From Candidatus Omnitrophota bacterium (GTDB lineage Bacteria > Omnitrophota > Gorgyraeia > JAHIPI01), in NCBI GenBank assembly GCA_016783745.1, contig JADHVZ010000005.1, positions 1,178 to 65,177 of the forward strand: 64,000 bases of DNA, written 5' to 3'. The notes under the pieces are model-generated. The model was not told the origin of the DNA. It searched no databases and saw only the letters and a program-made list of their open reading frames with translations. Positions 1 to 64,000 of this stretch are shown here, one piece after another; position 1 is the stretch's first letter, and every line of letters starts with the position of its first letter. The position numbers were made by a program, and so were the translations under genes.

Positions 1-260
1 TCTGACCAGCTTCCTGCGGAATAAACCGAGTATTTAGCAAATACCCAGGCCGCATCCCAGTTTGCGGTAACGCTGGGAGCCCCGGTGATAAACCAGGAAT
101 TATCCCAGGCGACATCAAACTGGAGATCATAGGTATCATTGGTGGTATCCTGGTTTACCAGTGAGATATTCTCCACCACGATATTGTTGGCAAAGGATAT
201 CCCTGGTAACACCATTAAAAACCCCACCACCAAACCAATGTACGCCCCCTGGGCGTACAT
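1..260 (-). CDS. secreted hypothetical protein, N-terminal part (gene runs off window start)
   Basis: Minus-strand frame reads MYAQGAYIGLVVGFLMVLPGISFA/NNIVVENISLVNQDTTNDTYDLQFDVAWDNSWFITGAPSVTANWDAAWVFAKYSVYSAGSW with no stop down to position 1. N-terminus is Sec-signal-like. Absent from the ORF track because it has no in-window stop. Confidence 0.35.
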   Translation of the reverse strand, partial: MYAQGAYIGLVVGFLMVLPGISFANNIVVENISLVNQDTTNDTYDLQFDVAWDNSWFITGAPSVTANWDAAWVFAKYSVYSAGSWS

Positions 261-405
261 CCTCTTTTGTCTTCTATTCCTTGTCTGCACTGTCTGCCTC
301 CTTCTCCTGTCTATTGAGTTTCAAAATTCGTTCTATCTTGCTATATTCTACCTACTTCCAAACCCGCATTGGAGGTAAGTTCAGCAATCCTCCTTATCTT
401 ACCTT

Positions 406-1182
406 CTACGGTGCTGGGGTAAAATTCAACGAGGCCACTCCATAATAGTTAGTTCCGTCATAGTAGAAGCCGACAATATCTATGGCACTGACATCTGTGG
501 TCAGGGTCGGTGCTGTGCCTCCTGACCACTTTATTGTTGAGCCAGTAGGCCATGTTAAACTGTGGCCCCCTGTTGCATCCTGAACTATCTTTAATACCAG
601 ATTGCAGGCGTCATGCGGCGCGGTGAATGTTAAGGTACAATTGGTATTCAGGGTTATCTCCTGTTTATTGGAAGTGCCCCAATCAATCATCTCGGTGCTG
701 CCCGGGCTATCGTGGCCTACTTCTTCAAACACAATCCCGCCTTTGACAATCAGCGCATCCTCGGAGGCATCCCAGAGCAAGTATTTGCCGCTACCTGAGC
801 CGTAGAATTTTACGTCGTAGCCGGCGCCGTCGATGCCTGCGGTGATTGCGCCCTGGACGTCTAATTTGGTCTGTGGACTCGTCGTCCCGATGCCCACTGA
901 GCCATCAATAATGAGGTTTTCTGCAGTTGTGCATTCAACACCTGCTGAGTCAAGCCTTAGGCCTCCTTTGAGGATCATATTTCCATCTGTATCGATATGG
1001 GCTATTTCATTGGTGGTGTTGTCCTGGAAAGAGAAGGCACTTGAGCCATCAGCAGAATCCATCACTGTCTCAGTATCGTCGGCAAAAACAGGACAGGTTA
1101 GCCCTAAGGTTAGCCCTAACATGAACAGCCAGAAAAATAACGCCCTTGAGCTGGCCATGCCCACAAAATTTGCCTTTTTCAT
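406..1182 (-). CDS. secreted hypothetical protein (signal peptide; Gly/Thr-rich)
   Basis: 258-aa ORF. N-terminal MKKANFVGMASSRALFFWLFMLGLTLGLTCPVFA looks like a signal peptide. No recognisable catalytic motif. Confidence 0.5.
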   Translation of the reverse strand: MKKANFVGMASSRALFFWLFMLGLTLGLTCPVFADDTETVMDSADGSSAFSFQDNTTNEIAHIDTDGNMILKGGLRLDSAGVECTTAENLIIDGSVGIGTTSPQTKLDVQGAITAGIDGAGYDVKFYGSGSGKYLLWDASEDALIVKGGIVFEEVGHDSPGSTEMIDWGTSNKQEITLNTNCTLTFTAPHDACNLVLKIVQDATGGHSLTWPTGSTIKWSGGTAPTLTTDVSAIDIVGFYYDGTNYYGVASLNFTPAP

Positions 1183-1363
1183 TTTCTTCCTCCTGGTATA
1201 ATGTTCACCCTAGATATTTAGAGTGAACGGCTTAATGTTTTTATGTTAAAAACAAAAAACCCAAGTCCTCCCGCCCCAGCGGGAAAACTTGGGTTTCGAA
1301 AAAATATTTATATGAAGCCGGGTTATCCTCCCGACAAAAATTTCTACTTACTAAGGTGGAGTT

Positions 1364-1427
<64 letters not shown>

Positions 1428-1693
1428 TCTCTCATCACTGTTGCTCCAATGTAATATCAGATTCCTGATTATTTCTGCATCTTTAGTCTATCATACCTTT
1501 TACCTTAGAGTCAAAGAAAATCTGCAATTCTTCTCTAAGTGTTTTTCTCTAAGAGAAAAACACCAAGGTAAGGAAGAAGATCTGCGGTAACACGTTCTAA
1601 GTTAATTATTTTTATAGATTTTTTCTATAACGCCTTACCCTTATTGAAGGTGCTCAACACGTCTGACGTTTTACCTTTACTTTTTTTCATATA

Positions 1694-2365
1694 TTAATAC
1701 CCAAGTATTTTTTTTGAAAGGCTGTGTACTTCACTGTTGGCAAGTGCCGCTATTTTCTTTTTCACCCGTCTATAATAATATTCTCGTTCCGTTTTCGTCA
1801 TTTTTTCACCATTAAGCTTTTTAAAAAAAAGAGCTTTTTGCTTTGGAGAAAATATATGAGATAATGCAAATTCAAGAGAAAGTTGCTCATAGTTAGACTT
1901 TGTTTTTTCAGTGTTTGATTCTTCATATTGAAAATAATTTTTAAATACATCCTTAATATGTGCGGAATTAATTGTGTATTCCATAATCTTAAAATTATCG
2001 TCTTTTTTTAAATATTGTAAAAAATGATTTACTATTTCTTTGTTTTCATCAGACATTTTTTTATACATTTTATCAGCCCACCAAAATTTGAGATGGAAAT
2101 ATTTATACAAAGATATTGATAATATGATAAACTGCATTAATGTTCTTTTTTCATCTTCACTTTTGCAAATGTTAAGTAAAGCATTTACGTCGAAACCGGG
2201 ATGTTTTATTGCATTGGCTAAAATTACTGGAAAACCTTCCAAAAAACGCAAGTTGCCACTTTTGAGCGTTTGATAAATAGTCTCATTAACATCAATTCTT
2301 TTATCTGTTTCAAACAACGAAAATCCTAATGAACTAATATTTCTTAATAATTTTTCATTGTCCAT
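1694..2365 (-). CDS. hypothetical protein (AT-rich islet)
   Basis: 223-aa ORF in a markedly AT-rich segment. No recognisable motif. Positioned directly downstream of the nucleotidyltransferase-like gene. Confidence 0.4.
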   Translation of the reverse strand: MDNEKLLRNISSLGFSLFETDKRIDVNETIYQTLKSGNLRFLEGFPVILANAIKHPGFDVNALLNICKSEDEKRTLMQFIILSISLYKYFHLKFWWADKMYKKMSDENKEIVNHFLQYLKKDDNFKIMEYTINSAHIKDVFKNYFQYEESNTEKTKSNYEQLSLEFALSHIFSPKQKALFFKKLNGEKMTKTEREYYYRRVKKKIAALANSEVHSLSKKILGY

Positions 2366-2561
2366 AAATATTTTCCTCCTCGACTTTTAATATAAAATAT
2401 CGAAATTGCTTATTTACTCTGTCCTCAGCAGGTTCATATGAAGCCGTTTCCTTAAAACGTTTTTTTAAACGGCTTAAATCAATTTCATGGGCTTTGACTC
2501 TAACAAGAGCCAGGCAATCCTCAAAATCTTGCGAAGCACCTCTAAATATTTTACTAATCAT
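2355..2561 (-). CDS. small hypothetical protein, possibly the C-terminal part of a split nucleotidyltransferase gene
   Basis: 68-aa ORF beginning 47 nt after the stop of the 111-aa NTase-like ORF. Its stop (2355-2357) overlaps the first 11 nt of the 223-aa ORF that starts at 2365. Confidence 0.3.
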   Translation of the reverse strand: MISKIFRGASQDFEDCLALVRVKAHEIDLSRLKKRFKETASYEPAEDRVNKQFRYFILKVEEENIYGQ

Positions 2562-2608
2562 TAAATCATAATAGTTTAAAACTCCTAAATAAATATGAGA
2601 AAACTTTT

Positions 2609-2944
2609 TTAGGGTAATGTTATTTCCTTTATTAAGGGGGATTCTATCAATTTTGTTGTGTGTATACAGTTGTTTTGAAACAGATCAAATATAAAGATTT
2701 CATCTTTTCTTTTCCATCCGGATCCTGTAATTTGCACATATCCAAGATCCTGCAAGTTTTTAATTAAATAATTATAGTCGCTATTAATTGGAATCATAAA
2801 ATCTATATCTATTGTTGATTCCTTAATGTCGAGAAGTGTTAGTGCGGTTCCTCCGCATGCAATGAGATGTATCTTCTTGTGTAAAAATGTATTCCAATTA
2901 GTAAGTATTTTATTTAATTCAGATTTTGTTAGTCTATAATTCAT
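2609..2944 (-). CDS. minimal nucleotidyltransferase-fold protein (GG[ST]...DxD)
   Basis: IACGGTALTLLDIKESTIDIDFMIP matches the G[GS] ... DxD signature of pol-beta-type minimal nucleotidyltransferases. Only 111 aa, possibly truncated by a frameshift. Confidence 0.45.
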   Translation of the reverse strand: MNYRLTKSELNKILTNWNTFLHKKIHLIACGGTALTLLDIKESTIDIDFMIPINSDYNYLIKNLQDLGYVQITGSGWKRKDEIFIFDLFQNNCIHTTKLIESPLIKEITLP

Positions 2945-2958
2945 AACTGTTTACTGTA

Positions 2959-3001
2959 CGTTTTCGTACATATATATGTGCGTTTTCGTACATATATATG
3001 T
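2959..3001. promoter_or_regulatory. two tandem 21/22-bp repeats, each containing the palindrome ACATATATATGT (operator-like)
   Basis: cgttttcgtacatatatatgt(g) occurs twice back-to-back. It sits 15 bp upstream of the NTase-like start codon at 2944. Confidence 0.6.
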
Positions 3002-3267
3002 ATATATCTATACATCTGAATGAAGTATACACTAAGACTGTTGGATTGTCAAGTGGTAGTAGGTAATTACTTGACTTTATACTGACCCCTATTAACAAAT
3101 CAGGTGTTTTAAGGTAGAATATAGCTCTAGAAAGAAAGGAGCTATAGTCTATGAAAAAGCGTAACTACCTTAAAAATCAAATAGTTACGCGTAATTTATT
3201 GCTCTGTTTGGAGTTAGGGAAAGTGTGCCTGTTCAACTCCCCCTTCCGCACCAGTATCTAACGAAAT

Positions 3268-3657
3268 TTATATATAATCCCTTAATTGATCGTTACGTAG
3301 AGCGTCTATTATTTCCTCAATTTCTTTCAAGTATTCCAAAACCTGTTCGCGAAAAGGGCTCTCTGGATATAACTCAAGATTTATTTTAAATTCTACTATT
3401 GCGTTCATATAAGCTTTTGACTCAAAATAATACTCGCCTATTCTGAAGTGTGCTTCATCAGCATATTTAGAATCCGGATAGATAGATGCGATTGAAGTAA
3501 ATTTCATAAACGCAAAATTAGATCTCCCTTGCTTCATGTATTTTATAGCTTCTTTATAAAGTGTCCTAGCCGGGTCGCCACGGCCATCAGCTATGGCCGT
3601 ACATGCCAAGATTATAATGCTGGTAATAATTACTATGTGCTTTCGTCTTGTATTCAA
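3268..3657 (-). CDS. periplasmic TPR-like protein (YbgF/BamD-like fold)
   Basis: Signal peptide is followed by helical repeat sequence (YKEAIKYMKQGR..., FRIGEYYFESKAYMNAIVEF). Confidence 0.45.
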   Translation of the reverse strand: MNTRRKHIVIITSIIILACTAIADGRGDPARTLYKEAIKYMKQGRSNFAFMKFTSIASIYPDSKYADEAHFRIGEYYFESKAYMNAIVEFKINLELYPESPFREQVLEYLKEIEEIIDALRNDQLRDYI

Positions 3658-3873
3658 TTAAATATCCTCTAAGGGCATTGATGTTGTTCCCTTTACGGCG
3701 CGCTGCCTCCCTTTTTTATCATAGAATATTAAATAACCGTCAATAGCCCCGGCGCGCTCCTCTAAAAATAGATATGTCCGCTCTACTTCCATATCGCTGA
3801 TTATAGGCTGACTCGCAAAAGAAAGGTTAGCGATCGATAAGGCAGGAATCAAAGCTAAAAGTATTTTTTTCAT
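3658..3873 (-). CDS. small secreted hypothetical protein
   Basis: 71 aa with signal peptide MKKILLALIPALSIANLSFA. Abuts the neighbouring genes, which suggests co-transcription. Confidence 0.35.
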   Translation of the reverse strand: MKKILLALIPALSIANLSFASQPIISDMEVERTYLFLEERAGAIDGYLIFYDKKGRQRAVKGTTSMPLEDI

Positions 3874-3878
3874 CTTTC

Positions 3879-4412
3879 TCAGTCTCCAAAGATCTCTAAA
3901 TATTCTTTGTCAACAGCCTTGACTCCTTTTTTATGGAGTTCATACCAGTAAAAATCCCTCGATTTGTTATTTTTAATGGCCAGGGCGGTGTGCATGCTAT
4001 CGATATAGAGTATCGACCTCATCAATCCTATCAGCCGTCCGTACTTTTCAAAGTCATCTCCCGATAAAGAAAGAAGGAGGTTATGCAGCAATTTTCCAAG
4101 TGAGTCCATATCATCCAAAGATTCATTTTCGTTTTCTATGTTATATTTTGTCGTTATAGTGGGATCGGGAGGGTCAAAAATAACATTCTTAAAATCCCAG
4201 TATAATGCTTCTATAAGATCTTCTGTTATATCCTTTTCGGATAATTTCGCTATAGCTTCGGCGTCTTCCCATTTTCGCAGGCCTTCTTTTACCCCATCGG
4301 CCTCAAGCTCGACCAAAACTTTTACCGGATCCTCAAGATTTATCTCTCTCTTGTTCGCTTCCGCCACGTGCGGGATCATAAGCAAAAACGATATTACGAT
4401 AAGTGCTCTCAC
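3879..4412 (-). CDS. secreted hypothetical protein
   Basis: 177 aa. N-terminal MRALIVISFLLMIPHVAEA looks like a signal peptide. Confidence 0.45.
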   Translation of the reverse strand: MRALIVISFLLMIPHVAEANKREINLEDPVKVLVELEADGVKEGLRKWEDAEAIAKLSEKDITEDLIEALYWDFKNVIFDPPDPTITTKYNIENENESLDDMDSLGKLLHNLLLSLSGDDFEKYGRLIGLMRSILYIDSMHTALAIKNNKSRDFYWYELHKKGVKAVDKEYLEIFGD

Positions 4413-4428
4413 TTAAAAAGCTCCTTGA

Positions 4429-6342
4429 TTACTTCCTGTGCTCATTCAGACTCTCCAGGAACGCGGAATGGATCTCGACCCCATGCTCAATTGCTTTGTC
4501 ACAATGGTAGACGGCGCGCTCGTAATCGCCAGTTTGATAGTATGCAAATGACAGATTATTATGCGCTTCGCCGAAATCAGGGTCTATCTCCAGCGCTTTA
4601 CGATATTCAGCTATAGCCTCCGCGCGCATTTCCTTTTTAGAATAAACATTGGCCAGATTATAATGAGCCTCGGCAAAATCCGGATTGATCTCAAGCGCTT
4701 TTTTATATACAGCGGTCGCTTCGTCAAGCAGGCCTTTTCTGCGATAGGCTATCCCCAGATCGTTATAGGCCTGGTCAAAATCAGGATCTAACTTAATAGC
4801 TTCCTTATATTTTTCTATAGCCTCATCCACGCGATCCTTCCGGTTATACACAAATCCCAGATTATAATGCGCGTAGACGTGATCAGGCTTTATTTCAATC
4901 GCATTTTTATATTCCGCTACGGCCTTATCAAGCTCGCCGCTTCTGGCATAGGCAAGCCCAAGATTATAATGCGCTGTAGGAAAATAATTTTTTGAGTTAA
5001 CCGGGAAATAATCAATATTGACAAACACTGAAAATGCGATAAGCGCCGCTACGTAAAAAGACAGGTCCTTGATCTTTCGGTGTTTCAACAGCTCCCCGAG
5101 ATCAAAAACAGCATAAGAAGCCGAGATAATAAGAAAAGGCGCGCACGGAAAACGATATCTCGCGGACACAAAATAAAGCAACAGTGACAGCATATAAGCT
5201 GCGATAAAAATTATGATCAAGCTTGCGCCCGGCGGCCGCCGCTTAACGGCTAACACAAGCCCCAGCATAGCAAAAGGGGCGATCATGCCGAATGAAAAAA
5301 ACGGTATTTTTAAAACCGGGATATACTTCCTGCAGAAATAGAAGTTAAGGTTTGAGGCGAGCTCCACATTGTTCCAGAATAAAAGAAATTTTCTTCCTAA
5401 GAGAATCAAGAAAAGGCGCGGATTGCCGCCAATAAAACGAAGGCTTTTAGAAAACCAGTAGCGTGAAGCCTCGGAAGAGGTTAGCATCTCTCCGGATTCA
5501 TCCCGGGCAAGCCTTATTGAGTCAGTGATCGAGACAACCGGCAGGTCGGATACACCGCGGACAGGAACGTAGGATCCTGTGGCGCCCGGTGAGTTTCCGA
5601 TATAAAAATTGAACCCTCCCTGAACGGAAAATGGCGAAAATCTTCCCTCTATCGCGTAATTTCTAAATGAGAACGGTGTCAGGATCAGGAGAATTCCCGC
5701 CGTGAAAATAACCGGACGCAGTACCTTCTTAAGGCCTTTTCTATCGAGCGACGCAAACCATACCGCCAGAAGTGGTATAAAAAGAAGCGTATTCGACGTA
5801 ATAAGCGTTGAAGTGGCGGCTATTATGCCGGAGACGAGCCATAAAAAAGGCCTATCCCTGTCTTTAGCGTTAAGTAGAGAAAAGACCAGCAGCAGATTTA
5901 CAAAAACCGAGATCGTGGCCCGCATCAAGAAAGCCGTATAAAAAATTGCCATTGAGTAACAGGCATAGGTAAGGGCCGCCAGCAACCCTATGCCCTTCTT
6001 CTTGAAGGCTCTCACACAGATCATGTATAGTAAAACGCAGCTCAGGGAATCAAGCACGGCCTGTACTATCCCGACGCTTATCAGGCTTCGTCCGGCAACG
6101 GCATATGTCAAGGCAAGAAAGATCGGATAAACCGGGTTCATATAAACGGACTCCTTGAAGGCAATATTGCCTCCAAGGATCTCAAGCGCGATCCTGTTAT
6201 AATGCTGTGAATCCGCGGAAAAGAAATAAAATAGCGGGGTCGACGCTATCTGCCCAAGATAGATAAATCTCAGTATAAGCGCGAGAAACACTATGACAGT
6301 CAATATGACCCAGTGCCTTTTTAATTTGATAGTGATGTTCAT
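4429..6342 (-). CDS. GT-C fold membrane glycosyltransferase with C-terminal TPR array (TMTC-like architecture)
   Basis: N-terminal ~400 aa are multi-pass membrane. C-terminal ~220 aa hold at least 6 TPR units (AHYNLGLAYARSG, AHYNLGFVYNRK, AYNDLGIAYRRKG, AHYNLANVYSKK, AHNNLSFAYYQTG). Confidence 0.55.
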   Translation of the reverse strand: MNITIKLKRHWVILTVIVFLALILRFIYLGQIASTPLFYFFSADSQHYNRIALEILGGNIAFKESVYMNPVYPIFLALTYAVAGRSLISVGIVQAVLDSLSCVLLYMICVRAFKKKGIGLLAALTYACYSMAIFYTAFLMRATISVFVNLLLVFSLLNAKDRDRPFLWLVSGIIAATSTLITSNTLLFIPLLAVWFASLDRKGLKKVLRPVIFTAGILLILTPFSFRNYAIEGRFSPFSVQGGFNFYIGNSPGATGSYVPVRGVSDLPVVSITDSIRLARDESGEMLTSSEASRYWFSKSLRFIGGNPRLFLILLGRKFLLFWNNVELASNLNFYFCRKYIPVLKIPFFSFGMIAPFAMLGLVLAVKRRPPGASLIIIFIAAYMLSLLLYFVSARYRFPCAPFLIISASYAVFDLGELLKHRKIKDLSFYVAALIAFSVFVNIDYFPVNSKNYFPTAHYNLGLAYARSGELDKAVAEYKNAIEIKPDHVYAHYNLGFVYNRKDRVDEAIEKYKEAIKLDPDFDQAYNDLGIAYRRKGLLDEATAVYKKALEINPDFAEAHYNLANVYSKKEMRAEAIAEYRKALEIDPDFGEAHNNLSFAYYQTGDYERAVYHCDKAIEHGVEIHSAFLESLNEHRK

Positions 6343-7871
6343 CGCGGGCCTTCCGCAATAAGTTTCTCTGCTATGCTTCTGTCGTTCTGAAGGCGCGGTA
6401 CTTTATGCTGGCCGCCAAGCTTTCCCTCTGATTTCATCCAGTCGTAAAAAGCCCCTTTTCTCAGCTTGATGACTTCCGGAAGGCCGACACTGATATCTCT
6501 ACCTCTATGCGCGTCATAGTCCGCATTCCCCTCCCGTAAACGCTTGTCCAGATAACGTATGAATCCCTTCGCATCAGATGGCTCTCTGATAAACTCTATC
6601 AACCACTGATGACATGGCAACCTCGACAGATCTTTTCGAAAAAGAGGCGCTACGGTATAATCTTCTATTTTAGAGTCAGTCATTTTACACGCGTAAGATA
6701 TGGCATCATCGGCATCCTTCACTATAAGATGCTCGCCAAAGGCGCTCAAGAAATTTTTTATCCTGCCTGTTACTGTCAATCTGAGCGGATCAAGATCAAC
6801 AAACTTTACCGTGTCGCCAAGTACGTAGCTATACAATCCGCTGTTATTAGTTATTATGATGGCATAATTTTTATTCTTTTCGACTTCGGCAACCGTCAGA
6901 CGCGCGGGATGATCATTATTGATCTCCTCTTCCGGGACAAATTCATAAAAATTCTCATAATCAAGCATTAGAAGCATACCCGGGCCTTCTTTTTTATCCT
7001 GTATAGCCATAAATGCCTCCGAGGCCGGATATATCTCGAGATAATATACATCCTTACCGATGACCTCGCGCAAAAGCTCCCTGTAGGGTGAAAAACTTAC
7101 GCCTCCGTGCACCAGCAGCGAAAGATCAGGCCATACCTCCGCCACAGTCTTGACTCTATTGCCGCTTCTTTTTCCCGCCTCCTCAAGCAATTTACCAAAA
7201 AACACGATCAGCCAGGACGGCACACCGGACAGGCCCCGTATATCCTCATCCACATCTTTTTGCGCTATTTTGCTGATCTTCTCTTCCCAGTCAGGTATAT
7301 GCGCGATCTCTCTACCTGGTTCATAAATGGACTTGAACATCAAAGGTACGGCGCGGGATATTATGCCGCTTAAGTCGCCCGCAAAGGCGCCTTTCTTCAG
7401 CTGTTTTAAGGAGGTGCTTCCTCCTAAAAAAAGAAATTTTCCGTTTAAGATCCGGCGGTCACCGCTTTCGCTTAAATAAAAACTCAGGCAATCCAAAGCG
7501 GCTTTTTTACTGATGGCTATGGAATCTTTTGAGACAGGAATATATTTGTCTCCGGACGTCGTACCTGAGGTAAGAGCAAAATTCCATATCCTGCCCGGCC
7601 ACGTCACGTTAACTCCGCCTTTTATGGCCTTGGCTATCCACGTCCGCATATCTTCATATTGAAAAAGCGGTACGCGCTTACGGTAGGCATCTATTGATTT
7701 GATGGATTTGAAGCCGTATTCCCGCCCGAATTCCGTGTATCTGGCTTTATCCAGGATAGAAAAAAGCGCTTTTTCCTGAAGCCTTAACGGGCGAGAATAT
7801 GTATCTCTTATCTCTTTTACCCGTCTCCGGGCATGCCCGGTAAGGTAAAAGTTAACTATGTTTTTTAGCAT
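6339..7871 (-). CDS. GH3 family acyl-acid amido synthetase homologue (ANL-superfamily adenylating enzyme)
   Basis: ALTSGTTSGDKYIPVS (P-loop-like SGTTSG), YENFYEFVP, YSYVLGDTVKFV and FGEHL motifs are characteristic of the GH3 auxin-responsive family (PF03321). Confidence 0.65.
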   Translation of the reverse strand: MLKNIVNFYLTGHARRRVKEIRDTYSRPLRLQEKALFSILDKARYTEFGREYGFKSIKSIDAYRKRVPLFQYEDMRTWIAKAIKGGVNVTWPGRIWNFALTSGTTSGDKYIPVSKDSIAISKKAALDCLSFYLSESGDRRILNGKFLFLGGSTSLKQLKKGAFAGDLSGIISRAVPLMFKSIYEPGREIAHIPDWEEKISKIAQKDVDEDIRGLSGVPSWLIVFFGKLLEEAGKRSGNRVKTVAEVWPDLSLLVHGGVSFSPYRELLREVIGKDVYYLEIYPASEAFMAIQDKKEGPGMLLMLDYENFYEFVPEEEINNDHPARLTVAEVEKNKNYAIIITNNSGLYSYVLGDTVKFVDLDPLRLTVTGRIKNFLSAFGEHLIVKDADDAISYACKMTDSKIEDYTVAPLFRKDLSRLPCHQWLIEFIREPSDAKGFIRYLDKRLREGNADYDAHRGRDISVGLPEVIKLRKGAFYDWMKSEGKLGGQHKVPRLQNDRSIAEKLIAEGPR

Positions 7872-8625
7872 TATCGCTATTTTTTAAAAAATCTGTCAAA
7901 TGCCTGTTAAATTCATCCGGCTTTTCTATCATCGGGGCGTGCCCGCAGCCGTTTATAAAAACAAGTTTTGAGTTTCTTATGTTTGCGTTGAATATGTGGG
8001 CCACTTCCGACGGGGTGATAATATCGTTCTTGCCCCAGATAAGCAGTGTATCACATGTAATAAGCGATAGCTGGCCGGAGAGGTTATATCTTTTGGCTGA
8101 TTTAGACATCCGAATGATCTTCAATTTTAACATCCTGGACTTAAGCTGATTGTAAGCGCTTTCTATCAGCCTGTCGCTCACAAAACTTTTATCATAAAAG
8201 ACCTCCCCTATTTTTCTGGTAAGATATTCCCTGGTAGGATGTATCTGGACATCATCCGCGTAACCCCTTTCAAACAGCCCGGAACTCCCGGTTAAAACAA
8301 GATTCCTGATAGGCTCTTTATGGTTTATCGCGTAATCTAAGGCTATATGGCCCCCGAGAGAATTTCCGATCAACGTCACGTCACGAAGCCTTTTCTGATC
8401 TATGAAACGCGCCAGAAACTCCGTCATCACTCTCACTGAACACAATTTAGGCTCAAGCTCCAGATAAGGCAACCCCAGAACGATCGTCCTGTACGATTTA
8501 GATAGAGTTTTTACAACCGGGGCCCAGTTTGATAATTCGCCGAACATGCCATGCAGCATTATGATCGGACTACCCGCGCCTTCTTCAATATAATCATATT
8601 TTGAGTCTAATGACATTAACCCCAC
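7852..8625 (-). CDS. alpha/beta-fold hydrolase
   Basis: GNSLGG (GxSxG nucleophile elbow). HGMFG oxyanion region near N-terminus. His in GCGHAPM near C-terminus. Confidence 0.7.
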   Translation of the reverse strand: MGLMSLDSKYDYIEEGAGSPIIMLHGMFGELSNWAPVVKTLSKSYRTIVLGLPYLELEPKLCSVRVMTEFLARFIDQKRLRDVTLIGNSLGGHIALDYAINHKEPIRNLVLTGSSGLFERGYADDVQIHPTREYLTRKIGEVFYDKSFVSDRLIESAYNQLKSRMLKLKIIRMSKSAKRYNLSGQLSLITCDTLLIWGKNDIITPSEVAHIFNANIRNSKLVFINGCGHAPMIEKPDEFNRHLTDFLKNSDNAKKHS

Positions 8626-10385
8626 TACTCCTTGTTAGATATAAGAAATACCCGCTCTTTAAGTGAATGACGCAAGAGGTCTCTTTTTCCTTCAAAAATA
8701 TAGCCGGTCAGATCTAAAAAATACTGCATGTCCTGTTTGTGAAACTTCTTCCATACAGAAAATTCATCAAGAATATAAAGCCTTTCCCTCAATCCCTCTC
8801 CAAGGTATTCATAATAGTCATCTTTCGTGATAACACAAAATACCCTCCCTTCCGCCGGTAAAATGAAATTTACGATGAGATCCTTCTGCTGGGTCCACAA
8901 TGTTATGCGACTCGGCACCACCCTCACTACTTTATATTCTTCAAGCAACGCGTTCAACCTGTTATAACTGACTTCGCTCGAGGCGACACCCACTGAATCA
9001 TCCTGCTTGATGAGATACCTTATTTTGCCGGTGACATCTTCCAGAGGCTCTTTGCCGGCAGTAGGCACGATATATCCGGCAAAATACGCAAAAAAAGCGA
9101 ACGAAGCGGCAAAAAAACTTATAGGAAGCAATGTCCTATTTTTCTTTAAGTACGCGTAGAGCATAAACGCGGGTACTGCCAGCATAAGAAGCGACAAAGA
9201 AAAAATAGCCTCACCCAAAACATAAGAAACAAAACCCAGCCATAATAATGCGCCGAGAAAAAAGGCCGCGATCCCGAATAAGAAGGGTAGTTTATATAAA
9301 ATATTCTTCACAGGATCTCCATGCTCGGTAAGGCTTGAAAAATATCTTCCCAAAAGAAGGGATACCGGCACTGAAAGAGCAAGGACATAGTAGCTTTCTT
9401 TAGACCATACAAGTACCAAAGATATAAACACGGCAATACACCATGCGGCTATAAGGGTAAGTCCCCACTCCCTTCCCTTTTTTCTTAAAGCATATCTTTG
9501 CACGGTAACAAGCGAAGCAGGTAAAAATAATGACCAGGGTAGATGCCTTGCGAAAAGCATTCCAATATAGTAAAACGAGGCCTTAAAATAATGAACCGGT
9601 AGATTGATCTCGGTTCCCGACGAAAAATATTTCACTTTCTTCATTATCTCCATGGTCCACACATTGCCGATATAGGCATCTCCATGAAGAAGGGTCATTA
9701 CGATAAACCATGGCGCGCTGACCGCGGCAAATATGAGAAGGCCAAGAGGAAATCTGATCTCTCTGAGCGCCTTCCATTCTTTTCTCATCGCGAGAAACAG
9801 GCAAACCGTAAATATGGGATAAAAAAAACCCAAAGGCCCTTTTGTAAGCATGGCCAGGCCCATGGGTATATACATATATAAATACCTGGCGCCGCCCTTT
9901 ATATCGCCCCGATAAGCTTTAATAAACAAATAAACGGACGCGGTCATGAATAAATAAAATGTCATATCAGGCGTCGAAAAACGTGAATACATAAAGTATA
10001 CTTCGCTTGTCGAAAGAATAAAGGCGGAAAACAGTCCTGTCCTTCTGTTAAACAGGCTCGCCCCTATCAAATAGATCAGCACCACACAGCCCAGAGAGGC
10101 TAAGATAGAAGGAAATCTGGCGCCGTATATGCCCACGCCCCAGATTTTGTATGAGAGCATTATCAGCCAGTAGAACAGGATAGGTTTTTGAAAACGCAGT
10201 TTACCGTGGTATCGCGGAGTAACATAATCCCCGCTTTCTACCATCTCTTTTGTGCTTTGGATATATCTTTTTTCGTCCGGGATGGAATGGCCGAGGCGCA
10301 CCCTGTCCAGAGAATACAGCCCGAAAAGCGCCAGTACTAATACCAACACTATTATAGCCTCTTTGGACAGGTGCCTGAGATCCAT
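8625..10385 (-). CDS. ArnT/PMT_2-like GT-C glycosyltransferase (GT83/GT39-like), paralogue 1
   Basis: DEKRYIQSTKEMVESGDYVTPRYHGKLRFQKPILFYWLIM matches the ArnT/PMT signature (DE.RY...MxxxGDW..P...G..xxEKPPLxYW). About 12 TM segments. Confidence 0.75.
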   Translation of the reverse strand: MDLRHLSKEAIIVLVLVLALFGLYSLDRVRLGHSIPDEKRYIQSTKEMVESGDYVTPRYHGKLRFQKPILFYWLIMLSYKIWGVGIYGARFPSILASLGCVVLIYLIGASLFNRRTGLFSAFILSTSEVYFMYSRFSTPDMTFYLFMTASVYLFIKAYRGDIKGGARYLYMYIPMGLAMLTKGPLGFFYPIFTVCLFLAMRKEWKALREIRFPLGLLIFAAVSAPWFIVMTLLHGDAYIGNVWTMEIMKKVKYFSSGTEINLPVHYFKASFYYIGMLFARHLPWSLFLPASLVTVQRYALRKKGREWGLTLIAAWCIAVFISLVLVWSKESYYVLALSVPVSLLLGRYFSSLTEHGDPVKNILYKLPFLFGIAAFFLGALLWLGFVSYVLGEAIFSLSLLMLAVPAFMLYAYLKKNRTLLPISFFAASFAFFAYFAGYIVPTAGKEPLEDVTGKIRYLIKQDDSVGVASSEVSYNRLNALLEEYKVVRVVPSRITLWTQQKDLIVNFILPAEGRVFCVITKDDYYEYLGEGLRERLYILDEFSVWKKFHKQDMQYFLDLTGYIFEGKRDLLRHSLKERVFLISNKE

Positions 10386-10387
10386 CT

Positions 10388-10654
10388 TTACGCCTTAGCT
10401 TCTTTATGGCGGTTTATTAAAACGAGATTCCTCAGATAAATAATAACCCCGCAAGCTTGGCCGATAGTAAATACGATATCCTTACGGTAGAATGCGGCGT
10501 ATACGAACAGGATAACACTGCCTAATATGCTAAAATACCAGAAAGATACAGGGATAACACTCTTCTTTTGCCTTTCGGAATGCAGCCATTGAACAAAAAA
10601 CCTCATAAAGAAAAAGAATTGCCCTATGAATCCAAAAATGATCCAGTTATTCAT
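10388..10654 (-). CDS. small membrane protein, lipid-A-disaccharide synthase N-terminal (LAB_N)-like partner of GT2
   Basis: 88 aa, three predicted TM helices. Size and position (immediately downstream of the GT2 DPM1-like gene, upstream of a GT-C) match the LAB_N family commonly paired with such GT2 enzymes. Confidence 0.45.
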   Translation of the reverse strand: MNNWIIFGFIGQFFFFMRFFVQWLHSERQKKSVIPVSFWYFSILGSVILFVYAAFYRKDIVFTIGQACGVIIYLRNLVLINRHKEAKA

Positions 10655-10665
10655 CTCTCCTCCGT

Positions 10666-11367
10666 CTATATCCAGCTTTTTCGATTAAAAATCAACGTTA
10701 AAAAATCGTATGAGACTTTAAACGGCCTTGTGAAGCCGTATTTTGACTTGCCGTGATCGCGGGACCTGTGGTTAACTTTTATCTCAGAACCCTTCTTCCC
10801 CTTCATCATCAATAAATAGGGTATAAACCTATGGGCGCCGTTTCTCTTGAGGGGTAAGGCCTCTACAGCCTCTCTGGTATAAGCCCTCAACGTGCACGAT
10901 ATGTCATGAAGGTGGCTCTTAAAGACATTACCCTGTATAAGATTCGCTAATTTTGAGGTTATCTTCTTGGATGCCGGGTCTTTCCTGTTATAGCGCCAGC
11001 CGCATACAAAATCATAGCCCTTCTTTAATTCCTCTAAAAGGCTGGGTATATCCTGAGGATCATTCTGCATGTCACCGTCCAGAGACACGGCAACCTTTCC
11101 CCGCACTTTTCCGAAACCGGCCTCAAGCGAAACTGTCTGCCCCCGCTTCTTCTCAGAATGTACAAGTACTACCTTGTCATCGCGCTCTTTTATTTCCTTC
11201 AATAGCGGATAGGTGCCGTCGGTGGATCCGTCATTAATGAAAATAAGCTCGTAAGGGGCCCTTAACACGTCCATCGCCCTTTTGACGGACTCATAAAGTA
11301 TTGTCACGGACTCCTCTTCGTTATAAAAAGGGACAACTATTGAATATTCGATATTGGAATCGGCCAT
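10666..11367 (-). CDS. GT2 polyprenyl-phosphate glycosyltransferase (ArnC/DPM1/GtrB-like)
   Basis: YSIVVPFYNEEESV, FINDGSTDGT and DGDMQNDP (DxD) are typical of the GT2 DPM1-like family. Confidence 0.75.
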   Translation of the reverse strand: MADSNIEYSIVVPFYNEEESVTILYESVKRAMDVLRAPYELIFINDGSTDGTYPLLKEIKERDDKVVLVHSEKKRGQTVSLEAGFGKVRGKVAVSLDGDMQNDPQDIPSLLEELKKGYDFVCGWRYNRKDPASKKITSKLANLIQGNVFKSHLHDISCTLRAYTREAVEALPLKRNGAHRFIPYLLMMKGKKGSEIKVNHRSRDHGKSKYGFTRPFKVSYDFLTLIFNRKSWI

Positions 11368-11369
11368 CT

Positions 11370-13100
11370 CTACTCCCGGTTACTTACTACATAGATCTCG
11401 TTCTGAAAGATCTCTCTAAAAGCCCTCCCTAACGAATCTTGCAGCTCATCATCAAATCTTATCCTTCTTTTCCAAACGTAATAACTGCCCAGTATGCGCA
11501 GATCTCCTTTTTTCTTATCCGAAACAAAATCTTCGTAATCTTTTTTCTTTATAACGCAAAATATCTTTTTTTTAGAACCCAGAAACCTCTCAAGCGGATA
11601 TGCGGTATCGAGACCCGGTGTACCGTCAGCTTTACGCCTGGCCTTGACATTCTCTACAGGCGTGTCAAAAAAAGCCTGCAGCTCCTCCGGGATTATGCCG
11701 TGTGAGCCTATGCCTATGCCATCCCCCTCCTTGAATTCGCCCTTGATCACCAGCGCCGCCCGCTCCATCTTGTTTGTAAGCAGTCCAAAAGGCGCTGATA
11801 CTGTCATAGCGCAATACAGGATCGAAAGCGATAGAGCTATGCTTGCCGGCGCAAATATATCATTTCTATTGCGATATCCGAATATCAAGACAGCAGGCAC
11901 GGTAAGCAACACAAGTTTCCATGCGGGTATCATGCTGCCGTCCATAATAACGTCTGAAAAAATGAACGCTACGGCAAAAATCCCTAATCCGGCAAGGGTA
12001 ACTAAAAAAGGGATCCTAAAAAACGCCCGATTAAAAGACTTACCGTCAGAAAGAACAGCGCTGAACATGCTTCCAAGCAATATTGATATTGCCGGTGATA
12101 GCGCCAGTAAATAATGCGTTCTTCTTTCCGCCACAAACGTAAAAAATAAAAACACTGTGACGGCCCATAAACACAAAAAAAGATGAGCGTCTTTCACTCT
12201 CCCGGAAGACCCTTCTGAAGCACGGCCTGATAAAACAGAAGAGCTTCTTATGAGCGCGGCCGGCAAAAAAAGTGAGTACGGAAGAAATTTAGTCGCCAGA
12301 GCGCTGAGATAAAAGGCGAATCCCTTAAAGTACGTGATAAAAAAACATTCCCGGCAGTCCTGGCCCAGACGTTGAGATATTTCTCTGACCCAGATGTGGT
12401 TTAAGTATGCCTGTCCGTGCGTCCTGTACATCGTATAAAACCACGGTATTACAATGATAAAAAATACGGCAATACCGGCCAATATGTCAACAGCCCTGAA
12501 GGGATTCTCTCTCTTGACCAGACAAAAGATCGAGATTATAAGTAAAGGCACTATAATGCCGACCGGACCCTTGACTAAAAAGGCCGATGCCAGAGCCAGA
12601 AAAAAAATAAATAGGCTTTTTTTTCCGGTCCCATCCCCGCGTAACCTTAAGAAACTGTATAGCGCCGCTGTAATAAAAAAAATCAGCGCCATATCCGGAA
12701 GGGCAAGCCTCGCGTATCTGTAATAAAGAGGGGTCGTCATAAGAAGCAGAGACGCGATCACACCCGTTTTCTTGTCTCCAAAAAGTATATTCGATAATGC
12801 AAAAACTATTAGAGCAAGTAACGCGCCGAATATTATAGACGGCAGCCTGGCAGCATACCAGTTCGCGCCTAAAACCTTAAAAGAAGCGAGGATCATCCAG
12901 TAAAAGAAAACCGGTTTTTGAAAGCGGGGTTCGCCCATATACCGAGGCGTTAACAGGTCTCCGCTTTCCATCATCTCTTTCGCGCTTTCAAAGTAGAAAT
13001 TCTCGTCTCCTTTGAATTCATGGCTAAGCTTGCCGGCGCCGAAAGAAAATAAAAAAAGACTGAATGCGAGGATTATTATCCCGTAAGGCCGCTTGATCAT
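11370..13100 (-). CDS. ArnT/PMT_2-like GT-C glycosyltransferase, paralogue 2
   Basis: GDENFYFESAKEMMESGDLLTPRYMGEPRFQKPVFFYWMIL signature. Polytopic membrane protein. Confidence 0.7.
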   Translation of the reverse strand: MIKRPYGIIILAFSLFLFSFGAGKLSHEFKGDENFYFESAKEMMESGDLLTPRYMGEPRFQKPVFFYWMILASFKVLGANWYAARLPSIIFGALLALIVFALSNILFGDKKTGVIASLLLMTTPLYYRYARLALPDMALIFFITAALYSFLRLRGDGTGKKSLFIFFLALASAFLVKGPVGIIVPLLIISIFCLVKRENPFRAVDILAGIAVFFIIVIPWFYTMYRTHGQAYLNHIWVREISQRLGQDCRECFFITYFKGFAFYLSALATKFLPYSLFLPAALIRSSSVLSGRASEGSSGRVKDAHLFLCLWAVTVFLFFTFVAERRTHYLLALSPAISILLGSMFSAVLSDGKSFNRAFFRIPFLVTLAGLGIFAVAFIFSDVIMDGSMIPAWKLVLLTVPAVLIFGYRNRNDIFAPASIALSLSILYCAMTVSAPFGLLTNKMERAALVIKGEFKEGDGIGIGSHGIIPEELQAFFDTPVENVKARRKADGTPGLDTAYPLERFLGSKKKIFCVIKKKDYEDFVSDKKKGDLRILGSYYVWKRRIRFDDELQDSLGRAFREIFQNEIYVVSNRE

Positions 13101-13104
13101 GATA

Positions 13105-13797
13105 TCATTCTTTATTTTGCTTTATACCGGTATTAGCGAGCGCGGATATAAATGCCGCCAGAAAGAACGATTCCCCCATGACCTTCGCGGAGTCTTCGGC
13201 CATCCTGAAAATATCCCGTGTGTGCAATAAATCGGAGTAAGGGGCATCTGAGAAGAACTGAGTAAATGACTCAACGCTGTTTGTGATATAGTCCAGGCAG
13301 AACATGGTAAAGAACATGAGAAACCCGCATACCAGCATAAGGATCATGTAAGGGTGTTTCCTGAATTCCCTGATAAAATCCTTTATAAAAACTATTGCCA
13401 CCAGTCCGTAGATCAAAACGATAACATCGTCAATATGATCGGTCATGGTAGTCTCTTTGATAAACAATACATGGTGTATTAATTTATCTATATTCTCATG
13501 AAGGGACAGTATCTCATCCAGCCCCAGAAAAATAAAACCTATTCCGCATATAAGAAATGGGCGCGCCGAGGCGTTCTTTCGCCAGTTTAAAGAAAATTCA
13601 GGTTCAACGGCCTTACAAATAAGATAGCACGTAAAGGCAGTGGCAAGCAGCTGTAAAAACGAGTATATAGTCACAAGCCTCACGTCCGCAAAATGGTAAA
13701 AGAACGGCCCTGTATTCCATGATATTAAAAGTACGGCGGCGGCCGCCAAAACGGTTAAGCTTATATAAAGATTTATTTTAACATTTTTATTTGGCAA
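13105..13797 (-). CDS. polytopic membrane protein, hypothetical
   Basis: 230 aa, 6-7 hydrophobic segments. No recognisable motif. Embedded between two ArnT-like genes. Confidence 0.45.
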   Translation of the reverse strand: MPNKNVKINLYISLTVLAAAAVLLISWNTGPFFYHFADVRLVTIYSFLQLLATAFTCYLICKAVEPEFSLNWRKNASARPFLICGIGFIFLGLDEILSLHENIDKLIHHVLFIKETTMTDHIDDVIVLIYGLVAIVFIKDFIREFRKHPYMILMLVCGFLMFFTMFCLDYITNSVESFTQFFSDAPYSDLLHTRDIFRMAEDSAKVMGESFFLAAFISALANTGIKQNKE

Positions 13798-15553
13798 TCG
13801 TGAGCTCCTTGCTTGTTAAAAGATATATTTCATGCCTAAGCACATCTTTCAGGATGTCTTTTTCGCCCCGCAATATCTGCAATATTACGTCCTTGCCAAA
13901 ACTTCTCTTAAGCCTTGTTTTCCAGGTTTTGCGGTTATCCATAAGGTTCAACCTGACCCTCAATTCATCCGGCAGAATCGTTTCGTAATCCTGCCTGGAG
14001 ATCACCAGATAGACATCGCTGCCTGAGTTCATAAATTCCGTCAGTCTGCTCTGATGCAGCCCCTTAGGATCATACCCCTTCTTCCATCTTACATTTGGTT
14101 CATCGATGCGCTTGTCCAAGTATATAGAAAGCCTCTGCTGGCTTATATTCATCGATCCTACGCCTACCCTATCGCCTTCCCTCAATTCCCGCTCTATCTC
14201 TTCCGCAAAGCCCCGCATCGTGTTATCATTCAAAAGAGGGATGGCCCTTCCCCCTAAAAATGCCATCAATATGCCCATCGCTATGGGAATCGCCGCAAGA
14301 ATCATTTTTTTCCTCTTCATCATGTAGGGGACGATCAGAATAAGAGGGCTAAAAAGAATAGCGTATTCATAGAAAGCTACCGTGTTCGGATAAAGATGGT
14401 TCATCGTATAAAGCAGGATGACTAGAGTCAATATATAAACTATGACAATTAAGAAAAACGGGATCCTGAAGCCCCAGCTTTTAAATAAGGCGCCTCGTTC
14501 CTGCAGGTTGATCAGATATCTTGCCACAAGCAGGGCAAGCGCGGGGGCTATAGGCAGCATATAATGGTACTCTTTCACGGAGATCACCGTAAAAAATAAA
14601 AATATTCCGAAGAAATAGCTCAGCACGAGCTTATATGAATCTTTTTCGCGGGAATATGTATTCTTGCTTCTGAACGCGTCAAAAATGGACTGCGGCAGAA
14701 ACAGAGAATACGGAGCAAGCCATCCCGCTAAAATAGGGATATAATACAGGATCCGCTTAAAATAGATCTTTACGAATTCCAGGCCTTTTTCATTGTCCGG
14801 GGCGTAAAACATCCTCATCATAGTCTCCCGCACGACAATATGGTCAAGATACTTCTGGCCGTGCAGTTTATACATGACGATATACCATGGCAGCCCTATA
14901 GCGAGGATGATCAAAAAACCCATGGGCAAATTCATGGATTTGAGAAGCTTCCATTTTTTCGTGCTGCACACAAACAACAGTACTATAATAAGCGGGAGCG
15001 CAAAACCTACATAACCTTTGTTTAAAGTGGCAAGGCCCAAAACGATGAAAAAGAAGATAAAAAACCTCCTGCCTCCATCCATGCTCTTCGAGCCTTTTAA
15101 AAACAGGTACATCGAATAAGCTACGAAAAACGTCAAGACCATATCGGGAGAAGCGTATCTGGCGTACATAAAAAATAAAGCGATAGTCGCGAGTATGCCG
15201 GCCGCCAGAAAACCGGTCTTGCGGTCGAATAGCCTGCGGCCTATGTTGAAGGTAAATATGACTGTAAGCATTCCGAAGATGGCTGAAGGAAAGCGGACCC
15301 CGAAATTATCGATCCCGAAGATAGCGTAAGAAGCACTGACCAGCCAGTAGAAAAGAATGGGTTTTTGGAATCTGAAGCGTCCCTGGTAGTAAGGCGTGAT
15401 AAAGTCGTGCCTGGCAAACATCTCCTTTACGCTTTGAAAGTAAAACTTCTCACTCTCTATAATAGGCAAGGCGGTGCCCAGGTGATATGTAAACAATATA
15501 CCGCAAAAAACCAACAATATTATTTTTATAAGTAACTCTCTTCTTCTCAACAC
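13787..15553 (-). CDS. ArnT/PMT_2-like GT-C glycosyltransferase, paralogue 3
   Basis: SEKFYFQSVKEMFARHDFITPYYQGRFRFQKPILFYWLVS signature. Confidence 0.7.
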   Translation of the reverse strand: MLRRRELLIKIILLVFCGILFTYHLGTALPIIESEKFYFQSVKEMFARHDFITPYYQGRFRFQKPILFYWLVSASYAIFGIDNFGVRFPSAIFGMLTVIFTFNIGRRLFDRKTGFLAAGILATIALFFMYARYASPDMVLTFFVAYSMYLFLKGSKSMDGGRRFFIFFFIVLGLATLNKGYVGFALPLIIVLLFVCSTKKWKLLKSMNLPMGFLIILAIGLPWYIVMYKLHGQKYLDHIVVRETMMRMFYAPDNEKGLEFVKIYFKRILYYIPILAGWLAPYSLFLPQSIFDAFRSKNTYSREKDSYKLVLSYFFGIFLFFTVISVKEYHYMLPIAPALALLVARYLINLQERGALFKSWGFRIPFFLIVIVYILTLVILLYTMNHLYPNTVAFYEYAILFSPLILIVPYMMKRKKMILAAIPIAMGILMAFLGGRAIPLLNDNTMRGFAEEIERELREGDRVGVGSMNISQQRLSIYLDKRIDEPNVRWKKGYDPKGLHQSRLTEFMNSGSDVYLVISRQDYETILPDELRVRLNLMDNRKTWKTRLKRSFGKDVILQILRGEKDILKDVLRHEIYLLTSKELTIAK

Positions 15554-15640
15554 TTCTGCCCCTGCCTTTATAAATTATATATTAAGATAACATACTATTA
15601 TCTTTATTTCAAGGCTAAAATTAGCATGTAATATAATTAT

Positions 15641-15752
15641 AAGGGGACAGACACTTTTTTTGAAGCATAGGGACAGACACTTTTTTGAGGCTACGTACAG
15701 AGCTTCAAAAAAGTGTCTGTCCCTGACAACGCTACAAAAAAAGTGTCCCCTT
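15641..15752. terminator. nested long palindrome (19-bp perfect inner stem plus about 17-bp outer stem), possible bidirectional terminator/regulatory hairpin
   Basis: gggacagacacttttttga ... tcaaaaaagtgtctgtccc are perfect inverted repeats. The outer pair aaggggacagacacttttttt ... aaaaaaagtgtcccctt is also inverted. Lies between the stop of the TMTC-like gene and the start of ArnT paralogue 3. Confidence 0.45.
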
Positions 15753-15757
15753 ATTCC

Positions 15758-17560
15758 CTAATTAACTTCCCTGAGGATCGCGGCGGATTTTTCTATATAA
15801 CCGGCATTATAATATGCCTTACTGAGATTGGAGCAGGAAGATCCGTTCCTTCGAATAGAAAGAGCCTTTTCGAAATGGTATATGGCATCGTCAAACATAT
15901 CCCGCTTGTCGAACAAGAAGCCAAGATTCGCATGTGCTTCATAAAATCCCGGCAATAGAGTTACGGCTTTTTTATACTCGGCCAGAGCCTCATCCTCCTT
16001 CCCTTTCTTCTCATAAAGCCAGCCAAGGCCGTTATGAGCGAAGGGGTGTTCAGGGTCGATCTCAAGAGCCTTTTTAAAATTCTTCTCCGCGATACCGTAG
16101 TCTTCAATGCTCATACTGGCTGTTGCGATATTAGTATAGATTTCTGCCTTTTCCGGCCCGCTATTCAAAGCATAATTATAATATGTCAGGGCTTTCTCAA
16201 AATCCTTGTTCTTTTCATAGATAGTACCGATATTGTAATACATCTTCGCTTTTTTGGGAGATGACTTAAGCGTGGCGGAATATATTGAAAGGTCGTCCTT
16301 CCAGTCCCTGTTGCGCATGAATGTCCTGAATGAATAAAGCGAGACTATGACCGCAAAAAAAGCTATAGCAAATTTAAGATCTATTTTCAGAGACTGGAGC
16401 CTTAAAAGCATCACGCTTATTATCATAAGAAAACCTATTGAGGGTATATACAGCCAGTGCTCAGCCATCTGCGCGCTCAGAGGCACTATATTCGAAAAGG
16501 GTATTAAAAAAGTTAAAAACCACGCTATTCCGAAAAATATCGCGCGTGATCTTTTATATGCGGCCACAGCTAAAAATATGATAAAAGCTAATCCCAGTAT
16601 TGAAAACACGCTATTCATATCAAAGATCGAGCGAGCCAGAGGAATGGCCCTCTCCATATGAAGGTCCGCCGGATAAAGGAGAAGCCCGATATAATCCATG
16701 ACTGTGCGGCACATCGTCAGAAGCTGCGCGCTTACAGTGGAGATGTTAGAAAAAACGTCGTTTTTCGGGGAAAAATCGAATATTGTAAGGCGTAACGTTA
16801 TATAAACCGCGCTGACCAGCAGATAGGGCCGTAATTTTCTGAACCGGGAAAGCCTGTTGCTTCCTCCTCTGTCAACGCTGACCCGTTTGCCATATGTAAG
16901 ATCATGCAATGCGAGCACCAGGGGAAATATTATAACAGACGCCTTCGACAGGAGGGCAAGGATATACATCGCTACAGATATCGGATAAAGCGCTCTTTTT
17001 TTTCTGGCGATGACATTATGCACGGAGTCCGGCTCATCATCCTTCTTTACAAGCTTCTCCTCAGGCGCTATCGAATAACGCCCCACATACGCTATGAAAG
17101 ACAATAAAAGAAAAAAGCACGCGAGGATATCAGAACGGCCCGTTAAATAATTAACCGCTCCGGTATGAACCGGGTGCACCAAAAAAAGTATGCTTGTAAG
17201 CAATGAGGCCATCCGGGATTTGCATAAAAAAAAGATGGTGAAAAAAACCAGTACGCCATTGGCAAAATGCAGCAGCACGTTAGTCAGATGGAAGCCGAAG
17301 GGGTTCAGTTTCCAAATATGGTAATCGATCAAAAACGAAACAGCCTGGACAGGCCTGTAATAATTACTATGGTCGAGCCCGAATTTTTCCACGTGCGAGT
17401 GATACAGGTCAGTAACAAATATTTTAGGGATGTATTTTACGTGAGTTATCAAGTCGTTATTCTCGATTGTGAGATGGTCATCCCACACAAAGGAATGGCT
17501 TAGTGAATTAAAATACACGGTCAGCGTGATCACGGCAAGCAGAAGAATTATTTTTTTCAT
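15758..17560 (-). CDS. TMTC-like membrane protein: N-terminal GT-C-type polytopic domain (FVWDDH acidic motif) plus C-terminal TPR array
   Basis: FVWDDH close to the N-terminus, followed by about 10 TM segments. C-terminal TPRs (AKMYYNIGTIYEKN, AEIYTNIATASMS, AHNGLGWLYEKKG, AHANLGFLFDKR). Confidence 0.55.
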   Translation of the reverse strand: MKKIILLLAVITLTVYFNSLSHSFVWDDHLTIENNDLITHVKYIPKIFVTDLYHSHVEKFGLDHSNYYRPVQAVSFLIDYHIWKLNPFGFHLTNVLLHFANGVLVFFTIFFLCKSRMASLLTSILFLVHPVHTGAVNYLTGRSDILACFFLLLSFIAYVGRYSIAPEEKLVKKDDEPDSVHNVIARKKRALYPISVAMYILALLSKASVIIFPLVLALHDLTYGKRVSVDRGGSNRLSRFRKLRPYLLVSAVYITLRLTIFDFSPKNDVFSNISTVSAQLLTMCRTVMDYIGLLLYPADLHMERAIPLARSIFDMNSVFSILGLAFIIFLAVAAYKRSRAIFFGIAWFLTFLIPFSNIVPLSAQMAEHWLYIPSIGFLMIISVMLLRLQSLKIDLKFAIAFFAVIVSLYSFRTFMRNRDWKDDLSIYSATLKSSPKKAKMYYNIGTIYEKNKDFEKALTYYNYALNSGPEKAEIYTNIATASMSIEDYGIAEKNFKKALEIDPEHPFAHNGLGWLYEKKGKEDEALAEYKKAVTLLPGFYEAHANLGFLFDKRDMFDDAIYHFEKALSIRRNGSSCSNLSKAYYNAGYIEKSAAILREVN

Positions 17561-18351
17561 AGAAGGCTCTTTTTGGCAAAATCGACGCCGTTTCTAAAAA
17601 TGTCGAGTCCGTGCCCTTCTTCCTTCAAGTCCTCTCGCGTCCACCTCGGATGCTGCGTTCTTCGGATGAATCTCTCGGGGTGAGGCATCATTCCCAATAT
17701 CCTGCCCGTAGAATCCGAAATGCCCGCTATATCATCCATGGAACCATTGGGGTTTCCCGGATAAGAAGTTTTCCCGCCGGTGGAATCAGAGTACCGGAAA
17801 ACGACCTGCTTATTTTTTTTCAGTTCATCCAGCACCGATTTGTCTTTTGTTATGAATTTCCCTTCCGCGTGCGCGACAGGTAAATATATAAGTTCCGGCA
17901 CCCCTTTAGTCCAAACGCATATATTTTCATCCGATTGCCTGAGATAGCACCATCTATCCTCAAACTTGGCCGAATCGTTAAGATTTAACGTAACCTCCAT
18001 ATTCCACATCTCCCCGCCCAGGCCCGGAAGCAATCCCATTTTAACCTGAACCTGAAAGCCGTTACATATACCCAGCATTAACTTACCGTCTGAAATAAAC
18101 CTCTCTACATCGTCACGAAGTTTATATTTGATCTCGTTCGCAAGGATCTTTCCGCTCGCTATGTCATCGCCGTAAGTGAAGCCGCCTGGAATGGCAAGAA
18201 TATGATAAGAGGAGAGCTTTTTGTCCTTTGATATAAGTTCGTTTACATGGACCAGTTCAGTGTCAGCGCCTACTTTAGAGAAAGCAAACGCCATCTCATT
18301 ATCACAGTTTGTCCCGGCTGTACGCAGTATTATTACTCTTACTTTTCTCAA
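17557..18351 (-). CDS. purQ: phosphoribosylformylglycinamidine synthase, glutamine amidotransferase subunit PurQ
   Basis: LGICNGFQ catalytic Cys motif, plus HPER near the C-terminus (the His/Glu of a class-I glutamine amidotransferase triad). Confidence 0.85.
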   Translation of the reverse strand: MRKVRVIILRTAGTNCDNEMAFAFSKVGADTELVHVNELISKDKKLSSYHILAIPGGFTYGDDIASGKILANEIKYKLRDDVERFISDGKLMLGICNGFQVQVKMGLLPGLGGEMWNMEVTLNLNDSAKFEDRWCYLRQSDENICVWTKGVPELIYLPVAHAEGKFITKDKSVLDELKKNKQVVFRYSDSTGGKTSYPGNPNGSMDDIAGISDSTGRILGMMPHPERFIRRTQHPRWTREDLKEEGHGLDIFRNGVDFAKKSLL

Positions 18352-18373
18352 GCTTTCTCTCCCGGTAATCCGG

Positions 18374-21259
18374 CTACCACTTCGAAAAAGGCATTTGCCA
18401 GGCCTTCTTTAACTCGTCTATATCCGCATCTATCACTGTGCTGCCGGAACCCCCCTTTACTTTGAAATCCTTGCCATCTGTCACTCTGCCTATAAGAGCG
18501 GTATCCGTGCCCTTCAGCAGAGCCTCAAACTCGCTCCTTTTGTCTGCGTCTACTTCGACTACAAACCGGCTATTTGACTCAGAGAACAATATCACATCGT
18601 CGCGACTGTCACTTCCCTTGAACGGGACAGCCTTAAGGTCGATCTCCATGCCCAATCCGCCGCTGAAGGCCATTTCCGCGGCAGCCACCGCAAGGCCTCC
18701 TTCAGAGCAATCGTGGATAGCCATGACCAGGCCTTTTTCATTCGCTTCGCTTAATCTATTCATCAATGATCTTGCTTTATCTACATCCACCTCGGGTACA
18801 TTATTGCCGATAAGGCCGTTTATCATCATATAGTGAGAACCACCAAGCTCATCTTTTGTAAGGCCTGCGATGTAGACCGGATCTCCGGATCTTTTGGCGT
18901 CCATACTGACGGCGCGGTTTACGTCTTTCATGACCGATATAGCCGATATTAAAAGCGTGGGTGGTATAGATATGGTCTCGCCGCCCACGTTATATTCATT
19001 ATTAAGGCTGTCTTTCCCTGAGATAAAAGGAACACCGAAACCCTTTGCTATGTCATAACACGCCAGCGCCGCGCGCACCAGTGAACCCAGCCTGTCCGGC
19101 TTGTCGGTATTTCCCCAGCAGAAATTATCGAGTATAGCCACTCTTGAGAGGTCTCCTCCGCAAGATATTATCTGCCTCAGGGCCTCATCAATAGCCGAAG
19201 CGGCCATCCAATACGGGTCTATCAATCCGTACTTAGGATTTATTCCGCAGGAAAGAATAATACCTCTGTCGGAATCGAGCACAGGCCTGAAAATGCAGCC
19301 GTCGCCAGGGCCGTCATTAGCGCTTCCCTGCAGGGGCTTTAACACGTTCCCCCCTTGGACTTCGTGGTCGTACTGGCGGATCACCCATTCCTTGCTGCAT
19401 ACATTCCAGCTTGAAAGTATCTTTTTCAAGTGCGGTGTCAAGTCAGACGGACTCTCAAAGTCCATATCTTTGTGTTTCGGTCTTTTCCATACGGCTTTTC
19501 TTTTTACATCAGGGAGGCCGTTATGAAGAAATTCCATGTCAATATCAGCCACTTTCTCACCCTTGTAAAAAAGCCGGAGTTTTTTATCCGTAGTAAATGT
19601 ACCTATGACTGTAGCCTCCACGCTTTCGGTGGCAAATATTTGTTGTATCTCACCGATATTCTCCGGCGGAACGGCAAGAACCATTCTTTCCTGAGCCTCT
19701 GATATCCATATCTCACTATATGAAAGCCCGTGATATTTTAGCGGCACCTTCTCCAGATGCACTTCCACTCCGGTCTCTTCACCCAACTCTCCGACAGCTC
19801 CGGAAAGCCCTCCTGCCCCGCAATCTGTTATCGAGCTGTACAGATTCTTATCCCGCGCCTTTAAAAGAGCATCGGTCACTTTTTTCTCGGTAATAGGATT
19901 GCCTATCTGAACGGCCTGGCCCGAGATCTCTTCCGACTCGGTATGAAGTTCTCCGGAAGAAAACGTCGCCCCGTGTATTCCGTCGCGTCCGGTGCGGCCA
20001 CCCACCAATAAGATAAGGTCGCCCTCATTTACTTTCTTTGTAGCCATATTTTTTGGGATAAGGCCTACATTCCCGCAATATACAAGAGGATTGCCGATGT
20101 ATCTCTCATCGAAAAGGACCGCGCCGTTTGAAGTAGGAATACCCATCCTGTTTCCGTAGTCTCTTACTCCGGCTACTACACCCTTCATCACCCTCTTTGG
20201 ATGCAGGGTACCCTTCGGCAATTTATCAAAAGAATAGTCCGGAGGCCCAAAGCAGAAAATGTCCGTATTCACGATGGGCTTAGCGCCCAACCCTGTCCCC
20301 AGCGAGTCCCTTATTACTCCGCCGATACCTGTTCCGGCCCCTCCGTACGGCTCTATCGCGGACGGGTGGTTATGTGATTCCACCTTGAAGCAAACATCGT
20401 AGTCTTTATCGAATCTTATTATTCCTGAATTGTCTTTGAATACGGAAACACACCAATCCCTCGCCAGCTCATCCGTTACCTTCATCACTGTCTCTTTGAG
20501 GAGATTATCTATGAGCCTGCCTTCGTATTCCACTTTCCCCCTAAAGGTCTTATGCTTACAGTGTTCTGACCACGTCTGCGCGATAGCCTCAAGCTCCACG
20601 TCGACAGGGTCACGGCCCAGCTTTTTAAAATAATTCTGTATGGTAAGCATCTCGGCAAGGTTCAGAAATAATTGCCCATCATCGCTTATTCTTATGAGGC
20701 CTTCTTCGTCCTTATCGAGTATCTTTACAGTGACATGCTTAAATTGATAGGAAGGATTTTCGGTTTGTGATTCTGAGAACGCGCCTTTTACGATATGCTG
20801 TATGGTTTTGTTGCAAAGTAATTTCTCTGATATGGTATTCAGCTTCTCAGGGGTCAGAGCGCCTTTAATTATATATTTCTTAGCGGTGCGGACATTTTCC
20901 ACGCCCTCGAGGCCAAGATCCCTTATGCCCTTCATGGTGCTTTCATCGACCGGATCCATTACCCCTGGATTATAGGCGACCTCTATGACATGCAGATCCC
21001 TTGACTCTCTTCTCTCAGGATTTATATGATAGCCTTGAGTAACTTTATCGATCAGCAGTTCCTGGGATATTAATCGAGCGTCACTTTCGCTTAATCGGCC
21101 GCTGATCCGGTATATCTGATAGAAGTCGACTCCGCGGGCGCCGGTTATACCGAAATCGGTTATGCCCTTTTTTATTTCTTCTCCGGCAGCGTCAAACACA
21201 CCGTCTTTATTAAATACTTCGACTGTCCACATTTTATGATCGGCTTTATTCCCACTCAA
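18374..21259 (-). CDS. purL: phosphoribosylformylglycinamidine synthase PurL with N-terminal PurS-like domain(s)
   Basis: 961 aa. The N-terminal ~170 aa resemble two PurS-like units. The remainder has an AIR-synthase-related fold typical of PurL (DSLGTGLGAKPI, GGRTGRDGIHGATFSS). Confidence 0.85.
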   Translation of the reverse strand: MSGNKADHKMWTVEVFNKDGVFDAAGEEIKKGITDFGITGARGVDFYQIYRISGRLSESDARLISQELLIDKVTQGYHINPERRESRDLHVIEVAYNPGVMDPVDESTMKGIRDLGLEGVENVRTAKKYIIKGALTPEKLNTISEKLLCNKTIQHIVKGAFSESQTENPSYQFKHVTVKILDKDEEGLIRISDDGQLFLNLAEMLTIQNYFKKLGRDPVDVELEAIAQTWSEHCKHKTFRGKVEYEGRLIDNLLKETVMKVTDELARDWCVSVFKDNSGIIRFDKDYDVCFKVESHNHPSAIEPYGGAGTGIGGVIRDSLGTGLGAKPIVNTDIFCFGPPDYSFDKLPKGTLHPKRVMKGVVAGVRDYGNRMGIPTSNGAVLFDERYIGNPLVYCGNVGLIPKNMATKKVNEGDLILLVGGRTGRDGIHGATFSSGELHTESEEISGQAVQIGNPITEKKVTDALLKARDKNLYSSITDCGAGGLSGAVGELGEETGVEVHLEKVPLKYHGLSYSEIWISEAQERMVLAVPPENIGEIQQIFATESVEATVIGTFTTDKKLRLFYKGEKVADIDMEFLHNGLPDVKRKAVWKRPKHKDMDFESPSDLTPHLKKILSSWNVCSKEWVIRQYDHEVQGGNVLKPLQGSANDGPGDGCIFRPVLDSDRGIILSCGINPKYGLIDPYWMAASAIDEALRQIISCGGDLSRVAILDNFCWGNTDKPDRLGSLVRAALACYDIAKGFGVPFISGKDSLNNEYNVGGETISIPPTLLISAISVMKDVNRAVSMDAKRSGDPVYIAGLTKDELGGSHYMMINGLIGNNVPEVDVDKARSLMNRLSEANEKGLVMAIHDCSEGGLAVAAAEMAFSGGLGMEIDLKAVPFKGSDSRDDVILFSESNSRFVVEVDADKRSEFEALLKGTDTALIGRVTDGKDFKVKGGSGSTVIDADIDELKKAWQMPFSKW

Positions 21260-22784
21260 TAGTGCTTGGCGGCTTAGTGCTTATATCGTAAACAACTCTA
21301 TTTACGCCCTTTACTTCGTTGATAATATTGCTGGATATCTCCGCAAGGACTTCATGCGAAAGCCTGGCCCAATCCGCGGTCATGCCATCCATGCTGGTCA
21401 CAGCCCTTATCGCGATGACATTTTCGTACGTTCGTTTATCACCCATAACACCTACTGTCTTCACAGGAAGGAGAATGCCGAAGGATTGCCATAATTTATT
21501 ATAAAGCCCGGACATCTTTATCACATCCATCAGCCTGAAATCCGCTTCTTTAAGAATACGGAGCCTTTCTTCCGTGACTTCACCTATAATTCTAACAGCG
21601 AGCCCCGGCCCCGGAAACGGCTGGCGCCATAATGCGCTGTAAGGCATTTTCAACTCTTTGCCGAGTGAGCGGACTTCGTCCTTAAAAAGATATTTCAGGG
21701 GCTCTATCAGCTTCAGACGCATTTTCTTAGGAAGCCCGCCGACATTATGGTGTGTTTTTATTGTAGCGCTCGGGCCGCCGAATGCGGACTGAGATTCGAT
21801 GAGGTCGGGGTAAAGCGTGCCTTGCGCCAAAAATTTTACGCCCCGGATCCTTTTGGATTCCCTCTCAAAAACCTTAATAAACTCATTCCCTATGATCTTC
21901 CTCTTTTTTTCGGGACCCGCTACACCCTTCAATCTCTTCAGGAAGGCCTTTTTCGCGTCCACCACTTTAAGGTTCAGATGAAAATTATCCTTAAAAAGTT
22001 TCTTTACGCGGCCGGCTTCATCTTTCCGCAGAAGCCCGTTATCCACGAATATGCAATACAGCCTTTTGCCGATCGCTTTATCGATGAGGACTGCCGTAAC
22101 AGAAGAATCCACTCCTCCGCTCAGGCCAAGAACCACCTTACCGCCTCCCACCTCTTCTTTTATAGCTTTGACTGATTCGTTTATGAATGAACGCATAGTC
22201 CATGATGATCGACAGCCGCAGACTTCCTTAACAAAGTTTTTTATAATGGTATTTCCTCTTTCCGTATGGACTACTTCCGGGTGAAATTGTACGCCGTAAA
22301 AACCGCGTGATGCGTCCGCCATTGCCGCATTCGCGGTATTTGCGGTATGCGCCGTTGTTTTAAATCCTTCCGGAAGCCGCTTTATATGATCGCCATGGCT
22401 CATCCAGCATCGGATCCTATCAGGCAGTGATTTAAATATGCCGGCCATGGAATCAAGCGTCAAAGCGGCATGTCCGTATTCTCTCTTCTTTGAATGAGTA
22501 ACCTTGCCTCCGAGCGCCTTTGTCATCAATTGCATGCCGTAGCATATGCCCAATACCGGTACGCCTGATGAGAATATTTCTTTGTCTAATCGCGGGGAAT
22601 TCTTCTGGTAAACGCTCGCGGGCCCGCCTGAAAGTATGATCCCATTCGGCTGTGTCGACCTGATAACGGCAAGGCTTCCGCGCGGCGGGATTATCCTGCA
22701 GAATACATTGTTCTCCCTTACCCTGCGGGCTATAAGTTGATTATACTGTGAACCCAGGTCTATTATAATGATACCTTTTTTCAT
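21246..22784 (-). CDS. guaA: GMP synthase (glutamine-hydrolysing)
   Basis: N-terminal GATase (GICYGMQ), ATP-PPase SGGVDSSV P-loop, and C-terminal dimerisation domain ending ...STIEWE. Confidence 0.9.
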   Translation of the reverse strand: MKKGIIIIDLGSQYNQLIARRVRENNVFCRIIPPRGSLAVIRSTQPNGIILSGGPASVYQKNSPRLDKEIFSSGVPVLGICYGMQLMTKALGGKVTHSKKREYGHAALTLDSMAGIFKSLPDRIRCWMSHGDHIKRLPEGFKTTAHTANTANAAMADASRGFYGVQFHPEVVHTERGNTIIKNFVKEVCGCRSSWTMRSFINESVKAIKEEVGGGKVVLGLSGGVDSSVTAVLIDKAIGKRLYCIFVDNGLLRKDEAGRVKKLFKDNFHLNLKVVDAKKAFLKRLKGVAGPEKKRKIIGNEFIKVFERESKRIRGVKFLAQGTLYPDLIESQSAFGGPSATIKTHHNVGGLPKKMRLKLIEPLKYLFKDEVRSLGKELKMPYSALWRQPFPGPGLAVRIIGEVTEERLRILKEADFRLMDVIKMSGLYNKLWQSFGILLPVKTVGVMGDKRTYENVIAIRAVTSMDGMTADWARLSHEVLAEISSNIINEVKGVNRVVYDISTKPPSTIEWE

Positions 22785-22835
22785 AATATCCTAATTAAGG
22801 CCTGATTATATCAAAGATATTTTATAATATCAAGA

Positions 22836-23774
22836 TTATATTTGGAGTAGTGTGATGAATAGGGGGACGGTAATAATGCTCGAGATATGTGTGGCGAAAA
22901 CGCCCGCTGCCGCAAGCTGGCTGTCACCGCCGAATCTGCTGATAAAAATGGGCGTAGTCGACGCGGACGGCATCGCGGATTGCAGAACTATGATGGCTCG
23001 CGCAAGCGGCGAAAGGAAGCCGCATAAGCCCGTGATCAAGAGTGCCAGGCCCGGAACCAGTATCAGCCTGCATAATACGATAAGTAAAATAGGATTTTTG
23101 TAAGCTTTAAGGTTCCCCACTTTGCCTTTAGACATCATAGAACCGACGACAAGCAGGGCTAGGGGTATTGTGGCAGAACCCATTATTTTTGCCGCGTCTA
23201 ACATAAAAAGGGGCAGTCTTATCGCGGTAAAACCTACGATTATACCGCCTAAAAGTCCGATAGTCCCGCTGTTTATAAGATTCCTCAACGGAGAAGCGCC
23301 TTTTTTATCAGTAGCAGCGCTGCCATTCCTCAGCGTCCACACCCCCAGAGTCCAGTACAGAAGGTTAAATCCTACATTAAAAAAGACTACTCTCATGACG
23401 CCGTCAGTTCCGTAAAGCGCGTTGGCTATCGGAATGGCAAGAAAGCCGCAATTGGTAAAAGTAGCCAGGTAGATAAACGTCGCCTTGCCCGGGCGATCCA
23501 GCCGTGTAAACCGGGAGAGATATTTTGCCAGCAAATATCCCGCGGCCACCATGCCAACGGCGAAAACAGGCAGGACCCATACGCTCCTAAGCAATTCCCG
23601 GGTAAAATTAGTGGCAAGTGAATGGAAATACAAGAAAGGCAGCGCTATGACTAATACAATTTTTGCCAGAGCCCTGGTAGAGTCCCCGTCCAATAACTTC
23701 TTATTCCGGGCAAGCGCTCCTATGGCAAGCACTATGAATAAAACGCTGATTTTAGATAAGACTTCTATAAACAT
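22836..23774 (-). CDS. AEC (auxin-efflux-carrier) family membrane transporter
   Basis: 312 aa with about 10 TM segments. Two-repeat architecture typical of the AEC/malate permease family. Confidence 0.6.
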   Translation of the reverse strand: MFIEVLSKISVLFIVLAIGALARNKKLLDGDSTRALAKIVLVIALPFLYFHSLATNFTRELLRSVWVLPVFAVGMVAAGYLLAKYLSRFTRLDRPGKATFIYLATFTNCGFLAIPIANALYGTDGVMRVVFFNVGFNLLYWTLGVWTLRNGSAATDKKGASPLRNLINSGTIGLLGGIIVGFTAIRLPLFMLDAAKIMGSATIPLALLVVGSMMSKGKVGNLKAYKNPILLIVLCRLILVPGLALLITGLCGFLSPLARAIIVLQSAMPSASTTPIFISRFGGDSQLAAAGVFATHISSIITVPLFITLLQI

Positions 23775-23789
23775 CGCCGCATTTGAGGT

Positions 23790-23830
23790 TTAAAAAAGGG
23801 GACAGCTCCCGAACAGGCGCTGTCCTCCTA
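23790..23830 (-). terminator. Rho-independent terminator (for the 75-aa gene)
   Basis: On the - strand: aggaggacagc-gcctgttcggga-gctgtcccct followed by tttttt. Confidence 0.5.
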
Positions 23831-23851
23831 GTGATAAAAAAATTAAGGATC

Positions 23852-24079
23852 CTACCTACTCATCTCTTCGGCTTTTCTCTTCTCCCTCAGGCTCACTTTG
23901 AAGCTGCCATCTTCCTCGTCAACGACAATATGGCCTTCCCTGGATAGCCACCCAACGCTCATAAGTATAAGATATTCAGGCCTGTCCAGCTTGATAACGA
24001 TATTTTTTAAGCTCATTATGTCATTGGCTTCCAATAGCTGCCATATCTCGCCTGCAACTATCCCGATCCGAGTTATCAT
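23852..24079 (-). CDS. small hypothetical protein
   Basis: 75-aa ORF followed by a terminator. No motif recognised. Confidence 0.35.
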   Translation of the reverse strand: MITRIGIVAGEIWQLLEANDIMSLKNIVIKLDRPEYLILMSVGWLSREGHIVVDEEDGSFKVSLREKRKAEEMSR

Positions 24080-24179
24080 ATTGACCCCCTATGCCTTAAA
24101 TATATCATAAAAAAGGAGTATTGTCAAGAAAACTATGGCTTAAACCCGCCTTGAAGCCCCGGACGGCAATTATGCGGTT

Positions 24180-27100
24180 TTATGCCAATTCAACATTGAT
24201 TTTGTCGTAGAAACCGTCTCTTATTTTGACTGCATAGGGAGATGGCACCTTCCCCCCATTCAATTTAACGTCAGATCGGCCTTTTTTCCGCAAAATCACA
24301 CTGACCGGCGCTACACCATTTCTTCCGAACGTATTGCGCCGTTTAGGGTTACGATAAATAAGCGGAGTTTTTCCAAGGAGGCAACATGTGTAAGTATTTT
24401 TAGCCAGTATAAGCTTTTTTTTGGCCCAATCCCCGGCATGCAATTCTGTAATGCTCTCTTCCTGCGTAAAAAGCCATCCCGGGATAGTCGGATCCGGTTC
24501 GAAACACAGGCGTCCATCGGCATCAAGCTTAAATGGATCCTTACCAAGGGCCATTAGCAGCCAAATGGTCAAATATTCCGTTGTTGTACCCGTGAGCCTC
24601 GCGACAAAGCCATTACCATGAATGGAGCTGGCGGGGTATGAGCTGCTTGCTATAAACGAGGAATTTTCCAATATACTTCGACCGTAACGGGCCGGATCTT
24701 GAAATGCCACAAGACAGTTTTTAAAATCTACGAAAAATTCATCAAAAAGCCCGCTTTTCAGGACCTCTAATAGGTATTTATACTCCATATGAAGCCAGAC
24801 AGACTCATTTTCCAGCCAGCCGGGAGTAAAGATAGCGGAACGGCCGATCTCAAGAGGCATCCCCTTAAGTGACTCATTCATCTTGTACATCTTCAGTTTA
24901 TGGTCAAACATATCGCTTTTTCGGACGGCGTTGTACAATGATCTCGCTTCATCCTTTTTCATGACTCTCATTGCATGCACCGGCCCTTCCAGGAATAATG
25001 AAAGCGGCTTATGGCTGAATGACAATGCCTTGACCGTAGCTTGACCTTCCTTATTGAGTTTTTTCTTTCCTCCTTCACGGATAAAGCCGAACTGTTTGAC
25101 TTCATTTATGTAATAGGAATAAGTCATCCCGTCCTTTTTGCTGAAACCCTTCTTGAGGCCTTTTTTCAGCTTGAGAAGGAATCTATCCAGGATCCTTTCG
25201 AGATCACCTGCCGAGACCGCCTTTTCCCGTCCGCTAAACCCCGGCCAGACTTCCTTTCTATATTTTTCTTTTCTAGTCTGCGAATATTCCCAGTAAAGGA
25301 AATCGCCTCTTTTCGATCCCGCAGTAAGGTTTTTATTCACCGATTTTTCCAGGTCTGTTAGAAAGCCGTACAATTCGTACGGCAAACTCAGCTTGTGAGT
25401 TTTATTCACTTTTAACTTTTCCATGGAAGACCTTACAAATAAGATCATCCTCTTGATCTCGAATACCTCGCATAGAGACGATCCCAATATTCCGGGCAGG
25501 CCATTGAGGCCGTCACACCATCCGGGCTTTCCCGCCTCCATCTCTATTCCGACGCCAAACGGATCCAGGGAAGCCATTTTATTGGCGATGATACAGATAA
25601 GTTTTGTCAAAAGATCCGTTTTATAGACCTTGCCCTTTCCGAAATCCGTCCTGACTTTGTACTTCTCTCTGTCCCGCGCTTCTATGATATTTTTCTTGGC
25701 CTCGTCTTCGATCACAGCGCCGGATTGCCTTACCTTGCCGTTTATATATACATATTTCTCGTCTCTGGGCATAACCCGAAGGTAGGTATCATAAAATGTG
25801 AAATCCCTCCTGCCTAAAAGTAAAGCCCTTAATTTATCGGGATAACACGCCAGGTAGTTTTCAAGCAAGTCTATATTATAGGTCCAGTGATCCACCCAAT
25901 ATCCTTCTCCGGGCGAGATCACTTCCTCTTTCACGCTTAAAGTGAGTACCCGCGCTAAAAGCCCATCCCTTTTGTTTTTTGGCAGGATACCTTCCTTCTC
26001 CAGAAGAAACATAAGGCTGCCCGGCGTAAAAGAAGTAAGCAAGAGACCTTTGACCTTTTCTCTGCCTGAGGCGTACTTTACATATTTTCTTAAGACCTTA
26101 TTCAATGCCGCGCTGTTTTTCACTGTGAGCTTTATGCCCTGGATACGGTGCGGATTGAACCCGTCAGGCTGTATGGCGTCCACAAATGTACGTATATTCT
26201 CGTCTTTTACATCGGGATTCAAAAGTGCGTCATTGCGTCTATTCTGATTCATATCCCGGTAAGCGCCGTTTCCCTGTGAATAATAGGCCGGCTGCAAAAG
26301 AAACGCGTTATAATCCCTCTCCAGGTCTCCGTGTTTACGCGCGTAGGCGTAATATACAAAAGGTCCTCTGGGTGTATCAAGCGAGATCGGCACACCCCCC
26401 CTTAGCAGATTATCCAGATAGGTTTGGCGTGTATAGAAATCGAACTCCTCACTTGAACTCTTAGTGAATATTCTTCCCTCAAGCCGCTTTATAATCTCTT
26501 CGTTTTCCAATAACTTTTCTTCAAAATAATCGGCATTGCCATTGATCTTTCTTCTTATCGCGGACACGGAGCTCACATCACCGGCATTACCTATTAATGA
26601 CACCAGCTTCTTTTTTCCCTCCGCATTAATGCTGAATTTCACATAGGCCATTGCGGAAGGCGTCTTGCCTTCTGTTCTCTGATCCCGCAGCGCGGAGGAA
26701 AACCCGTCTTCTACAAAAACTCTCGGATATGAGATATCACCGTTAGAGCCAAACACAACGTCAGGGTCTACTAATGGCTTTAGCATGACGGCCCTTTTGC
26801 CATCTACCCGGCAGGCCATGTAAAAGTTGCCGCGTTCAATATATTCAAGCTCCGGGGTGTCCTGAGGATCTACCTTTAGATTATAAAATGGCGCGGCATT
26901 TTCGGCATTAAGGACTCTCATCCAGGCCTCGATCGTACGGCTCATATGCTTCTGATGCCATTCCGTCATGCCGAATGTAGCTATGTGAGGAAGCCCGTCC
27001 ACGACTTCCGCTTCGATTTTCTTATTTGATATGTTTTCTATCACTACTCTTCTGGCCAGTCCGGCGAAGGATTCGCCCGGGACTGTGATATAGGTCACTT

Positions 27101-27485
27101 CTATCTTGATGCCTAAACGCTTGTTTATCTCTTCCAGGCGCAGGCTGGACGGGTTTATTATCATTTTTGTCGATATGCCCTTGCCCCCGGCCCTGAAAGG
27201 TTCATAGAAAATAGACCCTGCCCTGACCTTGAGCTTTAGAAAAGTCCTGAAGCCTTTGAGCGGCGTCATATTATAAGCCTGGTTTGCCGGCATAAACTCA
27301 AGTATGGCGCTGTCCTTATTCTCTATCCCGAAACTGGCCATGCACTGTCCTCTGTTTACGTAAAAGGCCCAGAGCGGTATACCGTGTAAGCCCGCTATAC
27401 CCGGGAAGAAGCTTGAAAACGCCTTGGCCCTGTTGTAATCTTCTATTACAAAATCACCGTTTTTTTCGAGTTTATACTTGACCAT
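24180..27485 (-). CDS. large (1101 aa) cytoplasmic hypothetical protein, possibly a glycoside hydrolase/phosphorylase-type enzyme
   Basis: Long uninterrupted ORF with no signal peptide. Context is next to a GH5 gene. No catalytic motif could be recognised by eye, so the function call is weak. Confidence 0.3.
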   Translation of the reverse strand: MVKYKLEKNGDFVIEDYNRAKAFSSFFPGIAGLHGIPLWAFYVNRGQCMASFGIENKDSAILEFMPANQAYNMTPLKGFRTFLKLKVRAGSIFYEPFRAGGKGISTKMIINPSSLRLEEINKRLGIKIEVTYITVPGESFAGLARRVVIENISNKKIEAEVVDGLPHIATFGMTEWHQKHMSRTIEAWMRVLNAENAAPFYNLKVDPQDTPELEYIERGNFYMACRVDGKRAVMLKPLVDPDVVFGSNGDISYPRVFVEDGFSSALRDQRTEGKTPSAMAYVKFSINAEGKKKLVSLIGNAGDVSSVSAIRRKINGNADYFEEKLLENEEIIKRLEGRIFTKSSSEEFDFYTRQTYLDNLLRGGVPISLDTPRGPFVYYAYARKHGDLERDYNAFLLQPAYYSQGNGAYRDMNQNRRNDALLNPDVKDENIRTFVDAIQPDGFNPHRIQGIKLTVKNSAALNKVLRKYVKYASGREKVKGLLLTSFTPGSLMFLLEKEGILPKNKRDGLLARVLTLSVKEEVISPGEGYWVDHWTYNIDLLENYLACYPDKLRALLLGRRDFTFYDTYLRVMPRDEKYVYINGKVRQSGAVIEDEAKKNIIEARDREKYKVRTDFGKGKVYKTDLLTKLICIIANKMASLDPFGVGIEMEAGKPGWCDGLNGLPGILGSSLCEVFEIKRMILFVRSSMEKLKVNKTHKLSLPYELYGFLTDLEKSVNKNLTAGSKRGDFLYWEYSQTRKEKYRKEVWPGFSGREKAVSAGDLERILDRFLLKLKKGLKKGFSKKDGMTYSYYINEVKQFGFIREGGKKKLNKEGQATVKALSFSHKPLSLFLEGPVHAMRVMKKDEARSLYNAVRKSDMFDHKLKMYKMNESLKGMPLEIGRSAIFTPGWLENESVWLHMEYKYLLEVLKSGLFDEFFVDFKNCLVAFQDPARYGRSILENSSFIASSSYPASSIHGNGFVARLTGTTTEYLTIWLLMALGKDPFKLDADGRLCFEPDPTIPGWLFTQEESITELHAGDWAKKKLILAKNTYTCCLLGKTPLIYRNPKRRNTFGRNGVAPVSVILRKKGRSDVKLNGGKVPSPYAVKIRDGFYDKINVELA

Positions 27486-27501
27486 GTCAATCCTTTGCGA
27501 T

Positions 27502-29748
27502 TTATTCCAGTTTTAGCCGGCCCCAGACCGCAGAGTCTTTATATCCGGCTTCCGTTCCGTTCCAGACGATCTTCCCCTCTCGCGTCCCGGCCTCGTCCGC
27601 GTCACCAATAGCGATATCAAAGCCAAGTATATCACCTTTTTTAAATTTTATGAAGGGCTTGTCGTAAAAATTCGCTATATTTATTCTGGCTTCAAGAATA
27701 TACCCATCCTTACCCTTATTCGCGATAGCCCGGCTTGCTTTAGGGACATCGTTTCTCACCCCGCCTTTTACCTGGCCGGGTATCCACATCTCAGTATTTG
27801 CGCCTATTAATATCTGAAAATCCGCGGCCGAATATCCTGTTTCAGGGATCCTGGCGGGATCTACGCTGATAAAGAGTTCAACGCAGTCTCCGTTCCAGAC
27901 ATTATTGCCGGAATACCTGTTCACGGCAGGCACATCATCCTTGATATCAGCCAATAAATATAAGTTTTCCTTATCCCATACCACCCTGACCTTCGCGCTA
28001 AGATCACTATCACTTTCTATGGTGCCCTCTCCGAAGTTCGTGTCAATATTTAATTCGATTATTTCCGTGCTGAGCCAGGCTTTATCTATTATACCGTCGA
28101 TCTTTATGTCTTCCGTGAATACGGAAACCAGTTCTTTGACCGGTAGTCCTCCCGCAAAATCCGCTCCCACGTATCCCATCACGCCATCCTTGCGCTTATA
28201 ACCGTAATCCTCTACGTCGGCGCCGGCCCAGTACACGTAGTACCAACTATCGAGCTTTCCGGCTACGGGAGTCCTTTTTGTGAAATATCCCCGCTCATCG
28301 GTTTTACCTTCCCACTGCCTTGTATGACTATTTATGGCGTTGAATATACCCAGCCGGACATCGTAATCCTTGAGCGGCTCCCCCTCTCTATTGGTCACTC
28401 TCGCGGTTATGGAGGCAATATCACCGTTTTTATATCGAGGCTTATCTACCGTCACCTCGATATTGACCGGAGGCAGCAGATCATGACCGTCTTTACATTT
28501 TATTATATTTACACTCCGGGTGATCTCGCTTTTATCTTCCGTTCCCATTACCGTAAACGTATGCAATCCGGCCTGTAACTTTGAAGCATCGAGTTCTGCC
28601 CGCCACCAATCGCCTTTATTCGTCAGATCATGCCACTTGCCCCGGCCTATCCTGTACCGTACGCCTCTGACCTGAGAAACGGCATTGACTTCTATAAGAG
28701 CTTTATCCGGTATTCTCTGGCCCTCCCTGGGCTCCGTAACGATCAGTTTAAACTCTTCCTTTAAAGCGTAATACGCCTTTCTCGGCGTACCAAGGATATC
28801 CTGCTTGCTTTCAATGCCGACTATACCGAACCACTCTTCCGGATGCGTGTCATGCCTCTCGGGCTTTTTTGCTTTCCACCACTCATCGTTCCATTCAAAA
28901 ACACAGCCGCCCGCGGCGCCCCCTTCAAGCAATCCCCGGAAACATGATATTATTCCGTCAGCCTGCTCCTCTTGGGAATTCCCGCCGTATGCATATCCGC
29001 CGTCTCCGTCGGGAGAAACACTGTATCCGAACTCTGTCACCACAAACGGCCTCCCCTGAGCATGAAGCGATCTTGTGCCTTTTACAAAGTTCGCGTATCC
29101 GATATCACCCGATATTGAAGGGGCATAAGCATAAGTATTAAATGACACGATGTCCCACATGGACTGGTCAAGCCACAGCGACCAGTAGGCATTCGCCATG
29201 CTGACCGGCCTGTTCGGATCTTCCTCCCTGGCTATGCTCGCCAATCTCCTGTAAAGATCCAATGTCTTATCCACGCCTGATGACATCAAGCGGTCGGCGT
29301 GCGGCTCGTTCATCATCAGGTACATGATTATATTAGAGTGTTTCTTACCTATCCTGCACATCTGCCTGACGCTGCTCTCGGCAAGGCGTATAAAACCGCT
29401 ATATCCGAAGTCCACATCCGACTTTAATGGGACCGCCTGTATGACCATCAGATCATATTTTTCCGCCATCTCTAGCTGGTCCTCCGGCATTGTGCCCCAG
29501 ACCCGCAATGTGTTGAAGCCGGCATCTCTTATCCTCTTAAAATCTGCCTCTAGCGTCCTGGGGGGAACGCTGGCTCCCGGCCACTGGCCGGGCCTATACG
29601 GACTGTAGCCGATCCCTTTGATAAAAAATTTCTCGCCGTCTATATAAATACTGCCGTCTTTAAGTTGTATCCGGGGATTTTCCTCCGCATAAAGGGCGCT
29701 TACGCCGAGCAGCACCGTCATGACCAGAACTATGATCCTCTGCCTCAA
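27502..29748 (-). CDS. secreted GH5-family glycoside hydrolase with C-terminal carbohydrate-binding (CBM9-like) domain
   Basis: Signal peptide. MNEPHAD (GH5 acid/base NEP) and VVTEFGY (nucleophile Glu). C-terminal beta-rich domain rich in W/Y/D. Confidence 0.6.
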   Translation of the reverse strand: MRQRIIVLVMTVLLGVSALYAEENPRIQLKDGSIYIDGEKFFIKGIGYSPYRPGQWPGASVPPRTLEADFKRIRDAGFNTLRVWGTMPEDQLEMAEKYDLMVIQAVPLKSDVDFGYSGFIRLAESSVRQMCRIGKKHSNIIMYLMMNEPHADRLMSSGVDKTLDLYRRLASIAREEDPNRPVSMANAYWSLWLDQSMWDIVSFNTYAYAPSISGDIGYANFVKGTRSLHAQGRPFVVTEFGYSVSPDGDGGYAYGGNSQEEQADGIISCFRGLLEGGAAGGCVFEWNDEWWKAKKPERHDTHPEEWFGIVGIESKQDILGTPRKAYYALKEEFKLIVTEPREGQRIPDKALIEVNAVSQVRGVRYRIGRGKWHDLTNKGDWWRAELDASKLQAGLHTFTVMGTEDKSEITRSVNIIKCKDGHDLLPPVNIEVTVDKPRYKNGDIASITARVTNREGEPLKDYDVRLGIFNAINSHTRQWEGKTDERGYFTKRTPVAGKLDSWYYVYWAGADVEDYGYKRKDGVMGYVGADFAGGLPVKELVSVFTEDIKIDGIIDKAWLSTEIIELNIDTNFGEGTIESDSDLSAKVRVVWDKENLYLLADIKDDVPAVNRYSGNNVWNGDCVELFISVDPARIPETGYSAADFQILIGANTEMWIPGQVKGGVRNDVPKASRAIANKGKDGYILEARINIANFYDKPFIKFKKGDILGFDIAIGDADEAGTREGKIVWNGTEAGYKDSAVWGRLKLE

Positions 29749-30608
29749 CTGTTTGTCTCCTTTTTTACAGTATCCCTGTATAATTTGTGAATATTTCGCG
29801 TTACGGGTCCGACCCTCCCGCTGCCTATTCTTATACCGTCGACCTCGATCACAGGGATGATCTCGATAAGTGAGTTTGTGATAAATACTTCGTCACACTC
29901 GTTCAGTATATCATCCTTGAACATGCCTTCCTCCACGCCTACACCGGCAAATGACGATAATTCCAGCACCGCTTTTCTCGTTATGCCCGGCAGGATTCCG
30001 CAGTCAACCGACGGAGTCATGAGCCTGCTTCCCTTTACCATAAATACATTAGATACCGTTCCTTCGCATATATGGCCGGATTCGTTCAGAAAGAAAGTCT
30101 CAAAAGAATTCCTGGAAACGGCTTCATTTCTGGCAATAATGCTTTCAAGATAATTCGATACCTTAAAACGCGTCACCAGACTGCGGCTGCTTTTTCTGTA
30201 GCGGGAGATATCGGTTTTTATCCCGCTATCATAAAATTTAGCGGGCCGCGGCAGAAAATTTGCCGCGGTGATCACCGCGCTCGCGGCTTCGTTTTGCGAT
30301 ATATTAAACCCTCTGTTTTTTGAAATACCCCGGGACATGGTGACCCTGATCGAGGCGTCTTTAAGTTTATTAAGGCGCAGCAGTTCATATATTATCTTTT
30401 CCGTCTCCTTATTCGAAAGGCCCTGGCGGATCTTCATGCTTTTCATGGATGAAAAAAGCCTCTCGATATGGTCATTCAAGCGGAATACGATACCGCTATA
30501 ACTTCTCATCGTCTCGATGACCGCGTCTCCGTAAAGGAAACCCCTGTCAAAAACAGAGATCTTCGCGTTGTTTTCGTCGAGCATCACTCCGTTTACGAAT
30601 ACCTTCAT
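29745..30608 (-). CDS. pabC: class IV aminotransferase-fold protein, likely aminodeoxychorismate lyase PabC
   Basis: ETFFLNESGHICEGTVSNVFMVKGSRLMTPS...GILPGITR is a class IV PLP-enzyme signature. Translationally coupled to pabB upstream. Confidence 0.6.
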   Translation of the reverse strand: MKVFVNGVMLDENNAKISVFDRGFLYGDAVIETMRSYSGIVFRLNDHIERLFSSMKSMKIRQGLSNKETEKIIYELLRLNKLKDASIRVTMSRGISKNRGFNISQNEAASAVITAANFLPRPAKFYDSGIKTDISRYRKSSRSLVTRFKVSNYLESIIARNEAVSRNSFETFFLNESGHICEGTVSNVFMVKGSRLMTPSVDCGILPGITRKAVLELSSFAGVGVEEGMFKDDILNECDEVFITNSLIEIIPVIEVDGIRIGSGRVGPVTRNIHKLYRDTVKKETNS

Positions 30609-30618
30609 CTCGCGCTCC

Positions 30619-32094
30619 TTATCGCTGCCGGGTCGGGATCGAATGGGCCGCGGCCTGATGGAAGTAGATCGCCTGCGCCAGCGCGCGGCCCTTATCCAGC
30701 GTCTCCTGATACTCCATCTGTGGATCCGAATCCGCCACTATGCCGCCTCCGACCTGAAAATATGATTTTTTACCTTTTACGACTATTGTCCGTATCACTA
30801 TGGAAAGGTCCGCGCTGCCGCTAAAATCTATATAACCGATCGCGCCCGTATATATACCTCTTTTTGTGGGCTCGAGTTTCTCTATTATCTCCATGGACCG
30901 TATCTTAGGAGCGCCTGTTATTGAACCTCCGGGAAAGCAGTTTTTAAGGCAATCAACCGCATCTCGGCCTTCCCTTAATTTGCCGCTGACTGTGGAGACC
31001 AGGTGATATACGGTCGGATAAGTCTCAAGTCCCATGAATTCCGTCGGGCTTACAGAGCCGTATTCGCACACCCTTCCGAGATCGTTCCTCTCGAGATCCA
31101 CTATCATCAAGTGCTCGGCCCTGTCTTTAGCGCTGGACAATAGCTCATTTTTAAGCGCAAGGTCTTTTTTACTGTCTTCTCCGCGGGGCCTGGTGCCTTT
31201 TATCGGCCTCGTCTCTATATATCTGCCGTTTATTTTTATAAACCTCTCCGGGGATGAACTCACTATTTTAAAATCGTCGAAATTCAGATAAGCGGCGAAC
31301 GGCGCCGGATTTATTTTTCTTAGTCCCGCATAAAGCTCAAAGGCATCCCCGCTGAAATCACACTCGAATCTCTGTGAAAGGTTCACCTGATAGATATCCC
31401 CGCAAGCTATATACTCTTTCGCGCGGTCAATAGCCTTGCAATAATCCTGTTTAGAAAAATTTGAAGTCAGCCCGGAGTCCGGGAGCGCATTGATACCCCC
31501 TTCAAGATCGTCTGCATATGCGTTGAGCCTGCCGGTGCCTGTGCCTGTATGACGGTTTATTCTGCTTTTGACTTCATCCAGCCGCTTTTCGGCCCTCTCG
31601 CGATTTTCGTTCCCATCGCGCAATGGCAGGCCCGAGGAGGATATATATGACTTTTTCAACAGATTATCGAATATTATGATCACATCATAAAAAGCAAGCA
31701 AGAGATCCGGCATTTTTATATCATCATGGGACGTATCCGGCAACTCCTCCAGAAAAAATCTAAGGTCGTATGAAAAATACCCAATACACCCGGAGTTCAA
31801 AGGCAGGTCATCTCTTGCTTTCTCTACTTTATACCGGGATAAGACCTGTCTTAGAAATTGAAACGGATCGCCGGTAATACCCTCAACGCCGTCTTTAGTG
31901 GAAACCGTTATTTGCTCTCCCTTACTGCGGACTACCATGAACGGGTCATGGCCTATAAATGAGAACCTGCCGAGCCTGGCCGCGTCCATACCGCTGTCAA
32001 GAAACGCGCTATAGGGCTCATCCTTAAAGGCGCTATAGACGGTCAGCGGATCCGGGAAGTGGTCCAGTTCGTGTATGATTGGTATTATGTGCAT
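30619..32094 (-). CDS. pabB: aminodeoxychorismate synthase component I (chorismate-binding enzyme)
   Basis: PGGSITGAPKIRSMEIIEKLE and GIYTGAIGY motifs of the TrpE/PabB family. Adjacent to the class IV enzyme. Confidence 0.7.
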   Translation of the reverse strand: MHIIPIIHELDHFPDPLTVYSAFKDEPYSAFLDSGMDAARLGRFSFIGHDPFMVVRSKGEQITVSTKDGVEGITGDPFQFLRQVLSRYKVEKARDDLPLNSGCIGYFSYDLRFFLEELPDTSHDDIKMPDLLLAFYDVIIIFDNLLKKSYISSSGLPLRDGNENRERAEKRLDEVKSRINRHTGTGTGRLNAYADDLEGGINALPDSGLTSNFSKQDYCKAIDRAKEYIACGDIYQVNLSQRFECDFSGDAFELYAGLRKINPAPFAAYLNFDDFKIVSSSPERFIKINGRYIETRPIKGTRPRGEDSKKDLALKNELLSSAKDRAEHLMIVDLERNDLGRVCEYGSVSPTEFMGLETYPTVYHLVSTVSGKLREGRDAVDCLKNCFPGGSITGAPKIRSMEIIEKLEPTKRGIYTGAIGYIDFSGSADLSIVIRTIVVKGKKSYFQVGGGIVADSDPQMEYQETLDKGRALAQAIYFHQAAAHSIPTRQR

Positions 32095-32139
32095 ATGTAC
32101 TCACTGAGGTTACGAAAGGTTACAATATCCCTGGTTGTT

Positions 32140-32265
32140 GGTTGTTCGCATATCGTTAATCGTTTATTGTTGATCGTATATTCGGTTTTCGGTTTTCGGT
32201 TTACGGTTTTCGGGAAAAGAATCCGAGAACCGAACACCGAGAACCGATAACCGAGTTACGAGCGT
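32140..32265. repeat. heptad-repeat imperfect palindrome element, copy 1 ((CGGTTTT)n / (CCGAGAA)n arms around a GGGAAAAGAATCC loop), preceded by CGTTAATCG motifs
   Basis: ttcggttttcggttttcggtttacggttttcggg-aaaagaa-tccgagaaccgaacaccgagaaccgataaccgag. A 57-nt core is identical to the copy at 46971-47045. Confidence 0.85.
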
Positions 32266-32334
32266 CTCTGCGAGATAACAAACAATTCGAGAGCACATGC
32301 AATATTTATGGAGCGAGAGGATTATCAACATCGC

Positions 32335-32802
32335 TTACTTAGGCAACAGCTCTTCAAACAGCAATTTCAGCTCTTCGCGCCTCTTCGTCAGTATATCACT
32401 GAGCGGAGTGTTCATGGCGCACTTGCCCGGTTGAATACCCAGCAAGTATACCTCAGCCTTTGTCTCCGCCTTCAGAAAATCGAAAAATAATGCCAGGGAC
32501 GCGTTATGCGTAGATAAGCCGTATAAGGGAATATCCTTCTTCCTCAGCAACTTCATGTCCCCTATATTAGCGCCAAGATCAGCGGCGTCTACCATAAGTA
32601 CCGTGTCGGGCTTAGAGTTTCTGATCGCCTTAATGTGATTTTCAGGCGTAGGCCCTGCGTTCAACACCTCAGCTGAGGTCTTACCCTTCAGATCATCAAT
32701 AAGCCCGGGACCAAAGCCATCATCCCCCATCATTGTATTGCCGACTCCGACAATAGTGACCCTTCCCCTTAATATATCCTGTAATTCCATCCTAATATCC
32801 AT
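32335..32802 (-). CDS. hycI: hydrogenase maturation endopeptidase (HycI/HyaD family)
   Basis: TIVGVGNTMMGDDGFGPGLIDDL is the signature of the hydrogenase maturation protease family. Confidence 0.75.
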   Translation of the reverse strand: MDIRMELQDILRGRVTIVGVGNTMMGDDGFGPGLIDDLKGKTSAEVLNAGPTPENHIKAIRNSKPDTVLMVDAADLGANIGDMKLLRKKDIPLYGLSTHNASLALFFDFLKAETKAEVYLLGIQPGKCAMNTPLSDILTKRREELKLLFEELLPK

Positions 32803-32864
32803 AATAAATCAGGGACAGGCACCGATTGAATGGCACCTGTCCCTCTATTGTACCTTCTTCTCCC

Positions 32865-33488
32865 CTATTTTTCAAGGGTGGTTTTTCTTCGGCACGAAGC
32901 GCAGAGTATCTTTATCCTGTCAGACCTGCCAAGCTCTTTCGCGGCCTCGACCAGGTCTTCGGTCACCACACCCAACATCTTTAAATCCGCAAGATAAACT
33001 GTGGGGCTTGAATAAGCGAGAGTATCCAGCTTCCTCGCTATCCATCGCAAGTGAGAATACGTACTGATTATATCCGAACAGGATTCGCAAAGAGCCAACT
33101 CATTTTCCGACGAATCGCTTACCGCGTGCCTGTCGCTGCGGTCAAGATAAGCGCTTTCAAATTTGGTGGTATGGCTGATCCCGGGCGGATCCTCGTCCTT
33201 CGTAGAACACCAGAGAGTACAATTGCCGCAGAAATTACACATATCATAATTGATGACCATCTTGCGTTCAGGAGGATCCTGGCCAATATCATCCTTAACC
33301 TCAATAGCTCCGGACGGGCAGACAAACTTACATGCTGTACAGCCTATGCAGTTCTCATCGCTGAATTCCACCATGCCCCTGAATCTCTTATGCGGTATAT
33401 GCGGCTTAAAGGGATACATGTTTGTATATGGGCCCTTTATGACCGCTTTTATAGCTTCTTTTAGTTCTCTTAGCTTTGGTTTTTTCAT
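32865..33488 (-). CDS. NuoI-like 2x[4Fe-4S] ferredoxin subunit with Cys-containing C-terminal extension
   Basis: CIGCTACKFVCP and CNFCGNCTLWC. Extra CESC ... CASC pair in the C-terminal ~70 aa. Confidence 0.6.
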   Translation of the reverse strand: MKKPKLRELKEAIKAVIKGPYTNMYPFKPHIPHKRFRGMVEFSDENCIGCTACKFVCPSGAIEVKDDIGQDPPERKMVINYDMCNFCGNCTLWCSTKDEDPPGISHTTKFESAYLDRSDRHAVSDSSENELALCESCSDIISTYSHLRWIARKLDTLAYSSPTVYLADLKMLGVVTEDLVEAAKELGRSDRIKILCASCRRKTTLEK

Positions 33489-33492
33489 CTTT

Positions 33493-33527
33493 AACCTACT
33501 ACCTACAACCTACTACCTACAACCTAA
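33493..33527. repeat. 2.5 tandem copies of the 14-mer AACCTACTACCTAC in the leader/RBS region of the ferredoxin gene
   Basis: Direct read of the sequence. Confidence 0.8.
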
Positions 33528-33862
33528 TTCCCGTCTTCTTCGTATTTATCTATTACGCTGGATTCGCAAAGCTTAACACCTGACTTATGCGCGGCCCTGG
33601 CTAAGGCGTGCGCTGCTACAGGCGAAGTAAGCAATAAAAAAATTATACACAATATAGCTTTTATTCCCGCCGCCGTAAAACCGACTATGAGTAACATGCC
33701 AAAAAGAATACTGCAAGTCCCCAGCGTGATACATTTTGTCGCGGCCTGAAGCCTGTTATAAACATCCGGCAGTCTCAACAGCCCCAGGCAGCCAAAGACA
33801 TCAAAGGCCAGGCCTATGCTTATAAATATAAATCCGATTATGTGAATCACATTAATCATCAA
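33524..33862 (-). CDS. mrpG: Mrp antiporter subunit G-like
   Basis: 112 aa, 3 TM. Position is last in an MrpA-G-ordered block. Confidence 0.55.
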   Translation of the reverse strand: MMINVIHIIGFIFISIGLAFDVFGCLGLLRLPDVYNRLQAATKCITLGTCSILFGMLLIVGFTAAGIKAILCIIFLLLTSPVAAHALARAAHKSGVKLCESSVIDKYEEDGN

Positions 33863-34223
33863 AGTCTTTCCCCTCCAGATACTTTGCCAAAGCCAGTGTA
33901 CTTATAAAACTTTGCAATGCCCATGCTATACCTATATCGATATACCACTGCCTGCCCGTAGAAATACTTAAAACAGCGCAAAAGCCTATGACAAGTATGC
34001 CGAACATGTCTAGCGATACGATTCTGTCGGCCGGCGTAGGCCCCTTTACTATCCTAAAGAGGCATAAGACCGCGCACAAGATGAGCACAAACAGGGCCCT
34101 TTTAACAAAATTGAGATACACCAGCCCCGGGAAGATGTAGATATCCGGCGTAAAAAATAAGATTACGATAAATAAAGCCGCCAGTATGATCAGGCCTATA
34201 ATATAGCTAAGTGTCTTATTCAT
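33852..34223 (-). CDS. mrpF: Mrp antiporter subunit F-like
   Basis: 123 aa, 3 TM. Position in the Mrp block. Confidence 0.5.
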   Translation of the reverse strand: MNKTLSYIIGLIILAALFIVILFFTPDIYIFPGLVYLNFVKRALFVLILCAVLCLFRIVKGPTPADRIVSLDMFGILVIGFCAVLSISTGRQWYIDIGIAWALQSFISTLALAKYLEGKDFDD

Positions 34224-34714
34224 TCAAAAATCCTTGTCAATATCCGCTCAAACCGATAGGCTATCCTCTCGGTTGCCCCTTTTACATCCTTATCCTTGAC
34301 ATCTATCCAATGGACGTATATATAACCTTTTTCCCGGTCAATATCTACGCTTAAGGTCCCGGGCGTAAGTGTTATCGAATTGGCAAGAAATGTCAGGCCT
34401 GTATCAGATTTGAGCGATGTCTTGACCTTCACTATTCCGGGTTTTATCGGAAGACTCGGATGAGCTACCCTGTAGGCAACATCGATATTCGCCTTAAGCA
34501 TCTCCCAGATGAAAATCGGAATATAATAGAGGAACCAGAGATACCTCTCGACGTGTTTAAATAGATGCGGCCTTTGCACAAACATATCACCAGTCAGATA
34601 TGCTACTAACGCCGCCACAAAAACACCCACAACAAGATGCTGCCAATCCGGTATCCAGTTAAGCAGCGCCCATACGACAAACGCCAGAACAAAAAGAATC
34701 ATCCTGCTTTTCAT
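34220..34714 (-). CDS. mrpE: Mrp antiporter subunit E-like
   Basis: 164 aa, 2 N-terminal TM helices plus a soluble domain. Position in the Mrp block. Confidence 0.5.
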   Translation of the reverse strand: MKSRMILFVLAFVVWALLNWIPDWQHLVVGVFVAALVAYLTGDMFVQRPHLFKHVERYLWFLYYIPIFIWEMLKANIDVAYRVAHPSLPIKPGIVKVKTSLKSDTGLTFLANSITLTPGTLSVDIDREKGYIYVHWIDVKDKDVKGATERIAYRFERILTRIFE

Positions 34715-36243
34715 AATCCTAGGCCCCCGAAGACCGTTGCCGCATAATCCTTGCCCGCCATCAACGCGTCTGTAGCCGCCTTAAGAAAATTCTGGGAAAA
34801 GCGCGGCGCTATAAGTAAACCGCCAAAGATACATATGATCGCAAGGATAATAACCGGGACCTTCATAAAAACCGGGGGTTCCTTTATATCATCCCATTTT
34901 TTAGTCACTTTCCCGTCGCTTGCGGTTAAAGCGCCGGAAGGTGATCCGAAGAAGACATTCTTTTGTACGGTCGCGAAATACGCAAGCGTTACCACGCTGA
35001 CCAGGGCGGCCAGAAAGGCATACCCTATATATCCCGCCTGCACGGCCGCGAATATTATTATCAATTTACTGAAAAATCCGTTAAACGGCGGAACGCCGGC
35101 TATAGACATCGAAGCGATGAACGAGGTCCTGCCTGTAACAGGCATCTTTTCTTTCAGGCCTCCCATAAGCCGCATATCCCGCGTGCCTGTCGCATATTCC
35201 AGCGCGCCGGAGTTAAGAAACAGTAGTGACTTAAATACCGAATGGTTGAATAGATGAAAAAGCGCGCCGAGGATAGCCAGAGGCGTACCTATAGCCAAGC
35301 CCAATATGATGTAACCTATCTGGCTTATAGAGCTATAAGCCAGCAGGCGTTTAAAGTCCCACTGCCCACTCGCCAATAGCGCCCCTACGACCATGGATAA
35401 GGCGCCGAATATTAAAAGCACTTCCGTGAATTTAGCGCCCATTCCGAATACGTTATAAAAGATCCTTGCTATTGTGTAAATGCCGAGGCTCTTTATGAGT
35501 ACACCCGAAAGCATAGCGGAAATCGGCGCCGGTGCCGACGGGTGCGCGTCCGGCAGCCAGGCGTGAAACGGGACAATGGCCGCTTTCAATCCAAACCCCA
35601 TCAAAAAGAGGACGCCGGTAAACAGCGTAATATTGCCCGCTCCTTTTTGCGTTAAAACAGCGGCCATGTCCGCCATATTGAGTGTAGACGTATAACTATA
35701 CATAAACACTATTCCGAGAAGCACAAAAAGCGAACCCACCGTGCTCATTATCAAATATTTGAAAGAAGCTTCAAGCTCTTCCTCTTCAGTTCCGAATGCC
35801 ACGAGGGCGTAACTTGCGACCGACGCGATTTCCATGAATACAAAAAGGTTGAACATGTCGCCTGTTACGATGACCCCGTTCATACCCGCAAGCATCAAAA
35901 GGAAAAGCGTGTAAAACGTCCATTTTGAGGTGAACTTCTCCATATAGTTAACCGAGTAGACCGTTACCAGAAAGGCTACAAGGTTGACGGTCACGAGCAT
36001 AAAACTCGTAAATCCGTCCATTACCATTGTTATGCCTATGGGTGGCACCCAGGCACCGACTTTATATACTAAGACGCCGCATTTACTCACAAAGGATATC
36101 GAAAGAAGAGAAGCGATCAGCAGGCACGCTGTTGAGAGATTGCCCAACATGTCCGGCACCCCTTTTACCTTCTTCCCGATAAGGGAAGTCAGGAACGCGC
36201 CTGCGAGCGGTATTATCACGAATATAGGGATTATATTATGCAT
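34711..36243 (-). CDS. mrpD: MrpD/NuoN-like proton-translocating antiporter subunit
   Basis: 510 aa, about 14 TM. Conserved WLPDAHPSAPAPISAMLSGVLIK motif of the NuoL/M/N-MrpA/D family. Confidence 0.75.
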   Translation of the reverse strand: MHNIIPIFVIIPLAGAFLTSLIGKKVKGVPDMLGNLSTACLLIASLLSISFVSKCGVLVYKVGAWVPPIGITMVMDGFTSFMLVTVNLVAFLVTVYSVNYMEKFTSKWTFYTLFLLMLAGMNGVIVTGDMFNLFVFMEIASVASYALVAFGTEEEELEASFKYLIMSTVGSLFVLLGIVFMYSYTSTLNMADMAAVLTQKGAGNITLFTGVLFLMGFGLKAAIVPFHAWLPDAHPSAPAPISAMLSGVLIKSLGIYTIARIFYNVFGMGAKFTEVLLIFGALSMVVGALLASGQWDFKRLLAYSSISQIGYIILGLAIGTPLAILGALFHLFNHSVFKSLLFLNSGALEYATGTRDMRLMGGLKEKMPVTGRTSFIASMSIAGVPPFNGFFSKLIIIFAAVQAGYIGYAFLAALVSVVTLAYFATVQKNVFFGSPSGALTASDGKVTKKWDDIKEPPVFMKVPVIILAIICIFGGLLIAPRFSQNFLKAATDALMAGKDYAATVFGGLGL

Positions 36244-36244
36244 T

Positions 36245-36583
36245 CTATCCGTGCAACTTTCTTATTTTTGTAATATCGAACGTCCCGTATTTATCGTAAA
36301 TCCTGATAGCTATAGCGACCATCATGGCCGTGACCGCCAATCCGATAACGATCGCGGTAAGGACCAGGGCCTGAGGAAGCGGATCCACCATATTGAATAT
36401 GTTTTCACTCGGCGTGAATATAGGCGAACGGCCTTCGGCGCGGTAACCCACAAGCGCAAAAAACAGATGGACGGCATACTCAGCGATTATGATACCGATA
36501 ATGATCTTGATGAGATTCCTCTTCCTTAATATACAAAAGATGCCGATCGAGAAAAGGACCAGGCATAAAAAATAGAGAAGCAT
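36245..36583 (-). CDS. mrpC: MrpC/NuoK-like subunit
   Basis: 112 aa, 3 TM. NuoK-like. Confidence 0.55.
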   Translation of the reverse strand: MLLYFLCLVLFSIGIFCILRKRNLIKIIIGIIIAEYAVHLFFALVGYRAEGRSPIFTPSENIFNMVDPLPQALVLTAIVIGLAVTAMMVAIAIRIYDKYGTFDITKIRKLHG

Positions 36584-36586
36584 AAA

Positions 36587-37069
36587 CTAATTTCCTTTCT
36601 TACCGTCCACTGTAAACTTCAGCATTACCAGTATGACAAATATACTGAATAATCCGGCGCCCACTTTTAAACTGATCGCTATGTTGCAAAGCGGGATTAT
36701 TCCGGCGCTGAATAACTTAAAAGGCTCGCCTTTATCAGCAAAGAAGTTCAAGAAGAAAGACCCGCCCGTGAAACCGATGACCGCTATTAATAAGAAAAGC
36801 AAGGCGCCTAAACTTTCAAAAAAAGACGCCGCCCGCATAGACAGCTTCTTCAATGCCACATCTTTGCCGAACGCCAGCATTATATGTATAAACGAAAGCG
36901 CCACAATAACTCCGCCGGCAAAACCGCCGCCGGGCGAGACGTGGCCATGAGACAGTATATATATACCGTATAGCAGGATCAGGCCGACCGTGAGGCGTGT
37001 TATGGTCTTTACGATAATGGTCATGCCTTTATTAGGATCCGGGACAGCGGCTTCTTTTTTATTATTCAT
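36587..37069 (-). CDS. mrpB: MrpB (MnhB-domain) subunit
   Basis: 160 aa, 4 TM. Position in the Mrp block. Confidence 0.5.
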   Translation of the reverse strand: MNNKKEAAVPDPNKGMTIIVKTITRLTVGLILLYGIYILSHGHVSPGGGFAGGVIVALSFIHIMLAFGKDVALKKLSMRAASFFESLGALLFLLIAVIGFTGGSFFLNFFADKGEPFKLFSAGIIPLCNIAISLKVGAGLFSIFVILVMLKFTVDGKKGN

Positions 37070-37604
37070 CTTCCTCTACTTCCTCCCCCACCTTCTTGCG
37101 GCCGACTCTCCTCATAATAGCGATAACGCCTATTACCGCCGTAAAAAGTATCGTTGCCTCACCCAGCGTATCATATGCCCTGAAGTCCAATATGACAGCC
37201 GCTACCAGATTAGACGCTCCCGTTTTTGACAATCCCGTTTCAAGGTAGATATTAGCGACCTTCATGATAGGCTGCCCGAAAACAGGAAGATCCTTTAAGC
37301 AGTAATATCCGATCCCTAAAAAAGTAACCGTGAATACGGCTACTACGAGTGTATTAAAAAACCACCTGCCGGAGGTAGAAAACGGCAGGTCTTTTTTGAG
37401 CGTCGCCCTTATTAATATTATCAAGCATAATATTTCGACGACCAGCTGCGTTATCGCGAGATCGGGCGCCTTCAATACTAAAAACGCTATGGAGAGAGCC
37501 AGGCCGACGGCGCCCACAGCTATAACAGCCGAAATAAGGTCTTGCATCTGAACGGCCGCTATTGCGCCTATGATCATGATTATCAAAAGAATATACAGGA
37601 TCAT
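37062..37604 (-). CDS. Mrp-module membrane subunit (MrpB N-terminal / DUF4040-like); start re-set to the ATG overlapping the mrpA stop (ATGA)
   Basis: Track ORF starts at 37655 inside mrpA. The internal ATG at 37604 overlaps the mrpA TGA, a classic translational coupling, giving MILYILLIIMIIG... Confidence 0.45.
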   Translation of the reverse strand: MILYILLIIMIIGAIAAVQMQDLISAVIAVGAVGLALSIAFLVLKAPDLAITQLVVEILCLIILIRATLKKDLPFSTSGRWFFNTLVVAVFTVTFLGIGYYCLKDLPVFGQPIMKVANIYLETGLSKTGASNLVAAVILDFRAYDTLGEATILFTAVIGVIAIMRRVGRKKVGEEVEEDE

Positions 37605-39412
37605 CCCATGCACCTCAACATAAATATGAATAAGACCAGCATCCCTATGAGACACCAGGTAATATACGTAGACAAAACACCGTTATGGAGATATTGTAAC
37701 ACCCGCGTAACGCTAAAGATAAATCTACGGCAAAGCTGATAGATGTCGAAAAGCCCTTCCCCTGCCATCCCATATATTTTTCCGAATATGGGGATATCCG
37801 CGATCGTATTATAGAATTCCGTCCCCGTCGGCCTTTCTTCAACCGGCAACACCTCTCCGCCGATAAAAGGTTCGGCTGTCCTCGCGGTCTTTATAGTTCC
37901 CAGTAAATATATAGCGGCTCCCACAGCCAATCCGGCAATAATAAATATGGTCGCCGATCCGGGCTGCCATAATCCGGCATAAGAAATATCTCCGAAGACA
38001 GCGGGTATTATAAAATATTTCAGCGGTATACCAAAAGCGAATACCCCGAATACTATACAAAGAACGGCAAGTATTCCCATCGGTACCCACATCGATGCCG
38101 GGACTTCCTTGACCTGCCTGTCACTACCCGCGCCTTGCTGTCCCAAAAACACGGCATGCAGCAATTTCATGAAGCTCGCGAGAGTCAGCGCGCTTCCGAA
38201 CATAGCGGTGGCAAGCCATATGATCCAGAGCCTGCCGCCGTCTTTACCCAGGTCTATTATACTCTGATATATCATCCATTTTGAGACGAAACCGTTAAAA
38301 GGAGGTATGCCCGATATCGCGAGCGAACTTATCAGGCAGCATAAAAATGTGATCGGCATAAAGTGCGCGATTCCGCCAAGCTTGTCAAGCTGTGTCGTAC
38401 CTGTTTTTTTCTCAACGGCACCGGCTGATAAAAATAACGCGTTTTTGTAAATAGCGTTGTTCAGCATATGAAATAACCCGCCGGCAATACCGATCGGATT
38501 AGCCGTTCCGATCCCTACCACCATATAGCCTACCTGACTTACCGCGTGATATGACAAGAGACGCTTCATATCATGCTGAACAAGGGCCATCATAACACCC
38601 GCGATAATAGTGAAAGACCCGGTTATCAATAATAACAGGCTCAATCCGCTATTCGGCACTACCACGAATATCCCACAAACAATTCTTGCCAGAAAATATA
38701 TACCTAAAAGTTTATCCAGGCTCGCCGGCAAAAATGCCATCACGGGAACCGGCGCGGCCTTTGCCGAATCAGGGATCCATGTGTGCAGAGGCATGACGCC
38801 TCCCTTAGCGAACGCGCCGACTAAGAGACAAACGAAAGCAATGACCATAGAACCATTGTTAAGCAATAAGGCGTATTCATCCATTCTAAACGACCCGGTG
38901 GCCCTCCACAGGATCGCGACCCCGACCAGCATAATGGCATCGGAACCGCCTACTATTATGAATGTCTTTTTTGCCGCATCCTTAGCCCCATCTCCCCCGA
39001 TCCCTATCAATAGATACAGGGTTATCCCCAGGAATCCCCAGAATACCATAAAGAGGAGGATGTTATTTGCCAGGACTGCCCCTATAGAACCGGCTATAGT
39101 CGCGAGAATATAGGCATAATAATTTCCTATATTTATTCTATCCTTCATGAAACCGGCAGAATAAAGGATCGCCAGAACGCCGAAAAAGGCTATAAAGATA
39201 AGAACAAATGCCGAGAGGCTATCTACCCTTAACAGGCCTGGGATCCCGTAGATACTCCATATGACAGGATTCATCCTGAAGATCTCTATGGAGCCGAATA
39301 GTACGAAAGCAGAAACTACCAGGGCAAAGACAGGTTTGATTTTTCGCGGTAGAAACGCGCAGATCACGCTCGCCATGAAGGTGACTGATATAAGAGTCAC
39401 AGGGTTATTCAA
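37601..39412 (-). CDS. mrpA: MrpA/NuoL-like antiporter subunit
   Basis: 603 aa, about 16 TM. HTWIPDSAKAAPVPVMAFLPASL motif of the NuoL/MrpA family. Confidence 0.75.
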   Translation of the reverse strand: MNNPVTLISVTFMASVICAFLPRKIKPVFALVVSAFVLFGSIEIFRMNPVIWSIYGIPGLLRVDSLSAFVLIFIAFFGVLAILYSAGFMKDRINIGNYYAYILATIAGSIGAVLANNILLFMVFWGFLGITLYLLIGIGGDGAKDAAKKTFIIVGGSDAIMLVGVAILWRATGSFRMDEYALLLNNGSMVIAFVCLLVGAFAKGGVMPLHTWIPDSAKAAPVPVMAFLPASLDKLLGIYFLARIVCGIFVVVPNSGLSLLLLITGSFTIIAGVMMALVQHDMKRLLSYHAVSQVGYMVVGIGTANPIGIAGGLFHMLNNAIYKNALFLSAGAVEKKTGTTQLDKLGGIAHFMPITFLCCLISSLAISGIPPFNGFVSKWMIYQSIIDLGKDGGRLWIIWLATAMFGSALTLASFMKLLHAVFLGQQGAGSDRQVKEVPASMWVPMGILAVLCIVFGVFAFGIPLKYFIIPAVFGDISYAGLWQPGSATIFIIAGLAVGAAIYLLGTIKTARTAEPFIGGEVLPVEERPTGTEFYNTIADIPIFGKIYGMAGEGLFDIYQLCRRFIFSVTRVLQYLHNGVLSTYITWCLIGMLVLFIFMLRCMG

Positions 39413-40637
39413 TTTTCCGTCCCATTTTTTTAGTCAATTCACTATCCGAAAAACCCATGGATTTGCCCAGATCCCACGTCTTATGCTGCGAGAGATGGAT
39501 CAGCCTCTCGGCTCCGCATACAATATTGTTTTTCTTATGATCGATCGCCGTTAACCTCTCCGTGCAGCAATAGCACGGATCGATCGCCGCCAATATTATG
39601 GTAGCGTCCGAGATGGTCTCGCCCACGACCGTTTTTTTAAAGCTCGGGAAATTCATGAACGTAGGGGCGCGCACTTTATGCCTGACCGGACGGTTTGTCC
39701 CGTCGCTTCTCACTATATGTATGACCTCGCCCCTCGGCGCTTCATGATGTCCTATGCCGTCACCCGGGGATATATGCTTCGGCTTACAATCAATGGGGCC
39801 GGCGGGCAGTTTATCAAAACACTGATTTAAGATCTTAATGGACTCGAACATCTCAAGGATCCTTATCACGGCCTTAGCAAACACATCACCTTCATACTGC
39901 AGGATCACTTTCCAGTCGACCCTGTCGTAAGCGGCATATGGCTCATCTCGCCTTACATCTATATCATATCCGGAAGCCCTCGCTGTCGGCCCGAGAACGC
40001 TATAATCGACCGCGTCCTCATGCTTCAGCACTCCCACTCCCTTTAGCCGCGCCGCTAAAACCGGATCATCCAGCACCGCGCCCTTGAACATCTCCACAGC
40101 GGGCAGGAGTTCGTCATTTATGACTTTTTTGTAATACGGTATCTCGCTATTATCTATATCCCTTCTTACTCCGCCGGGCTTCATCATAGCATAGTTATTT
40201 CTATTGCCTGAAATAGCTTCAAGCACGTCCAGAATAGGCTCTCTATAGCGCCATGCCCACATGAATACCGTATTGTATCCAAGGAAATGGCCGGCCAGTC
40301 CGAGCCACAGCATATGCGAATGCAGTCTTTCAAGTTCGCCTGTTATTGTCCGGATATAAAGCGCTCTTTCCGGGACTTCCATCTCATCGATATCCTCAAC
40401 GGCGTTTACGAACGCGATAGGATGGCTTGTCGAGCAAATACCGCAGATCCTCTCGACCAGGTAAGCTGACTGGTCAAAACTTTTGGATTCGGAGAGCTTC
40501 TCGATGCCTCTGTGATTCCAGCCGATCCTGACATCTATATCGACGACCCTCTCACCGTCTACGACGAGCTTATAAAATTCCGGCTCTTCCTGCAGCGGAT
40601 GATACGGGCCGATGGGTATGGTGACTTTGTGGCTCAT
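39405..40637 (-). CDS. [NiFe] hydrogenase group 4 large subunit (NuoD/HycE/EchE-like)
   Basis: N-terminal RICGICSTSH and C-terminal DPCYCCTER Ni-Fe ligating cysteine motifs. Confidence 0.85.
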   Translation of the reverse strand: MSHKVTIPIGPYHPLQEEPEFYKLVVDGERVVDIDVRIGWNHRGIEKLSESKSFDQSAYLVERICGICSTSHPIAFVNAVEDIDEMEVPERALYIRTITGELERLHSHMLWLGLAGHFLGYNTVFMWAWRYREPILDVLEAISGNRNNYAMMKPGGVRRDIDNSEIPYYKKVINDELLPAVEMFKGAVLDDPVLAARLKGVGVLKHEDAVDYSVLGPTARASGYDIDVRRDEPYAAYDRVDWKVILQYEGDVFAKAVIRILEMFESIKILNQCFDKLPAGPIDCKPKHISPGDGIGHHEAPRGEVIHIVRSDGTNRPVRHKVRAPTFMNFPSFKKTVVGETISDATIILAAIDPCYCCTERLTAIDHKKNNIVCGAERLIHLSQHKTWDLGKSMGFSDSELTKKMGRKIE

Positions 40638-40800
40638 TTGTCCTTACTCCTATAACGTCATTGCGAGGAGCCTTGCCGCCAAAGGCGGCAGGGCGACGAA
40701 GCAATCTCAATCTGGGATTGCTTCGGCACTTCGTGCCTCGCAACAAGTTCGACCATACAACTTATGTTCACTTTCGTTCCATAAGTTGTGGTCTCACTTG
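40638..40800. mobile_element. 163-bp highly structured insertion flanked by 13-bp direct repeats CTTTGTGGCTCAT (MITE-like element or structured RNA)
   Basis: 13-mer at 40625-40637 (large-subunit start codon region) is duplicated at 40801-40813, overlapping the NuoC-like stop. Insert contains three inverted-repeat pairs (ttgcgagg/cctcgcaa, gaagcaatc/gattgcttc, caacttatg/cataagttg) and gccgcc-aaa-ggcggc. Confidence 0.5.
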
Positions 40801-40809
40801 CTTTGTGGC

Positions 40810-41283
40810 TCATCGGCTCGACTCCTTCTGAGAATTCAAACTAAACTCTTTTCGCATCGGGTATTTATCCTTCGGCCAATCATCAGGCAGGAGAAGCGGC
40901 TTCATGTCAGGATGGCCCTTAAATTCGACCCCGAAAAGCTCATGCATCTCCCTCTCTATCCATCCCACGGCATTCGCTACCGGCACCAGAGACTCGACCG
41001 CGCAATCATCCTTCGGCGCGTATATCCTCAATGTGATGATCAGTCCGAGCCTATCCACATTAAAGTGATACATGATCTCTATATTTTCCGGATGGTCCAC
41101 CGCGGTCGCGGTATTAAACCTCGCCTCAAGGTCTTTGAACACATAACTCGCGAATTCGACTATATCTTTTCTGTCAAGGTCTATATATACCCGCTTGGAT
41201 GACTTCTCCTGAAAGCGTTTTATCTTGCCGCCGAATTTTTTCTTAATACTCGCTATAACCGCGCTTCTATCCATTTTGATCAC
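40810..41283 (-). CDS. NuoC-like (30-kDa) hydrogenase subunit
   Basis: 157 aa. Fold and position match NuoC/HycE-N/EchD. Located between the small- and large-subunit genes. Confidence 0.65.
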   Translation of the reverse strand: MIKMDRSAVIASIKKKFGGKIKRFQEKSSKRVYIDLDRKDIVEFASYVFKDLEARFNTATAVDHPENIEIMYHFNVDRLGLIITLRIYAPKDDCAVESLVPVANAVGWIEREMHELFGVEFKGHPDMKPLLLPDDWPKDKYPMRKEFSLNSQKESSR

Positions 41284-41705
41284 TTGCCTTTCGCCTTGAC
41301 CAGCTTTACGATGCCGTCTATTATCGCCTCAGGCTTCGGCGGACAGCCCGGTATATAGGCGTCGACCGGGAGGACCTTATCCAGCGGCTCCGCCTCATCT
41401 ACCATATAGGTATTGCTGAACATGCCCCGCCCTGCCGTGCAGGTCCCCACCGCGATTACGAAGCCGGGTTTCGGCATCTGGTCATACATCTTTTTTACTA
41501 TCGGCTTGCATTGCTTATTTAGAATCCCCGTGACTAAAAGTACGTCGGCGTGCCTTATAGACCCGACCAGCAATATCCCGAAACGCTCCACATCGTGCCT
41601 TGGCGTCAATAGATCCAGTATTTCTATGTCACAGTTGTTGCAGCTTGCCGTAGACAGATGGAACACCCAGAGTGACTTTGTTAATGCCTTGATCTTGACT
41701 GACAT
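41280..41705 (-). CDS. [NiFe] hydrogenase group 4 small subunit (NuoB-like)
   Basis: CNNC...GTCTAG...IPGCPP cysteines of the proximal [4Fe-4S] cluster. Confidence 0.8.
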   Translation of the reverse strand: MSVKIKALTKSLWVFHLSTASCNNCDIEILDLLTPRHDVERFGILLVGSIRHADVLLVTGILNKQCKPIVKKMYDQMPKPGFVIAVGTCTAGRGMFSNTYMVDEAEPLDKVLPVDAYIPGCPPKPEAIIDGIVKLVKAKGK

Positions 41706-41717
41706 GATTTACCTTTA

Positions 41718-42653
41718 CTAAAGTCCAAATAACGCTAGCACTACTCCGATCACTGCCAGAACCGTGACGCGGCCCCAGAAGAACCTGAGCGCCTGATCGA
41801 TCCTCAGGCGGGGATTCGTATTTCTTATCAATACTATCACTACCAGCAAAGCTACATATTTCAATATGCCCCAGAGAAGCGATAGCCCGCTTACGCTGAT
41901 GCCGCCCATGAAGGCTACTATCAAGAACATGGGCATTGTAAACAATAACATGGCTTTTGTCAATTTAAAGACGGCCAGAGGCCCGCCTGAGTATTCGATT
42001 ATAGGCCCGCCCATGAGCTCTGTCTCCGCCTCAGAAACATCAAAAGGAACAAGCCCTAATTTAGCCTGCATACATAATATTGCTACTATCAGCGCTATCG
42101 AACCAGAAAAACTTCCCACTACTATACCGTTGGCAGCCTGATAATTCAATATTCCGCCTATTGTCAGTATCCCGCCCGATTTTATTATAGGTACGGCAAG
42201 GGCTAATATAAAAGGAAGCTCATACGATAATACCAATTTCATCTCACGCGAAGCGCCGAGACTCGCGTAGGAATTGTTTGACGCGAAACCGCCCAATATC
42301 AAACTTAATGCCGGAAGGGTCAGAAGATATAAGACGACTATAATATCGCCTATAAAACCGCCTGCCGGATCAAGATTCGATAGCCATAATATCATCGAGA
42401 CCAATGTTACTCCTGCCAGGCCGATAAGCGGAGCGGTAAAAAAGAGCAATTGTGAAGAACCGGCCGGCATAAGCGTCTCTTTGCCGAGCAGCTTGACTAT
42501 ATCGGCTAACGGTTGATACCACGGCGGGCCTACCCTGTATTGTACGCGCGCAGTGACCTTCCTGTCGATCCAGCTCGCCAGCAGCCCTATCGCGGCTGTG
42601 AACAAAAAACCCGGAAATATTAAAAATTGTAATACAGAGACGGCCATCTTCAT
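41718..42653 (-). CDS. NuoH/HycD/EchB-like membrane subunit
   Basis: 311 aa, 8 TM. NuoH-like. Confidence 0.7.
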   Translation of the reverse strand: MKMAVSVLQFLIFPGFLFTAAIGLLASWIDRKVTARVQYRVGPPWYQPLADIVKLLGKETLMPAGSSQLLFFTAPLIGLAGVTLVSMILWLSNLDPAGGFIGDIIVVLYLLTLPALSLILGGFASNNSYASLGASREMKLVLSYELPFILALAVPIIKSGGILTIGGILNYQAANGIVVGSFSGSIALIVAILCMQAKLGLVPFDVSEAETELMGGPIIEYSGGPLAVFKLTKAMLLFTMPMFLIVAFMGGISVSGLSLLWGILKYVALLVVIVLIRNTNPRLRIDQALRFFWGRVTVLAVIGVVLALFGL

Positions 42654-43141
42654 TTAGACTTAACTCCGTTCCTCTCCCAACGCTCCGCCTTTACCAGTAT
42701 GTTATCACTAACGGCGTATATCTTCTTAGCTTCGTCTTCTTTAAAATCACCGTACATTAATACGCCTTCCGCGGAGCCCTTTATGCACGCGGGCTCTTCT
42801 CCGTCCATAAGTTTATCCAGGCATAGGTCGCAACGAGGCATAAGATACGTCATCATCTCTGTGTAGATCACTCCGAAAGGACAGGCGTGGCTGCAGGATT
42901 TACAGCTTGTGCACCTCATATTGTATCTCTCTAATATCTTATCATCCCTTTTCTCAAGGGCCTCGTTCGGACAGGAAGTGACACAGGCCTCAAGTTCGCA
43001 TTTTCTGCAGACAATAGCGTATGTCGCCAACTCCAGCAAGGACCTGACGCCTTTATTGTCCGAATGATAAAAATAACTGCAGCCGAGATCCTTATCCTTA
43101 TACTCAGTATATAGATCCAAGTCGATCAGTAATTTTTTCAT
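42650..43141 (-). CDS. HycB/HydN-like multi-[4Fe-4S] electron-transfer protein
   Basis: CRKCELEACVTSCP, CTSCKSCSHACP and CDLCLDK...PACIKG cysteine clusters. Confidence 0.6.
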   Translation of the reverse strand: MKKLLIDLDLYTEYKDKDLGCSYFYHSDNKGVRSLLELATYAIVCRKCELEACVTSCPNEALEKRDDKILERYNMRCTSCKSCSHACPFGVIYTEMMTYLMPRCDLCLDKLMDGEEPACIKGSAEGVLMYGDFKEDEAKKIYAVSDNILVKAERWERNGVKSK

Positions 43142-43142
43142 C

Positions 43143-43964
43143 TTATTCCCAGATCGTATGATATTCTTTTATCTTATCGTAAGTAAAGACCGGGCCGTCC
43201 TTGCAGGCATAGTACGGGCCGATCCTGCAGTGCCCGCATTTTCCTATTCCGCATGACATATTCTTTTCCATCGATAGAAACAGGTCTTTATCTTTATACC
43301 CCAGTTCCACCAGCTTAAAAGTGGCGAATTTCATCATGATCGGAGGCCCGCACACTATAGCCGCGCTGTTACTTATGTCTACTCCGATATCTTTTCTTAA
43401 GAGCGTTGTGATGAGACCCACATTGCCTTTCCAGTCTTCACCGCTTTTGTCTACGGTTATTTCTATATCCAGATCCTTATTTCCGGCCCACTCCTTCAGC
43501 TGATCTTTATAAACAAGGTCCTCGGGAGAACGCGCTCCGTACTTTACCATGATCCTTTTATATTTACCCGCCTCGTCAAGTAAGGCCAGGATAAGGCTTC
43601 TAAGAGGAGCAAGCCCTACACCGCCGCCCACTATTAAGACCTCTTTACCTTCGAAATCCTTCAGAGGATATCCCGTCCCGTAGGGCCCTCTTACGCCTAC
43701 GACCGCGCCTTTCCCTATTTCATGCAGCCGCGATGTCACTCGCCCCACGCTCATTATCGTTATTTCCATGCTATCTTCGATCTTCGGATTAGATGAGGGC
43801 GTAAATGGCGCCTCTCCCACGCCGGGCACAGTCAATTCTACAAATTGCCCCGTCTTAAAAGAGACGGGCTTTTCCGGCTTGACCGCGAATGTCTTGATAG
43901 TAGGCGTCTCTTCGATGATATCTGTTATTTCAGCTTTTACAGGACAATACGGATTTTCTACCAT
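43143..43964 (-). CDS. FAD/NAD(P)H-binding oxidoreductase subunit with C-terminal [2Fe-2S] (HydG/AsrB/PyrK-like)
   Basis: FNR-like fold (GQFVELTVPGVGEAPFT, VGGGVGLAPL) plus C-terminal CGIGKCGHCRIGPYYAC. Confidence 0.65.
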   Translation of the reverse strand: MVENPYCPVKAEITDIIEETPTIKTFAVKPEKPVSFKTGQFVELTVPGVGEAPFTPSSNPKIEDSMEITIMSVGRVTSRLHEIGKGAVVGVRGPYGTGYPLKDFEGKEVLIVGGGVGLAPLRSLILALLDEAGKYKRIMVKYGARSPEDLVYKDQLKEWAGNKDLDIEITVDKSGEDWKGNVGLITTLLRKDIGVDISNSAAIVCGPPIMMKFATFKLVELGYKDKDLFLSMEKNMSCGIGKCGHCRIGPYYACKDGPVFTYDKIKEYHTIWE

Positions 43965-45019
43965 TATGCCTTAGCTTTCTTCTTTTCCGCTACCAGATCC
44001 TTCAAGACCCTTCGTATATCGATCTTAGCGGGACAACCGGAAATACATCTGCCGCAACCGGTACACGCGTACAGCCCGTTGACCTCGGGAAAATAGTCGA
44101 ACTTCTTTTCGAACCGGTTTCTCAGCCTCTCCCAGAGATGCTGTCTGGGATTTGCGTTGCCTGCGACACGGGCAAACCGCTTATACATACATGAATCCCA
44201 GATCTTATAACGCGTTTCTCCGCCAGCCTTTTTCTGAATATCCGCGAGATAAAAACAATGACAGGTAGGGCAAGCCACGTTACAACCGCCGCATTCCACG
44301 CAATTCTCTGCCTCTCGCTCCCAGATCTCCGATTCCAGGCTTTTCTTAATAACATCTTTATATTCCGTCTGGCGCGGTATTTCAGACTTTTTAATGCCTT
44401 CCTCTACCTGAGCGCCGGATATACTTCTTATGTGGTCTCTTTCTTCTATATGTTTTTCGCCGGAGTCAGCAAGGATATCACTATTTTCATTCAGCAGTTT
44501 TTTCCCCTTCCAGGTAACGGACTCCAGTAAATATCCGTCACGTAATTCAGAGATCAGAACATCATGGTTCTTTTGAGGAAAATGCTCATGGCCTAAAGCG
44601 TGGCAGAAGCACGTATCTATGGCATGAGTGCAATCCGCGGCGATGATCAGGTTCTGCTCGCGTTTACTGACATAAAATGGGTCTTTAAAGTCCCCTTCCG
44701 AAAATACGCTATCTAAAATATTTAAGCCGGCGAGATCGCAGTTCTTCACGCCCAATACACACAATGGCTTTCCTCCGGCTTTAGGATCAGCCGGCCTGCC
44801 TAAGCCGTCAATCACCCGTTCGCGGGCGAAAAAGAAAAAATTCTTAAGGGGTTCGAACGGCCTCACACCGCCTATCAGGGGATCTTTAAGGCCATCCGAA
44901 TATTTGACAATATGAGGACTGGCGCCTTTACCCTTACGAAGGTAATAAAGGGAGTATTCTTTAGAAATGCCGTAAGCGAACATTTCCAGGTTTTCTCTTT
45001 TTAGAAACACTTGCTCCAC
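43964..45019 (-). CDS. Fe-S subunit related to sulfhydrogenase beta / anaerobic sulfite reductase A (HydB/AsrA-like)
   Basis: 351 aa with CVECGGCNVACPTC and CTGCGRCISGCP motifs. Translationally coupled to the HydG-like gene. Confidence 0.55.
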   Translation of the reverse strand: MEQVFLKRENLEMFAYGISKEYSLYYLRKGKGASPHIVKYSDGLKDPLIGGVRPFEPLKNFFFFARERVIDGLGRPADPKAGGKPLCVLGVKNCDLAGLNILDSVFSEGDFKDPFYVSKREQNLIIAADCTHAIDTCFCHALGHEHFPQKNHDVLISELRDGYLLESVTWKGKKLLNENSDILADSGEKHIEERDHIRSISGAQVEEGIKKSEIPRQTEYKDVIKKSLESEIWEREAENCVECGGCNVACPTCHCFYLADIQKKAGGETRYKIWDSCMYKRFARVAGNANPRQHLWERLRNRFEKKFDYFPEVNGLYACTGCGRCISGCPAKIDIRRVLKDLVAEKKKAKA

Positions 45020-45025
45020 TTTGAT

Positions 45026-45661
45026 TCAGCCTTTCGCGGAAGTCAGGATAAATGAGAAATTCTCAAGCTCGTTTGACAGATCTATGTTCCTTACCGTTAC
45101 TCCTTCGTCCACTTTCAAGATCACAGGCGAGAAATTCAGGATGCATATTATTCCATACCGGGTGACCTCCTCCGCTACATCTTGAGCGCTGTCAACCGGA
45201 ACGGTTATTATAGCGATTTTGATCGACCTGTCCTTCTCGATGTCATTTATCTGTCTTACATCTTTTACAGTGACTTCTCCATAACACTTGCCGATCTTCT
45301 TCTGATCGATGTCAAAGGCTTCCTTTATTATAAAACCCTGGTTTTTAAAACCAGGGTATCTGAGTAATGCCGAACCTATATTCCCGGCACCGATCAAAAC
45401 TATATGCCATATATTGTCTTTTCCAAGCAGATCCCTGAGAATATTCTTTAACTTGAGGATCTCGTAGCCCGATCCTGATGTCCCGAACTGGCCGAAGTAA
45501 GAAAGATCTTTTCTCACCTGCGCGTCAGTAAGTCCGGTCAACTCACCTAGTTCCACGGAAGAGACCTTGTCTCCTCCCTCGTCTTCCAGGCGGCTTATCT
45601 CTCTTAGATATAGCGACAATCTTGACGCCACGCTTTTCGGTATTTTCTTTTTCTCTTGCAT
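45026..45661 (-). CDS. rex: redox-sensing transcriptional repressor Rex (start re-set to the internal Met)
   Basis: MQEKKKIPKSVASRLSLYLREI... is the winged-helix N-terminus. IVLIGAGNIGSALL is the Rossmann NADH site. Track ORF (to 45817) carries a 52-aa non-Rex N-terminal extension. Confidence 0.75.
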   Translation of the reverse strand: MQEKKKIPKSVASRLSLYLREISRLEDEGGDKVSSVELGELTGLTDAQVRKDLSYFGQFGTSGSGYEILKLKNILRDLLGKDNIWHIVLIGAGNIGSALLRYPGFKNQGFIIKEAFDIDQKKIGKCYGEVTVKDVRQINDIEKDRSIKIAIITVPVDSAQDVAEEVTRYGIICILNFSPVILKVDEGVTVRNIDLSNELENFSFILTSAKG

Positions 45662-45669
45662 CGAGAGAT

Positions 45670-45687
45670 TTGTGATTTTTTTCACGA
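45670..45687. promoter_or_regulatory. candidate Rex operator TTGTGA-N6-TCACGA
   Basis: ttgtgatttttttcacga is 9-26 nt upstream of the rex start. One mismatch to the 18-bp Rex consensus TTGTGAAnnnnTTCACAA. Confidence 0.45.
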
Positions 45688-45771
45688 AGTAGGTTAAAAA
45701 AAAATTGTTTTGGTTATATCTCTTTCTTTGAGATGATTCTATCAAAAAATATGACTTTGTCAAGAAAAAAA

Positions 45772-46179
45772 TTAAAACTTTACCAGCATGGCGCGCGGCG
45801 GACAGGTCTTCACGCACAGTTCACAAGCTATGCACTTATTAGAATCGAAGTTCACCTTCATGGTGTCTTTTTCCAGGCTAAGCGCTCCGGTCGGGCATAT
45901 TGTTATACAGGCTGTGCAATGCGTACATTTATTGTCATCGCGCGAGATATCCTTACTCAAAGCCTGTATTGTAACGCCTAATTCGTTAAGGTATTTCACG
46001 CCGTTATCATAGTCTTCCTTCTTGCCGCTAAGCTCCAGGACCAAAAGCCCTTCTTCTTCAGGAGTAACTCTTGCCTGAAGGATGTTAAACATAAGATTAA
46101 AATCTTTCACTAATTTAAAAACCACAGGCTTATCAAGTAGATTATGCGGAAACGTAAGGACTATTCTTTTGGATATCAT
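45772..46179 (-). CDS. NIL-domain protein fused to 2x[4Fe-4S] ferredoxin
   Basis: N-terminal ~75 aa NIL-like domain. C-terminal CTHCTACITICP and CIACELCVKTCP. Confidence 0.55.
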   Translation of the reverse strand: MISKRIVLTFPHNLLDKPVVFKLVKDFNLMFNILQARVTPEEEGLLVLELSGKKEDYDNGVKYLNELGVTIQALSKDISRDDNKCTHCTACITICPTGALSLEKDTMKVNFDSNKCIACELCVKTCPPRAMLVKF

Positions 46180-46194
46180 GTATACCTCCTGAGA

Positions 46195-46911
46195 TTACAG
46201 TAACTCAACCTCTCCCCAACTCGCCAATTTGCTTCCGATTATGACCAGCGCGCCTGTCACACCTTCTATCGATCTTGCGTAATCTATAGCTGCTTGCAGG
46301 TCATCGGCGTTTTTAACCAGGTTTCCGGCCTGAGTCGCCACACAATCGGCAAGCACGGCATCACGCGCTATTATGGTGGCCGCATCCGCCTTTCCGAAAC
46401 TCTTAGAATGCCCCACTGTTCCGCTGGAGGTGCAAATGCCAAGCGGCACCCCGGATGGAGCTATCTTAAGATTTATTTTGCCTGAAAGCGGGGAATCGCC
46501 GGCGTATATACTAAGCCTGCGCTCGGTATCAGATTTAATAAATATATCTCCCCCGTTTTCTATTAAGACCTGCGAACATTGATCCAGAAGATCCATTCCG
46601 GTATATTGGGCTATTGCGCCGGCCACCCCAGCCATAGGGCCGACACCGGCAATAGCGGATTTATCTATCATATCCCTGACTATTTCCGGAGCGCTGCCAT
46701 CGGCTTCTATCGGCTTCAGAGAATCCTTAAAAAATCTATTCGCCTCGATATAGTCAAGTATCTGCTTCCGATACTCATAAACAGCCTTTTCCGCTTCATT
46801 TTTTAGCGGTTTATCGCAGAGCATCGAAAGATCGGTCTCGAAAACCTTGACCTCGAAACTTATCAGATCTTCGCTTTTTACCCAGTTTCTGTAGAATCTA
46901 TGTTGATGCAT
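46195..46911 (-). CDS. UPF0280/ApbE-like family protein
   Basis: 238 aa with a GVGPMAGVAGAIA motif. Family assignment is from memory only. Confidence 0.35.
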   Translation of the reverse strand: MHQHRFYRNWVKSEDLISFEVKVFETDLSMLCDKPLKNEAEKAVYEYRKQILDYIEANRFFKDSLKPIEADGSAPEIVRDMIDKSAIAGVGPMAGVAGAIAQYTGMDLLDQCSQVLIENGGDIFIKSDTERRLSIYAGDSPLSGKINLKIAPSGVPLGICTSSGTVGHSKSFGKADAATIIARDAVLADCVATQAGNLVKNADDLQAAIDYARSIEGVTGALVIIGSKLASWGEVELL

Positions 46912-46924
46912 TTTATTGTTTATT

Positions 46925-47048
46925 ATTCGTTAATCGTCTATCGTTAATCGCGTTTCGTTCGATTACCTTTGTTCGGTTCTCGGTTTTCGGTTTACGGTTT
47001 TCGGGAAAAGAATCCGAGAACCGAACACCGAGAACCGTAAACCGCACA
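46925..47048. repeat. heptad-repeat imperfect palindrome element, copy 2
   Basis: ...cgttaatcgtctatcgttaatcg...ttcggttctcggttttcggtttacggttttcggg-aaaagaa-tccgagaaccgaacaccgagaaccgtaaaccg. Same orientation as copy 1. Confidence 0.85.
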
Positions 47049-47088
47049 TATAATAAACGAGTACCCAAAGGCCGTACTACCAACTAAA

Positions 47089-48096
47089 TCAACAAATCCT
47101 TGGAAGCGCTTCCTTGGAGAGCATATCGGCAATCCTCTCACCGCCTACCCTCGTTCTTACGATCACCCTTCCCGCGTAGTCGCTTGTTACCTCGCCGATG
47201 ATCCTCGCCCGCCTTCCCAATCTGTGCGACCTCATCGCCGCTACGGCCCTACCGGCCTCCTTCTCAGGCAGGATCATCACCACCTTGCCCTCGTTACCTA
47301 TATATAAAGGATCCAGCCCCAATAATTCACAGGCGGCCTTGGTCGATTCGTTAAGCGGGATATTCTCCTCAAAGAGCCTTATGCCAAACGGCATACCCGA
47401 GGCGATCTCATTCATCGTAGTCGCCAGGCCACCGCGCGTCGGGTCACGCATGAATTTTACATTACTACATTTTTTCAGTACCGTCAAGATTAATCGATGA
47501 AGCGAGGCACAATCGCTTTTTACTCCGCCTTTAAAACCCAATTCCTCGCGGGCAAGCAAAACAGATATTCCGTGGTCCGCTATGGTCCCGTTTATCACTA
47601 TCTTATCCCCCGCCTTGATCCTGTCCGTAGAAATAGGTTTCTTGTACCTGACTATCCCTATACCGCTTGTATTTATGAATATCTTGTCGGCGTTTCCCCT
47701 CTCAACCACTTTAGTATCACCGGTTATTATTAGAACTCCGGCCGCTTTTGCCTCTTTAGCCATTGAATCTATTATCCTTGAAAGCAATGCCTTATCCAGC
47801 CCTTCCTCGATAATAAGTGAGCACGATATGTAAAGCGGGACGGCGCCCGATACCGCAAGGTCGTTCACTGTGCCGCAGACGGATAACTTTCCTATATCAC
47901 CACCCTCAAAGATAACCGGATCTACCACGAAGGAATCAGTGGTAAACGCCAAACGCCCGGCCTTTTTCAATTCAAAGACAGCGGCATCGGACAGGTTCCT
48001 CAAAATAGTGTTTCCGTATTTTTTTAATATGACATTTTTAATGAGGTCATGCGTTAGTTTACCGCCGCTTCCGTGCGCAAGCAGTATTTTCGACAT
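47089..48096 (-). CDS. hypE: hydrogenase maturation factor HypE (start re-set)
   Basis: MSKILLAHGSGGKLTHDLI... AIR-synthase-like. Track ORF carries a 42-aa N-terminal over-extension. Confidence 0.85.
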   Translation of the reverse strand: MSKILLAHGSGGKLTHDLIKNVILKKYGNTILRNLSDAAVFELKKAGRLAFTTDSFVVDPVIFEGGDIGKLSVCGTVNDLAVSGAVPLYISCSLIIEEGLDKALLSRIIDSMAKEAKAAGVLIITGDTKVVERGNADKIFINTSGIGIVRYKKPISTDRIKAGDKIVINGTIADHGISVLLAREELGFKGGVKSDCASLHRLILTVLKKCSNVKFMRDPTRGGLATTMNEIASGMPFGIRLFEENIPLNESTKAACELLGLDPLYIGNEGKVVMILPEKEAGRAVAAMRSHRLGRRARIIGEVTSDYAGRVIVRTRVGGERIADMLSKEALPRIC

Positions 48097-48113
48097 TGCC
48101 AGATCCCTTCTTT

Positions 48114-49211
48114 TTACCTGCCGGCCCCGTACTTGTAATGTATGCTGCAGCTGCCCTCGCTCGAGACCATACAAGGCCCTTTGGGGCCTTCCGGAGTGCA
48201 CGCCTTGGCAAAGTGCCTGCATTCCTCAGGCGAATTCTTGCCTTTTAGTATTTCCGCGCAAAGACAGTATCTTTGGCCTGTTGCCCGGCTCACCCTTTTT
48301 ATCCTAAAGTGCCTTTCCGCGTCAAGATCCCCGAATTCACGCCTGAGCTTCAGGCCGCTCCGGGGAATAGTGCCCAGCCCTCTCCAGTCAGCGTCAGAAA
48401 CAGTAAATACCTTATCAAGTATGCGCTGGGCCCGCGTATTCCCTCTTTTTTTTACAACCCTGTTATACTGGATCTCTATCCTGGCCTCATCGGCCTTTAA
48501 CTGACGTATCAGCATTAACACACCCTGCATCATGTCCAGGGGTTCAAACCCGGATATAACACCCGGTATCCGCGCCTTCCTTAGAAAGCCGTACGCATCC
48601 GCCCCGATGATCGTGCTGACATGAGCGGGTAACATAAAACCGTCTATCCTGGCGTCTTTATCTTTCAACAGGGCCTTCATCGCGGGAGGTATAAGTTTAT
48701 GCGCGGAATATATAAAAAAATTCTTTATTTTTTTATTTTTCGCTTCCAGCGCCGCTAAGGCAACAGTGGGAGACGTAGTCTCAAAACCTACCGCCAAAAA
48801 TATGACTTTTTTTGACGGGTTTTGTACGGCGATATTCAACGCATCAAGAGTGGAATAAACTATTCTTATATCGCGCCCCTCAGACCGTTCTTCATATAAA
48901 GAAGATGATCCGCCCGGTACCTTTAACATATCGCCGAAAGTGACGATTATAACATCCTTGGATCTCGCGAGTAATATAGCGTTGTCTATGTAAGGGGTAT
49001 CCGTGACGCAGACCGGGCAGCCGGGCCCCGATATAAGGCGGACGTTTTCCGGCAGCAGGCTCTTCAGGCCAAACCTGAAGAACGTATTTGTATGAGTTCC
49101 GCAGACCTCCATGAACTTATAGCTTCGCTCTTCTCTACCGGCAAAATCCTTTATTTTGCGGGATAGCCTCCCGGCCAGCTTAAGATCCCTGTATTCATCC
49201 ACATATCTCAC
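48114..49211 (-). CDS. hypD: hydrogenase maturation factor HypD
   Basis: GPGCPVCVTD and C-terminal CxxH...C cysteine motifs. Confidence 0.85.
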   Translation of the reverse strand: MRYVDEYRDLKLAGRLSRKIKDFAGREERSYKFMEVCGTHTNTFFRFGLKSLLPENVRLISGPGCPVCVTDTPYIDNAILLARSKDVIIVTFGDMLKVPGGSSSLYEERSEGRDIRIVYSTLDALNIAVQNPSKKVIFLAVGFETTSPTVALAALEAKNKKIKNFFIYSAHKLIPPAMKALLKDKDARIDGFMLPAHVSTIIGADAYGFLRKARIPGVISGFEPLDMMQGVLMLIRQLKADEARIEIQYNRVVKKRGNTRAQRILDKVFTVSDADWRGLGTIPRSGLKLRREFGDLDAERHFRIKRVSRATGQRYCLCAEILKGKNSPEECRHFAKACTPEGPKGPCMVSSEGSCSIHYKYGAGR

Positions 49212-49420
49212 AGGCTTATCTCCTTAATAATATCGAGGGTCTCTTTGGCGCGTTTCTCATCCACTTTCTCGATGGCAAAACCGGCGTGTACTATCACATA
49301 GTCCCCTACGCGGATATCCTTAAGCAGGCCTATACCTATCTGCCGGGCCGTCTTATCGGATCTGACCTCTGCCTTATCCCCTTTTTTACTTACGACCTTC
49401 ATCGGAATACCCAGACACAT
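49208..49420 (-). CDS. hypC: hydrogenase maturation factor HypC
   Basis: MCLGIPMKVV N-terminus. 70 aa. Confidence 0.8.
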   Translation of the reverse strand: MCLGIPMKVVSKKGDKAEVRSDKTARQIGIGLLKDIRVGDYVIVHAGFAIEKVDEKRAKETLDIIKEISL

Positions 49421-49423
49421 CTT

Positions 49424-50560
49424 TTATTCTCCCTTTGAGGCGGCAATAACAGCCTGGCCGATCGGCAGGCCGCTGTCAGCGCATGATGTCTTAGAATGTG
49501 TGTATACGGAAAAATGAGCTCTCTCAAGCCTCACTCTGGCTTCATACGATAATATCTTATTCTGAAATACCCCGCCGCTAAGCACAACATATTTCAGCTT
49601 CGTCTTATCGCGCAATTTCAACGCGGTGTCTTTTATGGCTTCAGCGACTGTATTGTGAAATTTACGGGAAATCAAGCCCGGACGCTTTTTATTATTAAGA
49701 TCGGATATTATCATTTTTATCATCGGTGAAAAATCTAATATATGCTCCTTACCGCGCTTTTCTATCTTAAAGCCGTATATTCCCCCAACGGCGCTTACAG
49801 CTATTTTTTCAAGTTCAATAGCGGCTTCGCCTTCAAATGATATGCGGTCTCTTATGCCGATCAGCGATGATACCGCGTCAAAAAGCCTGCCGGCGCTTGA
49901 CGTAAGCGGTGAATTAAGCCCCTTATCTATGATCTTGAGAAGAAGGGAACGCCTTGCCTTTCCCATCCTTCTTAAAACACCGGAGCTCAGATTGCCGATG
50001 CCTCTGCCGTATGCCTTGTAAATATATGAAAGCGCCATTCTCATCGGCTCAAGCACAGCCTTATCGCCTCCGGGCATGGGCACATAGGCCAGATGGGCCT
50101 TCCGCTCGAATCCGCCGTAATCAGCTATCATAAACTCCCCGCCCCATATGTTTCCGTCTAAGCCGTATCCCGTACCGTCAAATGCCACTCCTATGACCTT
50201 ATTTTGTAGCCCGTTCTCCGCCATGCAGGCCGCTATATGGGCATGGTGGTGCTGGACACCCGCAAGGCCTTTGCTTTTTCTTTTTATTTTTTCGAATATC
50301 TCCCCGGCATATTTTGTCGACATATATTCCGGGTGAAGGTCATGCGCTATTATACCGCGCTCAAAGCTTTTCTTCTTCGATAAAATCGCCTTTTTATAAC
50401 TATCGAATTCCGCGGGGTCTTTCAAGTCGCTAAAAATTCGGCTTACGGAAACGCGGTCACCGGACAGTACGGCGAAACCGCTCTTTGACTCGGATCCCAC
50501 CGCTAATACCGGCGAGCTGAAGGAAAGTGGAAGCTTGATATCCCTGTTTGATCTATCCAT
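49424..50560 (-). CDS. hypF: carbamoyltransferase HypF, C-terminal Kae1/YgjD-like domain only
   Basis: LPLSFSSPVLAVGSESKSGFAVLSGDRVSVSRIFSDL plus GVQHHHAHIAA and AFDGTGYGLDGNIWGGEF match the HypF C-terminal domain. No acylphosphatase, Zn-finger or YrdC-like domains are present. Confidence 0.7.
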   Translation of the reverse strand: MDRSNRDIKLPLSFSSPVLAVGSESKSGFAVLSGDRVSVSRIFSDLKDPAEFDSYKKAILSKKKSFERGIIAHDLHPEYMSTKYAGEIFEKIKRKSKGLAGVQHHHAHIAACMAENGLQNKVIGVAFDGTGYGLDGNIWGGEFMIADYGGFERKAHLAYVPMPGGDKAVLEPMRMALSYIYKAYGRGIGNLSSGVLRRMGKARRSLLLKIIDKGLNSPLTSSAGRLFDAVSSLIGIRDRISFEGEAAIELEKIAVSAVGGIYGFKIEKRGKEHILDFSPMIKMIISDLNNKKRPGLISRKFHNTVAEAIKDTALKLRDKTKLKYVVLSGGVFQNKILSYEARVRLERAHFSVYTHSKTSCADSGLPIGQAVIAASKGE

Positions 50561-50565
50561 AATAT

Positions 50566-50600
50566 GAAAAATAAATTTACCCCGCTAAGGGCGGGGTAAA
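50566..50600 (-). terminator. Rho-independent terminator downstream of pdaD
   Basis: - strand: tttaccccgc-cctta-gcggggtaaa followed by tttattttt. Ends 6 nt before the hypF' ATG. Confidence 0.55.
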
Positions 50601-50635
50601 TGTGTAGTTTAAGACGTTTCCGGACGTCCTTATTG

Positions 50636-51208
50636 CTAAAATATAAATACCGCTACGGCGATCACGGTGGAATAGTCGCCGCTGGCGCTTATAACTGTGG
50701 ATTGTGTGATATTAGTGGCCCTGACCACCTTATCCGTACCTATCATATACTCTTCTTTATTCTCGTCCCAACTCTTATCTTCGTCGAACTCTATACCGAG
50801 AGTAGACGCTAACATAGCCGCGGCTAAATCCTCAGAATATTCGCCCGCCGTCTTTTCAGTCTCCCCGAAAGCGTGGTGTTCGCTGAGATATCCGTGCGCA
50901 TTTGTATCCGCCGGTATTGCCGCTCCGATAGAAGCGGCGATAAGCCTGTGCGGTTCGTCGCTGGAACATCTTGCCATTACGCAAAATGTAAGCATGCCCG
51001 GTATCAATTCCTTAAGTCCCTCATTTCTGGATATAGTCTGGCAGCCGGGCGGCAATATACTTGAGACCTGCACTAGATTGCACTTTTCAATCCCGGCATC
51101 GCGCAGGGCAAGCTCGAACGAACGAAGCTCATATTTATGAGATCCTACACCCTTTGTAAAAAACAGTTTTCGCGGAACAAGCAGCTTGTTCCTGGGAATA
51201 TTCAACAT
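50636..51208 (-). CDS. pdaD: pyruvoyl-dependent arginine decarboxylase
   Basis: Family-typical N-terminus (FFTKGVGSH...) and QVSSILPPG region; the proenzyme self-cleavage Ser is expected near TKGVGSH. Confidence 0.7.
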
Positions 51209-51232
51209 ATGACGCTGCCTTTCGATACTGGC

Positions 51233-52114
51233 CTATTTTTTCTTTTTTCCGAAAAATACATAGCTAAGTAATCTATATATAAGTTTGCTGGCAAGAAAAT
51301 CAGGTGTGATGTTTCCGCTCAGGGGCGAAAGTTCAACGACGTCAAAACCCACGATCTCCTTATTTTGAGCGACGAGCTTTAATATATCAAGGATAAGATA
51401 CCAGCCCAGTCCGCCCGGCTCCGGAGTGCCGACGGCCGGCATAATAGATATATCAAGGACATCCAGGTCAATAGATATATAGACCTTATCCTTAAGGCTT
51501 TCCAGCGCTTTCCTGTCCCACAACGTGTCATTTAATATATCATAGGCGCTCACGATCCTGGCGATATTATTCTGCGAGGACAGGAATTCTTTGCCTTCCC
51601 TGGAAATGCTTCTCATCCCCAGCTGCACTAAAGGCGCGATCTCCTGCATACGCCTGCCTACACATGCATGGCTATTTTTTGAACCTTCATATTCATCCCG
51701 CAAGTCATGATGGGCATCCATGTGTAATACGGATATATCTCCCGCTATATCTTTGGCCGCCTTCACCGCGCCGATACTTGCGGTGTGTTCACCGCCTATT
51801 AAAACAGGGAATTTTCCCGCGGAAAGTATGTTCCTCTGTACATTGTACACTGTCTTTATCACCGCCTCGGGCGATAAGCCATCCACATCGAGCGGAGACA
51901 TAGTGTGGATACCGACCTTAAAAGTCTCGACACCAAGCTCCTCGTCAAATAATTCCATATACCTTGAGGCTTCAAAAATGGCGCAGGGGCCGTTTTTCGT
52001 GCCTTTTTTATATGTCACCGTACCTTCGTAAGGGACAGGTACTATGATGACCCTGGCCTTATCATAATCGACATAAGAAATATCTGCGCCGCCGTATCTT
52101 ACGGAATTAACCAT
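51233..52114 (-). CDS. speB: agmatinase (arginase/ureohydrolase family)
   Basis: LHMDAHHDLRD and SIDLDVLD Mn-binding motifs. Confidence 0.8.
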   Translation of the reverse strand: MVNSVRYGGADISYVDYDKARVIIVPVPYEGTVTYKKGTKNGPCAIFEASRYMELFDEELGVETFKVGIHTMSPLDVDGLSPEAVIKTVYNVQRNILSAGKFPVLIGGEHTASIGAVKAAKDIAGDISVLHMDAHHDLRDEYEGSKNSHACVGRRMQEIAPLVQLGMRSISREGKEFLSSQNNIARIVSAYDILNDTLWDRKALESLKDKVYISIDLDVLDISIMPAVGTPEPGGLGWYLILDILKLVAQNKEIVGFDVVELSPLSGNITPDFLASKLIYRLLSYVFFGKKKK

Positions 52115-52117
52115 CCC

Positions 52118-53173
52118 TTAACGTATTATCCTTTCCTTCGCAAGCTGCGAAAAATCAACGCAGCGGGTTATCACACTCTCTGCTTCTTCTCCGCTCAACG
52201 TCCCGCATCCGCAACTTGGCGTTATGAGGGAAGAATTTATTATCTTTTTCCTGTCTATGCCTTTCTGCGCCAGGATCCCGATATAGGACTCAAGCCTCTC
52301 TAATATATTTCCGATATCTTCTTTCAGGCTCTCAGGCGCGGTAGGAACCATTCCCCAGGCTATTATACCACCCCTTTCAAAAAATTTAGCAATACTTTCA
52401 CTGTTTTCCGCAAATGACCTGCCGTAGTTATAGGCATCAAAGCTGATCAGATCGATATCAGTAGATAGCGCAAAATCCCAGTCCGCATCGGCGCAACAGT
52501 GTAAACCGGCAAAACACGCCTCGGTGTGGATAGCGGACACCACTGTGTTAATATGTGAGGCGAGGTCTTCCTTCTTTATCTTAGATCTTGAGCCGGCCTG
52601 CTTAAAAAATACCAGCGACGGCTCATCAATAAATATGATGACATCCTGGAATATCTCCTTAAGCCTCGCGGCCTGCCACCTGGCTTTTAACGCTAATGTC
52701 TTGATCGCGGCGCCGCAGAGCTCTTTATCGAAATAAAGCGGTATACCGTTAGAGTCGGTCACGCTAAAGGCAAAGCTGACCGGCCCGGTCACCTGCCCTT
52801 TGAGGTAATCCAGCATCGTTTTATCGAGGTTTTTGAGCCTGTACATATATTCGTAGAAACCGGCCGCATGATCTTCGCTGAAAGAAAAATATTCCAAGTC
52901 ACCCGATTCATAATGCTCATTCAGTTCATCGATCTCCTTCCTGATATCGCGGTTTCTATTTACAGAGACCTTTTTCGCGCTCGCATCCGCCTCGATGCCC
53001 GGCATCCTCTCTACAAACTGAGCCATCATATCCTCAAGAAATGATTTATTGACCAGCTGAGGCCAGAATGGTATTCTTTTAAACTTTGAAAAAATTAAGT
53101 CACATGCCTCCCTTTCGCTATTGTAAGGGATGCTGCCTATTCCGGTCGCCTCAAAATGATTTTTTAATTTCAT
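52118..53173 (-). CDS. cobalamin-independent methionine synthase C-terminal-domain-like (Meth_synt_2/URO-D-fold) protein
   Basis: GIGSIPY N-terminus. GLHCCAD and TPSCGCGTL resemble the Zn-ligand motifs (H.C ... C) of the MetE catalytic domain. Confidence 0.4.
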   Translation of the reverse strand: MKLKNHFEATGIGSIPYNSEREACDLIFSKFKRIPFWPQLVNKSFLEDMMAQFVERMPGIEADASAKKVSVNRNRDIRKEIDELNEHYESGDLEYFSFSEDHAAGFYEYMYRLKNLDKTMLDYLKGQVTGPVSFAFSVTDSNGIPLYFDKELCGAAIKTLALKARWQAARLKEIFQDVIIFIDEPSLVFFKQAGSRSKIKKEDLASHINTVVSAIHTEACFAGLHCCADADWDFALSTDIDLISFDAYNYGRSFAENSESIAKFFERGGIIAWGMVPTAPESLKEDIGNILERLESYIGILAQKGIDRKKIINSSLITPSCGCGTLSGEEAESVITRCVDFSQLAKERIIR

Positions 53174-53186
53174 ATCAGGTCCTGCC

Positions 53187-54023
53187 TTATATCCTTTTTA
53201 ATCTCTCTATCCTTTTTCCCACCGGCGGATGCGTACTGAAAAGGCTTGCTATAAAATCACCCCTCAAAGGGTTAACGATAAAAAGATGGGCTGTTTGAGG
53301 GTTCGCATTCATCCTGTAATGAGCCGAGGCCTTGTGTAATTTATGCAAAGCGCTTGCCAGTCCCGCGCCTGAACCGGCAAAATGCGCCCCTCCGTTATCC
53401 GCTCCGTACTCGCGGGAGCGGGAGATAGCAAGCTGTATCACTATTGCCGCAAGAGGCGCAAAAATAGCTACCGCTAAAAGGCCTATTATGCCGCCCCTAT
53501 TGCGGTCTCTTCCGCCGAAACCTCCGAATATAGCCGCCCAACGCGCCATATACGCGATCATCATAACAGCGCTTGCCAGCGCCGCCGCAACAGTCATTAT
53601 CAAAGTATCTCTGTTTTTGATATGGGACATCTCGTGCGCTATTACGCCTTTTAATTCCTCTCTGTCCAAAAGATCAAGTATCCCCCGCGTAACGCATACT
53701 ACGCCATGTTCGGGGCTCCTCCCCGTAGCAAATGCGTTCGGGGCATCACTTGGAGCTATATAGACTTTGGGCACGGGCATGCCGGCTTTCGAGGCTATCT
53801 CTTTAACGATACCATAGACCTGTGGAAATTGGCCCTCCGGTAATTCCTGCGCTCTGTACATACCAAGAACTATCTTGTCGCTGAACCAATAGCTGCCAAA
53901 GTTCAGAAGAAGAGCAAAGATAAAAGCTATGGAGGCGCCGCGCGGCCCCCCAAAGACTCCTCCGATCCAGATCAAAAGCGCGGCCAGCAATATCAGCAGT
54001 ATTACAGTCTTAAAGTAGTTCAT
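53187..54023 (-). CDS. htpX: zinc metalloprotease HtpX (M48)
   Basis: HEMSHI (HExxH) plus downstream Glu. 4 TM segments. Confidence 0.8.
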   Translation of the reverse strand: MNYFKTVILLILLAALLIWIGGVFGGPRGASIAFIFALLLNFGSYWFSDKIVLGMYRAQELPEGQFPQVYGIVKEIASKAGMPVPKVYIAPSDAPNAFATGRSPEHGVVCVTRGILDLLDREELKGVIAHEMSHIKNRDTLIMTVAAALASAVMMIAYMARWAAIFGGFGGRDRNRGGIIGLLAVAIFAPLAAIVIQLAISRSREYGADNGGAHFAGSGAGLASALHKLHKASAHYRMNANPQTAHLFIVNPLRGDFIASLFSTHPPVGKRIERLKRI

Positions 54024-54035
54024 ATAGATACCTCG

Positions 54036-56333
54036 TCAAATCTTTTTAATCCTTGTGTTAAAACCGCCTTTATTATTTCTTCTGACTATGATCTCATACA
54101 TCTTACCTCGGAAAAGGCGCCGTACCTTAAAACCACGCCAATTATCCGGGATGCATGGATCTACGGTGAGGCCGTCTTTGCCGGGCCTCACTCCCAATAT
54201 CCAATCAACGATCACGCGCAACATCCAGGTGGCGGAACCCGTATACCATGTCCATCCTCCACGGCCAAAATTCGCCGAATCAGGCCCGTCAATATTGCCG
54301 GGCATGACATAAGGCTCAGCTTTATATAGATCCGGCTTCTCGCTTCTCGAGGGCGGTATCATCTTCCTGTACATGTTATACGCTGTTTTATTTCTTTTCA
54401 ATATGCACTCCGCCTGGATAGCCCAAGCGGCGGCATGGGAATAAACACCGCCGTTCTCTCTTATGCCCGCGGCATATCTGGTAAGATATCCTATCTCAGG
54501 ATCCGGCACAGAATATGCCGGATAAAAAAGTAACGGCCCGTATTCCCTGTCAAGGTACTTTTCGGCTGATTTTACGGCGATCTCTCCGCGCCTGCCTTCA
54601 GCAGTCTTATTTATGACTGACCAGCTTTGCGCGTTAAAGTATATCTTGCCTTCTTTTGATCTCGAGCTTCCCAGTATCTCGCCATTATCGCTCACTGCCC
54701 TGATATACCATTTTCCGTCCCATCCATATTTGTTTATGGCCTTTTTTAGGGCATCCTTTCTTTTTTTGAAGACCGCGCGGCTTCTAAGATCCTTCTTCAT
54801 CGCGCATATCTCATCGAATCTGTCAAGTATCCCGTAAAGAAAATGTCCCAGCCAGATGCTTTCGCCTTTCCAGTTTACGCCAACGCTGGACATCCCGTCA
54901 TTCCAGTCTCCCTCTCCTATGAGCGGGAGGCCTCTCTTGGTGAATCTCGAAAGGGCCTTATTGATGGCCCTCAGGCAGTGTTTATAAAGGGATTCGGACG
55001 ACGCGTCAAGATAGCCGGCGTGTTCATTTAATATCTTACGGTCTCCTGTCTCGTCAAGGTAGTTCAATGTTATATACGGCAGCCACAGAAGGTCGTCAGA
55101 AAAACCCGTATCGAGCCCCCATTCCGTAAGGGCATGCCACCAGTGGTAAACAGTGCCGGCTTTATATTGATGCGCGGCATGCAGAAGGATCTGCTTCTTC
55201 GTCAGATCAGGATCGAGGTAAAAGAATATCTGGCTGTCCTGCAACTGGTCCCTGAACCCAAAAGCGCCGCTTGACTGATAATAAGCGCAACGCGCCCAGA
55301 GCCTTCCGGATATCGCCTGATATTTCAACCACGTGTTCACCATGATGTTCATCGCCTGGTCAGGCGTATCTATTTCCAGGCCTGATAACGTCCTTTCCCA
55401 GCGCTCTTTGACCTTCTCCAGCGCGTTATCTATATTTTCGGGTTTTTTATATTTCTCGATGATCCGTCTTGCCTCATTTTTATTTTTTGTCTCGCCAAGG
55501 ACGAATGAAACGGTCTTCTCCGAATTCGCCGGTATGCTTACCTTCACCTGAAGCGAACATATGGGGTCAGACCAGCGGCCAGTCGTATTAGTCAGCTTAT
55601 TTTCGACAACAGCCTTAGGCCGCACTATTGAGCCGTAATTACCCAGGAAATTCTCCTTATCGCCCTCATACGCTTCCGGTTTTATCGATGATGAGTGAAA
55701 AATATTACACGGCCATTCACTCAAGTGCTTATCATCTATCTTTCTGTTCACCTCACGCCTTTTATCGGCGAACAGGGCGCCCAGAGACTTATCATACCGG
55801 GTACCTATAAATGTCTTGTGGTACTCTCTGTGCACCGCATTGGGATTACCAAGACAGAGCTCAAAATACGTAAAAAGACTCAAGTCTCTCTTTTTGTCTG
55901 TTTTGTTTCTGAGCGTGACCTTCCAGATCTCGGCCGGTTCGTTCATGGTAACAAACTGCAGGGTCTCGGCCTCTATGCCGTTTGTCCTGTTCTTGATCAC
56001 TGTATAGCCGATCCCGTGCCTGACTTCATATTTTGCGTATTTCGCGCATGTCGGTTTCCATCCCGCGGACCATATCTCCTCTGAATGGTCATCTCTTATG
56101 TAGATAAATTTTCCATAATCATCTTTGATCAGATCCTGCAGCCAGGTGTTTATCCGACATAAGTTCGAATTACCTCTAAAACTATAACCGGAACCGGTTT
56201 GCGATATTACCGTTCCATAATCGCCATTTGAGAGTACATTGACCCATGGTCTCGGTGTATCCGGCCGGGTTATCACATATTCTTTCCCATCTTCAGTAAA
56301 GTAACCGTATTTCGTCTTAAATAACTTCTTCAT
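54036..56333 (-). CDS. GH94-family glycoside phosphorylase (cellobiose/chitobiose phosphorylase-like)
   Basis: PLIGEGDWNDGMS matches the GH94 catalytic-acid motif. FGFRDQLQD present. Length 765 aa. Confidence 0.6.
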   Translation of the reverse strand: MKKLFKTKYGYFTEDGKEYVITRPDTPRPWVNVLSNGDYGTVISQTGSGYSFRGNSNLCRINTWLQDLIKDDYGKFIYIRDDHSEEIWSAGWKPTCAKYAKYEVRHGIGYTVIKNRTNGIEAETLQFVTMNEPAEIWKVTLRNKTDKKRDLSLFTYFELCLGNPNAVHREYHKTFIGTRYDKSLGALFADKRREVNRKIDDKHLSEWPCNIFHSSSIKPEAYEGDKENFLGNYGSIVRPKAVVENKLTNTTGRWSDPICSLQVKVSIPANSEKTVSFVLGETKNKNEARRIIEKYKKPENIDNALEKVKERWERTLSGLEIDTPDQAMNIMVNTWLKYQAISGRLWARCAYYQSSGAFGFRDQLQDSQIFFYLDPDLTKKQILLHAAHQYKAGTVYHWWHALTEWGLDTGFSDDLLWLPYITLNYLDETGDRKILNEHAGYLDASSESLYKHCLRAINKALSRFTKRGLPLIGEGDWNDGMSSVGVNWKGESIWLGHFLYGILDRFDEICAMKKDLRSRAVFKKRKDALKKAINKYGWDGKWYIRAVSDNGEILGSSRSKEGKIYFNAQSWSVINKTAEGRRGEIAVKSAEKYLDREYGPLLFYPAYSVPDPEIGYLTRYAAGIRENGGVYSHAAAWAIQAECILKRNKTAYNMYRKMIPPSRSEKPDLYKAEPYVMPGNIDGPDSANFGRGGWTWYTGSATWMLRVIVDWILGVRPGKDGLTVDPCIPDNWRGFKVRRLFRGKMYEIIVRRNNKGGFNTRIKKI

Positions 56334-59300
56334 GTTCTCCTGATACGTGTAAAACGTCCCTTTGTTTTGTTTTTAATAAGCCTTGTGTCGCATTTTATTA
56401 TTTGAAATACCCGCAGCGTATCACGAAGCAGCGTCCCTTGACCAAACGACCTGCTTATATCCTCAAAGATTATATATATACTGGGCACTAAAATCAAGGT
56501 CAAAATCGTTGAAAATGAAAGACCGCCTATGACAGTGATCGCCAGCGGCGCCCACAGGCTTGATGCTTCGGAACGGTCAAGCGCCATAGGTATAAGCGCG
56601 AGGATAGTAGTGCTTGTCGTAAGCATGATCGGCCTCAGCCTATCCTTACCCCCGCGCAAAACCGCTTTTAACAGTTGGCAATTTTCTTTTCTAAGGCGGT
56701 TGATCTTATCCACCAGCATAATGGCGTTATTTACCACAATGCCGGCCAGCATTATAGCTCCGATGATGACCCCTATTCCTATCGATTTCTTCGTCAGCCA
56801 CAGGGTAAAAGCCGCCCCGACTAACGCAAGCGGAATGGATATCATAATGATAAAAGGCTGGTAATATGACTCAAATAAAGAAGCCAGGATCATATAAACA
56901 AGTATTACGGCCAGTAATAACGCGAAGGCCAGCTGCCGCTGATTTTGAAGCTGCTTTTCATAATCACCGCCGAATTCCCAGTAATAATCGCGGGGCAATT
57001 TCAAATCCTTGAGGGCGTCCTTGATCCTTCTCACCGCCTGTGACAGAGATAATCTGGTAGACGTCCCGCTTAACTCGATGAATCTATTCTTATTTTTCCG
57101 ATGGATCTCGCTCGGCCCGATAGCCGGCTTAAAATCGGCGACTTGCTTAAGGTAGATATTGTCCCCTTCCGGCGTGGTTATTAAAAGATTTTTTATATCA
57201 TCAAAATCCTTTCTATGCTCTTCTTTGAGCCGGGCTACAGTTTCCACTTCTTTAGACTCTGTGTGAAATAACATAGCCCTGAGCCCTCGCATTTCCGCAT
57301 GCGCTATATCGGCAATATCCCTCATCGCGATCCCGTAGTATGCCGCCTTTTCCTTATTAACGATAACCCTGTATTCCGGCCTTCCGGGCTCTATTGAACG
57401 CTTCAGGTCCACCATACCAGGCACCGCTGCCATGCCGTCCCCCAGCTGGGCGACAAATTCATTCAGTTTTTCATAATCATGGCCGTACACATCAAGCGAG
57501 ACTTCCGGCATGCCCGGAGCCTGAACTTCCGAAAAATAAATAAATCCCCCTTTATATTTTTTCTCGATCGTTTTCAATTTAGGCCTCAACCACTCTATCA
57601 CACTTTCTGTCGTCTCCCGCCTTTTGTCAAAAGGCACCAGACTTACATAAACTGTCGAAGACCATCCTTCGACCCTTGATGAAAAATTCTCGATCGCCGG
57701 ATGACGGATAAGGAGCTCTTCTATCTCCTTTACCATAGTATCTGATTTTTCAAGCTTGGCCCCTGCTTCCAGCCTCGCGTGAATGGTGAATTTGCCCTGT
57801 TCGGTCTGGCCTAAAAATTCTCTATCAAGGCCCCTGAATACAAAAAGAGCAAGAAAAAATACCGCGAAAGCCAGCACTACAGAAAGATATCTCATCCTTA
57901 ACACATAAGACAGGCACATCTGATATTTATTTCTTATCCATGAAAGATCAAGGCCCAGCCTGGACATATTTAAAAGGTAAGCGGAAAGGCAGGGAATCAA
58001 AGTCAATGCTACGATCAAAGACGCTAAAAGCGAAAATGTGACAGTCATGCCCAGGCTGCCGTATAACTTTTTTATGTCATCTGAAACAAATATTATAGGC
58101 AGGAAAACCACAATGGTAGTGATCGTAGACGCCGATATGGCCAAGAAAACTTCCTTCGTGCCTGTAATAGCCGCCTCATGCGCGGATATTTTCTTTTCTC
58201 TTTTGGAAAAAATATTTTCCAGGACGACTATGGAATTATCCACCAGCATGCCTATGCCTAGCGCCAGCCCGCTCAGCGTCATGACATTTATAGACATCTG
58301 GCTTTGTGGAAAAAAAGAATTTCTAAAATACATCAAAGTAAACGTGGCTACGACCGAAGTCGGTATGGAAGTGAATATGATAAAAGTGGACCTGTAATTT
58401 CTTAAGAAAAAGAAAAGTATAAAGGCGGCTAATATCGCCCCGAATAGTAAAGATCTCTTCACCGTATCTATGGCATTAACGATAAAGCTGGCCTGATCGC
58501 TTACAATATCGATATTGATATCCTCTTCCGAGACAAGGCCTAATTCCGCCAGTTTTTCTTTTATGGGGCCTTCTATCTGTTTTTTTACTGCGTTAACGAC
58601 TTTCACGGTGTTAGCTTCGGCCTCTTTATGGATATAAAGAGAGACGATATCCGTGGGGATCGCCACCGGCGGAGCCCCGAGGCGGGCATAATTTTCCGGA
58701 TCCAGAAATGAATCTTCTATACTCGCGATATCCTTGAGCTTTACAAGTGAACTCGACGGTGTAGTGGCAACGACAATATTTTCGATCTCTTCGATGGTCT
58801 CGAATTCACCCATAGTCCGCAACAAATATTTATCGCGCTTGCCTTCAACCTTACCGGCCAGGAGATTCAGATTATTCATCCCCAATTTATCTATTACCTT
58901 AAGGATCGGCAAGCTATGCGCGTTGAGTTTATCCTGATCAAATTCAACAAGTATCTTTCTCTCTCTTCCGCCGTACGCCTCTACATTGGCTACACCATCC
59001 ACCCTCATGAGATATTCCTTGATATCCTCGTTGATCACCGTCCTTAGATACTCGGTGGTATATTTCTTGCTGGTCACGGCTGATATCATCACGTAAATAT
59101 CTGTTTCCTCGTATCTTGCTATAACCGGCCTTTCGATCTCTCTGGGAAGGTCATTTTTTATCCTCGCGAATTTCTCCCTGACCTCAAGCGCCGCGAAATC
59201 CATGTCAGTCTCAGACTCAAATTTGATGACGACCTGTGACTCGCCCTTCTCGGATTTCGAAAATATCTCTTCTACGCCGTTCACCATAGATACGGCGTCT

Positions 59301-59506
59301 TCTATGGGTTTTGTGACCATTTCTTCGACTTCAGTGGGAGGCATCCCGCCTCTGACACGTGTGATTATAGTTATCTTCTTGTATCCGACATTAGGCATGA
59401 GTTCGACGGGAAGTTTGGTAAGGGATATTATGCCGATGAGCATGACGGCGGCAAATATCATCAATATCGTGATCGGACGCTTTACTGCTGTTCTGGATAT
59501 ATCCAT
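56330..59506 (-). CDS. RND efflux transporter (AcrB/AcrD family), pump 2
   Basis: 1058 aa with 12-TM and 2 large periplasmic loops. RND signature regions. Confidence 0.85.
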   Translation of the reverse strand: MDISRTAVKRPITILMIFAAVMLIGIISLTKLPVELMPNVGYKKITIITRVRGGMPPTEVEEMVTKPIEDAVSMVNGVEEIFSKSEKGESQVVIKFESETDMDFAALEVREKFARIKNDLPREIERPVIARYEETDIYVMISAVTSKKYTTEYLRTVINEDIKEYLMRVDGVANVEAYGGRERKILVEFDQDKLNAHSLPILKVIDKLGMNNLNLLAGKVEGKRDKYLLRTMGEFETIEEIENIVVATTPSSSLVKLKDIASIEDSFLDPENYARLGAPPVAIPTDIVSLYIHKEAEANTVKVVNAVKKQIEGPIKEKLAELGLVSEEDINIDIVSDQASFIVNAIDTVKRSLLFGAILAAFILFFFLRNYRSTFIIFTSIPTSVVATFTLMYFRNSFFPQSQMSINVMTLSGLALGIGMLVDNSIVVLENIFSKREKKISAHEAAITGTKEVFLAISASTITTIVVFLPIIFVSDDIKKLYGSLGMTVTFSLLASLIVALTLIPCLSAYLLNMSRLGLDLSWIRNKYQMCLSYVLRMRYLSVVLAFAVFFLALFVFRGLDREFLGQTEQGKFTIHARLEAGAKLEKSDTMVKEIEELLIRHPAIENFSSRVEGWSSTVYVSLVPFDKRRETTESVIEWLRPKLKTIEKKYKGGFIYFSEVQAPGMPEVSLDVYGHDYEKLNEFVAQLGDGMAAVPGMVDLKRSIEPGRPEYRVIVNKEKAAYYGIAMRDIADIAHAEMRGLRAMLFHTESKEVETVARLKEEHRKDFDDIKNLLITTPEGDNIYLKQVADFKPAIGPSEIHRKNKNRFIELSGTSTRLSLSQAVRRIKDALKDLKLPRDYYWEFGGDYEKQLQNQRQLAFALLLAVILVYMILASLFESYYQPFIIMISIPLALVGAAFTLWLTKKSIGIGVIIGAIMLAGIVVNNAIMLVDKINRLRKENCQLLKAVLRGGKDRLRPIMLTTSTTILALIPMALDRSEASSLWAPLAITVIGGLSFSTILTLILVPSIYIIFEDISRSFGQGTLLRDTLRVFQIIKCDTRLIKNKTKGRFTRIRRT

Positions 59507-59509
59507 TTA

Positions 59510-62500
59510 TTAACTTTTACGTCTCGCGAGAATATCCGCTGCTATTAGATATACCGATGGTATGACGACAAGCGTTAAAAATGTCGAAACCAGGAGCCCG
59601 CCCATTACGGTTATGGCAAGCGGCGATATAAGCTCTCCGCCTTCACCGAGCCCTAACGCCAAAGGCAAAAGGCCTAAGACGGTGGTAAGCGTGGTCATTA
59701 AAATAGGCCTGAGCCTGGTGGCCGCCGCTTCCACTACCGCGTCATATACACCCCTCCCGGAATTTAAAAGGGTGTTTATATAGTCTACCAGGACTATCGC
59801 GTTATTCACGACTATTCCGCCAAGAACTATGACACCAAGGATGGCGACGACACTAAGCGTAGTTTTAGTAATAAATAAAGCCAGGGCAACTCCCACTATC
59901 GACAGCGGCACCGTGAACATTATGACAAAGGGCTGCCATAATGATTCGAATTGAGCGGCCATGATCATATAGACGACAAGGATTGCCATGATAAGAGCGA
60001 ATCGCAGGCTGTTAAACGATTGGCTCATCTGTTCACGTTCACCTGTCAGTTTAGGCTTTGGATATCCCGAAGGGACCTCCAGTCTATCTAAAAAATTCGA
60101 TACATCTTTTATGACTTCGATTATTTTTCGGTCGAAAATATTCGCATACACCAATATGGTCCTTGCTTTATCGATCCTTTTTATTTCACTCGGGCCCCTC
60201 CCGGGCTTAAATTCAGCGACTTCTCCTAAAGGAACTTTTATATTGTTAGGCGAGATGATCCTCATTTGTTTTATAATAGAAAGGTCCTTTCTGTCCTCTT
60301 CCCTCATCCTCACTCTTATGTCGATCTCCCTTCCTTCCTCCTTAAAAGTCGTCGCGATCCAGCCGTCTATGGCGATCTGGGCAGTTTGGGCTATGTCCCT
60401 GACCGAAAGATTATAAAGAGCGGCCTTATTCTTGTTCACAATTACTTTTGTTTCCGGAGCGGGTTCCTCTGAGCTGCTTTTCACGTCATAGATCCCTTCT
60501 ATCGAGCTGATACCGGAAATTATATCATCGGATATAGCTGTAAGCTCTTCCAGGTCCGCACCGCTGACTTCGATGACAATAGGGGATCCTTCTTCGCGAA
60601 AGGCGGACTGGATGACATTTTGAGAAAGGATAAACTTTATCTCGCCTGCCTCTAAATTAATGGAATCTATTCTATCCTTCAGGTTCTGCACAAAGACATC
60701 CGTACCGATCCCTCTCTTCTCCTTAAGAGTTACGACTATCTGCGCCTGGTTGTCTTTAAGCATTTCGACGCTGCCGGATGCCGAGGCTTCTTCTCTATTA
60801 GACCCTACTGTGGCAGTGACATTATTGACAAAATCCATGCCCATGATCTCCGCCTCAATACGTTTAGAAACTTCATTGGTAACGTCCAATTTTGTGCCTG
60901 CCGGCATATCAAGCTTTGTTATAAACTGCCCTTCATCTACCTTCGGCATAAATTCTTTTCCTATATGCTGAAAGAGGAAGAGGCTTGATATAAATAGGAT
61001 GAATATCATCAACAGGCAAGGCCTTCTATGGGCAAGAAAACTTCTTAATATTTTGGAATATACGCTTGCCATTTTATCGATCCAGTCACCGGAGGTTTTT
61101 TGCGGCGGAACCTTCATCTCCTTGCCCATGATAGCAAGCCTGGGTATAAGCGAAAGAGCCACAAAAAGTGACGCTAAAACAGAGAAGGTGATCGTAAAAG
61201 CCAGATCCTTGAATATCTGTCCTGCTATTCCTATGACAAACGCCAGCGGCAAAAACACAGCTATAGTAGTCAATGTACTTGCGGTTATCGCGGCATTTAC
61301 TTCCTCCGTCCCTGTAGTAGCCGCGTCTTTGGTGGATCTACCCGCAGCGCGGTGCCTGAATATATTTTCAATAACGACTATCGCGTTATCCACAAGCATG
61401 CCTATTCCCAGCGCTAACCCGCCGAATGAAATAATATTTACCGATATACCGGAAAAATACATGAGGCTGAATGCGGCCATAACCGACACCGGTATAGCAA
61501 AAGCGACGATAGCTGAATTTTTGAAATTTCTTAAGAACAAAAGAAGTATCAATACCGCCAGCATGCCCCCCTGAAGCGCGGCGCCCGCGACTCCGCTGAT
61601 GGCGTCTCTTATAAACTTCGATTGATCGTAATCTATATTTACGCTGACTCTCTCGGGCAGGATATTCTTTACTTTTTCCAGTTCCCTGGCAACCTTCTGA
61701 GCGGTCCTTATAACATTGGCATCTGCCTGCTTCTGAATAGAGACCAAGACATTCTCACGCCCATTATAGCGGGCATAGCTGGTCCTCTCCTTAAAACCGT
61801 CCTTAACCGTCGCAACATCACTTAATCTAACAAAGCGTCTTTTCTTGATCATTTGCTCATCTTCACTTTTACTTCCGTATTGGGCTTCCTCGGATTCGAT
61901 AAGCGCGATAACCGTATCTTCAATATCCGAGATAGCCTCAAACTCTCCCATAGTCCTGATAAGCCACTCAAAAAATTCCTCTTTGGTGGTACCGGCCGGA
62001 TAATTCAGGTTTGAATCGCGTAAAGAATCTACGATCGCGAGCAGATCTATGTCCGAATTCTGAAGCACTCCGCCGTTGACGTCTACATGGATCTCCCTTT
62101 CTATGCCTCCTGAAATAGAACATGACGCAACGCCTTCCACCTTCTCCAGCCTGCCCTTTACATATCTTGTGGATATCTCAAATAATTCGTTGAGCGACCT
62201 GTCGCCGCTGACATTTAGCGTCATGATAGGGGTGGCAAAAGGATTAAATTTCATTACAATCGGCTCTTCCGCGTCTCTAGGTAATCTCTCCTTGACAATG
62301 TCGATCTTCTCCCTCATCCCAAGCGCCGCGAAATTCATATCAGTCCCCCAGCTGAACTCGACTATTACGATAGAGGTGCCTTCGCGGGATGTAGAGATAA
62401 CGCGCCTGGCGTTTTTTACCGTACCGACAGCCTCTTCCATCAATTTAGTGATGAGACTTTCGACTTCTTCAGGCGCGGTATTTGTATAATTAGTGACTAC

Positions 62501-62638
62501 GGTAAGCTGAGGGTAGGTTACCTCCGGAAAAAGCTCTTGCGGAAGGCGGGTCAATGATATGATCCCAAGAAGGATCACACCTAAGAATATCATTGTTACT
62601 GTTACCGGCTTTTTTACTGAAAAGGATGGCAGGCTCAT
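59510..62638 (-). CDS. RND efflux transporter (AcrB/AcrD family), pump 1
   Basis: 1042 aa. Same architecture as pump 2. Confidence 0.85.
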   Translation of the reverse strand: MSLPSFSVKKPVTVTMIFLGVILLGIISLTRLPQELFPEVTYPQLTVVTNYTNTAPEEVESLITKLMEEAVGTVKNARRVISTSREGTSIVIVEFSWGTDMNFAALGMREKIDIVKERLPRDAEEPIVMKFNPFATPIMTLNVSGDRSLNELFEISTRYVKGRLEKVEGVASCSISGGIEREIHVDVNGGVLQNSDIDLLAIVDSLRDSNLNYPAGTTKEEFFEWLIRTMGEFEAISDIEDTVIALIESEEAQYGSKSEDEQMIKKRRFVRLSDVATVKDGFKERTSYARYNGRENVLVSIQKQADANVIRTAQKVARELEKVKNILPERVSVNIDYDQSKFIRDAISGVAGAALQGGMLAVLILLLFLRNFKNSAIVAFAIPVSVMAAFSLMYFSGISVNIISFGGLALGIGMLVDNAIVVIENIFRHRAAGRSTKDAATTGTEEVNAAITASTLTTIAVFLPLAFVIGIAGQIFKDLAFTITFSVLASLFVALSLIPRLAIMGKEMKVPPQKTSGDWIDKMASVYSKILRSFLAHRRPCLLMIFILFISSLFLFQHIGKEFMPKVDEGQFITKLDMPAGTKLDVTNEVSKRIEAEIMGMDFVNNVTATVGSNREEASASGSVEMLKDNQAQIVVTLKEKRGIGTDVFVQNLKDRIDSINLEAGEIKFILSQNVIQSAFREEGSPIVIEVSGADLEELTAISDDIISGISSIEGIYDVKSSSEEPAPETKVIVNKNKAALYNLSVRDIAQTAQIAIDGWIATTFKEEGREIDIRVRMREEDRKDLSIIKQMRIISPNNIKVPLGEVAEFKPGRGPSEIKRIDKARTILVYANIFDRKIIEVIKDVSNFLDRLEVPSGYPKPKLTGEREQMSQSFNSLRFALIMAILVVYMIMAAQFESLWQPFVIMFTVPLSIVGVALALFITKTTLSVVAILGVIVLGGIVVNNAIVLVDYINTLLNSGRGVYDAVVEAAATRLRPILMTTLTTVLGLLPLALGLGEGGELISPLAITVMGGLLVSTFLTLVVIPSVYLIAADILARRKS

Positions 62639-62710
62639 TATTTAACCTTTGGTAAATACAAAAATAGCGTATAGGGGTCGGTATTTTCCTATGCGCTAAA
62701 CTCAAAAATC

Positions 62711-63832
62711 CTATTCCTCTATTATCTCGATCCTGACACCGTCTTTGATCGTTTCCTTTGCCCTTGGTGATTCTAGAACGATCTCCTGGCCTTCTTTAAG
62801 GCCCTCGAGTATCAGCGCAAGGTCTTCCGATGCCCTTTCCACTTTAACCGGAATGGTCCTGGCTGTGATATTTCCGGGATCCTGTCCGCTTATCCCCTGC
62901 CTTATCACGCCGAATACAACATAACCGTCTTCTGTCTTTTTCAGGGTCTTTCGCGGAACGACCAGGGCATTCTTTTTTTTGAAAGTGGTGATCTCTGATC
63001 TAGCGAACATTCCCGGTTTTATCACGCTCTTATCGTTCGGGATCAGTATACGTACTGTCTGGGTGCGGCTTCTTCCCTCTATCATAGGCGAAACCGAATC
63101 TACGGCTCCAACGAAAACCGCATCAGGAAACCTATCCAGAGTGATCTTTACGGCCTGGCCCACCTTGACCTTGCCTATATCTTTCTCTATTATGCCTACT
63201 TCGCAAAAAACATTAGTAATATCCAGAAAAGTCGCCACGACATCATTAGGCTCTACAAGTTCGCCTTCGTTCACTTTACGGGTTCCCATGATGCCATCGG
63301 ACGGGGCGTGAAAACTCCTCTTTTTAATATCAAGCTCCGTCGATGTCACCTCAAGTTCCCGCTGCCTGAGCGCGTCTTTGGTAATAGCCCCGAGATCGTA
63401 GAGCTTTTTATGTTTGATGTATTCGATTTCCGCGTATTCAAATCTCAGATTTTCCTCATTTTGATCCTGGGAGACTACTATCTCGCCGCTCTCTATTTCA
63501 TCACCCTCTTTAAAATAAAACCCTGCGATCATGCCGCTTTCCTTAAATTTTATAGGTATTTCCCCGAAGCCCTTTATTATCCCAAAAGAGGTGATAATGT
63601 CTTCATAGTCAGCTCTTGTTACGGTTGTGACCCTGACCGGAATAACCTCTTCAGATCTTCCTTTCGTGACCGCGCCTAAGATCCCTTCCGGCGCTTTACT
63701 TTTAAACAGTCTCTCTTTCAGGGCCTCCAATGACACACTATCTGTCATCATCGCCTTTCCCCGCATAATAAGAAGAGAACCCGCTAAAATAAGTATAAAG
63801 ATGATCGCTTTTTGTCTTTTTGGAATAGTCAT
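62711..63832 (-). CDS. RND efflux membrane fusion protein (periplasmic adaptor, HlyD/AcrA family)
   Basis: Signal/anchor N-terminus. Coiled-coil, lipoyl and beta-barrel regions. Immediately upstream of the RND genes. Confidence 0.8.
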   Translation of the reverse strand: MTIPKRQKAIIFILILAGSLLIMRGKAMMTDSVSLEALKERLFKSKAPEGILGAVTKGRSEEVIPVRVTTVTRADYEDIITSFGIIKGFGEIPIKFKESGMIAGFYFKEGDEIESGEIVVSQDQNEENLRFEYAEIEYIKHKKLYDLGAITKDALRQRELEVTSTELDIKKRSFHAPSDGIMGTRKVNEGELVEPNDVVATFLDITNVFCEVGIIEKDIGKVKVGQAVKITLDRFPDAVFVGAVDSVSPMIEGRSRTQTVRILIPNDKSVIKPGMFARSEITTFKKKNALVVPRKTLKKTEDGYVVFGVIRQGISGQDPGNITARTIPVKVERASEDLALILEGLKEGQEIVLESPRAKETIKDGVRIEIIEE

Positions 63833-63835
63833 TTT

Positions 63836-64000
63836 TTAAAAATAGTCCTCCAGGCCTATAGCTCTGTTTAATGCCGCTATAGATATGCTTAATTCCATTT
63901 CGGCTTCCAGATAAACTTTTATTGCTTCGGCGATTCCGAGCATACTATCAAACACTTCGGAAAGTTCGGCATCTCCTGCGCTATGCTTGGCCTCTATTAT
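63836..64000 (-). CDS. outer-membrane efflux factor (TolC-like), C-terminal end, partial
   Basis: - strand frame reads ...AGDAELSEVFDSMLGIAEAIKVYLEAEMELSISIAALNRAIGLEDYF* with its stop 4 nt before the MFP ATG. Position is typical of OMF genes. Confidence 0.4.
   Translation of the reverse strand: MIEAKHSAGDAELSEVFDSMLGIAEAIKVYLEAEMELSISIAALNRAIGLEDYF

Follow-up and report, generated by a model that had tools for sequence, protein, structure and literature searches.

In the canonical four-domain HypF (E. coli; Caldanaerobacter subterraneus, PDB 3VTH; family model TIGR00143), a Kae1-like domain is joined to an acylphosphatase, two Zn-fingers and a YrdC-like domain, and the gene has hypC, hypD and hypE as operon partners. 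The YrdC-like domain makes carbamoyl-AMP and the Kae1-like domain does the carbamoyl transfer, with carbamate and carbamoyl-AMP passing through an internal channel (PMC6022934). Since these labile intermediates are, in the textbook view, channelled internally between three active sites, their delivery in trans would not be trivial. The same YrdC-like/Kae1-like chemistry is used by TsaC/Sua5 and TsaD/Kae1 in t6A synthesis and by TobZ-type O-carbamoyltransferases. In t6A synthesis the YrdC-like and Kae1-like components are not fused, and the acyl-adenylate is handed from one protein to the other, which offers, by analogy, a model of how a HypF with the Kae1-like domain alone could work. In TobZ both domains are fused, in reversed order (PMC6022934).

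HypF1 of Cupriavidus necator (Ralstonia eutropha) H16, a 394-aa protein encoded on the megaplasmid pHG1, is made up of the HypF_C and HypF_C_2 domains alone, retains the HHHAH motif, and is encoded directly ahead of hypC-hypD-hypE. Wolf et al. are said to have found, in 1998, that it supports maturation without HypF2. HypF1 gave a hint that the final domain may be enough by itself, but C. necator, an aerobe with O2-tolerant hydrogenases, also has the full-length HypF2 and HypF3. HypF1 has been described as a truncated HypF, probably dependent on carbamoyl adenylate from another source and seemingly inactive anaerobically when placed in E. coli (PMC9100943). The HypF1 precedent is absent from an earlier note on the DNA analysed here.

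A HypF gene encoding only the Kae1-like domain

The window, that is, the whole 64-kb stretch of Omnitrophota DNA that was analysed, contains the following genes.

32335..32790, minus strand: hycI-type maturation endopeptidase (Pfam HycI on the called gene)
39405..40637, minus strand: [NiFe] hydrogenase large subunit of a group-4, Mbh/Mrp-type cluster (Pfam NiFeSe_Hases/Complex1_49kDa)
47089..48096, minus strand: hypE, 335 aa, ending in PRIC with the acceptor cysteine (gene call, Pfam AIRS/AIRS_C)
48114..49211, minus strand: hypD (Pfam HypD, 1.4e-147)
49208..49420, minus strand: hypC (Pfam HupF_HypC)
49424..50560, minus strand: hypF', a 378-aa Kae1-like-domain-only HypF, putatively a HypF1-type carbamoyltransferase (Pfam, 3VTH alignment, membership of a clade of short forms)
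50636..51208, minus strand: pdaD, pyruvoyl-dependent arginine decarboxylase, the upstream neighbour (Pfam PvlArgDC, 4e-59)

The Pfam content of the hypF' product consists of HypF_C (residues 16–115, 1.2e-22) and HypF_C_2 (residues 124–369, 4.7e-81), and the acylphosphatase (PF00708), zf-HYPF (PF07503) and Sua5/YrdC (PF01300) families have no Pfam match in the protein, which is where it differs from canonical HypF. Positions 382–740 of the 741 in TIGR00143 are matched at 262.2 bits, under the 466.1-bit cut-off, and residues 395–745 of 3VTH (761 residues) align with it at an E-value of 6.7e-74, with the conserved residues all present. Its N-terminal sequence, MDRSNRDIKLPLSFSSPVLAVG, coincides with the domain boundary, the VLAxG motif falling at residue 16 in hypF' and at residue 13 in HypF1; the open reading frame cannot be extended upstream because there is an in-frame TAG in the loop of the hairpin described below. 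The earlier note's reading of the gene, as a 378-codon frame limited to the Kae1-like part of HypF and as starting at the canonical Kae1 boundary, is borne out by these alignments, and its assignment of pdaD upstream and of hypC, hypD and hypE downstream agrees with gene calls and Pfam. An identity as the TsaD/Kae1 t6A transferase is ruled out by scores far below cut-off, 30.6 bits on TIGR03723 (cut-off 296) and 34 bits on TIGR00329 (cut-off 208). Annotation pipelines call such short proteins "carbamoyltransferase HypF" or "hypothetical".

The window belongs to a metagenome-assembled genome, and the earlier note had considered that a deletion in assembly might have taken away the 5' half of hypF. 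The 9 contigs that were read, which come from ENA, Logan and NCBI separately, agree in the protein and in the gene order and so refute such an assembly or binning artefact, to which we assign a practically nil probability; the junction is found as well in relatives at 65% and at 42–43% identity.

Conservation and synteny of the short form

Some 85 homologues, with 44–67% identity to hypF', form a single clade composed exclusively of short forms in a neighbour-joining tree, and the sister groups of this clade are full-length HypF. All of its named members are labelled Omnitrophica or Omnitrophota. The best ~42 matches (47–67% identity) are 369–414 aa long and contain HypF_C and HypF_C_2 alone, except for two shorter fragments with the same content, and in 99 of 121 sequences the start lies no more than 45 aa before the VLAxG motif, mostly 12–16 aa before it. 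The HHHAH and DGTGYG motifs and the C-terminal Asp are retained across the clade; 52 positions, including H104, H108, D128 and D362, are common to short and long forms. A scan of genome contigs returned at least three loci labelled Omnitrophota, together with L044, labelled Planctomycetia, and a scan of metagenome contigs gave, among the matches listed, distant full-length relatives only.

The dN/dS ratio of hypF' against L004, the closest syntenic relative, is 0.148, and hypF' is a real, intact gene under purifying selection. The proposal that it is a decaying pseudogene, or a redundant remnant of a full-length hypF, draws on its being half the canonical length and without a Shine-Dalgarno (SD) sequence. 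This option of the earlier note is refuted by the intact reading frame, a start position kept in ~85 sequences down to 44% identity, invariant catalytic motif residues and the dN/dS of 0.15; upstream, the gap to pdaD is merely 75 nt and holds no remnant of N-terminal domains, and the chance of such decay is in our estimation minute.

The comparison with related genomes that the earlier note had called for showed that both the short form and the hyp synteny recur. In seven subclades hypF' always occupies the hypF position, in the order hypF'-hypC-hypD (usually followed by hypE), adjoining a group-4 [NiFe] hydrogenase whose Ni-Fe cysteines are intact; in L097 and L100 it lies right behind the hydrogenase and hycI genes, with hypA intervening in L097. 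The genes upstream of hypF' are quite varied among the relatives. Outside the short clade, all 141 judgeable loci (75 GTDB and 66 JGI loci among those listed) carry the Zn-finger and YrdC-like region immediately ahead of the Kae1-like one.

By predicted domain architecture hypF' resembles HypF1, with which it shares 32–34% identity. HypF1 is closer to the C-terminal domain of HypF2 (51% identity) and the sister groups of the Omnitrophota clade are full-length, so the two truncations are independent. We consider hypF' to be, with a probability of about 80%, a functional stand-alone Kae1-like carbamoyltransferase, the normal HypF of a large Omnitrophota clade in which the architecture of HypF1 was reached independently; no full-length copy like those of C. 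necator was seen in the Omnitrophota loci examined. The analogy with HypF1 may not hold in all respects, since the hydrogenases here are of an anaerobic type (the predicted client is group-4 Mrp/Mbh-type) and HypF1 is seemingly inactive anaerobically in E. coli.

A protein that has lost its substrate-making domains could conceivably have ceased to carbamoylate HypE, and might then be no more than a scaffold for HypE or transfer another acyl-adenylate. Against such a change of function, the place ahead of hypC-hypD-hypE is strictly conserved, and the window and related loci hold no other hypF-like gene although the Ni-Fe ligands of the hydrogenase are intact; we regard the change as quite improbable. 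A new activity signalled by clade-specific substitutions is rejected, as the comparison of short and long forms at conserved Kae1-like sites found none diagnostic of the short clade.

The missing N-terminal half and the carbamoyl donor

Searches by tblastn (E ≤ 0.01) with nine and then nineteen N-terminal regions, and with an HMM built from ten (E ≤ 1), found no acylphosphatase, Zn-finger or YrdC-like sequence, either across the 64-kb window or across 282 kb of Omnitrophota loci from relatives. Pfam matches to ACP, zf-HYPF and Sua5 are likewise missing within 10 kb of hypF' in the seven subclades, a set that covers two complete hydrogenase-hycI-(hypA)-hypF'CDE clusters, and neither a full-length hypF nor another hypF-like gene is present in the window or in the flanks (up to 10 kb) of the related loci. 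A phmmer search of a representative library of 1.84 billion proteins, with the Zn-finger and YrdC-like part as query, gave 9222 matches, of which the 150 listed are full-length or truncated. An Omnitrophota N-terminal half at ~50–55% identity would rank outside the 120 matches that a protein search lists. Among the N-terminal-only candidates (~400 aa) that were inspected, four continue into the Kae1-like domain; another, P0137, comes from Lucifera butyrica and is labelled "partial". These proteins are thus contig-end fragments.

These results bear on the possibility that the gene is split, with an acylphosphatase/Zn-finger/YrdC-like half encoded elsewhere that docks on hypF' or passes carbamoyl-AMP to it. 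The canonical mechanism requires those three activities (PMC6022934), and the DNA inspected amounts to 64 kb of the present genome and at most 20 kb per relative. The split option of the earlier note is conceivable, yet neither the window nor the 10 kb around hypF' in the seven subclades gave it any support. Split halves usually remain adjacent in some lineages at least, and the ~400-aa N-terminal-only proteins are fragments. Maturation by HypF1 in C. necator reportedly proceeds without HypF2, which also speaks against a detached half, and we consider a split gene unlikely. The earlier note made the YrdC part a requirement of carbamoyl transfer, which is imprecise: carbamoyl-AMP is made by the YrdC-like domain, and the transfer belongs to the Kae1-like domain (PMC6022934).

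A conserved neighbour might instead replace the missing half, the candidates being a MetE-like protein X (52118–53173) and a UPF0280/NIL-ferredoxin pair. The gene for protein X precedes hypF' in the window and in L004, L013, L027, L044, L073, L095 and L096 and is missing from the ~75 loci with full-length hypF. The fold of protein X, however, is a MetE/UROD TIM barrel, not one that adenylates, and carries an HCC...CGC zinc-type motif. Since protein X accompanies speB-pdaD in L094, where hyp genes are lacking, and L001 and L097–L100 have hypF' but no protein X, we reject it as the main reading, and replacement by a neighbour has in our judgement very little chance of being correct.

In the stand-alone reading, hypF' would act as a carbamoyltransferase on HypE, a protein ending in PRIC whose gene lies two genes downstream; HypE would dehydrate the product to the thiocyanate, and the Fe(CN)2CO unit assembled by HypC and HypD would go to the [NiFe] hydrogenase, a membrane-bound group-4 enzyme encoded ~9 kb further on the same strand. 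The pathway appears to be needed, as the large subunit keeps its Ni-Fe cysteines (CGIC at residue 65, DPCYCC at residue 355) and a C-terminal extension, and HycI is present. Hydrolysis of carbamoyl phosphate and adenylation of carbamate would have to come from something not fused to hypF'. The activated carbamoyl most likely does not come from a detached N-terminal half of HypF. A different adenylating enzyme might provide it, TsaC/Sua5 from t6A synthesis being one candidate, or the activity could lie in the Kae1 domain itself.

The broader proposition, that Omnitrophota mature their [NiFe] hydrogenases with the Kae1-like domain only, in genomes devoid of the HypF-type acylphosphatase, Zn-finger and YrdC-like domains, and with an unrelated enzyme (for example TsaC/Sua5) or the Kae1 domain alone as the source of the donor, has in our view about even chances. 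If true, three of the four HypF domains would be dispensable in nature, and the suggestion that truncated HypF functions solely aerobically would be contradicted. A large and anciently truncated clade of anaerobes, whose client hydrogenase needs CN ligands and whose examined hyp clusters have no N-terminal half nearby, would amount to a natural experiment; comparative genomics within it could reveal the supplier of carbamoyl-AMP, a question that stands equally for HypF1. Metabolic reconstructions may, owing to the annotation of short HypF, wrongly rate hydrogenase maturation as incomplete in such genomes.

The pdaD-hypF' spacer

Three elements were recognized between pdaD and hypF'.

50611..50630, minus strand: a second, weaker hairpin (GGACGUC...GACGUCU), seen in the MFE structure and in a terminator-like scan on the plus strand
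50575..50601, minus strand: an 11-bp, GC-cored terminator-like hairpin, ATTTACCCCGC/CCTTA/GCGGGGTAAAT (terminator scan, fold −17.5 kcal/mol)
50561..50574, minus strand: an AT-rich stretch of 14 nt between hairpin and ATG, TTATTTTTCATATT, which holds the T-tract and is without an SD (sequence, SD scan)

The main hairpin begins 34 nt past the pdaD stop codon and has 11 pairs (6 of them G-C) and a 5-nt loop; it is followed by TTATTTTT, CATATT and the ATG at 50560 on the minus strand. The earlier note had placed the end of the T-tract 6 nt before the hypF' ATG, in agreement with the sequence and the terminator scan. With a GC-rich stem-loop and a T-tract after a stop codon, the hairpin has the sequence features of a putative intrinsic (Rho-independent) terminator, and the 101-nt spacer folds at −25.1 kcal/mol (z = −2.97). 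A 24-nt core of the hairpin is kept in L004 and L005 with diverged flanks, and in L004 the stem is conserved and the T-tract degraded (TAAATTTGTCTTG). The hairpin as a repeat of this window was rejected, its copy number in the window being one, and an Rfam search of the long spacers in L073 and L095 gave spurious miRNA hairpin matches only.

An SD core is indeed missing from positions −18 to −4 of hypF', as expected from the earlier claim that the hairpin leaves no room for one. The argument from lack of room is nevertheless weak, as an SD core is present in 29 of the 54 window genes and absent from the other 25, and it is weakened further by the quite different upstream genes of hypF' in relatives. 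The hairpin and T-tract may end or stabilise the pdaD message, and the AT-rich leader could allow SD-independent translation of hypF', by way of read-through, as the earlier note had put forward, or of a short or leaderless transcript.

A consensus scan called no sigma-70-like promoter ahead of hypF' on the strand of the gene. Weak matches can be read by eye in the hexamers TATTTT, a −10-like sequence 7 nt before the ATG, and TAAATT, and hints of a promoter are seen in L095 and L073, where TATAAT lies 6 and 12 nt, respectively, ahead of the hypF' ATG.

A conserved gene for a short HypF

The hypF gene of the window (hypF') is followed by hypC, hypD and hypE, and its product has as sole Pfam content HypF_C (residues 16–115) and HypF_C_2 (residues 124–369), the two halves of the Kae1-like domain.

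49424..50560, (−): hypF', open reading frame of 378 aa
50601..50575: 11-bp hairpin ATTTACCCCGC/CCTTA/GCGGGGTAAAT, in the 75-nt pdaD–hypF' spacer
50636..51208: pdaD, upstream neighbour of hypF'

The match to the NCBIfam HypF equivalog is confined to model positions 382–740 of 741 (262 bits, below the cut-off of 466), which, with the Pfam content, bears out the earlier note's claim that HypF is here reduced to its Kae1-like domain. In a search of solved structures, the protein aligns with residues 395–745 of Caldanaerobacter HypF (3VTH, E 6.7e-74), the alignment covering VQHHHAHIA, DGTGYG and the C-terminal CxDxGxxxGQA. Because of an in-frame TAG inside the hairpin loop upstream, the reading frame cannot extend further.

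Nine contigs, read from ENA, Logan and NCBI, encode the identical protein in the order pdaD-hypF'-hypC-hypD-hypE, which refutes an assembly error or deletion as the cause of the truncation. A homologue search returned 7817 matches, the best ~42 of which (47–67% identity) are 369–414 aa long and carry Kae1-like (HypF_C/HypF_C_2) Pfam domains only, bar two shorter fragments of like content; the named proteins among them are from 'Candidatus Omnitrophica', and several are located on 217–551 kb contigs. When the best 120 matches were aligned together with HypF1, the short HypF of Cupriavidus necator H16, 99 sequences were found to start at most 45 residues from the VLAxG motif, most commonly 12–16 residues before it. 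Neighbour joining on the Kae1-like domain places ~85 short sequences in one clade without long forms, its sister groups being full-length proteins. The short form recurs across this clade, seven subclades of which were viewed. Fifty-two positions, including H104, H105, H108, D128, D135 and D362, are conserved across short and long HypF, and no position among the aligned sequences separates the two. The dN/dS of hypF' against the relative at locus L004 is 0.148, a value that is rough, since dS (1.75) is near saturation, yet far below 1. The conserved clade, the shared positions and this ratio together refute a decaying pseudogene, as the gene had alternatively been read.

Origin and genomic context of the short form

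A truncated HypF has been described before. HypF1 of C. necator H16 (394 aa, pHG1 10034–11218) has the same Pfam content as the hypF' product, its motif APVLACGA begins at residue 13, and its gene likewise precedes hypC-hypD-hypE. HypF1 shares 51% identity with the C-terminal domain of HypF2, its full-length paralogue, and only 32–34% with the Omnitrophota short proteins, so the two truncations are independent; C. necator additionally carries a full-length HypF3. hypF' encodes an independently evolved, lineage-wide truncated HypF of the HypF1 type.

Among the matches listed in a GTDB scan, all 75 loci from other phyla have the Kae1-like part directly preceded by a Zn-finger and YrdC-like region, and among those listed in a JGI scan all 66 judgeable loci are full-length. 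No such upstream region was found in the GTDB-scan loci L013, L027 and L073, labelled Omnitrophota, or in L044, which is labelled Planctomycetia, yet has a neighbouring gene 72% identical to L013. The listed protein P0076 (660 aa, 30-kb contig) is a HypF with a Zn-finger at residue 9 and without the acylphosphatase domain; unless its start is miscalled, N-terminal modules may have been lost stepwise in other lineages too.

The gene order in the seven subclades is always hypF'-hypC-hypD, mostly followed by hypE, and the upstream neighbour differs between loci. In the 65%-identical relative L004, hypC and hypD are separated by the insertion of a TPR-repeat protein of 588 aa (11371–13137).

Genes directly upstream of hypF' in the window and related loci
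pdaD: window, L004, L095, L096
gene X (MetE-like protein): L013, L027, L044
LPG-synthase-like gene: L001
RNase T/WYL gene: L099
aminotransferase gene: L098
hycI, end of hydrogenase operon: L100
hypA, end of hydrogenase operon: L097

The hairpin and expression of hypF'

As had been noted, a hairpin with a T-tract abuts the hypF' start: after the hairpin come TTATTTTT, CATATT and the ATG, and the spacer folds at −25.1 kcal/mol (z = −2.97). The absence of a Shine-Dalgarno core also stands, but is nothing special, being shared by 25 of the 54 called genes in the window region. The 24-nt hairpin core CCCCGCCCTTRGCGGGGTAAATTT is kept in L004/L005, where the remaining spacer has diverged and the T-tract is degraded. 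In L044, the palindrome CTTTACACCCGCCTTAGGCGGGAGTGTAAAG, similar to the window hairpin, occurs in two copies in inverse orientation flanking X, one in the X–hypF' spacer, the other upstream of X.

L044 2789–2822 and 3902–3936: 31-nt palindrome copies, (CTTTACAC(T)CCCGCCTWAGGCGGG(AG)TGTAAAG)

This duplication favours a family of intergenic palindromes over a hypF'-specific signal, and the window and L044 copies may belong to a REP-like family in Omnitrophota.

A TATAAT box lies 6 nt (L095) or 12 nt (L073) before the hypF' ATG, so near as to suggest short-leader or leaderless transcripts in these loci. The window has a TATTTT 7 nt ahead of the ATG with no fitting −35 element, and a consensus scan called no promoter on the hypF' strand; transcription would be either by read-through or from a separate start. 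The pdaD–hypF' spacers of L073 (9332–9991) and L095 (9483–10168) are non-coding and ~650–690 nt long. Both form long hairpins of very high stability (−31 and −24 kcal/mol over 40 nt), share patches of conserved sequence, and end with the TATAAT box just before the ATG. An Rfam search of these two spacers gave no credible match; they could derive from the insertion of an element or encode an RNA not yet known.

Probable carbamoyl transfer and neighbouring genes

The Hyp maturation pathway is needed in this organism: the window has genes for a group-4 Mrp/Mbh-type [NiFe] hydrogenase with intact ligands, a HycI-type endopeptidase, and a HypE whose C-terminus, PRIC, bears the acceptor cysteine.

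39405..40637: hydrogenase large subunit; CGIC and DPCYCC nickel-iron ligands kept, C-terminal extension present

Canonical HypF performs three steps with four domains: carbamoyl phosphate is cleaved by the acylphosphatase domain, carbamoyl-AMP is formed by the YrdC-like domain, and the Kae1-like domain hands the carbamoyl group on to HypE; an internal channel conducts the labile intermediates (PMC6022934; PMC9633730). On the basis of its conserved residues and operon position, the hypF' product most likely acts as this domain does in every HypF, binding HypE and moving carbamoyl from carbamoyl-AMP onto its terminal cysteine. The donor might be supplied by a detached N-terminal half encoded by a split gene. 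Delivery in trans can work, since in the t6A system an acyl-adenylate passes from free TsaC/Sua5 to TsaD/Kae1. A split gene is unlikely, because the detached half was found in no hyp neighbourhood examined, among them two complete hydrogenase-hycI-(hypA)-hypF'CDE clusters. No acylphosphatase, zf-HYPF or Sua5/YrdC Pfam match was found in the 20-kb hypF' neighbourhoods of seven subclades, and neither the window nor 282 kb of related loci contain a match to HypF N-terminal regions (tblastn E ≤ 0.01; HMM E ≤ 1). The interest of hypF' lies in an anaerobic phylum possibly needing just one of the four HypF domains.

Neither hypA nor hypB was found in the window; hypA lies 3' of hypE in L013 and L096 and before hypF' in L097, and hypB was seen in no locus examined.

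X, encoded upstream of hypF' in eight loci and absent from loci with full-length hypF, was considered as a functional partner.

Window 52118..53173, (−): X, 351 aa, no Pfam match
X in relatives: L004 7291–8346; L013 9007–10038; L027 1027–2058; L044 2868–3902; L073 6834–7853; L094–L096 7001–~8050

The family (340–351 aa; 3122 homologues at E ≤ 1e-5) is widespread in Omnitrophota and represents a divergent TIM barrel of the MetE/UROD type, in which HCC and PSCGCG motifs are invariant (AlphaFold pLDDT 94; Foldseek match to MetE, 1T7L, E 3e-9); its NCBIfam PRK00957 score of 33 bits is far under the methionine synthase cut-off of 258. The block M48 peptidase–X–agmatinase–pdaD is conserved, and hypF' often comes next. 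Since L094 has M48-X-speB-pdaD without hyp genes, and five other loci have hypF' without X, partnership was set aside and the link is best read as shared synteny.

The hydrogenase operon (window 32335–45019) is headed by a Rex-type redox regulator (Put_DNA-bind_N + CoA_binding; 44744–45535 region; L006 14744–15535) and closes with hycI. Between it and the hyp genes lie two further genes in the window, L004, L013, L095 and L096 and, as gene sizes suggest, in L027 and L073.

Window 45772–46179, (−): NIL-domain 2x[4Fe-4S] ferredoxin
Window 46195–46911, (−): UPF0280/AbpE_bact protein (NCBIfam PRK04334, 285 bits)

In methanogens, both families are associated with sulfide-dependent homocysteine synthesis. 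The 177-nt hypE–UPF0280 spacer (window 46912–47088, (−)) consists of short CGGTT/CCGAA-type repeats, and its fold is a single long, imperfect hairpin (−56.6 kcal/mol over 191 nt, z = −3.4).
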